Shown here: one piece after another, positions 1 through 56,527 of the stretch
Position numbering within the stretch: position 1 is the first letter of the stretch
How the letters are laid out: each line of letters begins with the position of its first letter
Translations under genes and position numbers: made by a program
The notes under the pieces: generated by a model
What the model saw: only the letters and a program-made list of their open reading frames with translations
The model's database searches: none
What the model was told of the DNA's origin: nothing
Assembly (NCBI GenBank): GCA_003159795.1
Contig: PLPK01000035.1
Coordinates: 1-56,527 of the forward strand
From: Acidimicrobiaceae bacterium
GTDB taxonomy: Bacteria > Actinomycetota > Acidimicrobiia > Acidimicrobiales > Bog-793
DNA length: 56,527 nucleotides
Direction of reading: 5' to 3'

Positions 1-83
1 TCGGCGAGATCTGTCATCGCGATCGCGACCGAATCGGGCACGATCATCGCGGCGGCTGTCTGTGTCTGGTAGTTCTTCTCCAT
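1..83 (-). CDS. IS256-family transposase, N-terminal fragment (truncated by window edge)
   Basis: ATG at 83 after AAGGGGA RBS; MEKNYQTQTAAAMIVPDSVAIAMTDLA resembles the N-termini of actinobacterial IS256 transposases. Not in the ORF track. Confidence 0.65.
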   Translation of the reverse strand, partial: MEKNYQTQTAAAMIVPDSVAIAMTDLA

Positions 84-197
84 GGTGGTGGTCCCCTTGC
101 TGTCCGAGTGACTTGGTGGTCGCCCGAACACCTACCAGAAGGCAGGCGTCAGGCGGGGGACCGCCACCTCAAATTCCACGACGAACGGGACAACCTC
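1..197 (-). mobile_element. IS256-family insertion sequence, left end (runs off window start)
   Basis: Minus strand starts GAGGTTGTCCCGTTCGTCGTGGAATTTG at 197, resembling the terminal IR of actinobacterial IS256-type elements as I recall it, and is followed by a transposase-like N-terminus. Confidence 0.7.
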
Positions 198-251
198 CCC
201 GCTTGCGCTTGACCACTCAGCCGATCCCCAGCAGGGTCCGCTAGGTTTCCG

Positions 252-956
252 GTGATGGTTCGCGTGCGCCGATGGCGGGTTCTCTTCGTCTCACTCGGCG
301 CGACCGCACTCGTGATGTCAACCGCCCTCGGCGCGGCCGCGTCTGCGCCCACGCCGACGAGCTCCGTGCTGAAGGCCGCGAAAGCGGCAATATCGAGACA
401 GACGGGCGTTCACGTGGTGGTCTCCGCGAAATCCGGCTCTTCCTCGATGCTCTTCATCCTCGATCTCGGCACGAAGAGCGGTGAGGAGACCGCGTCAGAG
501 GGCAAGGAGAGGCTCACCATTAAGCTGACCCCGACCGGCGCTTACGTCGCCGGGAACTCCTCCGGACTAACGGCCTCTGGTCTGACCGCGGCACAGGCGA
601 AGAAGGTCGGCAAGGACTGGCTCTCCGTGCCGGCCGGTACGCGCGAGTACGCCGCAATGAAGGCCGGCCTCACGGTTTCTTACGTCGCGGGCTTTCTCCC
701 GGTGGCCAAGGGTACGACCTTGTCCACAACCATCACCGATGGTGTTCACCTGTACGTCCTCAAGTGGACGACCGCGGCCACGAGTTCCACACGGAAGCTG
801 TCGCACACGATGACCATCTCAGCCGTGGGAGCGACCCTGCCAGTAGAGCTAATCACGACCGTCTCAAGCGCCTCTGGTACGACAAAGTTCTCGAAGTGGG
901 GCGAGCACGTCGCCGTGAGCGCGCCGCCGGTCGCCTCAACGATCTCCCTCTCCTAG
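252..956 (+). CDS. Secreted hypothetical protein (LppX/LprAFG-like beta-rich fold possible)
   Basis: 234-aa ORF with basic N-terminus plus hydrophobic signal peptide and a C-terminal FSKWGEHVAVSAPP motif; ATG at 255 is an alternative start. Confidence 0.75.
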   Translation: MMVRVRRWRVLFVSLGATALVMSTALGAAASAPTPTSSVLKAAKAAISRQTGVHVVVSAKSGSSSMLFILDLGTKSGEETASEGKERLTIKLTPTGAYVAGNSSGLTASGLTAAQAKKVGKDWLSVPAGTREYAAMKAGLTVSYVAGFLPVAKGTTLSTTITDGVHLYVLKWTTAATSSTRKLSHTMTISAVGATLPVELITTVSSASGTTKFSKWGEHVAVSAPPVASTISLS

Positions 957-1431
957 GCCACGAGCTGAGAGATCCCCAGCCTTAGGGACTGAGACCCGGG
1001 GGCTTGGCCTGCCCTCTATCGCCGGGTCGATGGGCCAACTTCTGGCCCCCCGGAGCGTCAAGTGATTGCTGTCGCGAGCAGCACACCCGCCGATTTCCGA
1101 AGAGCCAGCAAAGAGGACGAACCCAGCATTGCTCGATCGGAGATCAACGAGCTGCCTGCGTCCATTCGCGAGCTGCTTGCCAACCCCGATGCTGGGGCCA
1201 ACGAACCGCTTCGGTGCAGAGATCGCGAATCGAGACGCTGCCAGGTGTTCGTCAACCCCCGGGTCAGCCTGGAGCCTCCCCCGGTGGATAGTGGCAGTCG
1301 ACGTTGACAGAGACCATCGGAATCGCCCCAACGTCGAGAGGACGAGGAGCAGCACAGATCCCCCAGATTCTCCCACGATAGGTTGTGGAGCCCTTCACCC
1401 CGATCTGTCCACCTGGCGCGACAGGATTTAG

Positions 1432-1505
1432 TGGGCGCTGACGGACTCGAACCGCCGACCTGCTCGTTGTAAGCGAGCTGCTCTGACCACCTGAGCTAAG
1501 CGCCC
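1432..1505 (-). tRNA. tRNA-Val(TAC)
   Basis: Full cloverleaf: GGGCGCT/AGCGCCC acceptor, GCTCG-CTTACAA-CGAGC anticodon arm, GGTTCGAGTCC T-arm; CCA not encoded. Confidence 0.97.
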
Positions 1506-1598
1506 GTTACGCGTTCGGCGCGCCCACCGCCTGCAGTTCTCACCGGCGACCGATTGGTTGCGCCCGGCAATTGTCGCACCTGGATCGAGTCCGTCGCC

Positions 1599-2219
1599 CT
1601 AGGGGCTCTCCGAACCCGGCGCATCGAAGGCGTCAACCGTGACCGATCCCCCACAGGGCGTCATCGTGACGGGGACGGCCAGCGCCTCACCTGTCCCGGG
1701 GATCGCGACGTCGACCGAGGCGACCGTCGAGCATCCCACTCCCCCGACCGGGACGTCGTTGATGACCACTATGAACTCAGCCGTCCCGTCACTCGCCAGC
1801 GTCACGAGACCCGGCGCTTCGCCCCCATCCATCGACGTGATCGAAAGCTTCGGCCCCGCGCCAGCCCCGGAAGCGCCGGATGGGCCAAAGAACTCGAGTG
1901 AGGGGAAGCCTTCGAGCGTGCAGCGCGTCGGACCCCGGTTGGTGAGGGTGAACACGATGTAGGACGTGCCGGCGGCAACACCACCCGGCGCGGCCGTGAT
2001 GCCGAGCAAGCCCGTCGAACAAGTCGTCTCGACGGACGTCGTCGGCACAGTGCTCGTCGAACTCGTCGAGGTGGAAGTCGGCGTCGACGTGGACGTCGAA
2101 GTCGGCGGCGCGTGGTGGTGGGTCACCGGCTTGGGTGAGGACGAACAGGCACCGAGAACGGCACCCCCTGCCAGCACGACGGCCAGCAGCAGTGCGCGCC
2201 GGCCGGCCAGATGACCCAC
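1599..2219 (-). CDS. DUF4232 domain lipoprotein with Ser/Thr linker
   Basis: Lipobox LGAC, S/T-rich linker, C...GVAAGTSYIVFTLTNRGPTRCTLEGFP motif; GTG at 2219 follows GGAGG. Confidence 0.85.
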   Translation of the reverse strand: MGHLAGRRALLLAVVLAGGAVLGACSSSPKPVTHHHAPPTSTSTSTPTSTSTSSTSTVPTTSVETTCSTGLLGITAAPGGVAAGTSYIVFTLTNRGPTRCTLEGFPSLEFFGPSGASGAGAGPKLSITSMDGGEAPGLVTLASDGTAEFIVVINDVPVGGVGCSTVASVDVAIPGTGEALAVPVTMTPCGGSVTVDAFDAPGSESP

Positions 2220-2238
2220 GATTGCCTCCCCTTCTCCT

Positions 2239-3492
2239 CTACGGGAAGAGGCCGCGCAACCGTGTCGCCTCGGCGACACGATCGAGACCCAACGCCACGG
2301 CGGCCCGGCGCAACGGCACCTTCAAGGCGGTCGATTTCTGCCAGGTCGCGTCGAACGCCCGCTCCATCGTCTCCCGGTGCCGGGTTGAGAACACACTGGA
2401 CTCCCAGGCGTAGCCCTGGCGGGCCTGGGCCCATTCGAAGTACGACGCGACCACGCCACCGGCGTTGGCGAGCACGTCGGGTACGACCGTGACCCCCCGC
2501 TCCTCGAGGATCGGGTCGGCCTCGGGTGTCGTCGGCCCGTTCGCCGCCTCGACGAGCACCTTGCCCCCGAACGACGAGGCCACCTCGGCGGTGACGGACC
2601 CGGCGAGTGCCGCCGGGACGGCGAGCTCACACTCAAGCGAGAAGAGGGACGCCGGATCGATCTCCTCGGCGTTGGCGAAGCCAGCGACCGTGCCGGAGCG
2701 CGCGAAGTGGTCGCCGAGGGCGGCGGGGTCGATCCCACCCGGGTTGTGGATTGCGCCGCCCACGTCAGCGACGGCGACGACGCGCACGCCGAGCGACGAG
2801 AGGAGGAAGACCAGGGGCGCACCGACCTTGCCATAACCCTGGATGACCGCCCGCGACCCGGTGATCGGCATGCCGAGCTCCCGGAATGTCGCCTGGGAGC
2901 AGAGCACCACGCCCGACGAGGTGGCGCCGACGTGGCCGGCGATCCCCCCGATGGCGATCGGCTTGCCGGTGACGACCCCGGGGGTCACGTTGCCCCGCAT
3001 CATCGAGACGGTGTCCATGATCCAGGACATCACCCGGGCGTCGGTGTTCACGTCCGGCGCCGGGACGTCGCGGTCCGGCCCGAGGAGCGAGGCGATGTCG
3101 AAGGCGTAGCGCCGCGTGAGCCGCTCGAGCTCGGCCTCCGAGAGCGACGCCGGATCGACGACCACGCCCCCCTTGGCGCCGCCGAACGGGATGTCGACGA
3201 CGGCGCACTTGATCGTCATGTCGGCGGCGAGCGCCATCACCTCGTGCACGTCGACGTCGGGATGGAACCGGATCCCGCCCTTGCCGGGCCCACGGGCCGT
3301 GCTGTGCTGGACCCGCCAGCCGGTGAAGATCTCGAGGTGCCCGTCGTCGCGGCGGATCGGGATCGCGACCTCGAGGATTCGTTCCGGCTTGACGATGATC
3401 TGGGTGAGCCCGTCCTCGAGCCCGAGCAGGCTCGCGGCGTCCTCGATCCGAGCGCTGATGGCGTCCCAGGAATCAGCACGCTCATCGGTCAT
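2239..3492 (-). CDS. gdhA: Glu/Leu/Phe/Val dehydrogenase (glutamate dehydrogenase)
   Basis: RGPGKGGIRFHP, PFGGAKGG, DVPAPDVNT, QGYGKVG, EAANGP, PDVLANAGGV motifs. Confidence 0.93.
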   Translation of the reverse strand: MTDERADSWDAISARIEDAASLLGLEDGLTQIIVKPERILEVAIPIRRDDGHLEIFTGWRVQHSTARGPGKGGIRFHPDVDVHEVMALAADMTIKCAVVDIPFGGAKGGVVVDPASLSEAELERLTRRYAFDIASLLGPDRDVPAPDVNTDARVMSWIMDTVSMMRGNVTPGVVTGKPIAIGGIAGHVGATSSGVVLCSQATFRELGMPITGSRAVIQGYGKVGAPLVFLLSSLGVRVVAVADVGGAIHNPGGIDPAALGDHFARSGTVAGFANAEEIDPASLFSLECELAVPAALAGSVTAEVASSFGGKVLVEAANGPTTPEADPILEERGVTVVPDVLANAGGVVASYFEWAQARQGYAWESSVFSTRHRETMERAFDATWQKSTALKVPLRRAAVALGLDRVAEATRLRGLFP

Positions 3493-3541
3493 GCAATCAC
3501 CTCGTCACCACAGCCACTCCTGCGAGCGTACCGCCGGGCCG

Positions 3542-4450
3542 TCAGGCGATGGACCCATCCGTGCGCATCTTGGGAACTGAGTTCCGATCTGAGAGCCGTT
3601 CGGCCTCGCGGGTCGACGAGATAAGCGGCGACTGGCTGAGCAGCAGCAGCGAGTAGAACATCAGGCCGAGGAAGAGCCCCTCGCCGATCGCCCGGGACCC
3701 CGTCGCGTGGACGTGGTCCCGGAACAGCCAGATGCCCATGACGATGCTGGAGAGCGGGTTCACGATGAGGAGCGCCGCCTGCGACGCGGCGACCGGACCG
3801 GCATCGAGGGCGTGCTGGGCGATGATGAGCCCGATGAGCCCGACAACGGCAACCGAGTATGCCGCGGGGTGCTCGAAAACGTAGACGACCCCGTGGGGCC
3901 ATTCGTTGGCGACGGTCTTGATGAACGCCGCCGTCAGCGCGAAGCAGATCCCAGCACTGACGCCGTACCAAGCGGCCCGCCACGAGCGGGGACCCCGCTG
4001 GGCGGCGACGGCACTGAGCGCGATGGCGCCCACCGCCGCGACCAGCAGCAGCATCCAGTCGTACTTCGACGGGTAGCTGTGGCCCTCCTTGGAGTAGCTG
4101 AGCCACAGGAAGAAGCCCAGCCCTATGGCGGTTCCGCACACCGCGGCCAGGTCGATCCATCGCAGCTGGTGGTGGAACCAGATGCCCAGGATGAGGACGA
4201 GGAAGACGATCTCCGAGACCATGATCGGCTGCACGGTTGACAGGTTCCCGAAGCTGAGGGCGACGGCCTGAAGAATGAAGCCCCCCGTCGTCAGTGCGAG
4301 GCCCGCGTACCAGATCGGCCGCTTCAGAACGCTGGCCATCAGGTGGTGGCTCCGCTTGCTGACCGGATGGGCGGCCTCGACACCCAGGCGCTGGAGAACC
4401 GTCGCGAACGCGTTCGCGCCCGCAGCAAGGAGAGCCAGCAGAAAGACCAT
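3542..4450 (-). CDS. DMT family transporter
   Basis: About 9 hydrophobic segments; LQAVALSFGNLSTVQPI motif. Confidence 0.85.
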   Translation of the reverse strand: MVFLLALLAAGANAFATVLQRLGVEAAHPVSKRSHHLMASVLKRPIWYAGLALTTGGFILQAVALSFGNLSTVQPIMVSEIVFLVLILGIWFHHQLRWIDLAAVCGTAIGLGFFLWLSYSKEGHSYPSKYDWMLLLVAAVGAIALSAVAAQRGPRSWRAAWYGVSAGICFALTAAFIKTVANEWPHGVVYVFEHPAAYSVAVVGLIGLIIAQHALDAGPVAASQAALLIVNPLSSIVMGIWLFRDHVHATGSRAIGEGLFLGLMFYSLLLLSQSPLISSTREAERLSDRNSVPKMRTDGSIA

Positions 4451-4458
4451 TTCGCCCG

Positions 4459-5169
4459 TTATAGCCGGTCGGCGCCGAACGGCGCGGATGCGACGGCGGC
4501 GGCCTCAACGACCCGCCCGACCGGAGCAACGGACCAGGTCAATCGGTGGATCGGGGTTGTGCCGAGGCGGGCGACGGCGAGGCGGTGCTCGAGCGACGCG
4601 TACCCCTTGTTGCGCTCGAACCCGTAGCCCGGATGGGTCCCGGCGGCCGCGATCATCAACCGGTCCCGGGTCACCTTGGCGAGTATCGAGGCCGCGGCGA
4701 CGACGACGCAGAGACGGTCGGCCCCGACGATGCACACCGCGCCCGGCGATCCCGTGAAGTCCCGCGACCCGTCGACGATGATCGCGTCCGGCACGACATC
4801 AAGCGCCTCGAGCGCCCGCGCCGCGGCAAGGCGCTGTGCTTCGGCCATGCCGAACGCGTCACATTCGGCGGCGCTGGCGTGTCCGATGGCGTGTCGCAGG
4901 ACGTGGCCTGCGATGGGAGCGAAGAGCCGCAGGCGCTGCGACGGTGACAGCAGCTTCGAGTCGCGCACTCCGGGCGGGAAGCCCGCGAGGCACTCGCCCG
5001 TCACGACCGTGACGCCGACCGTGAGCGGCCCCGCCCAGGCTCCGCGGCCAACCTCGTCGATCCCGGCGACCGTCCGGCACCCTTCCGCGACGAGCCGCGT
5101 CTCCATCCCGACCCCCGCGTCGCGGTTCGTCCGGTGGCGCACGGACGGGCCGGGGGGCCTCTCAGGCAC
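4459..5169 (-). CDS. rnhB: Ribonuclease HII
   Basis: GIDEVGRGAWAGP, RDSK, VDG, AAASILAKVTRD, NKGY motifs; start uncertain (GTG 5169 or ATG 5106). Confidence 0.95.
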   Translation of the reverse strand: MPERPPGPSVRHRTNRDAGVGMETRLVAEGCRTVAGIDEVGRGAWAGPLTVGVTVVTGECLAGFPPGVRDSKLLSPSQRLRLFAPIAGHVLRHAIGHASAAECDAFGMAEAQRLAAARALEALDVVPDAIIVDGSRDFTGSPGAVCIVGADRLCVVVAAASILAKVTRDRLMIAAAGTHPGYGFERNKGYASLEHRLAVARLGTTPIHRLTWSVAPVGRVVEAAAVASAPFGADRL

Positions 5170-6199
5170 GGCGGCCGCCGTCGCGGACCCGGTCGCTCCG
5201 GTTGGGGAGGTTCTCCACCTCCGACCGCGGTGCACGACGCATGAGCAGCGGGATCGCCTCCGAGGGAGGTCGGTTCCCGTAGCACACGGCGACGACCTGC
5301 TCGGCGACGGGAACCTCGACGTCGAGTTGACCCGCGAGGTCGACCACCGGTCGGCAGGTCTTCACCCCCTCGGCGACCATGCGGGTCCGGCCGATCACCT
5401 GCTCGAGCGACAGGCCCTGCCCGAGCGCGACGCCGACCGCGAAATTCCTACTCTTCAGGCTCGTGCAGGTCGCGACGAGGTCGCCGAGGCCCGCGAGGCC
5501 CGCGAACGTCGCCGGCTCCCCGCCGAGCGCGACACCGAGTCGGGTGAGTTCGGCGAGCGAGCGCGTGATCAGGGTGGCCCTCGTGTTGTCACCGAATCCG
5601 AGGCCGACCGACATGCCGCTCGCGATCGCCAGGACGTTCTTCACCGCGCCAGCGATCTCGCAGCCGATCACGTCTGGGTTCGTGTAGACGCGCAGGGTCT
5701 CGGTTACGAAGAGGTCTCGGATCTCGCCGGCAAGGCTCTCGTCGGCGAAGGCGACGACCGACGCAGTCGGTTGACCCTCGCACACCTCGGCTGAGAGGTT
5801 CGGACCCGTGAGCACCCCGACGGGGTGGCCGGGCCAGCACGCGTCGACGATCTCCGAGATCCGGGCCATGGTGCCCTCCTCGAGACCCTTCGAGAGGCTG
5901 AGCACCGGGACACCCGCCGGGACATCCCCTGCCGCCGCGCCGAGGACGGCGCGCACGCCATGACTCGGGAGCGCGATCACGACGAGCTCGGCACCACCGA
6001 GCGCCTCGGCGACCGACGAGGTCGCACGCAGTCGGTCCGACAAGGGGAAGTCCCCGAGATACGAGGAGTTCCTCCGTCGATCGCGTATCTCGGCGACCAC
6101 GGCCTCCGAACGCGCCCAGAGCGTCGTCGGTGTGCGAGCCGAGACGAGCGATGCGATCGTCGTCCCCCAGGAACCGGCGCCGAGCACGGCAACTCTCAT
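5162..6199 (-). CDS. gpsA: NAD(P)H-dependent glycerol-3-phosphate dehydrogenase
   Basis: GAGSWGT, SKGLE, GPN, GAVKNV, GLAGLGDLVATC, SRN, AEGV motifs. Confidence 0.97.
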   Translation of the reverse strand: MRVAVLGAGSWGTTIASLVSARTPTTLWARSEAVVAEIRDRRRNSSYLGDFPLSDRLRATSSVAEALGGAELVVIALPSHGVRAVLGAAAGDVPAGVPVLSLSKGLEEGTMARISEIVDACWPGHPVGVLTGPNLSAEVCEGQPTASVVAFADESLAGEIRDLFVTETLRVYTNPDVIGCEIAGAVKNVLAIASGMSVGLGFGDNTRATLITRSLAELTRLGVALGGEPATFAGLAGLGDLVATCTSLKSRNFAVGVALGQGLSLEQVIGRTRMVAEGVKTCRPVVDLAGQLDVEVPVAEQVVAVCYGNRPPSEAIPLLMRRAPRSEVENLPNRSDRVRDGGRRA

Positions 6200-6367
6200 C
6201 GAAACCTCACCGACAAGAGGTTCGGCGGCTGTGCGCGATGCCGACCATCTGAGACACGCTAATACCCGGTCCCGTCACGAACCCTCATCCACCCGCACCC
6301 GTACGACCCGCTCCAGGGTCGCACGAACTCAGGCGAACCACGACCGCACCGACCATAGACTGCCGCG

Positions 6368-6979
6368 GTGCGCGCAGTGCTTGTCCCGGTGAAGTCGTTC
6401 CGACTGGCCAAACTCCGGCTCGCGGGGGTGCTCAACGGGCAGGCGAGGAGGCGGCTCGCGCGCGAGCTCGCCGAGATCGTCCTGTCCGCCGCGCACGGCA
6501 CGCCCGTCTACGTCGTCTGCGACGACGGAGAGGTCGCGGACTGGGCGGTCAACCGGGGGGCGACGGCCCTCTACGCGCCGGGACTCGGCCTGTCGGCGGC
6601 CGTCGAGGCGGGTGTCAGACACCTCGCGGGGGAGGGGTTCTCTCTCGCCGTGGTCACCCACGCCGACCTTCCGCTCGTGAGCGACCTCTCCGGATTCGGG
6701 TCACCCTCCGAGGTGACGCTCGCGCCGGACCGCAGGCGCGACGGCACAAACGTCGCCGGGGTGCCGACCGAGGCCGGCTTCCGTTTCTCATACGGGCCGG
6801 GTTCGTTCGCCCGCCACCTTGGCGAGGCCGCGCGACTCGGCTTGCACTGCACAATCGTCGACGACCCGCGGCTGTCGTCCGACGTCGACCTACCGGTCGA
6901 CCTCGCGCTGATGTCGCGCCTCGTCGCGCAGCCACCCGCCACGACCACCGCGGAACCCACCAAGGACGAACAACAGTGA
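6368..6979 (+). CDS. cofC: 2-phospho-L-lactate/PEP guanylyltransferase (F420 biosynthesis)
   Basis: VPVKSFRLAKLRL, ADLP, PDRRRDGTN, YGPGSFARH, DVDLPVDL; divergent from gpsA as in other Actinobacteria. Confidence 0.93.
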   Translation: MRAVLVPVKSFRLAKLRLAGVLNGQARRRLARELAEIVLSAAHGTPVYVVCDDGEVADWAVNRGATALYAPGLGLSAAVEAGVRHLAGEGFSLAVVTHADLPLVSDLSGFGSPSEVTLAPDRRRDGTNVAGVPTEAGFRFSYGPGSFARHLGEAARLGLHCTIVDDPRLSSDVDLPVDLALMSRLVAQPPATTTAEPTKDEQQ

Positions 6980-7031
6980 GGCGGCGTTTGCGGCAGAAAC
7001 GACGCCGCACGGGACGGACGCAGCTCACGAG

Positions 7032-7760
7032 ATGACCACGAACCTTGCGACCCCGAAGCGCGCGCTCGCGATCGCCGCCCACGCGGACGACATCGAGTTC
7101 GGGTGCGGCGGCACGTTCGCGAAGTGGGCCCGCGACGGGTCCGAGATCTTCCATCTCATCTGCACCGACGGTTCCAAGGGCTCCTGGGATCCCACGACGG
7201 ACCCGGCTCGGCTCGTCGCCATGCGGCAGGCCGAACAACGCGCGGCGGCGCGCACCCTCGGCGGGTCGGCCGAGGTCGTCTTCCTCGGCTGGCCCGACGG
7301 CGAGCTCGAGCCCGGCCTGGCGCAACGAAGAGAGATCGCCCGCTGGATCCGGACGATCGCCCCCGACGTCGTCCTCGGCCACGATCCGTGGATGCATTAC
7401 CGGCTCCACCCCGACCACCGCGCGGCCGGCTTCCTCGTCACGGACGGTGTCGTCGCGGCGCGCGATCCCCTGTTCCTGTCGGACCTCGGTCTCCCACCGC
7501 ACCGACCGCGAACCGCTCTCCTGTTCGAAGCCGGCACGATCGACCACGTCGAGGACGTCTCGGCCACAATCGGGGTGAAGATCGCGGCACTGCTCCAGCA
7601 CCGCAGTCAGCTGCGATCAACAATGGCGATCCCGGACGAGGAGACGGACGGCGGTCCCAGGCTGGACGCGTTCCATGCGCGGGTGAGGAGCGAGGCCGCC
7701 GGAGTCGGAGCGCCCTACGGGTTTGCGGCGGGGGAAGGGTTCAAACTGCTCGAGCTATGA
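7032..7760 (+). CDS. PIG-L/LmbE family deacetylase
   Basis: AHADD, TDGSKGS, RQAEQRAAA, PDGEL, HPDH, HRSQ motifs. Confidence 0.92.
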   Translation: MTTNLATPKRALAIAAHADDIEFGCGGTFAKWARDGSEIFHLICTDGSKGSWDPTTDPARLVAMRQAEQRAAARTLGGSAEVVFLGWPDGELEPGLAQRREIARWIRTIAPDVVLGHDPWMHYRLHPDHRAAGFLVTDGVVAARDPLFLSDLGLPPHRPRTALLFEAGTIDHVEDVSATIGVKIAALLQHRSQLRSTMAIPDEETDGGPRLDAFHARVRSEAAGVGAPYGFAAGEGFKLLEL

Positions 7761-7809
7761 GCGACCCACTCTGAGTCCCGGCTTTCTCGCCAGGACCCAG
7801 AGTGGTCGC
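7761..7809 (-). terminator. Long hairpin between convergent PIG-L and hup genes
   Basis: GCGA-C-CCACTCTG-A-GTCC-C-GGC/TTTCTC/GCC-A-GGAC-C-CAGAGTGG-TCGC; the two A/C mismatches become G-U pairs only on the minus (hup) transcript. Confidence 0.7.
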
Positions 7810-7823
7810 GAAACACACCGCTT

Positions 7824-8465
7824 TCAGTGTCGTGCTGCTACTGAACGAGCCGAAGCCTTCCGGGCCGGAGCCTTCTTGGCCGGTGGACGCTTCGCAGGCC
7901 GCTTGCGTGCCGGTGCCCGCTTGGCAGGAGCCTTGCGCGCTGGCCGCTTCTTGGCCGGAGCCTTCTTGGCCGGAGCCTTCTTGGCTGGAGCCTTCTTGGC
8001 TGGAGCCTTCTTGGCCGGAGCCTTCTTCACAACCTTCTTCGCCGCGGCCTTCTTCACAACCTTCTTCGCCGCGACCTTCTTCACAACCTTCTTGGCAACA
8101 ACCTTCTTCGCTGCCTTCTTCGGCGCAGCCTTGCGTACGGGGGCGGCCTTCTTCGCGACCGGCGCGGGCGCCGGCTTCCGAAGAACGGCGCTCGAGTTCA
8201 GATCCGTCTTCAACTGGATACCGGGGGTGAACCCAATACCCTTCGACGCCTTGATGTGGACCGGAGCACCCGTTTGCGGATTTCGTCCGCGACGCGCTTT
8301 GCGCTCCCGCAGCTTGAATGTGCCAAAACCGGTGATACGGATTGGAACCCCCGTGCGCACGCCCCTGGTGATTTCGTAAACGAGCGAATCGAGCGCGGAT
8401 TCCGATTGCTGACGGGTCAGACCAGTGTCAACACTGATTGCACCGATCAGTTCGGTTCTATTCAC
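7824..8465 (-). CDS. hup: HU family DNA-binding protein with histone-H1-like PAKK tail (HupB-like)
   Basis: ITGFGTF, GRNPQTG; C-terminal KKAPA/KKVV repeats; GTG at 8465 with GGAGG RBS. Confidence 0.96.
   Translation of the reverse strand: MNRTELIGAISVDTGLTRQQSESALDSLVYEITRGVRTGVPIRITGFGTFKLRERKARRGRNPQTGAPVHIKASKGIGFTPGIQLKTDLNSSAVLRKPAPAPVAKKAAPVRKAAPKKAAKKVVAKKVVKKVAAKKVVKKAAAKKVVKKAPAKKAPAKKAPAKKAPAKKAPAKKRPARKAPAKRAPARKRPAKRPPAKKAPARKASARSVAARH
7860..8160 (-). repeat. 15-nt-period coding tandem repeats (KKAPA / KKVV) in hup tail
   Basis: GGAGCCTTCTTGGC(C/T) repeated in tandem and CCTTCTTCACAACCTTCTT repeated three times. Confidence 0.9.
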
Positions 8466-8732
8466 GGCCACCTCCTGTAAGTGTGTAGCCAATGCAATAA
8501 AAGGCGATTTGGCCGCGAATTGCAAGCACTCTCGGCCTCACAACACGCCACGACGCAGTTGCGCGACACGAAGTTCAACACATCGGATCTCGGTTCTCCA
8601 GTAGCCGCCTCGTATCCCCTATAACTAAAGGCTTCTGCGAACGCGCCGAATGCCACACACTGGAAACCCACCCGCGGGTGATCGGTAGGTGTTTCGTGAA
8701 CTCGCGCGTGCGACGATGCCTCCACGGCGTCG

Positions 8733-10160
8733 TTGGAGGCTCTGCAGCACGAATCGAGCGGGAACGCGTTGGCGCGCGTGCTCGCCGCGTCGGTGACTCA
8801 CAGTCACGGCATCTATCTCGGCGCCGCGCACGGCGAACCGGTATTTGCACCACGCGAGCATGGAACGCTGGTGCTCGGTCCGCCGCGTTCCGGAAAAACG
8901 TCAAGCGTTGTTGTGCCAAATGTTTTCGCGGCGGCAGGCTCGGTCGTCGCGGTGTCCACGAAGCGCGACGTCCTCGACGAGACGCGCATGGTCCGCAGCC
9001 GGATCGGCGAGTGTCTGCTGTTCGACCCGAGCGGCACTGTGGAGGTCCCGCCGGGCGTGCACGCGGTCGGTTGGTCGCCACTCGCCTCCGCCGCGACCTG
9101 GGATGGCTCGGTGTTCATGGCCGAATCGATGGTCGGCGCGAGCCGGGAGGGCAGGGACCGGGTCGACGGTTCGCACTGGACCGAACGGGCGGCGGCCCTG
9201 CTCTCGTCGATCTTCCACGGTGCCGCGCTCGACGGCGCCCCGCTCGACGATGTCGTCGCGGCCGTGAACCGGAGGTCCCCGGAACGCTTCGTCGCGGCGC
9301 TCGCGCGCCACGACGCGACCCTCGCCCTCGACCTGCTGATCGGGATCACCGAGACCGAGGAGCGTGAGCAGAGCGCCATCTGGTCGACCGCCTCGGGCGT
9401 GCTCGCCGGCTACCGCACGAGCGCGGCCCTGGCGAGCGCAGCCCTCGCGCGGTTCGACCCCGAGCGCTTCGTGCGCTCCCGTTCCACGCTCTTCGTCGCC
9501 GCGCCGGCCGAGTACCAGCAACACCTCGCACCGCTCGTCGCCGGCATCATCCGGGACGTCCGCACCGCCGCCTACCGGTTCCACGCCACGACGGAGAGGC
9601 GCGCGGATGCTCCCGTGCTGCTCGTTCTCGATGAACTGGCCAACATCGCGCCGCTCCACGACCTCCCGGCGCTCGTGGCCGAAGGAGCGAGCCAGGGCAT
9701 CGTGACGCTCGCCAGTCTCCAGGACCTCTCCCAGGCGCGGGCGCGCTTCGGGACCGTGGCGGACGGCTTCCTCACGCTTTTCGGTGTGAAGCTCGTGCTC
9801 GCCGGGATGAGTGACGTCCGCACTCTCGAGGCGCTCTCGGCGCTCGCGGGCCACCGCGACGAGATCGTTACCTCGACGACGACGTCGCGGGCCCCGGGCC
9901 GGCTGCGACAGAACACGACGCGGACCGTGACCACGCGACGCGAGCCCCGTCTTCCCGTCGACGCCATCGCCCAGCCCCCACCGGGGACGGCCATCGCCTT
10001 CGTCGGCGCCCGTCCGTTGCGGGTCCAGCTCACGCCGCATCACTCCTCGTCGCCCTGGCGCGAGATCTCCGCGAGTTCCATCGCGCAGCCGGTCGTCGCG
10101 CCGCGGACCATCCGGCAGTGGTCGCGAGCCGGGGGGCGCCACCGGGGCCTCAGCGGCTGA
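8733..10160 (+). CDS. VirD4/TraG-like type IV coupling protein ATPase, no N-terminal TM anchor
   Basis: GIYLG, Walker A GPPRSGKT, VAVSTK, LFDPSG, GWSPL, Walker B LLVLDELAN, LQDLSQ. Confidence 0.9.
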   Translation: MEALQHESSGNALARVLAASVTHSHGIYLGAAHGEPVFAPREHGTLVLGPPRSGKTSSVVVPNVFAAAGSVVAVSTKRDVLDETRMVRSRIGECLLFDPSGTVEVPPGVHAVGWSPLASAATWDGSVFMAESMVGASREGRDRVDGSHWTERAAALLSSIFHGAALDGAPLDDVVAAVNRRSPERFVAALARHDATLALDLLIGITETEEREQSAIWSTASGVLAGYRTSAALASAALARFDPERFVRSRSTLFVAAPAEYQQHLAPLVAGIIRDVRTAAYRFHATTERRADAPVLLVLDELANIAPLHDLPALVAEGASQGIVTLASLQDLSQARARFGTVADGFLTLFGVKLVLAGMSDVRTLEALSALAGHRDEIVTSTTTSRAPGRLRQNTTRTVTTRREPRLPVDAIAQPPPGTAIAFVGARPLRVQLTPHHSSSPWREISASSIAQPVVAPRTIRQWSRAGGRHRGLSG

Positions 10161-12369
10161 GCGAGGGTTCCCTGCGGCGCGCAGCGCCGATGAGACGCGC
10201 GTTCCGGCTCCAACCGGGACCATCGCGGTCGGGAACCGGCTCCATCCCGCGCACCCTCCCCCGGCGTTCGGATTCGATCGCCCTCGCGCGCCACAGCTCG
10301 CGGGCGCGCCGGCCCTCGGGGGACCTTCCGAGCTCACGGCGCAGCACCGCTGGTTCGGCGAGCTCCAGCGCGAACGACCGCTCGCCGGCGGGATCCCGGT
10401 CCACCGGGGCGACGGCGACATGGCAGTGCACGCCGTCGGGAAGGCGCGCGATCCCGGACCCGAGGATCCGCGCGCCCCCGAACACGATGAGATCGAGATC
10501 CCCGCCCAACCGGCGCAGCGCTTCGCCCGGGCTGGCGGCCTCGCAGCCGAGGGGGGCGAGAAGGCGCGGCTCGGCGGCCACGACGAGGCACCGGCGTCCC
10601 CGCGCGCGCCGCTCCCCGTCCAACAGGCGGATCCCGCCGAGCGCGGCCGCGAGGTCCCCGGCGAGAAGAACCTCGACGTCACCTACCGTGTGCCGGGTGA
10701 GCGCCCCATCCGGAGCGGACCATCCGGCGAGGAGGGCCCCTTCCCGACCGGCGGGTGGTGGCGTCCGCCCGGCAGAAGAACCCCCCCGTACGAGCACGAG
10801 CGTCGTGCCCCGGGCGCGCGCCTCGTCGACGAGCGACAGCACCTCACGCACGGGACAACGCTCGGGGTCGGCGATGACGACGAGGGAGCCGCCACCGGAC
10901 ACCTCGCGGCGGTCGAACACGGTCGTCGTGACCCCCGTCGCCGCCTCGAAATGGGCGGCGGCACGGCGGTTCGGCGCGAGGCCGACGACCCGACGGCCGT
11001 CGCGATGTGCCGCGACCGCCGCCGCGCGCAACTCCTCGTAGTCCTCCAGCGGGCGGTTCGCCCGGCCGGCCACGACGACCCCGGGGGCGATCGTGCCCGC
11101 CGGTCGGAGAGCCCCCGCGTCATCCCTCGCCACGGCGAGCACCGGTGCCGACTCGAGCGTTACTTCCAGCCGGTCGCCCAGTGCCGCGACTTCCCGCGTC
11201 GCGAACCGGGCTTCGACGAGACCCGCTGGGATGCGCCCGCCCCCGGCCGCGCGCAGCCGGACGGTGCGCGCGCCGTACCGCACGAGCTCGCCCGAACCGA
11301 GGTGTTGATCGACGGCGACCTCGACCCGCTCGACGGGGGCGCCGTCGTCCAGGCGGGCGCACGTCGCCCGGATCAGCTCACGCCGGTCGAAGGCGTGGCC
11401 GAGGGACTCGGCCGACTCGGCGACGCGCGCCGCCAGCCCGGGGTCGCGCCCGGTCCCGGGCCGCCCCGTCCGGGGGGCGGCGGCACCGAGCCTGCCCACG
11501 GACGCCCGGGACACCCCGAGTGCGAAGGCCCGCTCACGCCAACCGGCGACGAGCGCCGGGTAGTCCCGAGTGAGGACCTTGTCCGGACGGGTGCGGTCGG
11601 CGGCCAACCGTGCCGAGTGCGGCCCTGACCATCCCGTGCGAGCGAGCTCGGCGGTGATCTCCGCACTGCGACGCGAGAAGCCGCGCACCGCAGCCGCCGG
11701 GATCCCGATGAGGTCGGCGAATCCCTCAGCGCGTGCCTGCCACGAGACCGCGAGCCGTCGGGAGATCTCGTAGCGCAGCTCCGCCCGGTACAGGGCCCCG
11801 GCCACGCCGACGTTGGCGAACAGCGCCCGGGCGTCGAGCGCCGACCATCTCCCACCGGCGTCCGGCGCGAGGTTGGCCACGACAAGGTGTGTGTGGAGGT
11901 GCGGGTCGTTCGCGCGGCTCGTCCGGTGGAGGAACGACGCCGCGGCGAGGCCCGGCGCCGGTTGAACCGAGCCCCCGCGGCGCACGTGCGCGGCGTGCCG
12001 CTCGAGGTACCCGAGGGCGCCCGCGACGGCACGCTCATGCGCGGCGCGCACCTCCCCGATGGCATCGTCCGGGCCCAGGGCGTGGAGCAGGCTCACCGAC
12101 TTCGGCGCGGCGAACGTGCAGTCGAAAGCGGTGACGGTGACGCGGTCGTGGCGGGGGTCGAGCGCCACACCGGCCACGGGGTCCACCCCGGCGAGCAGCG
12201 TCGACAGGCTCGCGGCCTCGACCGTCCGGCCGGCGAGGCCGAGGTGGGCGGCCAGACCTCCCCACCAGGCGCCGTCGGACTCGACGAGCCCCGGCTGCTC
12301 CGGAGATCCCCTGGTCGCCTCGAGGTAGTACACCTCGCGGCCCCGGCGCACCTTCGCCACGTTGAGCAC
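10150..12369 (-). CDS. MobF (TrwC/TraI-type) relaxase with degenerate helicase-like C-terminus
   Basis: N-terminal LNVAKV...YYL, FDCTFAAPKSVS, HRTSRANDPHLHTH, FSRRSAEI; GTG start at 12369 inferred because MobF domains begin at the extreme N-terminus. Confidence 0.93.
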   Translation of the reverse strand: MLNVAKVRRGREVYYLEATRGSPEQPGLVESDGAWWGGLAAHLGLAGRTVEAASLSTLLAGVDPVAGVALDPRHDRVTVTAFDCTFAAPKSVSLLHALGPDDAIGEVRAAHERAVAGALGYLERHAAHVRRGGSVQPAPGLAAASFLHRTSRANDPHLHTHLVVANLAPDAGGRWSALDARALFANVGVAGALYRAELRYEISRRLAVSWQARAEGFADLIGIPAAAVRGFSRRSAEITAELARTGWSGPHSARLAADRTRPDKVLTRDYPALVAGWRERAFALGVSRASVGRLGAAAPRTGRPGTGRDPGLAARVAESAESLGHAFDRRELIRATCARLDDGAPVERVEVAVDQHLGSGELVRYGARTVRLRAAGGGRIPAGLVEARFATREVAALGDRLEVTLESAPVLAVARDDAGALRPAGTIAPGVVVAGRANRPLEDYEELRAAAVAAHRDGRRVVGLAPNRRAAAHFEAATGVTTTVFDRREVSGGGSLVVIADPERCPVREVLSLVDEARARGTTLVLVRGGSSAGRTPPPAGREGALLAGWSAPDGALTRHTVGDVEVLLAGDLAAALGGIRLLDGERRARGRRCLVVAAEPRLLAPLGCEAASPGEALRRLGGDLDLIVFGGARILGSGIARLPDGVHCHVAVAPVDRDPAGERSFALELAEPAVLRRELGRSPEGRRARELWRARAIESERRGRVRGMEPVPDRDGPGWSRNARLIGAARRREPSLSR

Positions 12370-12467
12370 CGCGGGGACGGTAGGAACGGACCGTGTTCCG
12401 CGACCTACCGCCGCGCCGCCGTTCCCGGGCCACCGGCACTCGGGGCCCAAACCGGCCGACCGGTCCC

Positions 12468-13427
12468 CTACGAACCGTCCCGGTACCGGGCGAGCGCCCG
12501 CCTTGCGACCCCTGCGGCGGCACCCGCGAGCTCGGGCGGGTCGACCACCTCGGCCGCCGGTCCGAGCCGGAGGACGAGACAGCCGAGGAAGTACTCGTCG
12601 GCGACCTCGATCGGCGCGACAACACGGCCGTCGGGCAAGCGGGACGGCGGCGCCGAGACCAGCCGATCGATGAGCACGTAGGAGGCCTGATCGAAAGCGA
12701 CGTAGGCGGTGCGCGCCCCCGCTCCCCCGACGAAGGCCCGTGCGCCGCCGAGCGCGGCGGGCAGCGACCGGGCCGTGACCGGCTCGCCGAGACGCCGAAC
12801 CCGGGTGATGCGCGCGACCTGGAAGCGCCGCCAGTCCCCGGCGAGACCGCAGAAGGCGTCGAGGTAGAACGTCCCCTCGCGGGCGACGACGGCGTAGGGC
12901 TCGACGCGCCGCGTCGTCTCGTCGCCGCGTTTCGCGCCGAGATAGTCGATCTCGACCGCCTCGCCCGCGGCGGCCAGCTCCCGCAGCTCCTCGAGGTGCG
13001 GGGGCACGTCAAGCTCGACGCTCACCCGCTCGAGACCGAGGGCGTGGCCGAGCTTGTCGAGCGCCGTGGCGAGCGGACCGGTGGGCTCCACGCCCTCGAT
13101 GGCGAGCATCGCTCTGGCCGAGGCCGCGAGCGTGAAGCCCTCGTCCGGCGTGAGACGCGCCGGGCGGCGCAGCGCGTCGAGCCCGTAGGCGACGACGCGG
13201 TCGTCATCGACGATCAGCTCGAGCAGCGTGTCCGGCGTGTACGGCGGCAGCCCGCAGCAGGCGGCGAGCTCGAGCTCGCCGACGAGGGATTCCGGCTCGA
13301 AGCCGAATCGCGTCGCGAGATCGCCGATGGACGACTCGCCCACGCCGGCGAGGTACGTGAGGACGGCGAGGAGCCGCCGCAGACGGGCCCCCGCGTCAAC
13401 GCCCTCGGGCGTGTGCCCGGTGCTCAG
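12468..13427 (-). CDS. pafC: HTH-WYL-WCX transcriptional regulator, PafC-like
   Basis: RLRRLLAVL, CGLPPYTPD, RRPARLTPDE, RRVEPY, FYLDAFC, RRFQVARI; start inferred as CTG overlapping the pafB stop. Confidence 0.88.
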   Translation of the reverse strand: MSTGHTPEGVDAGARLRRLLAVLTYLAGVGESSIGDLATRFGFEPESLVGELELAACCGLPPYTPDTLLELIVDDDRVVAYGLDALRRPARLTPDEGFTLAASARAMLAIEGVEPTGPLATALDKLGHALGLERVSVELDVPPHLEELRELAAAGEAVEIDYLGAKRGDETTRRVEPYAVVAREGTFYLDAFCGLAGDWRRFQVARITRVRRLGEPVTARSLPAALGGARAFVGGAGARTAYVAFDQASYVLIDRLVSAPPSRLPDGRVVAPIEVADEYFLGCLVLRLGPAAEVVDPPELAGAAAGVARRALARYRDGS

Positions 13428-14386
13428 CGTGGTCCCCCGGCCCGGGCGGCCGTCTCGAGGCGGTCGATGGCACCGCGGCGGAGAGCCACCGGGGCGAGCA
13501 CCTCGACCGCGTCGCCGAGCCCGAGCACCCACGAGTAGAAGGCTTCCTCGTCGCCGACGGAAAACGCCAGGCGCACCGACCCGTCGGCGTCGCGCCCGCG
13601 CACGGCCCCCGCACCGACGAGCGCGATGACGCTGGCGGCCTCGCGGGCGTCGACGGCGACCTCGACCTCGGTCGCCTCGGGCTCGACCGGCCCCGAGGGC
13701 TCCGGCTGGAACGGCACGTAGCGCAGCTCCGTCGCGGCGTCGAAGCCGTCCGGCCGCTCGTAGCTCGCCGGCGTGCCGGCGACCGGTTCGCTCTCGAACC
13801 GGTCGACCCGGAAGCGGCGCAAGCCCCCGGATTCGCCGACGCCGGCGTCCCGCCCCACGAAGTACCAGCTGCCGCCGCGGAAGACCAGCCCGTAGCCGTC
13901 GACGCGCCGTTGCCGCCCGTGATAGGCGAACGCGACCGACGCCCGGTCCCGGATCGCCTGCTGGAGCAGCCCGAGGAACGGCAACGACGGGAGCACCGCG
14001 ACGGGCGCGACGTCAGCCGCCCGTGCCGTGCCGAGCTTGTGGAGGACCTCGCGGCCGACTCCGCCCTCCAGGCGCACGGCGAGCAGCGCGAAGGCGAGCG
14101 CCGCCTCTTCGTCCGGGGTGAGCCCGAGGTCGGGGAGGTAGTACTGCTCGGGTAGGATGCGGTAGCCGACCTGGTCGTCACCATTGACGCGCTCGACGGA
14201 GATCGGTATCCCGTTGTCGCGCAGCGTGCGCTTGTCGCGTTCGAACGCCTGTCGGAGTGCACCGGGGGCGGTCGGGTAGCCGGCGACGGCGAGGCCGATC
14301 TCCCGCAGCGAAAGCGGGCGGGAGGCGTCCAGCAGGGCTAGGACGAGGTTCGTGATTCGCTCGAGCCTGCTCAGCCTGGTCGACAC
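13424..14386 (-). CDS. pafB: HTH-WYL-WCX transcriptional regulator, PafB-like
   Basis: RLERITNLVLALL, FERDKRTLR, GYRI, LTPDEEAAL, WYFVGRD, FRVDR. Confidence 0.92.
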   Translation of the reverse strand: MSTRLSRLERITNLVLALLDASRPLSLREIGLAVAGYPTAPGALRQAFERDKRTLRDNGIPISVERVNGDDQVGYRILPEQYYLPDLGLTPDEEAALAFALLAVRLEGGVGREVLHKLGTARAADVAPVAVLPSLPFLGLLQQAIRDRASVAFAYHGRQRRVDGYGLVFRGGSWYFVGRDAGVGESGGLRRFRVDRFESEPVAGTPASYERPDGFDAATELRYVPFQPEPSGPVEPEATEVEVAVDAREAASVIALVGAGAVRGRDADGSVRLAFSVGDEEAFYSWVLGLGDAVEVLAPVALRRGAIDRLETAARAGGPR

Positions 14387-14484
14387 ACAAGCAATCTAGG
14401 CCGGGCCCCGGGTGCCGAGATACCGCTGGGCGCCTTGCGCGACGCACCGGGACGGGATGAACCGATGACAGCCGACAGGACCGG

Positions 14485-16350
14485 ATGATGACGGTGCGGA
14501 CGAAGGACGAACTGCGGAACGTGGCGATCATCGCCCACGTCGACCACGGCAAGACGACGCTCGTCGACGCGATGCTCCGCCAGGGCGGTGCGTTCGGCGC
14601 CCACGCCACCGTCGTCGACCGGGTCCTCGACTCCCTCGACCTCGAGCGCGAGAAGGGCATCACGATCCTCGCCAAGCAGGCCGCCTTCCGGTTCGGGACC
14701 CGCCGCCTGAACGTCGTCGACACCCCGGGCCACGCCGACTTCGGCGGTGAGGTCGAACGCGCCCTCGCGATGGTCGACGGCGCGATGCTGCTCGTCGACG
14801 CCTCGGACGGTCCCGGGCCCCAGACCCGCTTCGTGCTCCGCAAGGCGTTCGAGTCGGGGCTGCCCGTCGTACCCGTCGTGAACAAGGTCGACAGGCCCGA
14901 CGCCCGGATCGCCGAGGTCGTCGACGAGACGATCGAGCTGTTCCTGGACCTCGAGGCGCCCGAGGGCCAGTACGACATCCCGTTCCTGTTCGGCAGCGCC
15001 CGTGACGGCTGGCTGACGCTCAACCAGCCGCCGGGGCCGGTCGCCGAGCCACCCGAGGGCGGGGACCTCGCGATCCTCGTCGAGGTGCTCTTCGACCACC
15101 TCCCGCCGCCCTCGTACACCGAGGGCGCCCCCCTCCAGGCGCTCGTCACCAATCTCGACGCCTCGCCGTATCTCGGCCGGCTGGCGATCTGCCGCGTCGT
15201 CGAGGGGACGATCCACGACAACGAGACCGTCGCTTGGTGCCGACGCGACGGGACGGTCGAGCGGGTCCGCGTCACCGAGCTCCTCGTGCCCGCCGACCTC
15301 GGCCGGGTCCCGGCCGACTCCGCCGGACCCGGCGAGCTCATCGCCGTCGCCGGCATCGACGAGATCACCGTCGGCGAGACGCTCGCCGACGCCGAGCACC
15401 CGGTCGCGCTGCCGCTCCTCATCGTCGACGAGCCCAGCCTGTCGATGACGGTCGGGGTCAACTCCTCGCCGCTCGCCGGCCGGAATGGGACCAAGCTGAC
15501 GGCGCGCCTCCTGCGGTCACGCCTCGAGGCCGAGGTGTTGGGCAACGTCGCGATCCGCCTCGTGCCCACCGAGCGCGCCGACACCTTCGAGGTGCAGGGT
15601 CGCGGGGAGCTCGCCCTGGCGGTCCTCGTTGAGACGATGCGCCGCGAAGGATTCGAGCTGACCGTCGGCAAGCCCGAGGTGCTCACCCGGGTGGTCGAGG
15701 GCGTCGTGTGCGAACCGGTGGAGCGCCTCTCCATCGAGGTCCCCGAGGAGCACCTCGGCACCGTCACGCAGCTCATCGCCCGGCGACGGGCCCGCATCGA
15801 CCGCATCGTCCACCACGGGACCGGCTGGGTCCGCCTCGGCGGGCTCGTCCCTTCCCGGGGGTTGATCGGGATCCGCGGCGAGCTGATGACCCAGACACGG
15901 GGCACGGCTCAGCTCCACCACTCGCTCGAGCGCTACGAGCCCTGGCAGGGTGAGATCCGGATGCGGGCGAGCGGCAGCCTGATCGCCGACCGCCCGGGCG
16001 TGGCGACCGCCTTCGCGATCACGAACCTTTCCGAACGCGGGTCGATGTTCGTCGGCCCGGGCGAGGAGGTCTACGAGGGGATGATCGTCGGTGAGAGCTC
16101 GCGGGCCGACGACATCGACGTCAACGTGACCAAGGAGAAGAAGCTGACGAACATGCGATCCTCGACCTCGGACGAGTTCGTCAAGCTGCCGCCGATCCGG
16201 CGGCTCACGCTCGAGCAGGCGCTCGAGCACGCCGACGAGACCGAGTGCGTCGAGGTCACGCCCTCGGTCGTCCGTCTGCGCAAGGCGGTCCTCTCACGGC
16301 ATGACCGGGCTCGCGGGCGCGGCCGGGAACGTCGCGTCACGAGCGGCTGA
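14485..16350 (+). CDS. typA: Translational GTPase TypA/BipA
   Basis: RNVAIIAHVDHGKTTLVD, DTPGHADFGGEVER, NKVD, GRGEL, VYEGMIVG, KKLTNMRSS. Confidence 0.97.
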   Translation: MMTVRTKDELRNVAIIAHVDHGKTTLVDAMLRQGGAFGAHATVVDRVLDSLDLEREKGITILAKQAAFRFGTRRLNVVDTPGHADFGGEVERALAMVDGAMLLVDASDGPGPQTRFVLRKAFESGLPVVPVVNKVDRPDARIAEVVDETIELFLDLEAPEGQYDIPFLFGSARDGWLTLNQPPGPVAEPPEGGDLAILVEVLFDHLPPPSYTEGAPLQALVTNLDASPYLGRLAICRVVEGTIHDNETVAWCRRDGTVERVRVTELLVPADLGRVPADSAGPGELIAVAGIDEITVGETLADAEHPVALPLLIVDEPSLSMTVGVNSSPLAGRNGTKLTARLLRSRLEAEVLGNVAIRLVPTERADTFEVQGRGELALAVLVETMRREGFELTVGKPEVLTRVVEGVVCEPVERLSIEVPEEHLGTVTQLIARRRARIDRIVHHGTGWVRLGGLVPSRGLIGIRGELMTQTRGTAQLHHSLERYEPWQGEIRMRASGSLIADRPGVATAFAITNLSERGSMFVGPGEEVYEGMIVGESSRADDIDVNVTKEKKLTNMRSSTSDEFVKLPPIRRLTLEQALEHADETECVEVTPSVVRLRKAVLSRHDRARGRGRERRVTSG

Positions 16351-16375
16351 ACGACCAGGCACACCCGGGCGCCGG

Positions 16376-16879
16376 TCAGACGAGCGGCGGCAGGAAGCGC
16401 CCGAAGCGCAGCGGCGGCTTGTCGAGGACGAAGGTGACGAGCACGTGCAGGTCGCGGAGGCGCACGACGACGATGGCGAGCGGGTCATGCTTCCGGCCCG
16501 GCGGCCAGCCGAGCGCCACGCCGTTCGTCGAGAAGCTCCCCCGGTACGCGACAACGCACACGGCGCTCCGTTCGCGCAGCACCGCGCCCGGGATGACGAA
16601 CCAACGGTGCTCGCTCTTCCTGAACCCCCGAAGGGCCGTCGTGAGGTCGCGCGGGCTCAGATAGCGCACGCCGGCGAAGCGCCCCGTGTCGTTGACGGCC
16701 GCGTGCGTCACCGCGAGGACCCGGAAGCACGAGCTCTCGGTCGACCCGAGGACGTTGCGCGGCGCGGTGCACGCCGAAAGCCCGGCTGACGCGGCGAGGA
16801 GCGCCGCCGACGCCGCCACGAGCCTCGCCGCTCTCGCCGTCCGGCCCCGGGGTGCTGGCCGGAGCCCGTCGCTGCTCAT
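16376..16879 (-). CDS. Hypothetical lipoprotein
   Basis: ATG overlaps upstream stop (ATGA); signal peptide with lipobox LSAC; C-terminal part of track ORF 16376..17614. Confidence 0.75.
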   Translation of the reverse strand: MSSDGLRPAPRGRTARAARLVAASAALLAASAGLSACTAPRNVLGSTESSCFRVLAVTHAAVNDTGRFAGVRYLSPRDLTTALRGFRKSEHRWFVIPGAVLRERSAVCVVAYRGSFSTNGVALGWPPGRKHDPLAIVVVRLRDLHVLVTFVLDKPPLRFGRFLPPLV

Positions 16880-18006
16880 GTCCCCACCTCTCCCGTCGCG
16901 CCCGACAACTCGTCCACCGTCGCGCGCCCCCGTCGCGATGGCAACCGCACCGCCGATCCCACCGGATCGGCCGCCGCAGGACCCTGCCTCCAGCGGCGCG
17001 CGAGACCAAGCCCGGCCCAGGCCGACCAGCCGACGGGGAGGAAGCCCCAGAAGCTGACGATCCGGTAGAGGAGAACCGCGGCGACCGTCGAGAGATACTG
17101 CCCCCCGAAGACGCCGAGCGCGAACGTGATGCTCCCTTCGACGACTCCGAGCCCGCCGGGCGTGATCGGCAGGTTGGCCGCGAGCTGGGCGACGCCGTAG
17201 GCGAGGAACAGACCGCGCCACGGCACGGTGCTGCCCACCGCGAGGAAGGCGCAGGCGAGGCAGCCGCAGTCGAGGACCCAGTTGCCGAGCGCACCGGCCA
17301 GCGAGACCGCGAGGTCCCGCCAGGTGAGCCGGAGTCCCTCGAGCCGGGCGGCCCATGCGGCGACGACGACGGCACCGCCGCGCCGCGGCCGACCGACCAG
17401 GCGCCGCGAAACCCCGAAGGCGCCGACCACGAGATGCGCCAGCCAGCGGCGCTGAAACACGACGGCGTCGGCGACGACCGAGATGGCGAACACACCGAGG
17501 ATGACCCCGACGAGGTCGTAGGCCGCGCTCACCCTGAAGGCGAAGACGACGCCGACGGTGGCGACGAGACCCAGCGTCGCGGCGGAACAGACAAACGTCG
17601 CGAGGAGGGTCCACACCGCGAGGGTCTCGTCAGCTCCCCGGCGTCGGTAGACACGGTAGACGTAGATGCTTGAAAACGCCGGGCCGCCGGGCAGCGAGCT
17701 GGCGATCGCCGCCGAGGCGGCGCTCAGGGTGGTCATGAACCCGACGCCGGTGCGCACCCCGCCGACCGACAGCAGGCGCCGCTCCAGGAGCCCGAACGAG
17801 ACGTACGACGCGATCTCCAGGACGATCGCGAGGAGGAGCCAACCCAGCTCGAGGTGGGTGAGCTCCTCCGAGGCGCCGAGGAGCTCGCCTTTCCGACCGT
17901 TGAGGGCCCACAGGGCGAGCGCGGCCAGCCCAAGCCCGACAACGAAGCGCACGACGCGCCACGAACGGGTCCGGGTGACCCGACGCAGCCGCTCCCTCCA
18001 CGTCAC
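16876..18006 (-). CDS. Lysylphosphatidylglycerol synthase TM-domain (YbhN/flippase-like) protein
   Basis: LPGG, YRRRG, PITPGGLGVVEG, AVLLYRIVSFW; start inferred at GTG 18006. Confidence 0.88.
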   Translation of the reverse strand: MTWRERLRRVTRTRSWRVVRFVVGLGLAALALWALNGRKGELLGASEELTHLELGWLLLAIVLEIASYVSFGLLERRLLSVGGVRTGVGFMTTLSAASAAIASSLPGGPAFSSIYVYRVYRRRGADETLAVWTLLATFVCSAATLGLVATVGVVFAFRVSAAYDLVGVILGVFAISVVADAVVFQRRWLAHLVVGAFGVSRRLVGRPRRGGAVVVAAWAARLEGLRLTWRDLAVSLAGALGNWVLDCGCLACAFLAVGSTVPWRGLFLAYGVAQLAANLPITPGGLGVVEGSITFALGVFGGQYLSTVAAVLLYRIVSFWGFLPVGWSAWAGLGLARRWRQGPAAADPVGSAVRLPSRRGRATVDELSGATGEVGT

Positions 18007-18138
18007 GCCGCAGCGTACCGTGGCCCCTCGTGGCCCCTCGGCGCCGACCGGGCGCCGATCACGGGTCGGCCCGCCACCTCCCGGTGCCACGTGCTGTCGG
18101 CGCCGGCGGCGCGGCGGCCAGCCCGCCGGGACCGCCAC

Positions 18139-19683
18139 CTAACCGGCGGAGGAGACGGCGAACCAGTCGGACAGGAGCCCGACGGCGACGGCGAAGTTCC
18201 ACCCGGTCACCGTCGTCGTCGACTTGGTGCCCGCCACGACGACGCTCTCGACCCGGCCACCGAACGATCCGTGCCGGTTGCGCACCGTGACAGTGACACC
18301 CACGAGCTGGCCGATGGCAGGGAACCGCCGCTTGACGAGCGCAGCTGGGACCGTCATCCGCCACGTGTGGTTCGGGTTGCACTCGAGCGGGTTCCCGGCG
18401 ACGACACAGGCGTCACCGGGGTCGGGGACCGCGGGGAAGGCGCCGTGCGCGGTCCAGCCGCCGGACGACGCGGAGTACGAGGTGAGCGCGGCGCCGTCCG
18501 TAGAGCGTCTGGCGCGAATGACTCCCAAGGTGTCCGCGACTGCGGCGTCCGTCAGCGGCGATTCGAAGTTCTCACCAACGTAGGCTTCGCAGACGTTGTC
18601 GCAGATGCTCGCGTAACTGTTCCAGCCCCCGGCCTGCATCTCCGCCACGGCGTACGAGCGGGAGGCGACGGCCTGGGCCTCGAGGGCCTGGAACCCCCAG
18701 GCGTGACCCTGCGGGGCGCCAGCGCTGGTCCCCGCGGCGCCCCACGACGGCGATTCCTCGACGGGGACGACACCGTCGAGATAAGACTGCAGCCGCAACA
18801 CGTTGAGCGTCCGCTCGTGTCCCAACCGGTCGTACGCCTCGATCTCGCCGCGCACGACCTCGTCGAGGCCATCGTGCCGGCACAGCGTGAGCAGCGACGC
18901 CGGCGCCGCGACCAGGCTCGTGCTCGCCGGGTGGACCGTCGGATCGACGAGTCCTTTCGCGATCGGTACCTTCCTGCCCGCCGCCGCCCGGGCCGCTGAG
19001 CACGAGGTCGACTCGTACACGTCCCAGGTCCCGGCCTTGGTCAGCCGGAGGTCGATCGCCCTCCCGGCCGGGATCGTCAGCTGCCCGGGTGGGAGCGTCG
19101 TCGTGGTCGACGAGGTCGTCGTGGTCGACGACGTCGTCGTGGTCGACGAGGTCGAGGTCGTCGGCAGCTCGGTCGACGAGGTCGGCGGTAACGTCGTCGT
19201 GGTGGTCGAGGTCGAGGTCGTCGGCAGCTCGGTCGACGAGGTCGGCGGCAGCGTCGTCGTGGTCGACGACGTCGTCGGGGGGGGCGGGGTGGACCCCGCA
19301 CCCGTGACGGTGAACGCCGAGGAGGAGGTGACGACGGGGTCGTAGCCAACGGTGCCGCTCGCGTTCACGTTCTCGAGGATCGCCACCGAGATCGTCGGGT
19401 CGCTGCCGAGGCGCGACCCGGCGAGGCTCGAGCTGACCGTTCCACCGTAGAAGTGGTCGAGGATCTCGCCGTAGGTCTCGTGGTAGCGCACGGCGTCGCC
19501 GAAGTCCCCCCACTGACCCATGCCGAGACCCGGGCCGTAGCCGTGGCCGAGGAAGCTCACCGAGGCGACCGGCACCTCGGTCGAGGCACCGGACACGACC
19601 GCCGCGAGCGGCACGGCCACGATCGCCGACGACGCGAGGGCGACGAGCGCCACGACGCGCCCGCCCCGGCGGGGGGGCACCAT
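18139..19683 (-). CDS. SpoIID/LytB domain protein (peptidoglycan lytic transglycosylase-like)
   Basis: GHGYGPGLGMGQWG, EILDHFYGG, YLDGVVPVE, ALEAQAVASRSYA, YSASSGGWT; signal peptide; start uncertain. Confidence 0.9.
   Translation of the reverse strand: MVPPRRGGRVVALVALASSAIVAVPLAAVVSGASTEVPVASVSFLGHGYGPGLGMGQWGDFGDAVRYHETYGEILDHFYGGTVSSSLAGSRLGSDPTISVAILENVNASGTVGYDPVVTSSSAFTVTGAGSTPPPPTTSSTTTTLPPTSSTELPTTSTSTTTTTLPPTSSTELPTTSTSSTTTTSSTTTTSSTTTTLPPGQLTIPAGRAIDLRLTKAGTWDVYESTSCSAARAAAGRKVPIAKGLVDPTVHPASTSLVAAPASLLTLCRHDGLDEVVRGEIEAYDRLGHERTLNVLRLQSYLDGVVPVEESPSWGAAGTSAGAPQGHAWGFQALEAQAVASRSYAVAEMQAGGWNSYASICDNVCEAYVGENFESPLTDAAVADTLGVIRARRSTDGAALTSYSASSGGWTAHGAFPAVPDPGDACVVAGNPLECNPNHTWRMTVPAALVKRRFPAIGQLVGVTVTVRNRHGSFGGRVESVVVAGTKSTTTVTGWNFAVAVGLLSDWFAVSSAG
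19093..19290 (-). repeat. Thr/Ser/Pro low-complexity linker with a 60-nt tandem duplication
   Basis: TTTTLPPTSSTELPTTSTS twice; sequence lines 19141 and 19201 are near-identical. Confidence 0.85.
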
Positions 19684-19760
19684 ACCGTGACGAACGATGC
19701 TGCTGTGCATACTGGTACTGATGTTAGGTTCGCCAGCGCCGGCAGCGGCGCGGCGCGCCA

Positions 19761-20882
19761 TTAGGAAGCGGCGAGTGCCGTCTCGATCGTCCGGCGAAAC
19801 GCCACGGCGGCCACCTCCGGCGTGAAGTGCGCGGCACGCGACCGCCCGGCGGCGACGAGGCCCGCCCGCGCCGGCGCGTCGGTGAGGAGCTGGCGCACGG
19901 CCGACGCGACGAGGGCGGGCGACTTGTCCGAAAGCAGCACCCCCGCCTCACCGACCGTCTCGGGGACGGCGGCCGCGGCGTAGGCGACGACGGGAACGCC
20001 CCGTGACATCGCCTCGATGATCGGGGCGCAAAACCCCTCGTGCTCGGACAGGCACACGAAGACGTCGGCGATCTCGTAGTAGGCGACAAGTGTGCCCACC
20101 GCCACCGAGCCCGGCAGGCTGATCGCGTCTTCCAGGTCGAGCGCGGCGGCGAACCTGCGGAGCGCATCGATGTATGTGCTCCCCATCTCCCGCCCGACGA
20201 GGTGCAGCCGGGCGCCGGCGTCGTAGACGCGCCGGTAGCAGGCGAAGGCCTTCATCACGTCGTGGTCGGCCTTGTGCGGTGCGATCTGGCCGACGAACAG
20301 CCAATCCGCACCCCCGCGCGCGCCGGCGGAGGCGAGGCGCGCGAGCGCGATGGGATCCGGCGCCTGCTCGAAGGTCCCACCCTCGGTGAGGACCGGCACG
20401 ACCATCACGTTGGTGAAGCCGGTGTCGACCAGTTCGGCGGCGTTGTAGGCCGAATCGGCCATCACCCAGGAGACGAGCGGTGCGAGCATCTGCAGCTGCC
20501 GGCGACCGAGACGGGACTCCTCAGCGAGCGGCGGCAGCCAGCGCTCGACGAGCGGCGCCGGCGTGATGTTGTGGTAGTCGAGAAGCTTTCGGCCCGGATG
20601 GCGCGCGACCACATCGGCCGTCGCGCCCCCGATCGAGCACTGGTAGAGGATCCACTGGCTGTTGTCGGCGAGGAACGGCAGTTCGGCGACCGGGTGGACC
20701 CGACCGGCGCAGCCGGGTCCGATGGTCGAGGCGTAGATCTCGGACACGAAGCCCATCTCGCGTAGCAACCGCTGCGCGATGAAGGTGTGGTTGCTCACCG
20801 CGTCGTGCTCGATGATCGACGGGATCACCTGGTCGAGACGCGTCGGTCGGGCCCGGGGCACGACGCCCACAGTGCTCCTCAC
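19761..20882 (-). CDS. Glycosyltransferase family 4
   Basis: YHNITP, FVGQIAPHK, SEHEGFCAPIIEAM, AAVPET. Confidence 0.92.
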   Translation of the reverse strand: MRSTVGVVPRARPTRLDQVIPSIIEHDAVSNHTFIAQRLLREMGFVSEIYASTIGPGCAGRVHPVAELPFLADNSQWILYQCSIGGATADVVARHPGRKLLDYHNITPAPLVERWLPPLAEESRLGRRQLQMLAPLVSWVMADSAYNAAELVDTGFTNVMVVPVLTEGGTFEQAPDPIALARLASAGARGGADWLFVGQIAPHKADHDVMKAFACYRRVYDAGARLHLVGREMGSTYIDALRRFAAALDLEDAISLPGSVAVGTLVAYYEIADVFVCLSEHEGFCAPIIEAMSRGVPVVAYAAAAVPETVGEAGVLLSDKSPALVASAVRQLLTDAPARAGLVAAGRSRAAHFTPEVAAVAFRRTIETALAAS

Positions 20883-21172
20883 CGGTCCCTGCGCGCCGCG
20901 ACAGCGCCGAGTGGGCGTTCCACGAAAGCGAGCGCCCGGCGCAGGTACGGCCGCGCCGGCCTCGGCACCACAAGTCGCGCGACCCGCCGCAGCGCCAGCG
21001 AGCGCTCCGAGAGTCGCGGCGTTCGCAGGGCGCGGGTCGCCGCGCGCTCGAAGATCCGGTCCAGCCCGTCCGAGTCTTCCTGCGTCCAGCGCCCGTCGGC
21101 AGCGAGCCGTTCAGCATCGGATCGCGCCGCGGCGACGACCGACGAGGCGAACGGAGCGGGTTCCTCACTCAA
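20879..21172 (-). CDS. Small hypothetical protein in glycan operon
   Basis: Fills the gap between wzt and GT4; stop overlaps next start (GTGA). Confidence 0.6.
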   Translation of the reverse strand: MSEEPAPFASSVVAAARSDAERLAADGRWTQEDSDGLDRIFERAATRALRTPRLSERSLALRRVARLVVPRPARPYLRRALAFVERPLGAVAARRDR

Positions 21173-21205
21173 CCGGGGGCGGTCCTCACTCCGGCGGCGG
21201 AACGA

Positions 21206-22444
21206 TCACAAGTTCGCATGGCGTGGGGCCCCGGGAACGACCACCTCGACACGCATCGGCAGCGACACCACCCCGGTGGCCCTCGTCGGGTTCATCACCT
21301 CAAACTCGCACGCCGGCTCGGCGAGGCCGATGACGACACCCCCCGCGTCCCGCACGCCGAGGTTCACGGTGAACCGGCCGTCGAGAAGCGGCAGCGAGTC
21401 GAAACAGAACGTCACGGACCCGGCTCCGGGGGCGAGCATCATCGCCTCGTCGGCACCGCTGCTCTTCGTGGCGAACAGCGTCTGGTGCCGGTCGGATAGG
21501 ACCTCGATCGCGAATTGCGCGCTGTCGACCGCCGAGGTCACCAGGTAGTCGACCCGGATCGTCAGCGGCTCACCGGTGATGAGGTACGGCCGCTCGCCGA
21601 TCCCAGGGTGGTCGACCGTGACCCCGGTGATCTCGACCTGGGGACGCGCCGGCGTGGCGGAGTCCGGCGCGGCGCTCACCGGGACGGCGGCGTCCGGCGC
21701 CGCAGCCGAGTCGAGGGCGAGGAGGCCCTCTTTGAAGACGCGGATCGCCTCGCCCGGCGGTGCGAAGGCGACGAGCCGTCCCGTGTCGAAGACGAGGATC
21801 TCGTCGCAGATGGCGCGCAGCATGTCCGAGGAGTGCGACACGACGATGATCGTCCGCCCGTCCTCCTGGAACAGCTTCACCCTCTCCAAGCACTTCTGCT
21901 GGAAACGCTCGTCGCCGACGGAGAGCACCTCGTCAACCAGCAGGACGTCCGGGTCCATGCTGACGGCGATCGAGAAGCCGAGCCGCACGATCATGCCCGA
22001 CGAGTAGTACTTCACCTGATTGTCGATGAAGTGCTCGAGCTCGGCGAACTCGACGATCTCCTTGAAGCGGCGGCTGATCTCGCGGCGCGACATCCCGAGG
22101 AGCGACCCGTTGAGGAAGATGTTGTCGCGCCCCGACAGGTCGGCCGAGAAGCCCGCACCGAGCTCGAGCATCGCCGCGACCTTGCCGCGCACGACGACCT
22201 GGCCGGAGGTCGGCTGGAGGATGCCGGCGATGCACTTGAGCAGCGTCGACTTGCCCGAGCCGTTCGGCCCGAGGATCCCGACCGTCGAACCCGGCCGGAT
22301 CTCCGCCGAGACATTGCGCAGGGCCCAGAATTCCTCGTAGGGGATGTGCCCCAGGTGCAGCAGGCGCTCTTTCAGCGACGAGTACTTCTCGAGGTAGAGA
22401 TGGAAGCGCTTCGATACGTCCTGGATCTCAACGGCGGAGCTCAT
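21206..22444 (-). CDS. wzt: Polysaccharide ABC exporter ATPase with Wzt C-terminal domain
   Basis: [29 protein letters not shown], plus about 150-aa beta-rich C-terminal extension. Confidence 0.93.
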
Positions 22445-22451
22445 CGGCTTC

Positions 22452-23444
22452 TCACAGCTCCTCCGCGAAGTTCCCGCTGATGCGCCCGAAGACCAGCATC
22501 GCACCGAACAGGAGCAGGATCGCCGCGCCGAGCTGTCCCGCGAGGAGCTCGACGTAAAAATGGTAGGGATAGTTCGCGAGCACGGGGTAGTGCGAGTTGC
22601 CCGTGATGTGCACGAACACCTTCCCGTAGATCGCCCGCTGGAAGGCGAGCACGAACGTCGTCACCGGGTTGGCGAGGTATAGACGCGCGAGCCAGACGAG
22701 GTGGTGCCGCGCGAACAGGCCGTAGACGAGGTTGTAGCTGTAGATGATCGGCACGCCCCAGAACCAGGCGTTCAGCAGCACGAGGATGAGGTGCTCGACG
22801 TCACGGAAGTAGACGTTCACCGCCGAAAGGAATATCGCGAGCGCGGCGGAGAACACGATCAGGTCGACGAGCGAGAACAACGCGATCGGCAGGTAACCCC
22901 AGGCGGGCGAGTACTGGAAGCCGACGAGGAACAGGATAAGCACCAACGCCTGAAAGAAGAAGAAGACGCTCGCGGTGCCGACCTGCGACAGAGCGAGGAT
23001 CTCGCGCGGGAAAGCGACCTTCTTCACGATCCCGGCGTTGGCGACGATGACACTCGCCGACCCGGTCGTCGCCGTCTGAAACAGGTTCCACACGACGAGG
23101 CCGGCGAACAGGTACAGGGCGAAGCTCGGGGTCGGGTTCTTCAGGAAGTACTTGAACACGACGTAGTAGACGAGCAACACGAACGCCGGATTGAGCATCG
23201 ACCACAGAAAACCGAGGAAGCTGTTCTTGTACTTGACCTTCAGGTCCTTGCGGACGAGGAAGACGAACAGCTCCCGGGCATGCCAGAGCTCGCGGAGTCG
23301 GTTGCGGAGCGACACCCGCGACGAGACGATGCGCGCCGTCAACTCCCCCCCGCCGTCCGAGCGCCCGCCACGGGGCACGAAGGACCATTGGCGCGACGGC
23401 CGGCCCGCGACAGCAGGAACGTCGGCCTCGCTCACCGTCCCCAT
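22452..23444 (-). CDS. wzm: Polysaccharide ABC exporter permease
   Basis: DLKVKYKNSFLGFLWSMLNP, KKVAFPRE, FRDVEH, NP, FAEEL; start uncertain. Confidence 0.93.
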   Translation of the reverse strand: MGTVSEADVPAVAGRPSRQWSFVPRGGRSDGGGELTARIVSSRVSLRNRLRELWHARELFVFLVRKDLKVKYKNSFLGFLWSMLNPAFVLLVYYVVFKYFLKNPTPSFALYLFAGLVVWNLFQTATTGSASVIVANAGIVKKVAFPREILALSQVGTASVFFFFQALVLILFLVGFQYSPAWGYLPIALFSLVDLIVFSAALAIFLSAVNVYFRDVEHLILVLLNAWFWGVPIIYSYNLVYGLFARHHLVWLARLYLANPVTTFVLAFQRAIYGKVFVHITGNSHYPVLANYPYHFYVELLAGQLGAAILLLFGAMLVFGRISGNFAEEL

Positions 23445-23669
23445 GGCAACCCACACCTCTCGCATGTCCGGCGATCCGGGGTCGCGACCACCGGGGTGCG
23501 TACCCAGCTCATTCCATGCACGCCGATCGAGGCGACGGTGTCGGACTGGCTCTCCGGGGCGCCGCCAGACTCCGGACCAGATCGGACGCATCCTAGTGGG
23601 CGGCCTTTCGGCTCGGGGTCGCATGCGCGCGTCTACCATCGGGCCCAGTACCCGGGCCGAGGAGTCGCC

Positions 23670-23972
23670 GTGGAAAGAGCGCAAGGCCGCCTGGTGTGGC
23701 GCACGATACGAACCGGGGTAGCCCTCCCACACCGGGTCGCGTCGAATACCGAGAGGATCGACACCCTCGAGCGCCACGTCGAGATGAAGATCGACGAGAT
23801 GCGCGCCGAGCTCGCCGAGATCAGGTCGCTGCTGCACGCGCAGATCGACGGGGACGCCGAGGCGACCGAGCTTGTCGGACGGCTCCTGCAGGCTGCTGAG
23901 CGGCGCCTGACGGCGCTGGAGGAGCTCGTCGCCACCACGGCCGCCGCCGGGGCCGACCGCGCGCCTCGATGA
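23670..23972 (+). CDS. Small coiled-coil hypothetical protein
   Basis: GTG after GAGGAG; heptad-like IDTLERHVEMKIDEMRAELAEIRSLL; ATGA overlap with next gene. Confidence 0.7.
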   Translation: MERAQGRLVWRTIRTGVALPHRVASNTERIDTLERHVEMKIDEMRAELAEIRSLLHAQIDGDAEATELVGRLLQAAERRLTALEELVATTAAAGADRAPR

Positions 23973-26452
23973 CCCGCGGCGGAACCCCGGGGCCGGCCGG
24001 GACCGTCGTCGTCGACCTCCAGGCGCTACAGAGCCCGACCTCCCGCACCCACGGAATCGGCCGCTACGCCGAGAACTGGGCGCTTGCGCTCGAGCGGCTG
24101 CGGCCGGATCTCGTCGGGACCTATCTCCTCAACCCTGACCTGCCGCCCCCGGGGGCGATCGAAGAACTCGCCTCGACCGGCAAGGTCGCGTACCGGGGGG
24201 CGCCGCACGCCATCGGACCCGACACCCGGATCTTCCACTCCCTGTCGCCGTTCGACCTCGCCGTCGACACGCGGGCGATCTGGCCCGAAGACGTCGAGAC
24301 GCGCGCGCTCGAGTTCTCCGCCACCGTCTACGACCTCATCCCCGCACGCGACCCCGCCTCCGAGCTGATCGACGTCGCCGAGCGCCGCCGGTACCGGACC
24401 CGTATCGAGCTCGTACGCGCGGCCGCCGGCCTGCAGGTACTTTCGCGGGCGGTCGGCGACGAACTCGTCACGAGGCTCGGCGTCGAGCGCCCGCGCGTGA
24501 CGATCGTCGGCGCGGCACCCGACGACCGCTTCCGCCCGGCCGAATCGCGGACGGCCGCGACGAAGGCCGCGATCGCACGCCTGGGCGCAGCCGGCCTCCA
24601 CGGCCGGTACGTCCTGTACCCGAGCGGCAGCCACCCGCGCAAGAACAACGAGCGGCTCGTGGCGGCGTGGACGCGCCTCGGCGAGGCCGGCCGAGATCTG
24701 CAGCTCGTCTTCACGGGGGACCTGCCGGGTCCGACCGCGAACCACCTGCGCCACCTCGCGACGCCGCTCGGCCGCGGTGATCCCGTCGTCGTCCCCGGCA
24801 TCGTCGACGACGACACGCTCGTCACGCTCTACCAGGGAGCGGAGCTCGTCTGCTACCCCTCCCTCGCCGAGGGTTTCGGGCTCCCCCTCGCCGAAGCCGC
24901 CGCCTGCAGCGTGCCCGCCGTCTGTTCGGACCGTCCCCCGCTCGACGACCTCGTCGCGCCCGAAAACCGCTTCGACCCCGAGGACGTCGGCGACATCGCC
25001 CGGGTGATCACGACGGCGCTGGCACGGCGCGGTCAGACGGCGACCCCATCGGACCGGCGCTCCGCCGGCTGGCCGGAGGTCGCGGCACGCAGCGCGCAGG
25101 CCTTCGAGGACCTCCTCGCCGCGCGGTCCTCATGGCTGACACCCCGGTCAGCCCGGGGGCGGCCCCGACTCCCGCGGATCGCGATCGTCACACCGCTGCC
25201 GCCGGCCCCTTCGGGCGTCGCCGGCTACAGCTACCGCCTGATCGAGGAGATCCTCGCGACCCGAGAGGTCACGGTCGACGTCTTCGCCGACGGCCCGACT
25301 CGCGGCGTCGAGGCCCCGGCGGGCGCGGCCGTGCACGCCGCACCGGCGCTCCTCTCGGTTGAGCGGCTCACCGGCCGCTACGACCGCGTCGTCTACACGT
25401 TCGGCAACAGCCACCACCACCTCGGCGCCCTCGCGCTCCTGAGATCACGCCCGGGTGCCGTCGTCAGCCACGACGTGCGCCTGACCAACCTCTACCGGCA
25501 CGAGACCGGCGACCCCGGGCTCCTACCGCACGGACTGGCCGCGCGGATCCGCGCGATGTACGGCGACTCCCTCCCGGCGCGCCTCGGGAGGAACAACGAA
25601 GTCGCCGCCGGGGACCTGGCCCACTACGGGTTGCTGATGGCGCGCGAGGTGATCGGCCTGTCGGAGGTGTTCTTCGTCTCATCACGGGCCGCGGCGGCGC
25701 TCGCCCGCCTCGACGCCGGCCCCACCCTGGCGGGGCGCATCGGTATCCTCCCGTTCGCGATCGAATCGCCCCGGAACCGCCGTTCGGCCTTCACCGAGGA
25801 CGCCGGGGTCCCGCAGGACTGCGCCGTCGCGGCCGCGTGGTGGGGACGGCCACCCGCGGAGGACGGGACCCGCAAAGTCGTCGCCCACTTCGGGATCGTC
25901 GATCCTGTGAAGGCTCCCGAGCTGCTGATCGACGCGTTCGCAGCGCTACCGGCGCGCGGCATCGGTGAGGGGGACACCGCCCCGGTGCTCGCCCTGGTCG
26001 GGCCCATCTCGGTCGAACTCGCCCGCGCCCTCGCGGCGCGCGCGACGGCGCTCGGGATCGGCGGACGGCTCGCGATCACCGGCCCCCTGCCGCCCGAGTC
26101 CTACCGGGCCTGGCTCGCGGCGACGACGGTCGCCGTCCAGCTCCGCCGTTCGTTCAACGGCGAGGCCTCGGCGGCCGTCGGCGAGTGCCTGGCGTCCGGT
26201 GTGCCGACGGTCGCGACGGATCTCGGCTGGCTCCGCGAATTGCCCCGGGAGGCCGTCGAGCTGGTCCCGGCCGCGACCACCAGCGAGGAGCTCGCGACGG
26301 TGCTCGCTGGGCTCCTGACCGACCCACGCCGCAGGGGGCGTCTCGCCGAGGGCGGATTCGCGTTCGCGGCGCGCCACAGCTTCGCGGCGACAGCCGCGGC
26401 ACTGCTCCCGGCGATCCTCGCCGACCGCGGCGACCAGGGACTTGTCGGCTAG
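23969..26452 (+). CDS. Two-domain GT4 glycosyltransferase
   Basis: Domain 1 HGIGRY, TVYDLIP, RKN, EGFGLPLAEA; domain 2 TPLPPAPSGVAGYS, GNSHHH, HD, FGIVDPVK, GEASAAV. Confidence 0.92.
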   Translation: MTRGGTPGPAGTVVVDLQALQSPTSRTHGIGRYAENWALALERLRPDLVGTYLLNPDLPPPGAIEELASTGKVAYRGAPHAIGPDTRIFHSLSPFDLAVDTRAIWPEDVETRALEFSATVYDLIPARDPASELIDVAERRRYRTRIELVRAAAGLQVLSRAVGDELVTRLGVERPRVTIVGAAPDDRFRPAESRTAATKAAIARLGAAGLHGRYVLYPSGSHPRKNNERLVAAWTRLGEAGRDLQLVFTGDLPGPTANHLRHLATPLGRGDPVVVPGIVDDDTLVTLYQGAELVCYPSLAEGFGLPLAEAAACSVPAVCSDRPPLDDLVAPENRFDPEDVGDIARVITTALARRGQTATPSDRRSAGWPEVAARSAQAFEDLLAARSSWLTPRSARGRPRLPRIAIVTPLPPAPSGVAGYSYRLIEEILATREVTVDVFADGPTRGVEAPAGAAVHAAPALLSVERLTGRYDRVVYTFGNSHHHLGALALLRSRPGAVVSHDVRLTNLYRHETGDPGLLPHGLAARIRAMYGDSLPARLGRNNEVAAGDLAHYGLLMAREVIGLSEVFFVSSRAAAALARLDAGPTLAGRIGILPFAIESPRNRRSAFTEDAGVPQDCAVAAAWWGRPPAEDGTRKVVAHFGIVDPVKAPELLIDAFAALPARGIGEGDTAPVLALVGPISVELARALAARATALGIGGRLAITGPLPPESYRAWLAATTVAVQLRRSFNGEASAAVGECLASGVPTVATDLGWLRELPREAVELVPAATTSEELATVLAGLLTDPRRRGRLAEGGFAFAARHSFAATAAALLPAILADRGDQGLVG

Positions 26453-26461
26453 ACGGCGCGG

Positions 26462-27223
26462 TTAGGACGTCTTCGTTGCCGAGATCCTCGCCGCGAGTCT
26501 GCGCCCGAGGATGAGCACGGCCCGCGTGAACGCCACAGCGTCCACCGCCTGACCCCTCTCGCCGGTGAAGGGAGACGCCGGAGGAGTCCCGATCGCGCCT
26601 CCGAGCGCGACCCGCGCGGCCCGCGCCGCCCGCGCGTGCGCCGCCCGGGCGCGGACGAGCTCGAGCACCTCGGTCCGTGGGTCCGCGGCGTCCTTCACGG
26701 CCCAGCCCCTCGGCACGGCGACCGGCGACGCGACACGCGCCGGCGCGACGGTGACACGCTCCTCGGGCAGGCCCCACGTCGAGACGACCTCGTTCTGGTC
26801 CTCCTCGTTGCCAACGACGACGTGGGTCGCGACCGACCAGATCTCGCCCATCCCCCGGCTGCCGATACCGCCGGGGATCGGTGAAGCGCCGTCGAAGCGG
26901 ACGGTCGACTCCCGGAACATCCGCAGTGCCGCCGCGACAAGCGTGAGCGTCGCCGCCCGCCAAAGCCGACCGGCGCGGTCCCCGACCGGCAGGCCTGCCT
27001 CGAAATGGAGGACGATCGCCTCGAAACGCCGGGAGAGCCACGCCAGCCGCAGGGCGAAGACAGGACCTTGCAGCCGGGCGCTACGGTGCGCTGCGCTCCG
27101 GTTGTCCGGCGACAGCAGCTCGACATCGTGTCCCTCGGCGAGGAGGGCGATCGCGAGCTCGGCAAGGGCGAGGCCGGAGTCACCGCCGGGGGGCGGGACC
27201 GCCCCGACGATGAGGACCCTCAC
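26462..27223 (-). CDS. Hypothetical protein with GT-B-like N-terminus
   Basis: RVLIVGAVPPPGG...LLAEGHDVELLSP; GTGA overlap with the upstream GT stop. Confidence 0.65.
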   Translation of the reverse strand: MRVLIVGAVPPPGGDSGLALAELAIALLAEGHDVELLSPDNRSAAHRSARLQGPVFALRLAWLSRRFEAIVLHFEAGLPVGDRAGRLWRAATLTLVAAALRMFRESTVRFDGASPIPGGIGSRGMGEIWSVATHVVVGNEEDQNEVVSTWGLPEERVTVAPARVASPVAVPRGWAVKDAADPRTEVLELVRARAAHARAARAARVALGGAIGTPPASPFTGERGQAVDAVAFTRAVLILGRRLAARISATKTS

Positions 27224-28434
27224 CGCGGTCTCCGTGCCGTCAGCGCACCGAGCGACCCCTCCATCGCGTCGAGCACGATCTCCCAGGTGTAGTTGGCGAG
27301 CACGTAGCTGCGGCCGCGTTCGGCGAGCACGGCCGCGGCCTTCGGCCCCTCGGCGAGGAAGCGGAGGCACTGCGCGAATTCGAGCTCGTCCGCGTAGGTG
27401 AGCCCGCCCCCGGACCGCTCGCAGTGCCAGGTGACCACCTCACCCGCCGCCGAGGCGATCACCGGGGTGCCGGCGAGCCATGCCTCCATGAGCGTGCGCG
27501 AGAAGCTCTCGTTAGCGCTCGGCTGGACGAGCGCCGCTGCCGCGGCGAAGGCGTTCGGCATCTCGGCGGCCCCGAGGTAGCCGAGGTCGATGACACGTCC
27601 CGCGAGGTCCTCGGGAATGTCCGGCGCGCCGACGCCGATCGTCACCAGGTCGAAGGGCGTGTCGTTGCCGGCAATCGCGGAGGCGTAGGCGGACAGCAGC
27701 TCGCGCCAGCCCTTGCCCCCCTCGCGTCGCCCGGCGAAGAGGACGAACGGCCGGTTCAGGCCGTGGGCCTGCCGGAACCCCGCCGGGTCATACGAGTCGG
27801 GGACCTCGACGGCGGCTCCGACGACGCCGTGACGAGGCGCCAGGTCGGGCGCGAGGCGGTGGCCGAGCAGGTGCTCGGGCTCCGAAAGGAACCACACGCC
27901 GGCCACCGAGGCGAGCATGGATCGGACAATCGAGAGCCGTGAGTACGGCTCGTCGTGCAGGCACGGCATCACGACCGACCGCTCGGGCGCGACCTGCGCG
28001 CCGAAGATCGTCGTCCAGAAGAGGTACGGCGACAGCACGATGGCGTCATAGCGTCGCGCCTCGGCGAGCAGGTACAAGTACAACTCGGGCACCCGGAAGC
28101 GGCTGTTCACCCAGGCGATCTCCGTCGCGGGGCTCAGCCGCTCACCGCGCTGGACCCGCTGCTCGAGGCTGGCCGCGGTGAGCCGGCACCCAGAGGTGGT
28201 CGTTGGGAAGCGCCGGATAACGACACCCCGGTCCTCGCTGGTCCCGTCGTCGAACTCGTTCGCCCAGCTGAAGTGCGACCGCGCGCACGTGGTCAGGACC
28301 TCGACCGCGTAGCCGCGGCCGGCGAGGCCACGTGCCGCCTCGCCCATCACGGCTTCGGAGCCTCCGACGACGCCGGGGCCGTAGCGGGGGGTGACGAAGG
28401 CGATCCGCGCATGCGAACTCGTCTTTCGCGCCAT
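27220..28434 (-). CDS. Glycosyltransferase family 4
   Basis: FVTPRYG, GGSE, VLTTCA, PCLHDEP, GRREGGKG, ESFSRTLMEAW. Confidence 0.92.
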   Translation of the reverse strand: MARKTSSHARIAFVTPRYGPGVVGGSEAVMGEAARGLAGRGYAVEVLTTCARSHFSWANEFDDGTSEDRGVVIRRFPTTTSGCRLTAASLEQRVQRGERLSPATEIAWVNSRFRVPELYLYLLAEARRYDAIVLSPYLFWTTIFGAQVAPERSVVMPCLHDEPYSRLSIVRSMLASVAGVWFLSEPEHLLGHRLAPDLAPRHGVVGAAVEVPDSYDPAGFRQAHGLNRPFVLFAGRREGGKGWRELLSAYASAIAGNDTPFDLVTIGVGAPDIPEDLAGRVIDLGYLGAAEMPNAFAAAAALVQPSANESFSRTLMEAWLAGTPVIASAAGEVVTWHCERSGGGLTYADELEFAQCLRFLAEGPKAAAVLAERGRSYVLANYTWEIVLDAMEGSLGALTARRPR

Positions 28435-28688
28435 GCCGGCCGCCTTCTCTCCCGTCCCCGCCCGGTGGGACGCTCCCGAGCAGGGAAAGCGTAGGCGACC
28501 ACGGGTCCTCGACGGACACAACAGATGCAACTAGGGTCCGCGAAGTGCTCCGATTCGTCCTCACGATCATCACGAACAGTGGTCGCTGAACAGCACAACT
28601 GGACCAGTCTCGACTGGGTCGTATAGGCCAGTCGCAATGACCCCGTACGTGTCTGTGCTGGTAGCAACCCTGGGGGGACGATGCTTGC

Positions 28689-30317
28689 GTGACTAGGTCA
28701 GCTCCACCCAACAAGCGCGGAGAGTGGCCACACGTAGGTCCGCGGGCTGCCCGTCGCACCCACGCGCTCTGCCTTCGTCGGATCAAGACCACGAAAGTTC
28801 TTGTCGCGTCCTTGCTCGCGGCGTTCGCCACCGCCGCCGGCGCGACGGCGACCGTCGCGCCACTTGCCGGCGCGGCCGCACCACGCGACGCCGCCTGCAG
28901 TGTCCGGCAGGGTCACGGCATCACCTGGCCGAGCGCCTCCTGGACGACGTGCGTCACGGGTTCGATCGCCGAGAGCTCCCCGACCGTCGCGGACTGGAAC
29001 GACACGACGATCGTCGCCGTCGGCGACGAGAACGGGATGCTGCACGTCATCAACGCCGCGACCGGCCGCGAACTCCCCGGCTGGCCGCAACGACTGGCCG
29101 CACCCGCCGGCGCTCGGGTCGCGATCGAGTCGAGCCCCACGATCGCGTTCCTCGACGGCCCGAGGAAACCACCCTCGATCATCGTCGGGGCGGGTTCGAC
29201 CTGGGTGCACAACACCGCCCGGGAGGTCGAGGCCTTCCGGCTGAGCGGGGCCATCCGCTTCGTCTTCCACGTCGGCTGGGCCCCGGGCACCGCGGTCGGA
29301 GTCATCTCGACTCCCGCCGTCGGCAACCTCACCGGTGGCTCGCAACAGGACATCGTCTTTGGCTCCTGGGACCACTACCTCTACGCGCTCACGCCGGCAG
29401 GCAGGCTCCTCCCCGGCTTCCCGATCAACAACGCCGACACGATCTGGTCCTCGCCGGCGCTCTACCGGGTCCCCGGGACAGTCGGTGACAGCATCTACAT
29501 CGGTTCCGACGCCTCGGGCTGGCACAACTGCCGCGGCGGGCTGATCAGCGACTACCGCTACGTCCGAGGCACTCTGACACTCGTCTGGCAGCACTGTGAG
29601 AGCCAGACGATCTGGTCGAGCCCGGCGGTCGGCGTGATCAACTCCTCGGGCCGCGCCGCCGTCGTCGTCGGCACGGGCTGGTTCTGGCAGCCGTTCCCCT
29701 CGGCGACGTACAGGCTCTTCGCCTACTACGCCGACAACGGGGCGCGCGTGCCAGGTTGGCCGGTTGTGACGTCGGGACCCTCGTTCGGCTCCCCGGCGAT
29801 CGGGACGATCAACGAAACCGGCGTGCCGGCCGTCGTCGACACGTCGTGGGCGTGCGACGGCCTCACCGTGACGAGCTGTCTCACGACCAACGCCTCGCGG
29901 GTGACGGCGTGGAACGGGAATGGGAACCGGCTCTGGTCCGACGAGCTGAGTCAGCCGACGGACTTCTCGTCGCCGGTCCTCGCCCCATTGCACACCGGGA
30001 CCTGGAACGACGTCCTCGTCGGCTCCGGCGCCGGTCTCTACGCGATCAACGGGCGGACCGGCACCTTCATGTTCGGGTCGTCGCCCACGGGTTGGACGAT
30101 CGACCCATCCTGCCGCATGTTCAACGCCGCCGCGGTCGCTGACGTGCTAGGCGAGGGTCCCGGCGCCGGCTGGAGCGTCATCGAGGCCTGCGGCGGTCCC
30201 GCCCAGTTCAGCTACCCGGGCAAGATCGTGTCCTATCCACTGCCCGTCGCCCCGAGCATCCAGCCGGCGTGGCCGATGTTCCATCAGGACCCGGCACACG
30301 ACGGCACGGCGTCGTAG
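28689..30317 (+). CDS. Secreted FG-GAP/PQQ-like beta-propeller repeat protein
   Basis: Signal peptide; repeated SSP(T/A)(V/I/L) and PG(W/F)P motifs; C-terminal WPMFHQDPAHDG; start uncertain. Confidence 0.85.
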   Translation: MTRSAPPNKRGEWPHVGPRAARRTHALCLRRIKTTKVLVASLLAAFATAAGATATVAPLAGAAAPRDAACSVRQGHGITWPSASWTTCVTGSIAESSPTVADWNDTTIVAVGDENGMLHVINAATGRELPGWPQRLAAPAGARVAIESSPTIAFLDGPRKPPSIIVGAGSTWVHNTAREVEAFRLSGAIRFVFHVGWAPGTAVGVISTPAVGNLTGGSQQDIVFGSWDHYLYALTPAGRLLPGFPINNADTIWSSPALYRVPGTVGDSIYIGSDASGWHNCRGGLISDYRYVRGTLTLVWQHCESQTIWSSPAVGVINSSGRAAVVVGTGWFWQPFPSATYRLFAYYADNGARVPGWPVVTSGPSFGSPAIGTINETGVPAVVDTSWACDGLTVTSCLTTNASRVTAWNGNGNRLWSDELSQPTDFSSPVLAPLHTGTWNDVLVGSGAGLYAINGRTGTFMFGSSPTGWTIDPSCRMFNAAAVADVLGEGPGAGWSVIEACGGPAQFSYPGKIVSYPLPVAPSIQPAWPMFHQDPAHDGTAS

Positions 30318-30383
30318 GACACGGGTTCACCGGTTTCTCCCGCGTCGGTCCCCACAGCGCCGCCGAGCGCGCGATCCGGCGCG

Positions 30384-30398
30384 GCCGGGAAACCCGGC
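30384..30398. terminator. Short GC hairpin between convergent genes
   Basis: GCCGGG-AAA-CCCGGC just downstream of the clpP stop. Confidence 0.35.
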
Positions 30399-30406
30399 AC
30401 CGGGCT

Positions 30407-31030
30407 TCAGTCGTGCTTGGCCGAGTGGGCACCCGAGCGGTCGATCACCTTGTCGATGAAACCGTATTCGCGAGCTTCTTCCGCGGTGAACCACCGGTCG
30501 CGGTCCGAGTCAGCCTCGATCCGCTCGACGGTCTGGCCGGTGTGAAAGGAGATCCTCTCGGCCATCATCTTTTTCAGGTAGACGATCTGCTCGGCCTGGA
30601 TCGCGATGTCGGCCGCCTGACCCTGCATCTGGCCTGAAGGCTGGTGCATGAGGATGCGGGCGTGGGGCAGCGCGTACCGCTTGCCGGGGGTGCCGGCGCA
30701 GAGGAGGAACTGCCCCATGGAGGCCGCGAGCCCGAGGCAGATCGTCGAGACGTCGCAGCGGACGTACTGCATCGTGTCGTAGATCGCGAGTCCGTCGGTC
30801 ACCGACCCGCCCGGCGAGTTGATGTACACCGAGATGTCCCGGTCGGGTTCCTCGGCCTCGAGCAGCAGCAGCTGGGCGCAGATCAAGTTCGCCGAGTTCT
30901 GGTCGACCTGGGTCCCGAGGAAGACGATCCGTTCACGCAGCAGACGCTGGTAGACGTCGGCGGACGGGTCCGCGGTCAGGTTGAGCGACGCCTTGAGGAC
31001 GCCGGACGGCACGGGAAGCTCTTCAGTCAT
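30407..31030 (-). CDS. clpP: ATP-dependent Clp protease proteolytic subunit
   Basis: [37 protein letters not shown]; catalytic triad intact. Confidence 0.97.
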
Positions 31031-31123
31031 GCATTGAGGCTAACCCGGGCACGCCCGGGCCGCGATCCGGGCATCGGTAAGCTCTGGTCGCTTAGAAGCA
31101 CCTTGGGATGCTCGTCGCCCTTA

Positions 31124-31205
31124 GCGGGTGTGGCGAAATTGGCATACGCGCCGGGTTTAGGTCCCGGTCCCTTCGGGGTTGGAGGTTCGAGTCCTCTCGC
31201 CCGCA
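31124..31205 (+). tRNA. tRNA-Leu(TAG)
   Basis: GCGGGTG/CGCCCGC acceptor, CCGGG-TTTAGGT-CCCGG anticodon arm, long variable arm, GGTTCGAGTCC. Confidence 0.97.
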
Positions 31206-31213
31206 CGAGCGCC
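31156..31213 (+). repeat. att direct repeat, copy 1 (tRNA-Leu 3' half plus 8 nt)
   Basis: TTTAGGTCCCGG...CGCCCGCACGAGCGCC, identical to 32239-32296. Confidence 0.95.
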
Positions 31214-31266
31214 CGACGAGCAGGTACGCGAAGCGGTAGGTGGACGTCCGAATCTTGTCGCATCCG

Positions 31267-31286
31267 TTGCTAACGGATTGCTAACG
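31267..31286 (+). repeat. Tandem TTGCTAACG, putative integrase arm-binding sites (left)
   Basis: TTGCTAACG-GA-TTGCTAACG; same motif pair at 32091-32111. Confidence 0.75.
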
Positions 31287-31298
31287 GCGAGGTGTGAC

Positions 31299-31400
31299 AT
31301 GTCAGGCCATTTCCGCAAGCGCGGTTCGCGCTGGTGCTTCTGGATCGAGCTCGAACCGGGACCCAATGGCGAACGTCGCCAGCGCTCGATACCCGTATAG
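31299..31400 (+). pseudogene. Tyrosine integrase N-terminal (arm-binding domain) remnant
   Basis: GAGG RBS then MSGHFRKRGSRWCFWIELEPGPNGERRQRS, stop after 33 codons; adjacent to att. Confidence 0.7.
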
Positions 31401-31492
31401 AAAGTTCTCACAGGGCAGCTCAGCAGCTATTTCCGTAGCCGTTCCCCCAGGGGGCCCGCCGAGATCCTGCGGCTCCGCACCGCGGGCGACCC

Positions 31493-31777
31493 TCAGGCGC
31501 TTCGCAGGTACTTCCGCACGGCTCGGCGGACGACTTCGCCGGCCGACACGCCGTCGACCTTGGCCCTCTTGTTGATGGCCATTCGCAGCTCGGGCTCGAA
31601 TCTCACGGGCAGACCTTCCGCTGGCGCGGATCCGATGGGAGGCCTGCCTCGGCCGCGTGGCGCAAGCCCCGACAGCTCGAAGCCCTTTTCGGCTTCGCCG
31701 GCCATCCGCTCGAGGACCTCGTCGGTCAACTTGATCCCACTTCTCGTCCTGCCATAGGAGCGCTTCTTCTCTGCCAT
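31493..31777 (-). CDS. Ribbon-helix-helix (CopG/BrnA-like) antitoxin
   Basis: RGRPP motif then VRFEPELRMAINKRAKVDGVSAGEVVRRAVRKYL. Confidence 0.85.
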   Translation of the reverse strand: MAEKKRSYGRTRSGIKLTDEVLERMAGEAEKGFELSGLAPRGRGRPPIGSAPAEGLPVRFEPELRMAINKRAKVDGVSAGEVVRRAVRKYLRSA

Positions 31778-31778
31778 G

Positions 31779-32045
31779 TCAGCCTCCAGTTCCCCCGAGC
31801 AAGGCTTGATAGCTGGGCCGCATCTTCATCGCGTGAATGACGAGTTCTGATCCGTCCTCGCGGACCGCTGTGACGATCTCGAGAAGTCGGGCGGACCGGT
31901 CGGGACCGAGGTACAAGACCTTGTCGGGATCCTCTGCCGGGACCGCTGCGTACAAGGCGTTCTCGATGGCATGGAGGACGTCAGCATCTTCGAAACCGTC
32001 ATGACCTTGGTGCCTACGGGCGGAATGTGCGATCTCAACACTCAT
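31779..32045 (-). CDS. Putative RelE/BrnT-fold toxin
   Basis: SARRH, DVLHAIENA, LYLGPDRSARLLEI, VIHAMKMRPSY; 88 aa, ends 1 nt upstream of the RHH gene. Confidence 0.8.
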   Translation of the reverse strand: MSVEIAHSARRHQGHDGFEDADVLHAIENALYAAVPAEDPDKVLYLGPDRSARLLEIVTAVREDGSELVIHAMKMRPSYQALLGGTGG

Positions 32046-32090
32046 AATATCGTATCACGAAATGATGTCTCCCCACCCTTCGAGGTCGCG

Positions 32091-32111
32091 TTGCTAACGG
32101 AATTGCTAACG
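32091..32111 (+). repeat. Tandem TTGCTAACG, putative arm-binding sites (right)
   Basis: TTGCTAACG-GAA-TTGCTAACG. Confidence 0.75.
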
Positions 32112-32238
32112 CGCGGTTAGGACAGCCTGGTCCGGACCGGGACCCGCTCGGACGGACGCGATGGCGTCCATCTCGCTTGCCAGGAATTTTGGGACCAGAT
32201 GCGACACGTTGGGACGCACTGCGATGCCTCAGGGGCAC

Positions 32239-32296
32239 TTTAGGTCCCGGTCCCTTCGGGGTTGGAGGTTCGAGTCCTCTCGCCCGCACGAGCGCC
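32239..32296 (+). repeat. att direct repeat, copy 2 (tRNA-Leu 3' fragment)
   Basis: Identical to 31156-31213; lacks the tRNA 5' half. Confidence 0.95.
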
Positions 32297-32526
32297 TGAC
32301 GGGAGAGATAGGCCGAAGCAGCAAAGCGGGACGAAACCGCCGCGAGGAGTTTCGACAGCGACGGCGGCGCCGAGAGCTCTGGCCGGCGACCGGCGGGACG
32401 TCTCCCCGCCGACGCCAGTCGCGAGTTCGGCGCCTCAAGACACCGAGAGCGTGCCGAACAGCCGGGTTCTGGCGGTCGGCATGCCATTCGAAGAGGGGCT
32501 GGCCCGAACGGATTTAGCTCCGTAAC

Positions 32527-32537
32527 ATACTGGGTAT
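32527..32537 (+). promoter_or_regulatory. Candidate PadR operator ATAC-N3-GTAT
   Basis: Palindrome ATACTGGGTAT 21 nt upstream of the padR start. Confidence 0.45.
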
Positions 32538-32558
32538 TCAACCCGGAGGCACTCGCAG

Positions 32559-33137
32559 ATGAGCGTCAAACACGCCTTGCTCGGGCTGCTGAGCGAGCAG
32601 CCGAAGTACGGCCACCAGCTCCGGCAGGAGTTCGAGGTGAAGACCGGCGACGTCTGGCCGCTCAACGTCGGCCAGGTGTACACGACCCTCCAGCGTCTTG
32701 AGCGAGACGGGCTGGTCGAATCCGATGAGGCGGACTCCGAGGGGCCCCAGAAGTGGTTCCGAATCACCGCCGCCGGCGAACAGGAACTCGCTAGGTGGCT
32801 AATGACCCCGACCGACCTCACTGTCCCTCCTCGCAACGAGCTTGTGATCAAGGTGCTCGTTGCGCTCGACATCCCTGGCGTCGACGAGCGGAAGTTGCTG
32901 CAGATTCACAGGCGGTACCTCGTCGAGCTGATGCAGCAGTGGACCCGGCTGAAAGACGACGAGGGTCAATACGACTTCAGGCTGGCCCTCGTCGTTGACG
33001 CCGAGCTGTTTCGACTTGACTCGGTGATCCGATGGCTCGATGCCGTCGACGGCCGGTTGAAGCGTGAGGCGCCAGCGCTGCGCGCTGCAAGCGCGGAACT
33101 TCCGATTCTCAGACGGAGACTGGCGGTACGCAAATGA
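32559..33137 (+). CDS. PadR family transcriptional regulator
   Basis: LLGLLSEQPKYGHQL, GQVYTTLQRLERDGLV, ITAAG. Confidence 0.94.
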   Translation: MSVKHALLGLLSEQPKYGHQLRQEFEVKTGDVWPLNVGQVYTTLQRLERDGLVESDEADSEGPQKWFRITAAGEQELARWLMTPTDLTVPPRNELVIKVLVALDIPGVDERKLLQIHRRYLVELMQQWTRLKDDEGQYDFRLALVVDAELFRLDSVIRWLDAVDGRLKREAPALRAASAELPILRRRLAVRK

Positions 33138-33856
33138 GTCTTCTCGAACTTCACCAGGTTTCAAAGACCTATGGCGCGGGTCCGAGCGAGGTGCACGCGG
33201 TAGCTGACATCGATCTCGAAGTCGATCGGGGTTCGCTCATCGCGATCATGGGCCCTAGCGGGTCAGGCAAGTCGACCTTGCTCACGATCTCCGGCAGCCT
33301 CGAGGAGCCGACGAGCGGTGAGGTGTTGATCGACGGCGACTCGCTGCAGAAGATGTCGCGCAACGACAAGGCGCGGCTTCGACGACGCACGATTGGCTAC
33401 GTCTTCCAGGAGTTCAACCTCCTCGCGGGTCTCACCGCCCTCGAGAACGTCTCGCTTCCGCTCGAGCTCGACGGCGTCAGCGCAAAAAAGGCGCGCCTGG
33501 CAGGAATCGCGGTGTTGGAAGACCTCGGCCTCGCCGACCGGGCGACGCGTTACCCCGACCAGCTTTCCGGCGGAGAGCGCCAACGCGTCGCCATCGCGCG
33601 GGCCGTCATCGGTGGACGTCATCTTCTGCTTGCGGACGAACCCTCTGGCGCGCTCGATCAGGCGAACGGGGAAGCCGTGATGCGGATGCTTCTTTCCGCC
33701 TGCAAGAAAGGCGTCGCGGCAGTGGTCGTCACCCACGACGCCCAACTCGCCTCGTGGGCTGACCGCGTTGTCTTCCTGCGCGACGGTCGCATCGTCGATC
33801 AGACGGTACCTCCGCCGAGCGCAGAGTCCCTGGTACAGAACGTGCCACAGCCGTGA
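33134..33856 (+). CDS. ABC transporter ATP-binding protein (LolD/MacB-type)
   Basis: GPSGSGKST, LSGGERQRVAIARA, LLADEP, VTHD. Confidence 0.95.
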   Translation: MSLLELHQVSKTYGAGPSEVHAVADIDLEVDRGSLIAIMGPSGSGKSTLLTISGSLEEPTSGEVLIDGDSLQKMSRNDKARLRRRTIGYVFQEFNLLAGLTALENVSLPLELDGVSAKKARLAGIAVLEDLGLADRATRYPDQLSGGERQRVAIARAVIGGRHLLLADEPSGALDQANGEAVMRMLLSACKKGVAAVVVTHDAQLASWADRVVFLRDGRIVDQTVPPPSAESLVQNVPQP

Positions 33857-36381
33857 CGTCGGCTTCGGACCCCGTCCTCGACCTGCGGGGTGGGGGCACT
33901 GGGTCACTGGCGGCTCGCCGTGCGGTGATGCGTTGGGCGTGGCGGCTGTTCCGGCGCGAGTGGCGCCAGCAGCTCCTCGTCCTCGCACTGATCGTCGTCG
34001 TCGTCGGCGCGATCTTCGTCGCCGCGGCGGTGGCGACGAACAACCCGACGCCGAACAACCTGGGCTTCGGGACTGCGAGTGACCTCGCCTCCTACCAGGG
34101 AGCCGTTCCACACCTTTCGACGAAAGTTGCGGCGCTCGAGCACCGCTTCGGGCGCATCCAAGTCATCGAGGACGAGACCCTCGCGATCCCCGGTTCCGTC
34201 GACACGTACCAGCTCCGAGCCGAGAGTTCGCACGGGCCATTCAGTACCCCGATGCTCTCGCTCGTTGCGGGGAGATACCCGACGGGCCCTGGCGAGGTCG
34301 CCCTCACCGAGGGCGTTGCGTCGGCGTTAAACGTGCACATCGAGCAGTTGTGGTCTGAGGGCGCCACACAACGGCGCGTGGTCGGCATCGTCGAAGACCC
34401 GCTGGACACTCTTGACGCCTTTGCCCTCGTCGTGCCCGGACAGGTTCGAAACCCAACAGAGGTCGATCTGCTGTTCGACGCGCCAGGGGTGGACCCCTCG
34501 ACAATCGGACCGAACGTCGCGCACGTGAGCTCGGTGGCGCTCGGCGCGGCCAATCCCGAAACGATCATCCTTCTGGTCGCCGTGATCGGGATGCTGCTGG
34601 TCGCACTGATTGCGGCCGGAGGCTTCACAGTGTTGGCGCAACGGCGGCTGCGCTCGCTCGGCATGCTCTCTTCGATCGGCGCGACCGAGAAGCAGGTGCG
34701 AGCGGTCGTCCGGACGAACGGCGCCGTCGTCGGCGTCGCTGGCGCACTGCTCGGCGCGCTGCTCGGCCTCATCGTGTGGCTCATCTACCGACCAGCGCTC
34801 GAGACCAGCTCGTTCCACGTCATCGGCACATTCGCCTTGCCATGGGACGTGATCGGACCGGCGATGGGTCTCGCCGTCGTCGCGGCGTACGTCGCCGCTC
34901 GACGCCCGGCTCGCATTGTCGCGAAGGTGCCGATCGTCGCGGCGCTCTCTGGCAGGCCCGTCGAGCCGAAGAGGGTTCACCGTTCGGCGATTCCTGGCGT
35001 CGTGCTGCTAGTCGTGTCCTTCGTGTTGCTCGGGTACTCCACGGCGGGCAACAACGCGAAGCCGCATGTTCCGTTGCTCGTTGGCGGACTCGTTGCGCTC
35101 GTTTCTGGGGTGGTCCTGCTCGCGCCGTTCTTCCTTTCCCTCGCCGCCAGCGTGGGCCGCCACGCGCCGATCGCCACGCGTCTCGCCCTGCGCGACCTCG
35201 CGCGCTATCGCGCCCGGTCGGGACCGGCACTCGCCGCCACCAGCATTAGCGTGATGATCGCGGTGATCATCGCGGTCGCCGCGTCAGCACGGTACGGCAA
35301 CGTCCTTGACTACACGGGACCGAACCTCGCGTCGAACCAGATTGTCGTCTACGCGCCACCGCCAGCTGGCACGCAGCTGTTCAGCCCGACGGGGTCGAGC
35401 ACCGCTCCAAAGCCGCCGCCGATGGAGGTGCTCAATGAGCGTGTCCACGAGATCGCAGAAGCGCTCGGGGCGATTTCGGCGATCGAGCTCGAGCAGACGA
35501 ACGCCAATCTGAGCCACGCCGGGCCCGGGCGGAACTGGAACGGCCCCATTTACGTGGCGACGCACGGACTCCTCAAGGCGTTCGGCATCGCGTCGTCACA
35601 AGTCGATCCGAGCGCCGACATCCTCTCGATGCGACCTGGTCTGTCGGGCATCTCGAAGATGCAGCTCACCTGGTCGCCGCCGTCCGGTCTTCCCGACGGA
35701 AAAGTGCCGAACCACAAGAGCCCGCATTCGAATCCAAATTCCTGTGGGAATGGGTGTCTGTGGAACCCGAAGATCGAAGAGCTGAGCCAGCTTCCCTCCG
35801 GAGCGTCGGCGCCGAACACCGTCTTCACGGAGCACGCCGTCCACGCACTCGGGCTGCAAACATCGCTCGCCGGCTGGTTCATCAGCACCGTGCATCCGCC
35901 GACCGCGGCGCAGATCAGGAACGCTCAACTCGACGCCTCGAAGGTGTGGGGTATGTCCATCGAGACGAAGAACAGCGCGCCGTCGGGAATGGAGGTCATC
36001 GACCTGGCGACGCTTGCCGGCATTGTGCTCGCGCTTGCGATCCTCGCGATGAGCGTCGGTCTCATCCGAGGCGAAACGGCAGGCGACCTGAGAACGCTCG
36101 CCGCGACCGGGGCGAGCAGCACGACGAGGCGCACGATCACGGCAGCGACCGCCGGGGCGCTGGGGTTCCTCGGCGCGCTTCTCGGCACGGTCGCCGGGTA
36201 CATCGGGGTGATCGGGTGGATCCGCTCGAACTCGCTCAACGGCGGGATCTCGGCGCTCGGAAATGTTCCCCTCGCAAATTTGCTGGCGATCCTCGTCGCG
36301 ATGCCGCTCGCTGCTGCAGTCGTGGCCTGGCTACTGGCGGGACGCCAACCGCCGGTGATCGCCCGTCAGCCAATTGAGTGA
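33853..36381 (+). CDS. FtsX-like ABC permease
   Basis: Two FtsX-type TM blocks (RRLRSLGMLSSIGA; DLRTLAATGA) with extracytoplasmic domains. Confidence 0.9.
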   Translation: MTSASDPVLDLRGGGTGSLAARRAVMRWAWRLFRREWRQQLLVLALIVVVVGAIFVAAAVATNNPTPNNLGFGTASDLASYQGAVPHLSTKVAALEHRFGRIQVIEDETLAIPGSVDTYQLRAESSHGPFSTPMLSLVAGRYPTGPGEVALTEGVASALNVHIEQLWSEGATQRRVVGIVEDPLDTLDAFALVVPGQVRNPTEVDLLFDAPGVDPSTIGPNVAHVSSVALGAANPETIILLVAVIGMLLVALIAAGGFTVLAQRRLRSLGMLSSIGATEKQVRAVVRTNGAVVGVAGALLGALLGLIVWLIYRPALETSSFHVIGTFALPWDVIGPAMGLAVVAAYVAARRPARIVAKVPIVAALSGRPVEPKRVHRSAIPGVVLLVVSFVLLGYSTAGNNAKPHVPLLVGGLVALVSGVVLLAPFFLSLAASVGRHAPIATRLALRDLARYRARSGPALAATSISVMIAVIIAVAASARYGNVLDYTGPNLASNQIVVYAPPPAGTQLFSPTGSSTAPKPPPMEVLNERVHEIAEALGAISAIELEQTNANLSHAGPGRNWNGPIYVATHGLLKAFGIASSQVDPSADILSMRPGLSGISKMQLTWSPPSGLPDGKVPNHKSPHSNPNSCGNGCLWNPKIEELSQLPSGASAPNTVFTEHAVHALGLQTSLAGWFISTVHPPTAAQIRNAQLDASKVWGMSIETKNSAPSGMEVIDLATLAGIVLALAILAMSVGLIRGETAGDLRTLAATGASSTTRRTITAATAGALGFLGALLGTVAGYIGVIGWIRSNSLNGGISALGNVPLANLLAILVAMPLAAAVVAWLLAGRQPPVIARQPIE

Positions 36382-36650
36382 GCGGGCTGGACGACAAATC
36401 GCGACACGGTCGGTCTAGACCAGCTTCTCCTTCTCCCACGTCTTCCGCCTCACTTCAAGTTGGCACTCACCGCCCCAGGGAGCGCGAAGAGGGGAATCCG
36501 TCAATCCCAACAACGCGAGGTTCTGGCCGGGAGAACCGAACTCGGCGCCATGGCCGATGGGCCCCGCCGACGAAACTCGGCTCTGGCCTGTAATCATTGG
36601 CCGGTTGCCGGCCACATCTCTGGCAGGGGACATAGAGGGAACGAGCCCAG

Positions 36651-37250
36651 GTGGGTAACGACGACATCACGCGGTTCGAGTCGATCTACCGCCAGAACTT
36701 CCGGGCGATCCTTCGCTTCACGCTGGCTCGTCTCGATCCAGAAAGTGCGAAGGACGCGACGGCGGAGACCTTCCTGATCTGCTGGCGGCGGCTCGAGGAC
36801 GTGCCGAGCGACGCCGCTCCCTGGTTGTTCGGGGTCGCAAAGAAGGTGATCGCCGGTCAGCTCCGTTCTGCCTCGAGGAGAGAAGCGCTGCGCGCCCGAC
36901 TCGAGGTTGTGGGAGCCGGACGCACCACAACCCGTGGCATCGACGAAGAGGTCGTGCAGCGCACCCTCGTGCTCGCCACCCTCGCGAGGCTCAGCGAGAA
37001 CGACCGCGAGGTACTCAAGCTCGCGGTCTGGGACGAGCTGTCCGCCCGGGTCGCCGCGACCGCTCTAGGAATCAGTCGAGTGGCGTACGGCGTGCGGCTG
37101 CACCGTGCACGTCACCGTCTGTCAGCCGCCCTGACAGAGGCGGACGGGCTGGGGCCGTGTGGCGGCGCGGCATATGGCCGCGGCTCCGGCGCCGAGATCC
37201 TCGACCCCCACGACACGCTGCCTTTCCGACGCGCGAAGGAGGCCCGCTGA
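36651..37250 (+). CDS. ECF RNA polymerase sigma factor
   Basis: DATAETFLICWRR, WLFGVA, LSENDREVL, RLHRARHRL. Confidence 0.92.
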   Translation: MGNDDITRFESIYRQNFRAILRFTLARLDPESAKDATAETFLICWRRLEDVPSDAAPWLFGVAKKVIAGQLRSASRREALRARLEVVGAGRTTTRGIDEEVVQRTLVLATLARLSENDREVLKLAVWDELSARVAATALGISRVAYGVRLHRARHRLSAALTEADGLGPCGGAAYGRGSGAEILDPHDTLPFRRAKEAR

Positions 37251-37251
37251 C

Positions 37252-38019
37252 ATGCGCTCTCGCAGAGCTCTCGCTCGGCTTGCCGCCGTCCGCCCGGCGG
37301 TTCTGTCGCAGACGGACAGGATCGTCGACTCGGAGGAGGAGGACCGGATTCTCAGGCGGATCATCGCCTCCGATCCGAGGACGTCGACTCCGACCGCGCT
37401 TCCCGGCCGGGTTGCCACCCGTCATCGGGCCCGCCGACTCACAGGAGCAGTTGCCGTTGCCGTCATCATCGGCCTCGCGGCATACGGGGTCTTCGCCCTG
37501 GTCCGAATCGCGCTGCCCGGCCCCCATCCTCGAGTTGCGACCGCCGCGACGCCGAAATCAACCGGTCCGACCCTCTGGCTGGCGAGTTACCGGTTCAAGC
37601 TCCCGGCTGGCTTCGCGACCGTGAGAACGACCTGTGCACCCGCGCCCAAACGATTCGGTGCTTTGATCCCGGAGGAAAGGATTGCCGCCTTCTCGTCCGC
37701 CGTCTCCGCTGGTGGCCGCTGCATCGAGGCCTATCTCATTGCGGAACCCGCGAAGCCGGCCTCCGAAGGCCTCCAGGCAACCGACAATCTGGCCTTTTCG
37801 GCCTCCTTGTACGGCAGTGTGTGGCCCGACTCGGGCTATGTGCCAGCCCGCGACCCGTCAGACGTCGCACTTTCGATCAACTTCCGCTCCAAAGGCGGCA
37901 ACAACGAAGTCGTCTTTTTCGCCCATGGACTCTCCGCCAGCGACGTGCTGGCGATCGCGAGGACCGGCCTCCCGGCGGCGAGGGGCTCCGCCCCGTCCTG
38001 CGTGACGCCCTGCCGATGA
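37252..38019 (+). CDS. Putative membrane-anchored anti-sigma factor
   Basis: Starts 1 nt after the ECF sigma; cytoplasmic N-terminus, single TM, extracytoplasmic domain with Cys residues. Confidence 0.65.
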   Translation: MRSRRALARLAAVRPAVLSQTDRIVDSEEEDRILRRIIASDPRTSTPTALPGRVATRHRARRLTGAVAVAVIIGLAAYGVFALVRIALPGPHPRVATAATPKSTGPTLWLASYRFKLPAGFATVRTTCAPAPKRFGALIPEERIAAFSSAVSAGGRCIEAYLIAEPAKPASEGLQATDNLAFSASLYGSVWPDSGYVPARDPSDVALSINFRSKGGNNEVVFFAHGLSASDVLAIARTGLPAARGSAPSCVTPCR

Positions 38020-38125
38020 CCAGAACAGACGGCGGGCCAGGTCCAAAGTTGCCAGCCGGCGAAAGCACGCGACCCAGCAGCCACACACGAGCGCACTGAG
38101 CAAACCCCGAGAGAAAGGTTCTGAC

Positions 38126-38875
38126 ATGCCGAACACAAGGTTCCTGCGATCCCCCGTGACGGCGATCGTGCTCGCGGTGCTCGCGTTCGCGACCGCGCTC
38201 AGCGCCCTCGGCTACGCGCTTTCCCGCTCCTCGACTCCACTGCGGTCCGTCGGAACCATCAGCGTGACTACCGACGCCCAACTGAGCGGCGCGCCGGACA
38301 CGCTGACCGCGAACTTCGCCGTGACGGACACGGCGAGCACGGCGGCGAGCGCGCTCGACCAGAACAACTCCCAGATGGCACAGCTCCAGGGAGTCTTCAT
38401 CTCCGCTCGCGTTCCGAAATCCGCCCTGCGGACGAGCGACCTCAGCGTGTCACCGACCTACAACAACTACGGCACGGTCACCGGCTACCGGACCGAGGAC
38501 GACCTCACGGTCACGTTGCACGACTTCGCCAAGGCGGCCAAGGCGATCGACGCCGCGGAGAACGCCGTCGGCAACGACGTCCAGATCAACGGGATCTCGT
38601 TCTCACTCTCGAACAACTCAAAGCTCCTTGCCCGGGCGCGTGTTCTCGCCATGCAGCAGGCGTACGCCGAGGCGAAGAGCTTCGCCGCCGGGGCCGGGGA
38701 GAAGGTCGGCGCGGCGATCAGCATCTCCAACCAGCAGCAGGTCACGACGCCCCTCCCCTTCGGGTACGCCAACGCCGACAAGCTCGCCTTCGCCGCCGCC
38801 GAGCCCGTGCCGATCCGGGCGGGAACGCTCAAGATCAGCGTCCACGTCAACGTGACCTACCGCCTGCTCGGCTGA
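38126..38875 (+). CDS. SIMPL (DUF541) domain protein
   Basis: N-terminal anchor, PD, LRTSDLSVSPTY, INGISFSL, C-terminal VNVTYRL. Confidence 0.9.
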   Translation: MPNTRFLRSPVTAIVLAVLAFATALSALGYALSRSSTPLRSVGTISVTTDAQLSGAPDTLTANFAVTDTASTAASALDQNNSQMAQLQGVFISARVPKSALRTSDLSVSPTYNNYGTVTGYRTEDDLTVTLHDFAKAAKAIDAAENAVGNDVQINGISFSLSNNSKLLARARVLAMQQAYAEAKSFAAGAGEKVGAAISISNQQQVTTPLPFGYANADKLAFAAAEPVPIRAGTLKISVHVNVTYRLLG

Positions 38876-38936
38876 ACCCGGCCGCCAGGACGCCAACGAT
38901 CAGCCCAGCGGCGAGCCCGGGGCGGCGACCGAGCCC

Positions 38937-39173
38937 CTAGGTCTCCTCGCCATCGAGCGACTCGGGATCGTCGAGCAACGCACCGAGCTCGGCCGCCTCG
39001 ACGACGTCGAGCGGCGGGATCTCCTCCTCGGCCTCGTCGTCGAAATCGACCTCGCTGTCGCGGGCCGCGACCTCCGCGGCGTCCTCACGCTCGTAACGGG
39101 GCGAACCCTCCACGACGGGCACGTCGTCGAGCCGGACCGTCTCGCGGGACCTGCGTCTTCGTCGTAGCATCAT
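38937..39173 (-). CDS. Small acidic hypothetical protein
   Basis: GGAGG RBS; Arg-rich N-terminus then D/E-rich body ending ELGALLDDPE. Confidence 0.6.
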   Translation of the reverse strand: MMLRRRRRSRETVRLDDVPVVEGSPRYEREDAAEVAARDSEVDFDDEAEEEIPPLDVVEAAELGALLDDPESLDGEET

Positions 39174-39317
39174 CGGACCTCCCCATCCACTCTGCCGCGC
39201 GCGGCCGTCTGATGCCCTTCGGCCGGCGTGACCAGGCACGACGCAACGGCGTGAGCCCGCGGCCCCCGGCGTGGGAACACACCGCCCACCGGGGACCGTC
39301 TCGGGCGTCTAACACGG

Positions 39318-40379
39318 TCAGGTGGCACGCAGCTCCCCGGCTATCACCGCGACGAAGGCGTCGACGTCCGCCTCGGTCGTGTCGAAGGCGGTCATCCAGC
39401 GGACCTCGCCGGTCGCCTCGTCCCACGTGTAGAAATGGAACCGCGCCTGGAGCCGGCGGCTGACGACGGCGGGTAGGCGGGCGAACACCGCGTTCGCCTC
39501 GACCGGCCGGGCGATCTCAAGACCGGGAAGGTCCCGCACCCCGTCGGCGAGCCGCCGCGCCATGGCGTTGGCGTGCTGCGCGTTCCGCCGCCAGAGGTCT
39601 CCCTCTAAGAGCGCGCCGAACTGCACCGAGACATAGCGCATCTTCGAGGCGAGCTGCATCGACGCCTTCCGCAAGTGGAGCATCCCCCGCACCGCGTCGG
39701 GGTTGAGGACGACGATGACCTCGCCGAAGAGCAGCCCGTTCTTCGTCCCGCCGAAGGAGATGACGTCGACCCCGACGTCGGTTGTGAACGACCGGAATCC
39801 GGTCCCGAGCGTCGCGGCGGCGTTGGCGAGGCGGGCCCCGTCGATGTGAACCTTCATGCCGTAGTCGTGGGCGCGCTCGCAGATGCGGGCGATCTCGTCG
39901 GGCGTGTAGCACGTGCCGAGTTCCGTCGTCTGGGTGATCGAGACGACCCGTGGCGAGGCCCGGTGCTGGTTGTCCCAACCCCACGCCTGGACGGCGAGCG
40001 ACTCGGCGGTCAACTTGCCCCCCGGCGCCTCGAGGGTGAGCAGCTTGATCCCGGCGACCTTCTCGGCGGCCCCGCACTCGTCGGTGTTGAGGTGCGACGA
40101 CGTCGCGCAGATCACGGAGTCCCAGCGGTCCGTCATCGACTGCAGGCCCACGATATTCGCACCGGTTCCGTTGAAGACCGGATAGGCCTCGGCCGTGTCG
40201 CCGAAGTGGCGCCGGAAGATCTGCTGGAGGCGGGCCGTGTAGACGTCGTCGCCGTAGGAGTCCTGGTGCCCCTCGTTGGCGAGCGCGATCGCGGCGAGGA
40301 CCTCCGGGTGGACCGACGCGCAGTTGTCACTGGCGAATCCGTGGAAACCAGGGTCATGAAGGCGGGTGGCATCGGTCAC
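39318..40379 (-). CDS. ltaE: Low-specificity L-threonine aldolase
   Basis: FASDN, YGDD, FNGTGAN, HIDGARLANA, FGGTKNG. Confidence 0.93.
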   Translation of the reverse strand: MTDATRLHDPGFHGFASDNCASVHPEVLAAIALANEGHQDSYGDDVYTARLQQIFRRHFGDTAEAYPVFNGTGANIVGLQSMTDRWDSVICATSSHLNTDECGAAEKVAGIKLLTLEAPGGKLTAESLAVQAWGWDNQHRASPRVVSITQTTELGTCYTPDEIARICERAHDYGMKVHIDGARLANAAATLGTGFRSFTTDVGVDVISFGGTKNGLLFGEVIVVLNPDAVRGMLHLRKASMQLASKMRYVSVQFGALLEGDLWRRNAQHANAMARRLADGVRDLPGLEIARPVEANAVFARLPAVVSRRLQARFHFYTWDEATGEVRWMTAFDTTEADVDAFVAVIAGELRAT

Positions 40380-40451
40380 GACGAGAGATTAACCGTGGGT
40401 GCGGCGGGGCTTCGCTGGGCCGACAGCGGGTGGGTGACGCGGAGGGACCGT

Positions 40452-41522
40452 TCAGGAACTCGTGAAGGTCGTGAGCTCGCCCACGAAATCCGACGCGTAC
40501 TGGAAGATGCTGGCGTAACCCGCGCCCGAGAAGATGATGAGCCGTGAGTGCGCGATCCGCCGTGCGAGCTCGCGGGCGTTGCCGAGGGGCATGACGGCGT
40601 CGTCCGACCCGGCGAAGATCAGCGTCGGGATCCCGATCCTGCCGAGATCGTGCGCAACGGCGCTGTTGCGGTACGTCTTGGCGACGAGGGCGGCCTGTGC
40701 CTCCACCGCCGGAGCGGTCACGTCGTCCGGGCTGATCTGGCCCAAGTCGGTGAGCCAGCTCACGCGTGCCGCCGAGGCGGTGACGGGGAAGAACAACCGC
40801 GAGAGCTCCGGCATCGTCGCCGACGGCGAGGCGATGAGTCGTGAGACGGCCGCGGCGGGCCGGAAGGACCTGGGTCCGCCGGCGGTCGCGTCGGCGAGGA
40901 CGAGGCGCCAGACCAGGCCGGAATGCCGCTCGACGAGCGACATCGCGATCTCGCCGCCGAAACCCCAGCCCACGACGGTCGGTTGGGACAACCCGAGCGA
41001 CCAGATCAACCCCGCCGTCAGGTCGGCAAGAAACGGCACTGTCTCGGCATGGGGGCTCGGCTCGGAGTAGCCGATTCCGGGCAGGTCGAGGATGGTCACC
41101 CGGTAGTACGAGCCGAGCTCGAGGAGCAACTGCGGGTCCCACGACGTCATCGACCCGTGCTCGCCGGTGATGAGCAGCAGGTCAGGCCCCGAACCGAACT
41201 GGCGGAAGGCGATTTGCAGCGACCCGGGCCCCAACATCCCGTCGCCGAGGAGGCGCGGTGCCAAGCGTCCGGGCGCGACGGGGAGCACGGAGACGCGCTC
41301 GACGGAACCGAGCGTCGAGAAGGTGCCACCCGCGGCCGAGCCCGTGACGAGCGTGACGACCGGCAGCGTCGTCGTCGGCACAGATGCGGCTTGCGAACCC
41401 TGCGCCGTGGAACCCTCGCCGCATGCCGCGACGGCGCAGGCGATTACGCTGACCGCGCCGAGGAGACCGACGGAGCGCAGACGGCGCACGGGCGTGCCAT
41501 CACGCCGCAGCCTCGTGGTCAA
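40452..41522 (-). CDS. Alpha/beta-hydrolase-fold lipoprotein lacking catalytic Ser and His
   Basis: Lipobox VAAC; DLPGIGYS; GWGFGG instead of GxSxG; GAGYA instead of GAGH. Confidence 0.85.
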   Translation of the reverse strand: MTTRLRRDGTPVRRLRSVGLLGAVSVIACAVAACGEGSTAQGSQAASVPTTTLPVVTLVTGSAAGGTFSTLGSVERVSVLPVAPGRLAPRLLGDGMLGPGSLQIAFRQFGSGPDLLLITGEHGSMTSWDPQLLLELGSYYRVTILDLPGIGYSEPSPHAETVPFLADLTAGLIWSLGLSQPTVVGWGFGGEIAMSLVERHSGLVWRLVLADATAGGPRSFRPAAAVSRLIASPSATMPELSRLFFPVTASAARVSWLTDLGQISPDDVTAPAVEAQAALVAKTYRNSAVAHDLGRIGIPTLIFAGSDDAVMPLGNARELARRIAHSRLIIFSGAGYASIFQYASDFVGELTTFTSS

Positions 41523-42904
41523 CCGGCGCGTCGCAGCGAGCCCTTGACGAGCGTCTTGCCGAACTCGACGAGCAGCGACGAGTTCTTCTCGGCGTCGGTG
41601 AGTACGTCGTCGAGGGCAGCGGCGAAGTAGTCGACCTCGTACTGGCCGATGATGAGCGGTGGAAGGAGCTTGACAACGTTCATCGAGTCGGCTGCGACCT
41701 GGGTGAGGATCCCGTGCCGGGTGAAGAGCGGTCCGACGACGATCTGCGAGAAAAGGCCCGTGCGCGCCGCCTCGAGCAGCTTGAAGCGCGTCCGCTGACG
41801 GAATGACTTCGGCTCGCCGAAGACGAGCCCGATCATGAGACCCTTGCCGCGCACCGAGTGGAAGACCTCGTGCCGCTCCATGAGCGGCGCGAGCGCCTTG
41901 TCGAAGGCATCGCCGTTCATCCGGGCGCGGTCGACAAGGTTCTCGTCATCGATCGTGGCGAGCGTCGCGAGGGCGGCCACCATCGCGAGCTGGTTGTTCT
42001 TGAACGTCGAGGAGTGGACAAGCGCCCGGCTGATCGACGAGTAGACCTTGTCGGAAACCTTCGTCGAGCACACCATCGCGCCGATGGGGATGAATCCACC
42101 CGAGAGCGCCTTCGACATCGTCACGATGTCGGGGACGAGGCCGTAGTGCTCGTGGGCCCAGAGCCTGCCGGTACGGCCGAGGCCGGTCTGCACCTCGTCG
42201 GCGATGAGCAGGGTCCCGTAACGGCGACACAGCTCCGAGACGGCGTCCCAGTACTCCTGCGGCGCGACGTAGACACCGTGGCCCTGGATCGGCTCGACGA
42301 CGAAGGAGGCGACATCGCGGGATCTGAGCTCGCGTTCCAACGCGTCGGCGTCGCCGAAGGGAACCTGGGTGAAACCCGGGAGGAACGGCCCGAAACCCTT
42401 GCGGAACTCCGCACCGCCGTTCGCCGACAGGGCACCGAGCGTGAGGCCGTGGAAGCCGTGTTCGCAGAACAGCACCCGGGACCGGCCCGTCGCGTGCCGG
42501 GAGAACTTGAGGGCGGACTCGATCGCCTCGGCCCCGGAGTTCGTGAAGAACACCCGGCCCAGGCCGGGGTGGCAGCGTTTCAGCACTTCGCTCGCCAGCA
42601 CCCCGGGCAACAGCGCCGCGTCCATCTGGATGAGGTTCGGCAGGTCGGCGTCGATCGCTTGGTGGAGCGCCTTCTTGATCGCCGGATGGCTGCGGCCGAG
42701 GGCGAAGACCCCGAATCCGGACAGGAAGTCGAGGTAGCGACGGCCCTCGTCGTCGAAGAGATAGGCGCCCTCGGCGCGTGAGTAGAAGCGGTCAAAGCCG
42801 ATCGAGCGGAGGACCTTCACCAGCTGGGGGTTGATGTACCGGCTGTAGAGCCGGAAGTTCTCACCCCTGTGGCTCGCCAGCACCTCGTTGAGATCGAAGC
42901 CCAT
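41519..42904 (-). CDS. Class III aminotransferase, HpnO-like (aminohopanoid synthesis)
   Basis: LDFLSGFGVFALGRSHP, NSGAEA, FHGLT, EPIQG, DEVQTGLGRTG, SKALSGG; N-terminus INPQLVKVLRSIGFDR resembles HpnO from memory. Confidence 0.85.
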   Translation of the reverse strand: MGFDLNEVLASHRGENFRLYSRYINPQLVKVLRSIGFDRFYSRAEGAYLFDDEGRRYLDFLSGFGVFALGRSHPAIKKALHQAIDADLPNLIQMDAALLPGVLASEVLKRCHPGLGRVFFTNSGAEAIESALKFSRHATGRSRVLFCEHGFHGLTLGALSANGGAEFRKGFGPFLPGFTQVPFGDADALERELRSRDVASFVVEPIQGHGVYVAPQEYWDAVSELCRRYGTLLIADEVQTGLGRTGRLWAHEHYGLVPDIVTMSKALSGGFIPIGAMVCSTKVSDKVYSSISRALVHSSTFKNNQLAMVAALATLATIDDENLVDRARMNGDAFDKALAPLMERHEVFHSVRGKGLMIGLVFGEPKSFRQRTRFKLLEAARTGLFSQIVVGPLFTRHGILTQVAADSMNVVKLLPPLIIGQYEVDYFAAALDDVLTDAEKNSSLLVEFGKTLVKGSLRRAG

Positions 42905-43080
42905 CGCCATCCTCCACGCGTCGAAGGCCCCAGCGTATAGGCAACACACCACTCCGCACGGGGCACGCACGGCCGGGTGATATTGTCCGCAAAAGTGCGA
43001 GCTGGGCCCTGTCCGCGACGATTGATGCCCATGGCCCGGGCGGGGCACGATCCCGACGGCACTGCTTCCAGGGTGAATCA

Positions 43081-45078
43081 TTGACTCCCGCCGAAAGGCG
43101 CCGAGGGGATGCCGCGGGCCACTGGCCGACTGGGGCGAGGGAACCGCGAGAGTTTTTGCCGCGCCCTCGGACCCGGTTGCGGCGCTACGGCCCGCCGGTG
43201 CTCTGCGTACTCGCCTACACCATCCTCGCCGCCTTCGTCTACGGCGTGCACCCCCCCGCGACGAGCGCCACTCTGCCGCCTTGCGCCTGCGGTGACATCC
43301 CCCCGGGCGTCTGGTTCCTCGCCTGGCCGGCGTACGCGCTCTCGCACGGCCTCAACCCCCTGTACACGAGCTGGGCCGACGTTCCCTACGGCGTCAATCT
43401 GATGAACAACACCTCGACGCCGCTGCTCGGCATCGTCTTCGCGCCGTTCACGCTCGCCTTCGGAGCCCTCTCGACCTACAGCCTGCTCATGCGGACGGCC
43501 TTCGCCGTGTCGGGAATCTCGATGTGTTTCGTGCTGCGACGCTGGACCAGATGGTGGCCGGCCGCGTTCGTCGGGGGGCTCGTCTACGAGTTCTCGCCCT
43601 ACATGGTCGGCCAATCCCAGTCCCACCTCTTTCTCACCTTCCTCCCGTTTCCCCCGATCATCGCGGTGCTTCTTGAGGAGTTGGTCGTCCATCAAAGGCA
43701 CCTCCTTCGTAACGGCATTCTCTTGGGACTGGTCGTCGTGGCACAGTTCATGATCTCCGCCGAGATCCTGGGCATTACTCTCTTCGCAGCCGCCTGCGCG
43801 CTCGTCGTGATGGCCGTTCTTCACCCGGTCGCGACTCGCGAGAGGATCGGAGGTCTCGCCCGCGGCGCGGCGGCCGCCGTCGTCACCGCGGTCGTCCTCA
43901 GCGGGTACCCGCTCTGGGTCTACTTCCGCGGCCCCTACCACGTGTCGGGTCCCCCCCACCCGATCGCCCAGCTCGAACAGTACGAATCGAGCCCCGGTTC
44001 GCTGATTTTTCCGACCAACCTCGAACACTTCGGTTTTGGCAGCTGGCTAGCCAAGGGGATGGCGCTGACCCTGAGGAACGGCGTCGAGTCGACCACCTAC
44101 CTCGGCATCCCGCTGCTCGTGTTCCTCGCTTTCCTCATCGCCCGCTGCCGACGGGTCGCCCACGTCCAGTTGTTCGCCCTCGTCGCCTTCGGGGCTTGGG
44201 TGATCACGCTCGGGGCCGATCGGCATGGCATCAAACTTCCCTACGACCTCATCGCAAGGATCCCGCTCCTCAACGGCGCGCTCGACCTGCGTTACTCGTT
44301 CCTCATGTACCTCGGGGTCTCGATCATCGTCGCCATCGGGCTCGATCGGATTAGACGGGAAGGCATCCTCGCCGGCCTCGGCCACTTACGCCCGCAGCCG
44401 GTCACGCGAATCGAGGCCCCCGGCCACCCGGCGTCGTCGCAACCGGGGCTCCGACAGCAACTCGCCCGACCCCTCGGCTGCCTCGGGGTCGCCGCGCTCG
44501 CGCTTGCCCCACTTCTTCCGGCCCTCCCGTACTCCTCGACTTCGCCCGAAGTTCCGGCGTTGTTCACCGCGGCGAACTCCCCCCTGCGATCCGGATCAGT
44601 TGTCCTCTCCTACCCGTTGCCCATCGGCTACGAAGGCTCCAACGACCAGGCGCTGCTGTGGCAGGCCGCCGCCGGGATGCGCTTCAAGCTGATCGCCTTC
44701 CGCGGCGCGGTCTCCAACCGGCCGGGAGGCGAGCCCCTGCGAGATGCCGCGCTTCTCCTGCTGCCCTATGCCGCCGAGAATGCCCTCGTCTACTGGCTCT
44801 ACGGGCGACCGAGCCCACCCCCGCTGAACGACGCGGCGACTGCGAAGGACATCCGGATCTTTTTGCGCCGCTACCAGGTCGGCGCTATCACCGTCGTGCC
44901 CCAGGGTCCCCCGGTTGGACGAGTGCTCGCCTATTTCGAAGCGGCGCTCGGCGTGCCGCCGGTCACCTTCCACGACTCGTACATCTGGCCCGACGTGCAG
45001 CGAGACCTGCGACGGCTCCCGTCGACCGACCGGACCGGGAGCGGGGTCGCTTCTCCGGCGGCGACAGTCGGAGGATGA
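43081..45078 (+). CDS. Polytopic membrane protein, GT-C/YfhO-like glycosyltransferase
   Basis: About 11 TM segments; WFLAW, GLNP, PYGVNLMNNTS, FSPY, YLG motifs. Confidence 0.75.
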   Translation: MTPAERRRGDAAGHWPTGAREPREFLPRPRTRLRRYGPPVLCVLAYTILAAFVYGVHPPATSATLPPCACGDIPPGVWFLAWPAYALSHGLNPLYTSWADVPYGVNLMNNTSTPLLGIVFAPFTLAFGALSTYSLLMRTAFAVSGISMCFVLRRWTRWWPAAFVGGLVYEFSPYMVGQSQSHLFLTFLPFPPIIAVLLEELVVHQRHLLRNGILLGLVVVAQFMISAEILGITLFAAACALVVMAVLHPVATRERIGGLARGAAAAVVTAVVLSGYPLWVYFRGPYHVSGPPHPIAQLEQYESSPGSLIFPTNLEHFGFGSWLAKGMALTLRNGVESTTYLGIPLLVFLAFLIARCRRVAHVQLFALVAFGAWVITLGADRHGIKLPYDLIARIPLLNGALDLRYSFLMYLGVSIIVAIGLDRIRREGILAGLGHLRPQPVTRIEAPGHPASSQPGLRQQLARPLGCLGVAALALAPLLPALPYSSTSPEVPALFTAANSPLRSGSVVLSYPLPIGYEGSNDQALLWQAAAGMRFKLIAFRGAVSNRPGGEPLRDAALLLLPYAAENALVYWLYGRPSPPPLNDAATAKDIRIFLRRYQVGAITVVPQGPPVGRVLAYFEAALGVPPVTFHDSYIWPDVQRDLRRLPSTDRTGSGVASPAATVGG

Positions 45079-45104
45079 GGCAGCCAATCGGTAGCCTCAC
45101 CGTG

Positions 45105-46406
45105 ATGGCCGACAGCCCCGGGGCGTCGTTCTGCTTTGTCCACGCGGCCGATCTGCACCTCGACACGCCGTTCCGCGACGTCCACGACCTCCCGCCGCTC
45201 GTCGCCGATGCCCTGCGGGAGGCGTCGCTGCAGGCGTTCGACTCGATCGTCGAGCTCGCCCTCGAGCGCCGGGCCGCCTTCTTCGTCGTCGCCGGCGACA
45301 TCTACGACGGCCCCGAGCGCGGCCTGCGCGCCCAGGTGCACTTCCACCGCGGGCTCGCGCTGCTGGCCAGTGAGGGGATCCCTAGCTTCGTCGTGCACGG
45401 CAACCACGACCCGGTGACGACAGGCTGGTCGGCGATCAGTTCCTGGCCGGAGGGCGTGACGGTCTTCGGGGCGGACTCGGTCGGCCTCGTCCCGGTCGAA
45501 CGTGACGGCATGGTGGTCGCGACCGTCCAGGGCATCAGCTACGCGACCCGGGAGACGACCGAGAACCTCGCGCTCCGCTTCCGGCGGCCCGACGGCCCGG
45601 GCGTCCACGTCGGCGTGCTGCACTGCAACCTCGAAGGGGCCACCAACCACGATGCCTACAGCCCGTGCAGCCTCGACGACCTGCGACGGGCGCGCCTCGA
45701 CTACTGGGCGCTCGGCCACATCCACACCCGCCGGACGGTCGCCGGGACGGGGCCGGGGGATCCCTGGATCGTCTACCCCGGGAACAGCCAGGCCCGCAGC
45801 CCCAAGCCGAGCGAGCAGAGCGCCAAGGGGGCAGTCGTCGTCCACGTACGCGACGGCGTCGTCGATGACGCCGAGTTCGTGGCGTGCGACCGCGTCCGGT
45901 TCGAGGAGATCGAATGCCCGATCGAAGACCTCGCCGACCCCCCGGCGCTCGTCGAACGCCTCGCCGATCTCGGAACCGACCGCGTCACCGCGGCCGAGGG
46001 CCGCTCCGTCATCCTGCGCGCGCGTCTCACGGGCCGGGGCGAGCTGCACGCCGTCCTCGCCCGGCCGGGAGCCCCCGGCGAGACCGTGCGCGAGCTGCGC
46101 GAGGTCTCCAGCCTCCGTTGGCCGTTCTGCTGGTGGGATGAGCTCCGCGACGAGACGCGCGGGGTGATTGACCGCGAGACGCTGCGCGGGCGGGGCGATT
46201 TCGCGGCGGACCTCCTCGCGCTCGCCGAGGGCACCCAGCTCGACCCGGCCGCCCGGGCGGAGCTGGCGGCGGGGCTTGTCTCGGAGGCGCCCCACGCCTT
46301 CTCCGCTGTGCTCGACGGGATCGTCGGCGACGACGAGCGGTTCGCCCGGCTCGTCGAGGAGGCGACCACGGTCGCTCTCGACTCGGTCGCGGGTGACGAG
46401 CCGTGA
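45105..46406 (+). CDS. YhaO/SbcD/Mre11-like metallophosphoesterase nuclease
   Basis: HAADLHLD, AGDIYD, GNHD, LH, ALGHIH, YPGNSQAR. Confidence 0.93.
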   Translation: MADSPGASFCFVHAADLHLDTPFRDVHDLPPLVADALREASLQAFDSIVELALERRAAFFVVAGDIYDGPERGLRAQVHFHRGLALLASEGIPSFVVHGNHDPVTTGWSAISSWPEGVTVFGADSVGLVPVERDGMVVATVQGISYATRETTENLALRFRRPDGPGVHVGVLHCNLEGATNHDAYSPCSLDDLRRARLDYWALGHIHTRRTVAGTGPGDPWIVYPGNSQARSPKPSEQSAKGAVVVHVRDGVVDDAEFVACDRVRFEEIECPIEDLADPPALVERLADLGTDRVTAAEGRSVILRARLTGRGELHAVLARPGAPGETVRELREVSSLRWPFCWWDELRDETRGVIDRETLRGRGDFAADLLALAEGTQLDPAARAELAAGLVSEAPHAFSAVLDGIVGDDERFARLVEEATTVALDSVAGDEP

Positions 46407-48943
46407 AGATTACCGAGATCCACGTCGACGGCTACGGCACGCTCGCCGGACTCGACCTCGACGGGCTCTCCCCGACCCTCTCGGTCGTCTACGGACCAAA
46501 CGAGGCTGGGAAATCTACCCTCCTCGACTTCGTCCGGGCGGTCCTCTTCGGCATCCCGGACCGGCGGAGCCGCCAGAACCGGCGCGAGCCGCTGCGGGGC
46601 GGGCGCCACGGTGGCACGCTCGCACTCCTCGACGCCGAAGGACGGCCCTGGACCCTGGAGCGCCACTCGGACGCCCGCGAGCCCCTGCTCACGGGACCCG
46701 ACGGGCGCCTCGGTGGTGAGACGGAACTGCAGGCCCTGCTGGGTGGCGCCAACGCGGGGCTCTTCCGCTCGATCTTCGCCTTCGGGCTCGACGAGCTGAC
46801 TTCGTTCGAGACGCTCGACGACGACGACGTGCGCGACCTCGTCTTCACGGCCGGGGTGCTGGGGGCGGGACGCTCGGCGACCCGCGCCATGCACGAGCTC
46901 GAGGGCCGGCGGGCCGGGATCGTCCGCCAGCGCAGCGGCGACGGCCGCGCCAACCAGCTGAAGCGGCGGCTCGACGACGTCGACGCCAGCCTGCGCGCGA
47001 CCCGCGGGGCCGCTGAGGGCTACGCCTCGGCGCAGGCCGAGCACCGCCGGCTCTGCACCGCCACCGTGTCCGCCCGCGAGGAGCTCGATCTGGTGCGCCA
47101 CCGGGATGACGAGCTCGACCGCCTGCGGGCCTGCTGGCCGTACTGGAACCGGATCCACGAATCCGAGGCGAGGCTCGCCGCCCTCGGCCCACCCGACGAG
47201 GCGGGGGCGCGACTCGCAGAACTCGCCCCTGAGATCCGCCGGCTCGACGCCGAACGCTCGGCCCACGCCCTCCGGCTCGGCGCCCTCCGGCAACAGCAGG
47301 CCGAACTCGCCGGGATCGAACGCTCGATCGACGGGCTCAACGAGCAGATGTCGCGTCTCGCCGAGTCGCGCCTTCCCGCGCCGCCCGCTGACGGCGAACC
47401 GGGCGGACCTGCACGCAGTGAGGCTGAGCTGCGGCGCGCTGATGGGGCGGTCCAGTTGCTGCGCGGGCTGATCGGCCGGCGCGACCAGGTGCTCACCGAG
47501 CAGGCGCAGCGGGAGGCGATGGAACGGATGGCACGGCGGTCCCCCGCGCCCGCACGGCCGAGGGTCGCCCTCGCGCTCGTCGCCGCGGCGGCGATCGCCA
47601 CAGTCGTCGTCGCCGTCGACGAGTTCGCGCGGCACCACACGAGCCTCGGCATCCTCGGTGTCGCCGCGGCACTCGCCATCGGTGCGGCCGCGGCCCTCAT
47701 CGTCACCGGCTCGCGCGCCCAGCCCTCGGCGGCGCGGGACGGGGCCGTGCCGGGTCCCGCCCCGGTCGACCCGCAACACTTGACCGCCGAGATCGCCCGC
47801 ACCGCCGAATTGCTCGGCCTCGCCGCGGCACCGGCGCTCGTCGAGGTCGATGCCGTCGCCGTCCGGCTCGAGCAGGAATGGGATGAGCGGCGGCGGGCCA
47901 ACGCCCTCGACCGCTCGCTCGCCGGGCTGCAGGAGCGTCTCGGCGAGCTCGAGGCGGCACGGCGGAGGGTGTCGCGCGCGATTGAGACCGACACTGCCAC
48001 GGTCGACGCCTTCGAGGGAGCCGTGCGCCGCGCCGCCACGACCTGCGGTCTCGAGGCGGACGCCGGCGCCGCCGAGGTCTGTGGGCGGCTCGCCGCAGCG
48101 CTCGAGGCGGCCGAAGACGCCGCCGATACCCGCCGCGGGCTCCGCACCTCGATCGAGGAGGCGAACGCCGATCTCACCGAGGCCGCGGGGTTCGGGCCCG
48201 AGGCCGTCCGGCTGCGGAACGAACTGGCGGCCGCCGACCCGGTGTCGTGGGCCGCGCAGAGCGAGGAGGTCAAGGAGCTCGTCGCCACGGCCGAAGAGGC
48301 GTTCGAAGCCGCCCGTGACGCCGAGCGCGACAGCGCCCAGGCACTCGAGGCGCTCCGGTCCTCCGACGAGATCGCCCGGCTCGAGGTGGAGCGGGCGGAG
48401 CTTGCGACCCAGCTGGGAGACGCGCTCGGCGAGTGGGCGGTGCTCGGCCTCGCACACCGCATGCTCGAGGAAACCGTCGCCCGTTATGAGCGCGAAAAGC
48501 AGCCTGCCGTGATCGCCCGGGCGAGCGAACTGTTCACCGACGTGACGGCCGGCCGCTACGTGCGGCTCGTCGCGCGAGAAAACGACCGCGCCGCCCACCA
48601 CGGCATCACCGCGATCACGGCCCGCAACGAGCGGGTCGACTCCGGGTCGCTGAGCCGGGGCACGGCCGAGCAGCTCTACCTGTGCCTGCGGCTCGGGCTC
48701 GCCGCGACGCACGCCGAGCGCACCGTCTCATTGCCCTTTGTCCTCGATGACGTGCTCGTCAACTTCGACCCGGGGCGCGCCGCCGCCGTCGCCCGCGCGA
48801 TCGCGGCCCTGGCACGCTCGCACCAGGTGCTCGCTTTCACCTGCCACCCGCACGTCGTCGCGGTGTTCGAGGCGGCCGACCCGGGGTGCACGGTGATCGA
48901 CCTTCCGCTCGACGGTGCCACGGGGGCGGCGTCCGAGCCCTAA
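46403..48943 (+). CDS. YhaN (AAA_27) SMC/Rad50-like ATPase
   Basis: GPNEAGKST, coiled coil with central TM hairpin, LSRGTAEQLYL, LDDVLVNFD, FTCH. Confidence 0.92.
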   Translation: MKITEIHVDGYGTLAGLDLDGLSPTLSVVYGPNEAGKSTLLDFVRAVLFGIPDRRSRQNRREPLRGGRHGGTLALLDAEGRPWTLERHSDAREPLLTGPDGRLGGETELQALLGGANAGLFRSIFAFGLDELTSFETLDDDDVRDLVFTAGVLGAGRSATRAMHELEGRRAGIVRQRSGDGRANQLKRRLDDVDASLRATRGAAEGYASAQAEHRRLCTATVSAREELDLVRHRDDELDRLRACWPYWNRIHESEARLAALGPPDEAGARLAELAPEIRRLDAERSAHALRLGALRQQQAELAGIERSIDGLNEQMSRLAESRLPAPPADGEPGGPARSEAELRRADGAVQLLRGLIGRRDQVLTEQAQREAMERMARRSPAPARPRVALALVAAAAIATVVVAVDEFARHHTSLGILGVAAALAIGAAAALIVTGSRAQPSAARDGAVPGPAPVDPQHLTAEIARTAELLGLAAAPALVEVDAVAVRLEQEWDERRRANALDRSLAGLQERLGELEAARRRVSRAIETDTATVDAFEGAVRRAATTCGLEADAGAAEVCGRLAAALEAAEDAADTRRGLRTSIEEANADLTEAAGFGPEAVRLRNELAAADPVSWAAQSEEVKELVATAEEAFEAARDAERDSAQALEALRSSDEIARLEVERAELATQLGDALGEWAVLGLAHRMLEETVARYEREKQPAVIARASELFTDVTAGRYVRLVARENDRAAHHGITAITARNERVDSGSLSRGTAEQLYLCLRLGLAATHAERTVSLPFVLDDVLVNFDPGRAAAVARAIAALARSHQVLAFTCHPHVVAVFEAADPGCTVIDLPLDGATGAASEP

Positions 48944-48966
48944 CGCGCGGTGTGGCCCGCGCCGCC

Positions 48967-49578
48967 TCAGTTCCCGGCGGTTTGGCCGCGCGCGAAGCTC
49001 GTCATCTCGTCCCACCCCGTCACGACGGCGACGAAGATGACGAAGGTGAGGATGTGGACCCCGGTGCACCACAGGCAGATCTTGCCGATCTCGTAGAGCT
49101 CGGTGTAGACGAGGTAGCAGACGAAGCCGATCCCACCGACGGCGAGTGCCAGACGCGCCGGGGCGACGAGGGGGTTCGGCGAGCGCCACAGGGCGGGTAG
49201 CGCCGAGACGAGCACCACCACGAAATAGACGAGTCCCAGCACCGCGACGGGGATGCCGAGCAGGTAGGACTCCGGGCTCGCCAGTACGGTGCCGCAGTTG
49301 ACCGCCCCCGTACTGGGGCACGTGAGCGGCACGACCGACGTGTAGTGGACGAGCGTGAGGTAGGTCGCGATACCGATGCCGGCGATCGACGAGCCCAGGA
49401 CGACGGCCAGGCGCGCGCTCGCCGGCGCAGAACTCGGGTCGGGCCCGCCCGGCGCGACGAGCGGCCGGTGAAGGTACCGGCTTGCCGGCAGCGAGAAACG
49501 CCTCCGCCGTGGCGCCGGAGGCGGTGGCGCGGGGGCTGCCACGCGGCGGCCGCGCGCCGCGGTCGGGGGTTTCGGCAC
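48967..49578 (-). CDS. Vitamin K epoxide reductase (VKOR) family protein
   Basis: CPSTGAVNC, VLASPES, GIPVA, CLWC. Confidence 0.93.
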   Translation of the reverse strand: MPKPPTAARGRRVAAPAPPPPAPRRRRFSLPASRYLHRPLVAPGGPDPSSAPASARLAVVLGSSIAGIGIATYLTLVHYTSVVPLTCPSTGAVNCGTVLASPESYLLGIPVAVLGLVYFVVVLVSALPALWRSPNPLVAPARLALAVGGIGFVCYLVYTELYEIGKICLWCTGVHILTFVIFVAVVTGWDEMTSFARGQTAGN

Positions 49579-49580
49579 GG

Positions 49581-50579
49581 CTACGAGACCTGCTTGGTCG
49601 CCGCGATCACCTTCTCGGCCGCCTTCACTCCCGGCGAATCGCAGACGCTCGCCGGCTTGCCCCCGTTAGAACGGCAGATCGCCGCCGTAATGAAGTTCGT
49701 CTCCATATCGAAAGTCGCCGCTTTGATGGACTGGCCGTAGGTCGAGGTCGGGTCGGCGATCGCCCGGGCGATGCTCAGCATGTCACCCGTGCCGGCACCG
49801 GCGAGCGCGGAGATCGGCGGCGAGTCAAGGGACGGGACAAGGAACGGCGGGTCGCCGGACGCGACGTGCTGGTTGGCGATGTCGAGGAACGGGAAACCCG
49901 AGTTGTTGGCGTACTTGGTGTAGATCTTGCCCACGTCCTTCGGCAGCACCTCGAGCGTCTTCCCGTTGCGGTCCTCCACGTCGTAGGCCGAGAGGGCGAC
50001 GTACTTGCTTGTATATTTCGTGCCGAAAAAGGCGAAGGTCGGCACCGGCGCGACGTCGGTCGACGACGAGCTCTCCTTCAGTCCTGTGAAGGTGCCGAAC
50101 CGCAAGAGCGCGGCGACGAGCGACCAGCGCAGGATGGCGCAGTACGGGCAGAACTCGCCGCCGATGTAGACCACCCGGGGCAGGCCGTTCTCGGTGAGGC
50201 TCGGCTGGTCCTTCGCCTCGACGAAGGGATCCGTGTTCGAACCGGTCCCCACCGAGTTGTACACCGCCACCGGCACGTTCTCGAGCGCCGCTACGACCGC
50301 GGCGGGGACCGGCGCCGGGTTGCGACCCGAGGCGATGCCACCCGAGGGGCTGCTCGACCCCGTGAGCTTCACGACGACGAGGACGGCGACGATGACGACG
50401 ACGACACCGACCACCACCCAGCTCGTCCGGGAGGAACCTTGCCGGTGCGTCCGCTGATAGCGGCGGTCGGCGCTCGCCGAGCGGGGGGTGGGCGCCTCCT
50501 GGCTGCCCAGGCGGCGCGGACCGGGCCCGGACCGCGGCGAGGCGGCGGGACGACGCGAACGTCGCTTACGTGAGGCCAT
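49581..50579 (-). CDS. DUF929 family membrane-anchored thioredoxin-like protein
   Basis: N-terminal TM; EFCPYCAILRWSLVAALLRFGTF; FPF; C-terminal second Cys pair. Confidence 0.85.
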   Translation of the reverse strand: MASRKRRSRRPAASPRSGPGPRRLGSQEAPTPRSASADRRYQRTHRQGSSRTSWVVVGVVVVIVAVLVVVKLTGSSSPSGGIASGRNPAPVPAAVVAALENVPVAVYNSVGTGSNTDPFVEAKDQPSLTENGLPRVVYIGGEFCPYCAILRWSLVAALLRFGTFTGLKESSSSTDVAPVPTFAFFGTKYTSKYVALSAYDVEDRNGKTLEVLPKDVGKIYTKYANNSGFPFLDIANQHVASGDPPFLVPSLDSPPISALAGAGTGDMLSIARAIADPTSTYGQSIKAATFDMETNFITAAICRSNGGKPASVCDSPGVKAAEKVIAATKQVS

Positions 50580-50683
50580 CGTGATTCCTGCTCCCCTGTC
50601 GAGACCGTCGGCATACTACTGGCCAAAGCTGGCTACGACCTGTTGGCTGCCTGGCTTGCGGCTGAAAGGACGGCGCTGACGGT

Positions 50684-51949
50684 TCAGGCGTCGGTGCCGT
50701 CCGTGCCGCTGTCCGGTTCCAGATCGCCGAGCGTCTGGCGGATCTTCGCGACGACTTCATCGGAGCGGTTCGCGTCGACGCCCTGCTCGCCAAAGAGCAC
50801 CTCCCGGTCGGCCGCCGCCTCGGCCTCGGCGCCTACGTCGGCGGCCGCGAGACGGGCCTCGATGCCCTCGGCGACGATCCGCTCGGCCTCGGTGACGAGG
50901 GCCTCGACCATCTCCTCCTCCGGAACGACACGGACGATCTTGCCCTTGATGAACAGGTGGCCCTTGTGACGACCGGCGGCGATGCCGATGTCGGCGCCCC
51001 GTGCCTCGCCCGGGCCGTTCACGACGCAACCCATCACGGCGACTTGCAGGGGGATCTTGCGCGCCTCGAGCGCCTCCTGGGCGCGCCGCGCCACGTCGAT
51101 GACGTCGATCTCCGTGCGCCCGCACGACGGGCAGGCGATGAGGTCGAGCCCCTTGCGCTCGCGCAGCCCTAGCACCTCGAGCAGCTTGCGGCCGGCCCGG
51201 GCCTCCTCGACGGGGTCGGCGGTCAGTGAGAAGCGGATCGTGTCGCCGATCCCCTCACACAGCAACGTCGCGATGCCCGCCGTCGTCTTGATGAGGCCGC
51301 CGGGCAGCGGCCCCGCCTCGGTCACGCCGAGGTGGAGCGGGTGGTCGAAAGTTGCCGACGCGAGGCGGTACGCCGCCACCACGAGGGGCACGTTCGAGGC
51401 CTTCACCGAGATCTTCACGTCCTCGAAGCCCACTTCGGCGAAGTAGGCGAGCTCGATTCTGGCGGACTCGACGAGCGCCTCGGGGGTCGCGCCGCCGTAC
51501 TTCTTGTACAGATCGGGGTGGAGCGAGCCAGCGTTCACGCCGACGCGGATCGGCACGCCGCGGTCGCGGGCCTCGGCGGCGACGAGCCGGATCTCCTCGG
51601 GCTTGCGCAGGTTGCCCGGGTTGAGCCGCAGCCCGTGGACCCCGGCCTCAAGGGCGGCGAGCGCCATCTCGACGTGGAAGTGGATGTCGGCAATGATCGG
51701 CACCGGCGAGCGCGGCACGATCTGGGCCAGCCCCTCGGCGGCCTCGGCGTCGTTGCAGGTGCACCGCACGATGTCGGCACCGGCCCCGGCGAGCTCGTAG
51801 ATCTGCTGCAGCGTGCCGGCGACGTCGCCCGTCTTCGTCGTCGTCATCGACTGCACCGAAATCGGCGCGCCGTCGCCGATCGGCACCGAACCCACCTTGA
51901 TGCGGCGGGTCGGCCTCCTCGGGGCCATGTTCAGCTCCGCAATCTCCAC
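50684..51949 (-). CDS. ispG: (E)-4-hydroxy-3-methylbut-2-enyl diphosphate synthase
   Basis: ISVQSMTTT, ADIHF, RLNPGN, LHLGVTEAG, CPSCGR, MGCVVNGPGEA. Confidence 0.97.
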   Translation of the reverse strand: MEIAELNMAPRRPTRRIKVGSVPIGDGAPISVQSMTTTKTGDVAGTLQQIYELAGAGADIVRCTCNDAEAAEGLAQIVPRSPVPIIADIHFHVEMALAALEAGVHGLRLNPGNLRKPEEIRLVAAEARDRGVPIRVGVNAGSLHPDLYKKYGGATPEALVESARIELAYFAEVGFEDVKISVKASNVPLVVAAYRLASATFDHPLHLGVTEAGPLPGGLIKTTAGIATLLCEGIGDTIRFSLTADPVEEARAGRKLLEVLGLRERKGLDLIACPSCGRTEIDVIDVARRAQEALEARKIPLQVAVMGCVVNGPGEARGADIGIAAGRHKGHLFIKGKIVRVVPEEEMVEALVTEAERIVAEGIEARLAAADVGAEAEAAADREVLFGEQGVDANRSDEVVAKIRQTLGDLEPDSGTDGTDA

Positions 51950-52033
51950 GTTCGAGCCTCTCCACTTCCCGGCCGGGGACCCGCGGCCGTGTGCCCAGCC
52001 TACGGCCCCAACCTCACCGGGCCGCCCGGGACC

Positions 52034-53365
52034 TCAGCCGCCGGGCAGGTGGGGCGGTTGCAGGATGTTGACATAGAGCGCGCCCAACCCGACCAGCAAG
52101 ATGAAAGCGAGGAAGGCGTAGGCGATCGGCATCAGCTTGTTGACGTCGGCGTGGTAGGGGCGGCCGCGCCGGGAGCGGACCCGCTCGTAGATGGCGATCA
52201 CGACGTGCCCCCCGTCGAGGGGCAGCATCGGGAAGAGGTTCACGAGGCCGACGAAGATGTTGATCGCGACGAGGATGGCGAGCAGGCTCGCCACGTTGAC
52301 CTGCAGGGCCTGCACGGCGATCTCGACCGCCCCGGGCAGCGACAGGATCTCGCCCTGGCCGCCGGACCCGGAGGCGTGCCCGCCCTTGCCGCCGGACCCG
52401 GAGTGGTTGTTCGCCGTCACGACGTCGTGCGCGAAAGCCCGCAGCCCGTGGAGCGAGAAGACCTGGCCGATGCCCTCGGCCGTCCAGACGAACTCCCGCC
52501 CGAGCTGCGTGCCGGCCCGGCCCAGCGCGGCGAGCGGGGGCGCCGTCACGAGCACCTGCCCGCCGAGACGGACGCCGATCACGCCGACCGGTTTCTTCCC
52601 CTTCTTCTCGGGAGTCAACTTGCCGGACGGCCCCCGCACGTCGGCTTTACGGCCGTCGATCGGCCGCACGTGGAGGGTGACAAGACGGCCGTCGCGCCGG
52701 ACGACGAGGCTGAGCTCGGTGCCGGAGCTGTGCTGGATGAAGGTAACGAACTTCGCCAACGACTTGTAGTGGTGGCCGTCGACGGCGTCGAGGACGTCGC
52801 CGACCTTCACCCCGCCGGCTCTCGCGGGGTTCGCGTGGTTGACGAATGTGATGAGCCCCGTCACCTCGCTCGGCGTCACGGCGGTCGGGAGTCCGGTGAA
52901 GGCGACCATCCCCCAGAGCAGCCCGAAGGCGATGACGAAGTGCATCGTCGAGCCGGCGACCGCCACGGCGAGCCGGCGCGGGAAGGTCGCCTGGCGGTAG
53001 CTGCGTGCCTCGTCGGCGGGGTCGACCTCCTCAAGCATCGTCATGCCGACGACCTTCACGTAGCCGCCCGCGGGGATCGCCTTCACGCCGTACTCGGTCT
53101 CGCCCCGGCGGACCGACCAGAGGCGGGGCCCGAAGCCGAAGAAGTACTCGGTGACCTTCATCCCCGAGAGCTTCGCCGCCACGAAGTGGCCGAACTCGTG
53201 GAGCATCACCATCGCGACGATGGCCGCGACGACGATTAGCACGTCGAGGCCATGAAACACCGCGGCGAGCACGATCACCACCGCGGCGAACCCCGCGAGG
53301 CGCCACAGCGCGCTCGAGTTCGTCGATTCGACCTCCGTCGGTCCTGGCGGATGGATGGTGCTCAC
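52034..53365 (-). CDS. rseP: RIP/M50 zinc metalloprotease with PDZ domain
   Basis: HEFGH, FGFGP, GGYV, NLFPMLPLDGGH; GTGA overlap with the dxr stop. Confidence 0.95.
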   Translation of the reverse strand: MSTIHPPGPTEVESTNSSALWRLAGFAAVVIVLAAVFHGLDVLIVVAAIVAMVMLHEFGHFVAAKLSGMKVTEYFFGFGPRLWSVRRGETEYGVKAIPAGGYVKVVGMTMLEEVDPADEARSYRQATFPRRLAVAVAGSTMHFVIAFGLLWGMVAFTGLPTAVTPSEVTGLITFVNHANPARAGGVKVGDVLDAVDGHHYKSLAKFVTFIQHSSGTELSLVVRRDGRLVTLHVRPIDGRKADVRGPSGKLTPEKKGKKPVGVIGVRLGGQVLVTAPPLAALGRAGTQLGREFVWTAEGIGQVFSLHGLRAFAHDVVTANNHSGSGGKGGHASGSGGQGEILSLPGAVEIAVQALQVNVASLLAILVAINIFVGLVNLFPMLPLDGGHVVIAIYERVRSRRGRPYHADVNKLMPIAYAFLAFILLVGLGALYVNILQPPHLPGG

Positions 53366-54576
53366 GCGCTCCGATCCTGGCGCGCCAGCACCGCCACCGC
53401 GACGGCGCGCGCCGCGGCGTCGGCCGCGAGGACGTCCTCGACGTCGACGAGCTTGGTCGGCTCGTAGGCGGCGAGTGTCGCCGCGACGACTGCGGCGATC
53501 CCCGGCCAGCTCAACTGCCCGGCAAGGAAGGCCGCCACGGCGACCTCGTTCGCCGCGTTCAACCAGGCCGGCGCGCTCCCCCCGGTCCGCCCCGCCTCGA
53601 GAGCGAGGTCGAGGCAGGGGAACGTCGCGCGGTCGGGCGGGCCGAACTCGAGCTGTGAGATCCCCGCCCAATCAATCCTGCCGAATGGTTCGGCGAACCG
53701 CTCCGGGTAGGCGAGCGCGTAGCCGATCGGCAGCCGCATGTCAGGCTGGGACAGCTGGGCGATCGTCGCGCCGTCACAGAACTCGACCATCGAGTGCACG
53801 ACCGACTGCGGGTGGACGACAACCTCGATGCGGTCGTAGTCGACCCCGAACAGCTCGTGCGCCTCGATCACCTCGAGGCCCTTGTTCATGAGCGTCGAGG
53901 AGTCGACGGTGATCTTCGGGCCCATCTGCCAGGTGGGGTGGGCGAGGGCGTCGTCGACGGTGACCGCGGCGAGCTCGTCCGCGCCGCGCCCCCGGAACGG
54001 GCCGCCGCTCGCCGTGAGCACGAGGCGCACGACGTCGGCCGGCGCCTCCGGCGCGCCAAAGGTCCCGGGGCCCGGCACGAGCGCGGCCTGGCGCCGTTCG
54101 CCGAGGCACTGGTGGACGGCACAGTGCTCGGAGTCGACCGGGATGATCTCCGCACCCCTGCTCGCCCGGGCCACCTGGACAACCGGGGCCCCCGCCACGA
54201 GCGACTCCTTGTTGGCGAGCGCGAGTCGGCGTCCCGACCGCAGCGCCGTCACCGTGACCTCGAGCCCGGCGAAACCGACGACGGCGTTGAGCACGACGTC
54301 ACCCAGCTCGCCGAGCGAGGCGAGCCCGGCGGTACCGACGCGCACCTCGATGCCCGACGGGAGCACCGCGGCGAGCTCGGCGGCCGACGCCGCATCGCCG
54401 ATCGCGACGACCTCGGGGTGGAACCGGGCGGCCTGGCGGGCGAGGTCACCAACCGAGCGGTGCGCGCCGAGCGCGACGACGCGGTAAGCATCGCCGGCCG
54501 CCGCGACGACATCGAGCGCCTGGCGCCCGATCGAGCCGGTCGATCCGACGATGCTTACGCTGCGGGGCGGCATCAT
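53362..54576 (-). CDS. dxr: 1-deoxy-D-xylulose 5-phosphate reductoisomerase
   Basis: GSTGSIG, LANKESLV, PVDSEH, LTASGGPF, HPTWQMGPKITVDS, NAANE. Confidence 0.97.
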   Translation of the reverse strand: MMPPRSVSIVGSTGSIGRQALDVVAAAGDAYRVVALGAHRSVGDLARQAARFHPEVVAIGDAASAAELAAVLPSGIEVRVGTAGLASLGELGDVVLNAVVGFAGLEVTVTALRSGRRLALANKESLVAGAPVVQVARASRGAEIIPVDSEHCAVHQCLGERRQAALVPGPGTFGAPEAPADVVRLVLTASGGPFRGRGADELAAVTVDDALAHPTWQMGPKITVDSSTLMNKGLEVIEAHELFGVDYDRIEVVVHPQSVVHSMVEFCDGATIAQLSQPDMRLPIGYALAYPERFAEPFGRIDWAGISQLEFGPPDRATFPCLDLALEAGRTGGSAPAWLNAANEVAVAAFLAGQLSWPGIAAVVAATLAAYEPTKLVDVEDVLAADAAARAVAVAVLARQDRSA

Positions 54577-56096
54577 CCCAGATGGACGAGCCGCACCAGG
54601 AGATACGTCGCCGGCAGCACGAAGAGCATGGCGTCGATACGGTCGAACACGCCGCCGTGAGCCGGGAGCAGCCGGCCCATGTCCTTCAGCCCGAGGTCCC
54701 GTTTCACGACCGACTCGAACAGGTCGCCCCACGGCGCGAAGACGACGATCACGCCGCCGAGGGCGAGCGCGTCGGCGAGGTTGAACGGGTGCACGCGCGC
54801 GACGATCCCGGCGGCGACGCCAAGCGTGAGGACCGTGCCCCCGATAAGGCCCTCGATCGTCTTGCCGGGGCTGACACGGGGCACGAGGCGGTGCCGCCCG
54901 AGCGTCGAGCCGACCAGAAACGAGCCGACATCGTGGGCGACGGTCAGCGCCACTGCGGCGCCGAGGATGGCGACGCCGTGCCGGAGCGGGTAGGCGGTCG
55001 GGTTGAGGAGCAGCCCGGCGAACGAGCCGAGCACGCCGACCCACGCCACGATCAGCACGGTGACGGCGATGTCGTCGACCGGCGAGGAGTCCGAGGTGGC
55101 GACGATCCGCCAGCCACCGGCCAGCACGACGACACAGGCGAGGACGACCGGAACGGCCTCGGGGCCGCGCAGGTAGCTCGCCACGACGAGGACCGGCACC
55201 GCCGCGAGGCCGATGAGCGCCACGGGCTGGTAGCCGGAGAGGCGCACCGCGCCGAACGTCTCGCCGGCGGCGACGGCGAGGATGACCGAGGCGAGCACGA
55301 GGACCGGAACCGGCCCGTTGGCGAAACACAGCACGGCGACACCGGCGAGCACGATGCCCGTCGCCGTGGCGACCACGGCGTTGCGCCGTGGCGCGCCCCC
55401 GGGGACGGGGGGCGTCGCCCGCCGGCTCGGCCGATGGGCCCCGCGGGCGCGGCGACGCGTCCCGGGGGCTCCGACGACCTGCTTCCACGCCGCGTGGTCA
55501 GGCCGGTCGGGGCCCTGCTCGGGCGGCGCGGCCGCCGCGGCCGCGACCGCGGCGCGCCGGTGCATCCGGCGGCGTGTCGTCGGCGCGTCGAAGTCGAACT
55601 CGAACGGGTCGGCGTTGAGAGTCGGGTCCTCCCCGCGACCGGCGATGGTCGAGAACTCGTCGATCCCCTCGCTCTCGCCTTCGGCGTCCTCTGAGAGGAA
55701 GGCGAGATCGGACTCGTCCTCTTTCCAGTCCGACGCTGTCTGGCGCCAGGTCGGCCCGCGGGCACCCCGCTCGAGCGGGCCGGAGGCCTCGGTGTCACCG
55801 AGGAGCACGCGCGGCACCTGGCCCGTCGGGGGGTCCGTCCAGTCCGGCAGCTCGAAATGCGCCCCTTCAGGACCCTCGAGCGGGTCGGGCGGGCGCTGGG
55901 ATGGGTCGTCGGCGGGCGGGCGGCGAGTCTCGGGGACGAGGCCGGCGGCCACGGCCGCCTCGACGGCGACGACACGGACCTCCTCCGTCGCAGACGCGGC
56001 GGGGCGGGCCGGGGGGGCGTCGCCCGCCGGGGCGTCGTCCGAGGCGGGCTCGGCTTGTCGATCGGAGTCGCGGGTCGCCTTGTCGTCGTCTTCCAC
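54573..56096 (-). CDS. cdsA: Phosphatidate cytidylyltransferase with long N-terminal extension
   Basis: SPGKTIEG, GDLFESVVKRDLGLKDMG, HGGVFDRID; located between frr and dxr. Confidence 0.95.
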   Translation of the reverse strand: MEDDDKATRDSDRQAEPASDDAPAGDAPPARPAASATEEVRVVAVEAAVAAGLVPETRRPPADDPSQRPPDPLEGPEGAHFELPDWTDPPTGQVPRVLLGDTEASGPLERGARGPTWRQTASDWKEDESDLAFLSEDAEGESEGIDEFSTIAGRGEDPTLNADPFEFDFDAPTTRRRMHRRAAVAAAAAAPPEQGPDRPDHAAWKQVVGAPGTRRRARGAHRPSRRATPPVPGGAPRRNAVVATATGIVLAGVAVLCFANGPVPVLVLASVILAVAAGETFGAVRLSGYQPVALIGLAAVPVLVVASYLRGPEAVPVVLACVVVLAGGWRIVATSDSSPVDDIAVTVLIVAWVGVLGSFAGLLLNPTAYPLRHGVAILGAAVALTVAHDVGSFLVGSTLGRHRLVPRVSPGKTIEGLIGGTVLTLGVAAGIVARVHPFNLADALALGGVIVVFAPWGDLFESVVKRDLGLKDMGRLLPAHGGVFDRIDAMLFVLPATYLLVRLVHLG

Positions 56097-56150
56097 TGTG
56101 CGTTCCCTCCGCGGGTCTCCCCGTTCGACTTCTCGGACGGATCCCCGGCC

Positions 56151-56527
56151 TCAGACCTCGAGCAGCTCCTGCTCCTTGTGGGTGAGCAGCCGGTCGATCT
56201 CGGTGATGAACTCGTGGGTCGCCTTGTCGAGCTCCTTGTCGGCGCGCTCGACGTCGTCGATGGAGACAGCACCCCCGTGCTCGTGGACCTCGAGCTCGTG
56301 GCGGGCGTGGCGGCGGACGTTGCGGACGGCGACCCGGCCCTCCTCGGCACGCTGGTGGACGACCTTCACGAGCTCACGACGACGTTCCTCATTGAGTGCC
56401 GGGAAGACGAGCCGCACGACCTCCCCGTCGTTTGACGGGTTCAGGCCGAGGTCGGAGAGCTTGATCGCCTTCTCGATCGCCTTGATCGTCGAGGCGTCGA
56501 AGGGCTGGATGGTCAGCAGGCGAGCTT
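56151..56527 (-). CDS. frr: Ribosome recycling factor (3' part; runs off window end)
   Basis: IEKAIKLSDLGLNPSNDG, PALNEERRRELVK, VAVRNVRR, KEQELLEV. Confidence 0.96.
   Translation of the reverse strand, partial: ARLLTIQPFDASTIKAIEKAIKLSDLGLNPSNDGEVVRLVFPALNEERRRELVKVVHQRAEEGRVAVRNVRRHARHELEVHEHGGAVSIDDVERADKELDKATHEFITEIDRLLTHKEQELLEV

Follow-up and report, generated by a model that had tools for sequence, protein, structure and literature searches.

In this study we show that a coupling ATPase gene and a MobF relaxase gene, a combination normally found on plasmids, ICEs or IMEs, are not a mobile element at the locus examined here but very probably constitute a domesticated host module. On balance we consider the pair to be a chromosomally fixed, vertically inherited module of the Acidimicrobiales, a peat-soil order of Actinobacteria, in which it stands together with PafBC, the mycobacterial LexA-independent DNA-damage activator. 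Its function we infer, tentatively, to lie in a PafBC-linked damage response.

Organization of the locus

The genes of the locus and its surroundings are given below by position in the window, which is the whole 56,527-nt stretch of DNA analysed.

5162-6199: gpsA
6368-6979: cofC
7032-7760: PIG-L deacetylase gene, between cofC and hup
7824-8525, minus strand: hup, encoding HU with a Lys/Ala-rich tail (Pfam Bac_DNA_binding, 9e-26), divergent neighbour of the ATPase gene
8733-10160, plus strand: T4CP-like ATPase gene, TTG start
10150-12369, minus strand: relaxase gene (ORF 10150-12450; conserved GTG start at 12369)
12468-13532, minus strand: pafC, HTH_PafC-WYL-WCX (Pfam), start uncertain within 13397-13532 and probably at 13397-13427
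13424-14386, minus strand: pafB, WYL-WCX (Pfam), partner of PafC

The first-pass annotation described a VirD4-like ATPase and a relaxase whose genes converge and overlap by 11 nt at 10150-10160. The positions of the stop codons confirm this for the VirD4/TrwB-type ATPase (475 aa, plus strand; TGA at 10158-10160) and the MobF/TrwC relaxase (739 aa, minus strand; stop at 10150-10152 on the opposite strand), and the 3' overlap is kept in 7/8 genomes of the genus. Other features of that description also held: both frames are intact, the relaxase gene follows pafC on the same strand after a gap of 98 nt (12370-12467), and the base composition is host-like, with GC of 0.714 in the ATPase gene and 0.760 in the relaxase gene, and GC3 of 0.87 in both, against 0.70-0.75 and 0.86-0.94, respectively, in the neighbours. 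Two details were amended. The core neighbours named (gpsA-cofC-hup and pafC-pafB-typA) are all present, but the PIG-L gene intervenes, such that gpsA-cofC-PIG-L-hup flank the pair on one side and pafC-pafB-typA on the other; and the range of 8733-14386 assigned to the pair contains both genes but also takes in pafC and pafB. In two peat metatranscriptome libraries, RNA contigs overlap in part with hup, pafC and the 5' portion of pafB, which hints only weakly at transcription; the T4CP and relaxase genes are covered by none of these contigs, which proves nothing about their expression.

The coupling ATPase

Identification of the first protein as a VirD4-like ATPase was upheld by Pfam, with three T4CP families above their cut-offs (among the scores, T4SS-DNA_transf 8.5e-21 and TraG-D_C 1.5e-20), and by Foldseek searches with a structural model (pLDDT 86), which matched Cag-beta (2e-16) and TrwB-deltaN70 (1e-14) with TM values of 0.63-0.71 and TMt of 0.69-0.71. 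The protein has the Walker A/B nucleotide-binding domain and the all-alpha domain fold by which VirD4/TrwB/TraG proteins are recognized. Walker A (GPPRSGKT, residues 49-56) and Walker B (D300-E301) are invariant, from G49 to T56 and at both acidic residues, among 15 aligned sequences.

Unlike a classic T4CP, however, the ATPase has no N-terminal membrane anchor. No hydrophobic 19-mer precedes Walker A in 34 of the 38 rows scanned, in all of which Walker A begins within the first 3-71 residues (three of the other four rows gave no regex match for Walker A and one is truncated where its contig stops); paralogues of the order that do have a membrane anchor reach 2.0-3.2 on this hydrophobicity scale. 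The module T4CPs form a group in the tree apart from membrane-anchored T4CPs of the order (SH-aLRT 93 and 100). We describe the protein, by prediction, as an anchor-less coupling protein of the TrwB-deltaN70 type.

The relaxase

The second protein had been called a MobF relaxase, and its identity as such stands, while its helicase part proved to be degenerate. Pfam TrwC (6e-66) and NCBIfam MobF (NF041492, 1.4e-59, above cut-off) both match, and the protein runs from a trans-esterase domain (approximately residues 1-290) through a linker to a C-terminal part that resembles RecD2. Its model (pLDDT 79) matches TrwC (1zm5, 1omh) in Foldseek with E of 1e-17, TMt of 0.84-0.88 and an rmsd of ~3 A, with further matches to TraI and, at 2e-6, to RecD2 (3gp8). 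All of 18 orthologues have Y14, H148, H157, H159 and H161, and at least 90% have D83; the three-histidine metal site of HUH enzymes and the catalytic Asp are thus present, and correspond in the alignment to HxDxxxHxH of TrwC. The second residue of the Tyr pair, Y15, is found in at least 90% of orthologues. TrwC carries two Tyr pairs, Y18/19 and Y26/27; none of the aligned orthologues has a second pair at the position of TrwC Y26.

In the C-terminal part, no GK[TS] P-loop occurs in any of 19 aligned relaxases (the window protein and 18 relatives) and AAA_30 scores 21 bits against a cut-off of 27 bits; the helicase part is degenerate, its working P-loop lost. Judged from these alignments, both enzymes of the pair keep their catalytic residues and have shed parts needed for conjugation. 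A predicted complex between the T4CP and residues 291-739 of the relaxase scored 0.00 and 0.00 in a control-free run, and speaks neither for nor against binding.

The relaxase is only 357-460 aa long in some families. Its gene is interrupted by mobile elements in two relatives (G008 and G011) and in none of the other fetched loci, indicating that it is dispensable at least for a time. A 986-aa ORF in the Cas1 element has no Pfam match and no PDB sequence match, and these searches did not confirm it as a polymerase.

Conservation and inheritance

Features of ICEs and IMEs, such as an integrase gene, att repeats, an uneven occurrence among related genomes or a foreign base composition, are not seen in the pair. 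As the first-pass annotation had noted, there is no integrase or att repeat: the contig of the window holds no tyrosine or serine recombinase, no tRNA adjoins the module, and flanking direct repeats are only imperfect and of chance grade. Its report of no VirB/MPF genes was extended to the 95%-complete genome, where the VirB4 profile (PF03135) has 0 matches, AAA_10 (PF12846) none above cut-off, and FtsK is represented by a single protein of housekeeping size with no second FtsK-type translocase.

The locus is conserved in relatives. A relaxase orthologue was found in 8/8 genus and 24/24 family genomes searched, and the arrangement hup-T4CP-relaxase-pafC-pafB recurs in 8/8 genus genomes. Throughout the 17 family genomes fetched the relaxase gene adjoins pafC, with the T4CP gene adjacent as well in 16 (the contig of the 17th ends at this point). 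The synteny survey that had been proposed for the locus was run at species level, in a sample that partly overlaps these 17 genomes. Among the best 80 T4CP loci, all from Acidimicrobiales MAGs, 65 have the relaxase and 59 have pafB/C; where at least 6 kb of room was available (70 loci), the corresponding counts are 59 and 55, and 55 have both. The T4CP gene adjoins hup in other families as well as in that of the window. Where the module is split (5/5 cases), the T4CP has no relaxase nearby, yet an orthologue-grade relaxase of 43-46% identity lies directly downstream of pafC elsewhere in the genome; the ATPase thus remains beside hup and the relaxase behind pafBC. Across a phylum sample of 301 genomes there were 23 matches at E <= 1e-40, a number that counts the genome of the window and two further members of its order; identity is 29-38% for the majority, and two matches at 46% (G475, G273) have no pafBC nearby in the DNA fetched.

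Selection and divergence were examined in 28 genus pairs, in which the T4CP had a median dN/dS of 0.20 and the relaxase one of 0.35; the relaxase N-domain (0.23) is more constrained than the fast-evolving C-part (0.44). Neighbouring genes gave 0.23-0.25 (pafB/C), 0.16 (typA) and 0.15 (hup), and dS was alike for T4CP, relaxase and neighbours (0.42-0.72). Over 46 loci, pairwise T4CP and relaxase distances track the corresponding distances of the housekeeping neighbours, gpsA and cofC (Spearman 0.89-0.94, Mantel p 0.002).

The first-pass annotation had proposed a host-domesticated module rather than a mobile element, and had named three signs that would point instead to a decayed mobile remnant: an empty site in close relatives, dN/dS near 1, or near-identical plasmid or ICE homologues. 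None of these was observed. The site is occupied by the same arrangement in every genus and fetched family genome (8/8 and 17/17), dN/dS is 0.20 and 0.35, and the nearest homologues in a plasmid collection are at most 41% (T4CP) and 32% (relaxase) identical. Synteny, selection and distance from plasmid homologues therefore support domestication.

PafBC and promoter-like elements

PafB matches PafB of PDB 9fnd and 7p5x over its full length (1e-19), and PafC likewise matches PafC of 6sj9 and 7p5x (4e-20). As paired HTH-WYL-WCX proteins similar to the solved structures, they qualify as PafBC; they are the sole such pair in the genome and are unlinked from pafA and dop, both of which are on contig C29.

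Upstream of the relaxase, an oriT-like hairpin (outer GGTAGG/CCTACC repeat, inner GC stem) had been discerned by eye. RNAalifold gave it no support, returning -0.08 kcal/mol and a positive covariation term for 14 family sequences, without a conserved structure, and neither a nic-site candidate nor an oriT-like conserved hairpin was found in this upstream region. We read the GGTAGG-bearing element as a promoter instead. A rare upstream element is common to pafB, the relaxase and the ATPase:

8683-8689, plus strand: CGGTAGG, ~50 nt before the start codon of the ATPase gene, left half of the shared promoter element
12377-12410, minus strand: relaxase promoter-like element (CGGTAGG, 21 nt, TACCGT, 7 nt, GTG start)
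14393-14425, minus strand: pafB promoter-like element (CGGTATC, 20 nt, TAGATT, 6 nt, GTG start)

The relaxase element, with a predicted leaderless-type arrangement, is retained at positions -40 to -42 in 14/16 family loci. CGGTAGG before the T4CP is conserved in the genus alignment and present in 9/16 family loci, and the pafB element of the family's other genera reads CGGTAGGT. The strict CGGTAGG pattern has 5 matches in the 2.08 Mb genome, 2 of them within the module. The form CGGTAGG-N18-22-TANNNT occurs in 1-5 copies in most of 27 family genomes (16 in one, 0 in another), which in most of them is no commoner than a reversed control; in many of the 27 it sits at the relaxase or pafB promoters of the module. 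A genome-wide CGGTAGG regulon was considered and set aside, a relaxed scan having yielded 15 unannotated candidates with no evident repair genes; recA of this genome has a LexA-type box and no CGGTAGG. The element is confined to the family of the window, with 0 matches in 20 loci of other families, where an AT-rich motif lies upstream of the relaxase instead.

Mycobacterial PafBC promoters have a -26 element, TGTCRGTG-N8-TANNNT. This motif, searched in the form given here, has 0 matches in the window, and was rejected as the promoter of the module, its sole match in the genome being beside unrelated genes. PMC8635444 places the position read by PafB in Mycobacterium at -23 to -28, unlike the shared element, which lies at about -41 to -34; the -28 to -23 region of the relaxase promoter is variable in the alignment. 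Given the absence of the mycobacterial motif and the different position of the shared element, control of the module by PafBC is putative.

Possible functions of the module

The usual task of a relaxase and a coupling ATPase is to send plasmid DNA out to a second cell. Here, they are permanent, inherited chromosomal genes placed right after PafBC, and so they probably work on DNA inside the cell. We suggest, with confidence just short of even, that the DNA-processing half of conjugation has become a cytoplasmic effector arm of a PafBC ssDNA-sensing response across the order. A DNA-damage or ssDNA signal would be sensed by PafBC, or by another factor binding the shared element, and would switch on three transcription units (pafB, relaxase and ATPase). 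The relaxase may then cut a specific ssDNA or hairpin site by means of Tyr14/15 and the His triad, staying covalently bound to the 5' end of the cut strand, and the soluble T4CP could assemble on this nucleoprotein and pump ssDNA within the cytoplasm, and so take the place of the motor lost from the relaxase. The outcome would be intracellular DNA processing (repair, restart or ssDNA removal) and not transfer between cells.

Alternatively, the module may act in anti-plasmid or anti-phage defence, with the WYL regulator sensing incoming ssDNA or infection, although we regard this as unlikely; the associated scheme, in which an invading strand is nicked and capped by the relaxase at sites of MOBF type and is stripped, or passed on to nucleases, by the ATPase, is unlikely to the same degree. 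WYL regulators commonly control defence systems, and PADLOC WYL models match PafB (1e-30) and PafC (7e-22), with a weak match of the T4CP to the PADLOC model mad8 (5e-7). The relaxase has no PADLOC match. Methylases, an AbiEii-like ATPase and a NERD protein are encoded on the two elements that interrupt the relaxase gene in relatives, which would fit a defence hotspot or inactivation of a defence gene by insertion, but such insertions affect just 2 of ~100 loci examined. Most defence systems have a scattered distribution and spread horizontally, whereas this module is order-wide, syntenic and co-diverging with core genes, and it encodes no nuclease or other effector.

Less probable still is a transfer system that continues to work, in which a chromosomal oriT would be nicked and the ATPase would dock via an unrecognised partner onto an equally unrecognised actinobacterial channel; the Hfr-like chromosome mobilisation or DNA export that would result is just as doubtful. 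The intact catalytic residues of both proteins are in keeping with transfer. Translocation signals of TraI and TrwC lie in the helicase region, of which the relaxase keeps a vestige (Pfam TraI_hel_assoc_N, 2e-7). In one relative a co-directional relaxase-T4CP second copy of the same clade (L163) may be a mobile cousin, and Actinobacteria have many relaxases and few T4SS or T4CP genes according to PMC3158045. Against this, the ATPase is anchor-less, neither VirB4 nor a second FtsK-type translocase was detected in the genome, which is 95% complete, the region upstream of the relaxase yielded no conserved hairpin and no nic candidate, and the long vertical inheritance at one locus has left no mobile signature. 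A decaying, functionless remnant of an integrated mobilisable element is very improbable: the loss of conjugation-specific parts, the weak constraint on the relaxase C-part (0.44), and the short or interrupted relaxases of some families and two genomes would suit it, but frames are open and catalytic motifs invariant across the order, dN/dS is 0.20-0.35 (0.23 for the relaxase N-domain), and both halves are kept after the module splits.

Our search of the literature on relaxases with PafBC or WYL proteins, or in Acidimicrobiia, found no description of the module in the sources covered (subscription journals and supplements were outside the search). Relaxases and coupling proteins serve as markers of mobile DNA, yet here they are stable host genes, so that tools for plasmid and ICE calling will classify the locus wrongly in hundreds of genomes of the Acidimicrobiales. 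Should the module act in the PafBC response, it would bring to bacterial DNA-damage or ssDNA-sensing pathways an effector of a novel type, combining an HUH nickase with a hexameric ssDNA pump, and would be the first relaxosome acting inside the cell on its own or invading DNA; it could also explain part of the actinobacterial puzzle of many relaxases and few secretion systems, as set out in PMC3158045. The module also provides a natural soluble T4CP-relaxase pair for biochemistry.

Comparison with known systems

The relaxase domain shares the fold of TrwC of R388 (TMt 0.84-0.88, ~30% identity), with the His triad, the base Asp and an N-terminal Tyr pair, and the protein has the domain order of TraI of F, in which a RecD2-like domain comes after the relaxase. 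The similarity of the ATPase is to the cytoplasmic portion of TrwB of R388 (TMt ~0.70), including Walker A/B and the TraG-D_C domain. In contrast to TrwC-TrwB and TraI-TraD, the module lies on the chromosome and is inherited vertically throughout the order, with convergent genes wired to pafBC; its ATPase is anchor-less, its relaxase has no working helicase P-loop and shows no second Tyr pair, and no mating-pore genes or recognisable oriT were found for it.

The nearest plasmid homologues (T4CP 41%, relaxase 32%) are actinobacterial, with examples on Mycobacterium marseillense pFLAC0026 and Rhodococcus pDK5. Such homologues lie on small plasmids beside replication, partition or transposase genes, and none is linked to pafBC. 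The T4CP-like protein of pFLAC0026 (440 aa) resembles the module ATPase in having no N-terminal hydrophobic segment, unlike the Rhodococcus plasmid protein, which has a clear membrane segment. Since a small plasmid of a Mycobacterium also encodes an anchor-less relative, the missing anchor is not by itself proof of domestication.

PafBC of Mycobacterium and Arthrobacter are similar to the proteins described here over their full length and in HTH-WYL-WCX architecture, and the fused PafB-PafC of Arthrobacter has counterparts in many relatives. Here, however, pafA is not adjacent, a relaxase gene lies downstream, and in place of the mycobacterial -26 motif, which was not found, a different element is located further upstream of the -10.

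Other conjugation machinery has been domesticated for non-conjugative work, as in archaeal Ced/Ted DNA import (PMC9905601) and in T4SSs turned into protein transporters (PMC3158045). As described in these papers, both likewise retain conjugation components as host genes. They keep the membrane channel and are without a relaxase, whereas the module of the Acidimicrobiales is without the channel and keeps the relaxase and the coupling ATPase.

Gene content of the locus

A coupling-protein ATPase (T4CP) and a MobF/TrwC relaxase converge between hup and pafC in the window, which is contig C11 of a metagenome-assembled genome (MAG) of 2.08 Mb in 86 contigs, 95% complete. Peat metagenomes contain DNA near-identical to the window, and the named records nearest to it come from Acidimicrobiaceae and Acidimicrobiales MAGs. 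The genes of the locus are:

8733-10160, + strand: T4CP ORF, 475 aa (ORF list, translation)
10150-12450, - strand: relaxase ORF, 766 aa as the longest frame (ORF list, translation)
T4CP side of the pair: gpsA, cofC, PIG-L deacetylase, hup (profile/structure-database matches)
Relaxase side of the pair: pafC, pafB, typA (profile/structure-database matches)

The relaxase start common to orthologues is a GTG at 12369, giving 739 aa. Stop-codon positions (T4CP, 10158-10160; relaxase, 10150-10152) bear out the 11-nt overlap of 3' ends described in the first-pass annotation, an overlap retained in seven of eight genus genomes. The relaxase does start 98 nt past the pafC stop, and the host-like GC noted by eye for both ORFs agrees with a base composition and GC3 like those of the neighbours. 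The pair itself is real, although the range assigned to it, 8733-14386, spans four genes rather than two; the neighbours listed, gpsA-cofC-hup and pafC-pafB-typA, are present and are joined by a PIG-L-family deacetylase gene (7032-7760) between cofC and hup. The position of this gene has no match in three of the six other genus loci that reach it (L015, L016, L017), one contig ending earlier, and in two of those six (L016, L018) no typA match lies between pafB and the gene that follows it.

Several further features of the contig were recorded. Tandem repeats of 15 nt and 27 nt encode the Lys/Ala-rich tail of hup (7857-8140), where GC falls to 0.61-0.63, the minimum within the first 25 kb profiled. 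Between 21.5 and 23.5 kb, another dip in GC coincides with a cell-envelope polysaccharide cluster (19761-28530), which encodes several GT4 glycosyltransferases together with a Wzm/Wzt-type ABC exporter. An SbcC-like AAA_27/AAA_23 ATPase is encoded at 46397-48943. Peat RNA libraries yielded contigs with exact matches to hup; coverage by such contigs is limited to parts of hup, pafC and pafB.

A relaxase without a motor and a T4CP without a membrane anchor

Both protein identities proposed from the sequence were upheld: the relaxase by TrwC (Pfam, 6e-66) and NF041492 (NCBIfam, 202 bits, cut-off 100), and the VirD4-like ATPase by T4SS-DNA_transf (8.5e-21) and TraG-D_C (1.5e-20). The relaxase N-domain aligns to TrwC across the D-x-T-F-x-A-P-K-S and H-x-D-P-H-L-H-T-H motifs, and Y14, H148, H157, H159 and H161 are invariant in 18 orthologues; there is only one Tyr pair, and the orthologue alignment shows no conservation where TrwC has its second. 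Its AlphaFold model (pLDDT 79) matches TrwC (TMt 0.84-0.88) and F TraI over the relaxase and vestigial helicase span, and its C-terminal part matches RecD2 at 2e-6. That part has no GK[TS] P-loop in any of the 19 aligned sequences, including the 983-1063-aa forms of other families, so the helicase-like region is predicted to be unable to act as an ATPase while the nicking chemistry would be retained. Across the order, relaxase length ranges from 357-460 aa (C-part missing) through ~740-830 aa to ~1000 aa.

In the T4CP, Walker A (residues 49-56) and Walker B (300-301) do not vary among 15 sequences with identities as low as 40%, and the T4CP model (pLDDT 86) matches Cag-beta and TrwB-deltaN70. 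Walker A was located in 34 of the 38 rows scanned, and in these 34 there is no hydrophobic segment ahead of it; a T4CP paralogue class of the same order (30-36% identical) has N-terminal hydrophobic segments.

Conservation and linkage of the module

A relaxase orthologue is present in all eight genus genomes (61-89% identity) and in all 24 family genomes searched. A survey of hup-T4CP-relaxase-pafCB synteny, proposed beforehand as a test, found the gene order hup, T4CP, relaxase, pafC, pafB in 17/17 fetched family genomes, as far as contigs extend, and no empty site in close relatives. Among 20 loci from other families, T4CP and relaxase occur together in nine, with pafB/C in seven of those. 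A scan with one genome per species gave at least 584 stretches encoding T4CP relatives; the best 80, which share some genomes with the loci fetched earlier, are all from Acidimicrobiales MAGs, and within 9 kb 65 have the relaxase and 59 pafB/C. Where at least 6 kb of room was available (70 of these 80), the relaxase is found in 59 and both partners in 55. Matches at E <= 1e-20 occur in 61/151 genomes of the order (including unpublished G089 and G066), and at E <= 1e-40 in 23/301 genomes of a phylum sample (including unpublished G229 and G183), mostly at 29-38% identity; pafBC is absent near the homologue in the two best outsiders of this sample.

In five genomes the T4CP lies beside cofC and hup with no relaxase within 9 kb. 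Each encodes an orthologue-grade relaxase elsewhere (43-46% identical, open frame of 420-475 aa), directly downstream of pafC in 5/5. The split loci, from five species (L138-L142, G476-G480; L080, L081, L086, L104, L119), thus separate cofC-hup-T4CP from pafBC and a helicase-less relaxase; because this holds throughout, the tightest pairings are pafBC-relaxase and hup-T4CP, and both halves outlive separation. In the source genome, pafA and dop are on a different contig from pafBC.

Selection, phylogeny and mobility

Nei-Gojobori estimates over 28 genus pairs put dN/dS at 0.20 (T4CP) and 0.35 (relaxase: N-domain 0.23, linker 0.40, C-part 0.44), not at the value near 1 named in advance as a sign of decay; neighbouring genes gave 0.11-0.28, with dS alike for all genes. 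Across 46 species-level loci, both proteins diverge in step with gpsA and cofC (pairwise distances: Spearman 0.89-0.94, Mantel p 0.002). In a tree of 60 T4CPs, a well-supported split (SH-aLRT 93 and 100) separates the 36 module proteins from membrane-anchored T4CPs of the same and other orders. The module's side also takes in four more rows, one being a second copy in genome G126 (L163, G126:C13, 2901-7369), where a full-length relaxase of ~1040 aa is followed directly by a T4CP on the same strand, without pafBC. This pair is plausibly a still-mobile cousin of the module and may be a mobile relative of its ancestor.

We found no sign of mobility for the T4CP-relaxase pair. The first-reported lack of VirB genes extends, for VirB4, to the source genome, which has no VirB4 match and no AAA_10 match above cut-off; it holds a single FtsK, and its relaxase, T4CP and pafBC pair each occur once. 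Integrase and att repeats are likewise absent, with no tyrosine or serine recombinase gene on the contig, no tRNA adjacent to the module and flanking repeats of chance grade only. The nearest plasmid homologues, which near-identity would have marked as the source of a decayed remnant, are 41% (T4CP) and 32% (relaxase) identical. Synteny, selection, co-divergence and the missing mobile-element parts therefore support the proposal of a domesticated rather than a mobile pair.

Two relatives have relaxase genes interrupted by mobile elements, exactly within the gene's two most conserved motifs:

L020 (G008:C3), 1662-18838: ~17 kb, low GC, within the P-H-L-H-T codons (His triad) of the orthologous relaxase
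L021 (G011:C3), about 1559-18985: ~17.4 kb, low GC, within the relaxase D-x-T-F-A-A-P-K-S motif

The L020 element has a 15-bp direct repeat and terminal inverted repeats of ~31 bp at its boundaries. It encodes a Cas1 (538 aa) that stands alone, along with an N6 methylase, an AbiEii-like ATPase and a NERD protein, and so looks like a casposon; its 986-aa ORF has no Pfam or PDB sequence match. The L021 element has the gene for a large serine recombinase directly at its left junction and another recombinase close to its right end, and also encodes PrimPol and a DNA methylase; its excision might restore the relaxase gene.

A shared promoter-like element

Within the family, one upstream layout recurs at the relaxase, at pafB and often at the T4CP: GCGGTAGGT, ~20-21 nt, a TANNNT hexamer, 6-7 nt and the start codon, which is of leaderless type; the pafB copy reads CGGTATC in the window's genus. 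CGGTAGG-N18-22-TANNNT occurs one to five times in most of 27 family genomes (16 times in one, never in another), counts not above a reversed control in most, and in many of the 27 the matches include module relaxase or pafB promoters. A broader pattern also admitting CGGTATC has five matches in the source genome, two being the relaxase and pafB promoters. The recurrence of so rare an element at module promoters suggests that the three units are controlled together, but does not identify PafBC as the regulator. In other families and one family genome, a conserved AT-rich motif with core ATGAAATA replaces CGGTAGG, equally far from the relaxase start and in GC-rich surroundings (L031, L032, L037, L039, L044, L048, L029). 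Outside the window, at G000:C46 ~27100-27130, an actinobacterial LexA-type box (TCGAAC-N4-GTTCG) stands upstream of recA, which lacks the CGGTAGG element.

Possible function and comparison with known PafBC systems

We found no published description of this module. A nickase without a motor and a DNA pump without a membrane dock have long been kept together, beside what would be the cell's only ssDNA-sensing WYL regulator, pafBC. Judged from sequence, the simplest reading of the pair is a cytoplasmic machine, one that would nick and translocate ssDNA and be turned on together with pafBC. Its candidate substrates are damaged chromosomal DNA or invading DNA, between which sequence cannot discriminate; a defence role, in which the substrate is invading DNA, seems rather unlikely. 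A cryptic transfer function is more doubtful still, given the lack of any sign of mobility.

The Arthrobacter PafBC structure is of a fused protein, as in many relatives of the module (L025, L026, L027 and most of L060-L131), where pafB and pafC form one ORF of ~650-730 aa; the genes are separate in the window's genus. The mycobacterial PafBC motif was absent from the window, and its single match in the source genome is unrelated. In Mycobacterium, PafB reads a -26 element (PMC8635444); the shared element of the Acidimicrobiales family is placed upstream of that position by roughly one helical turn.
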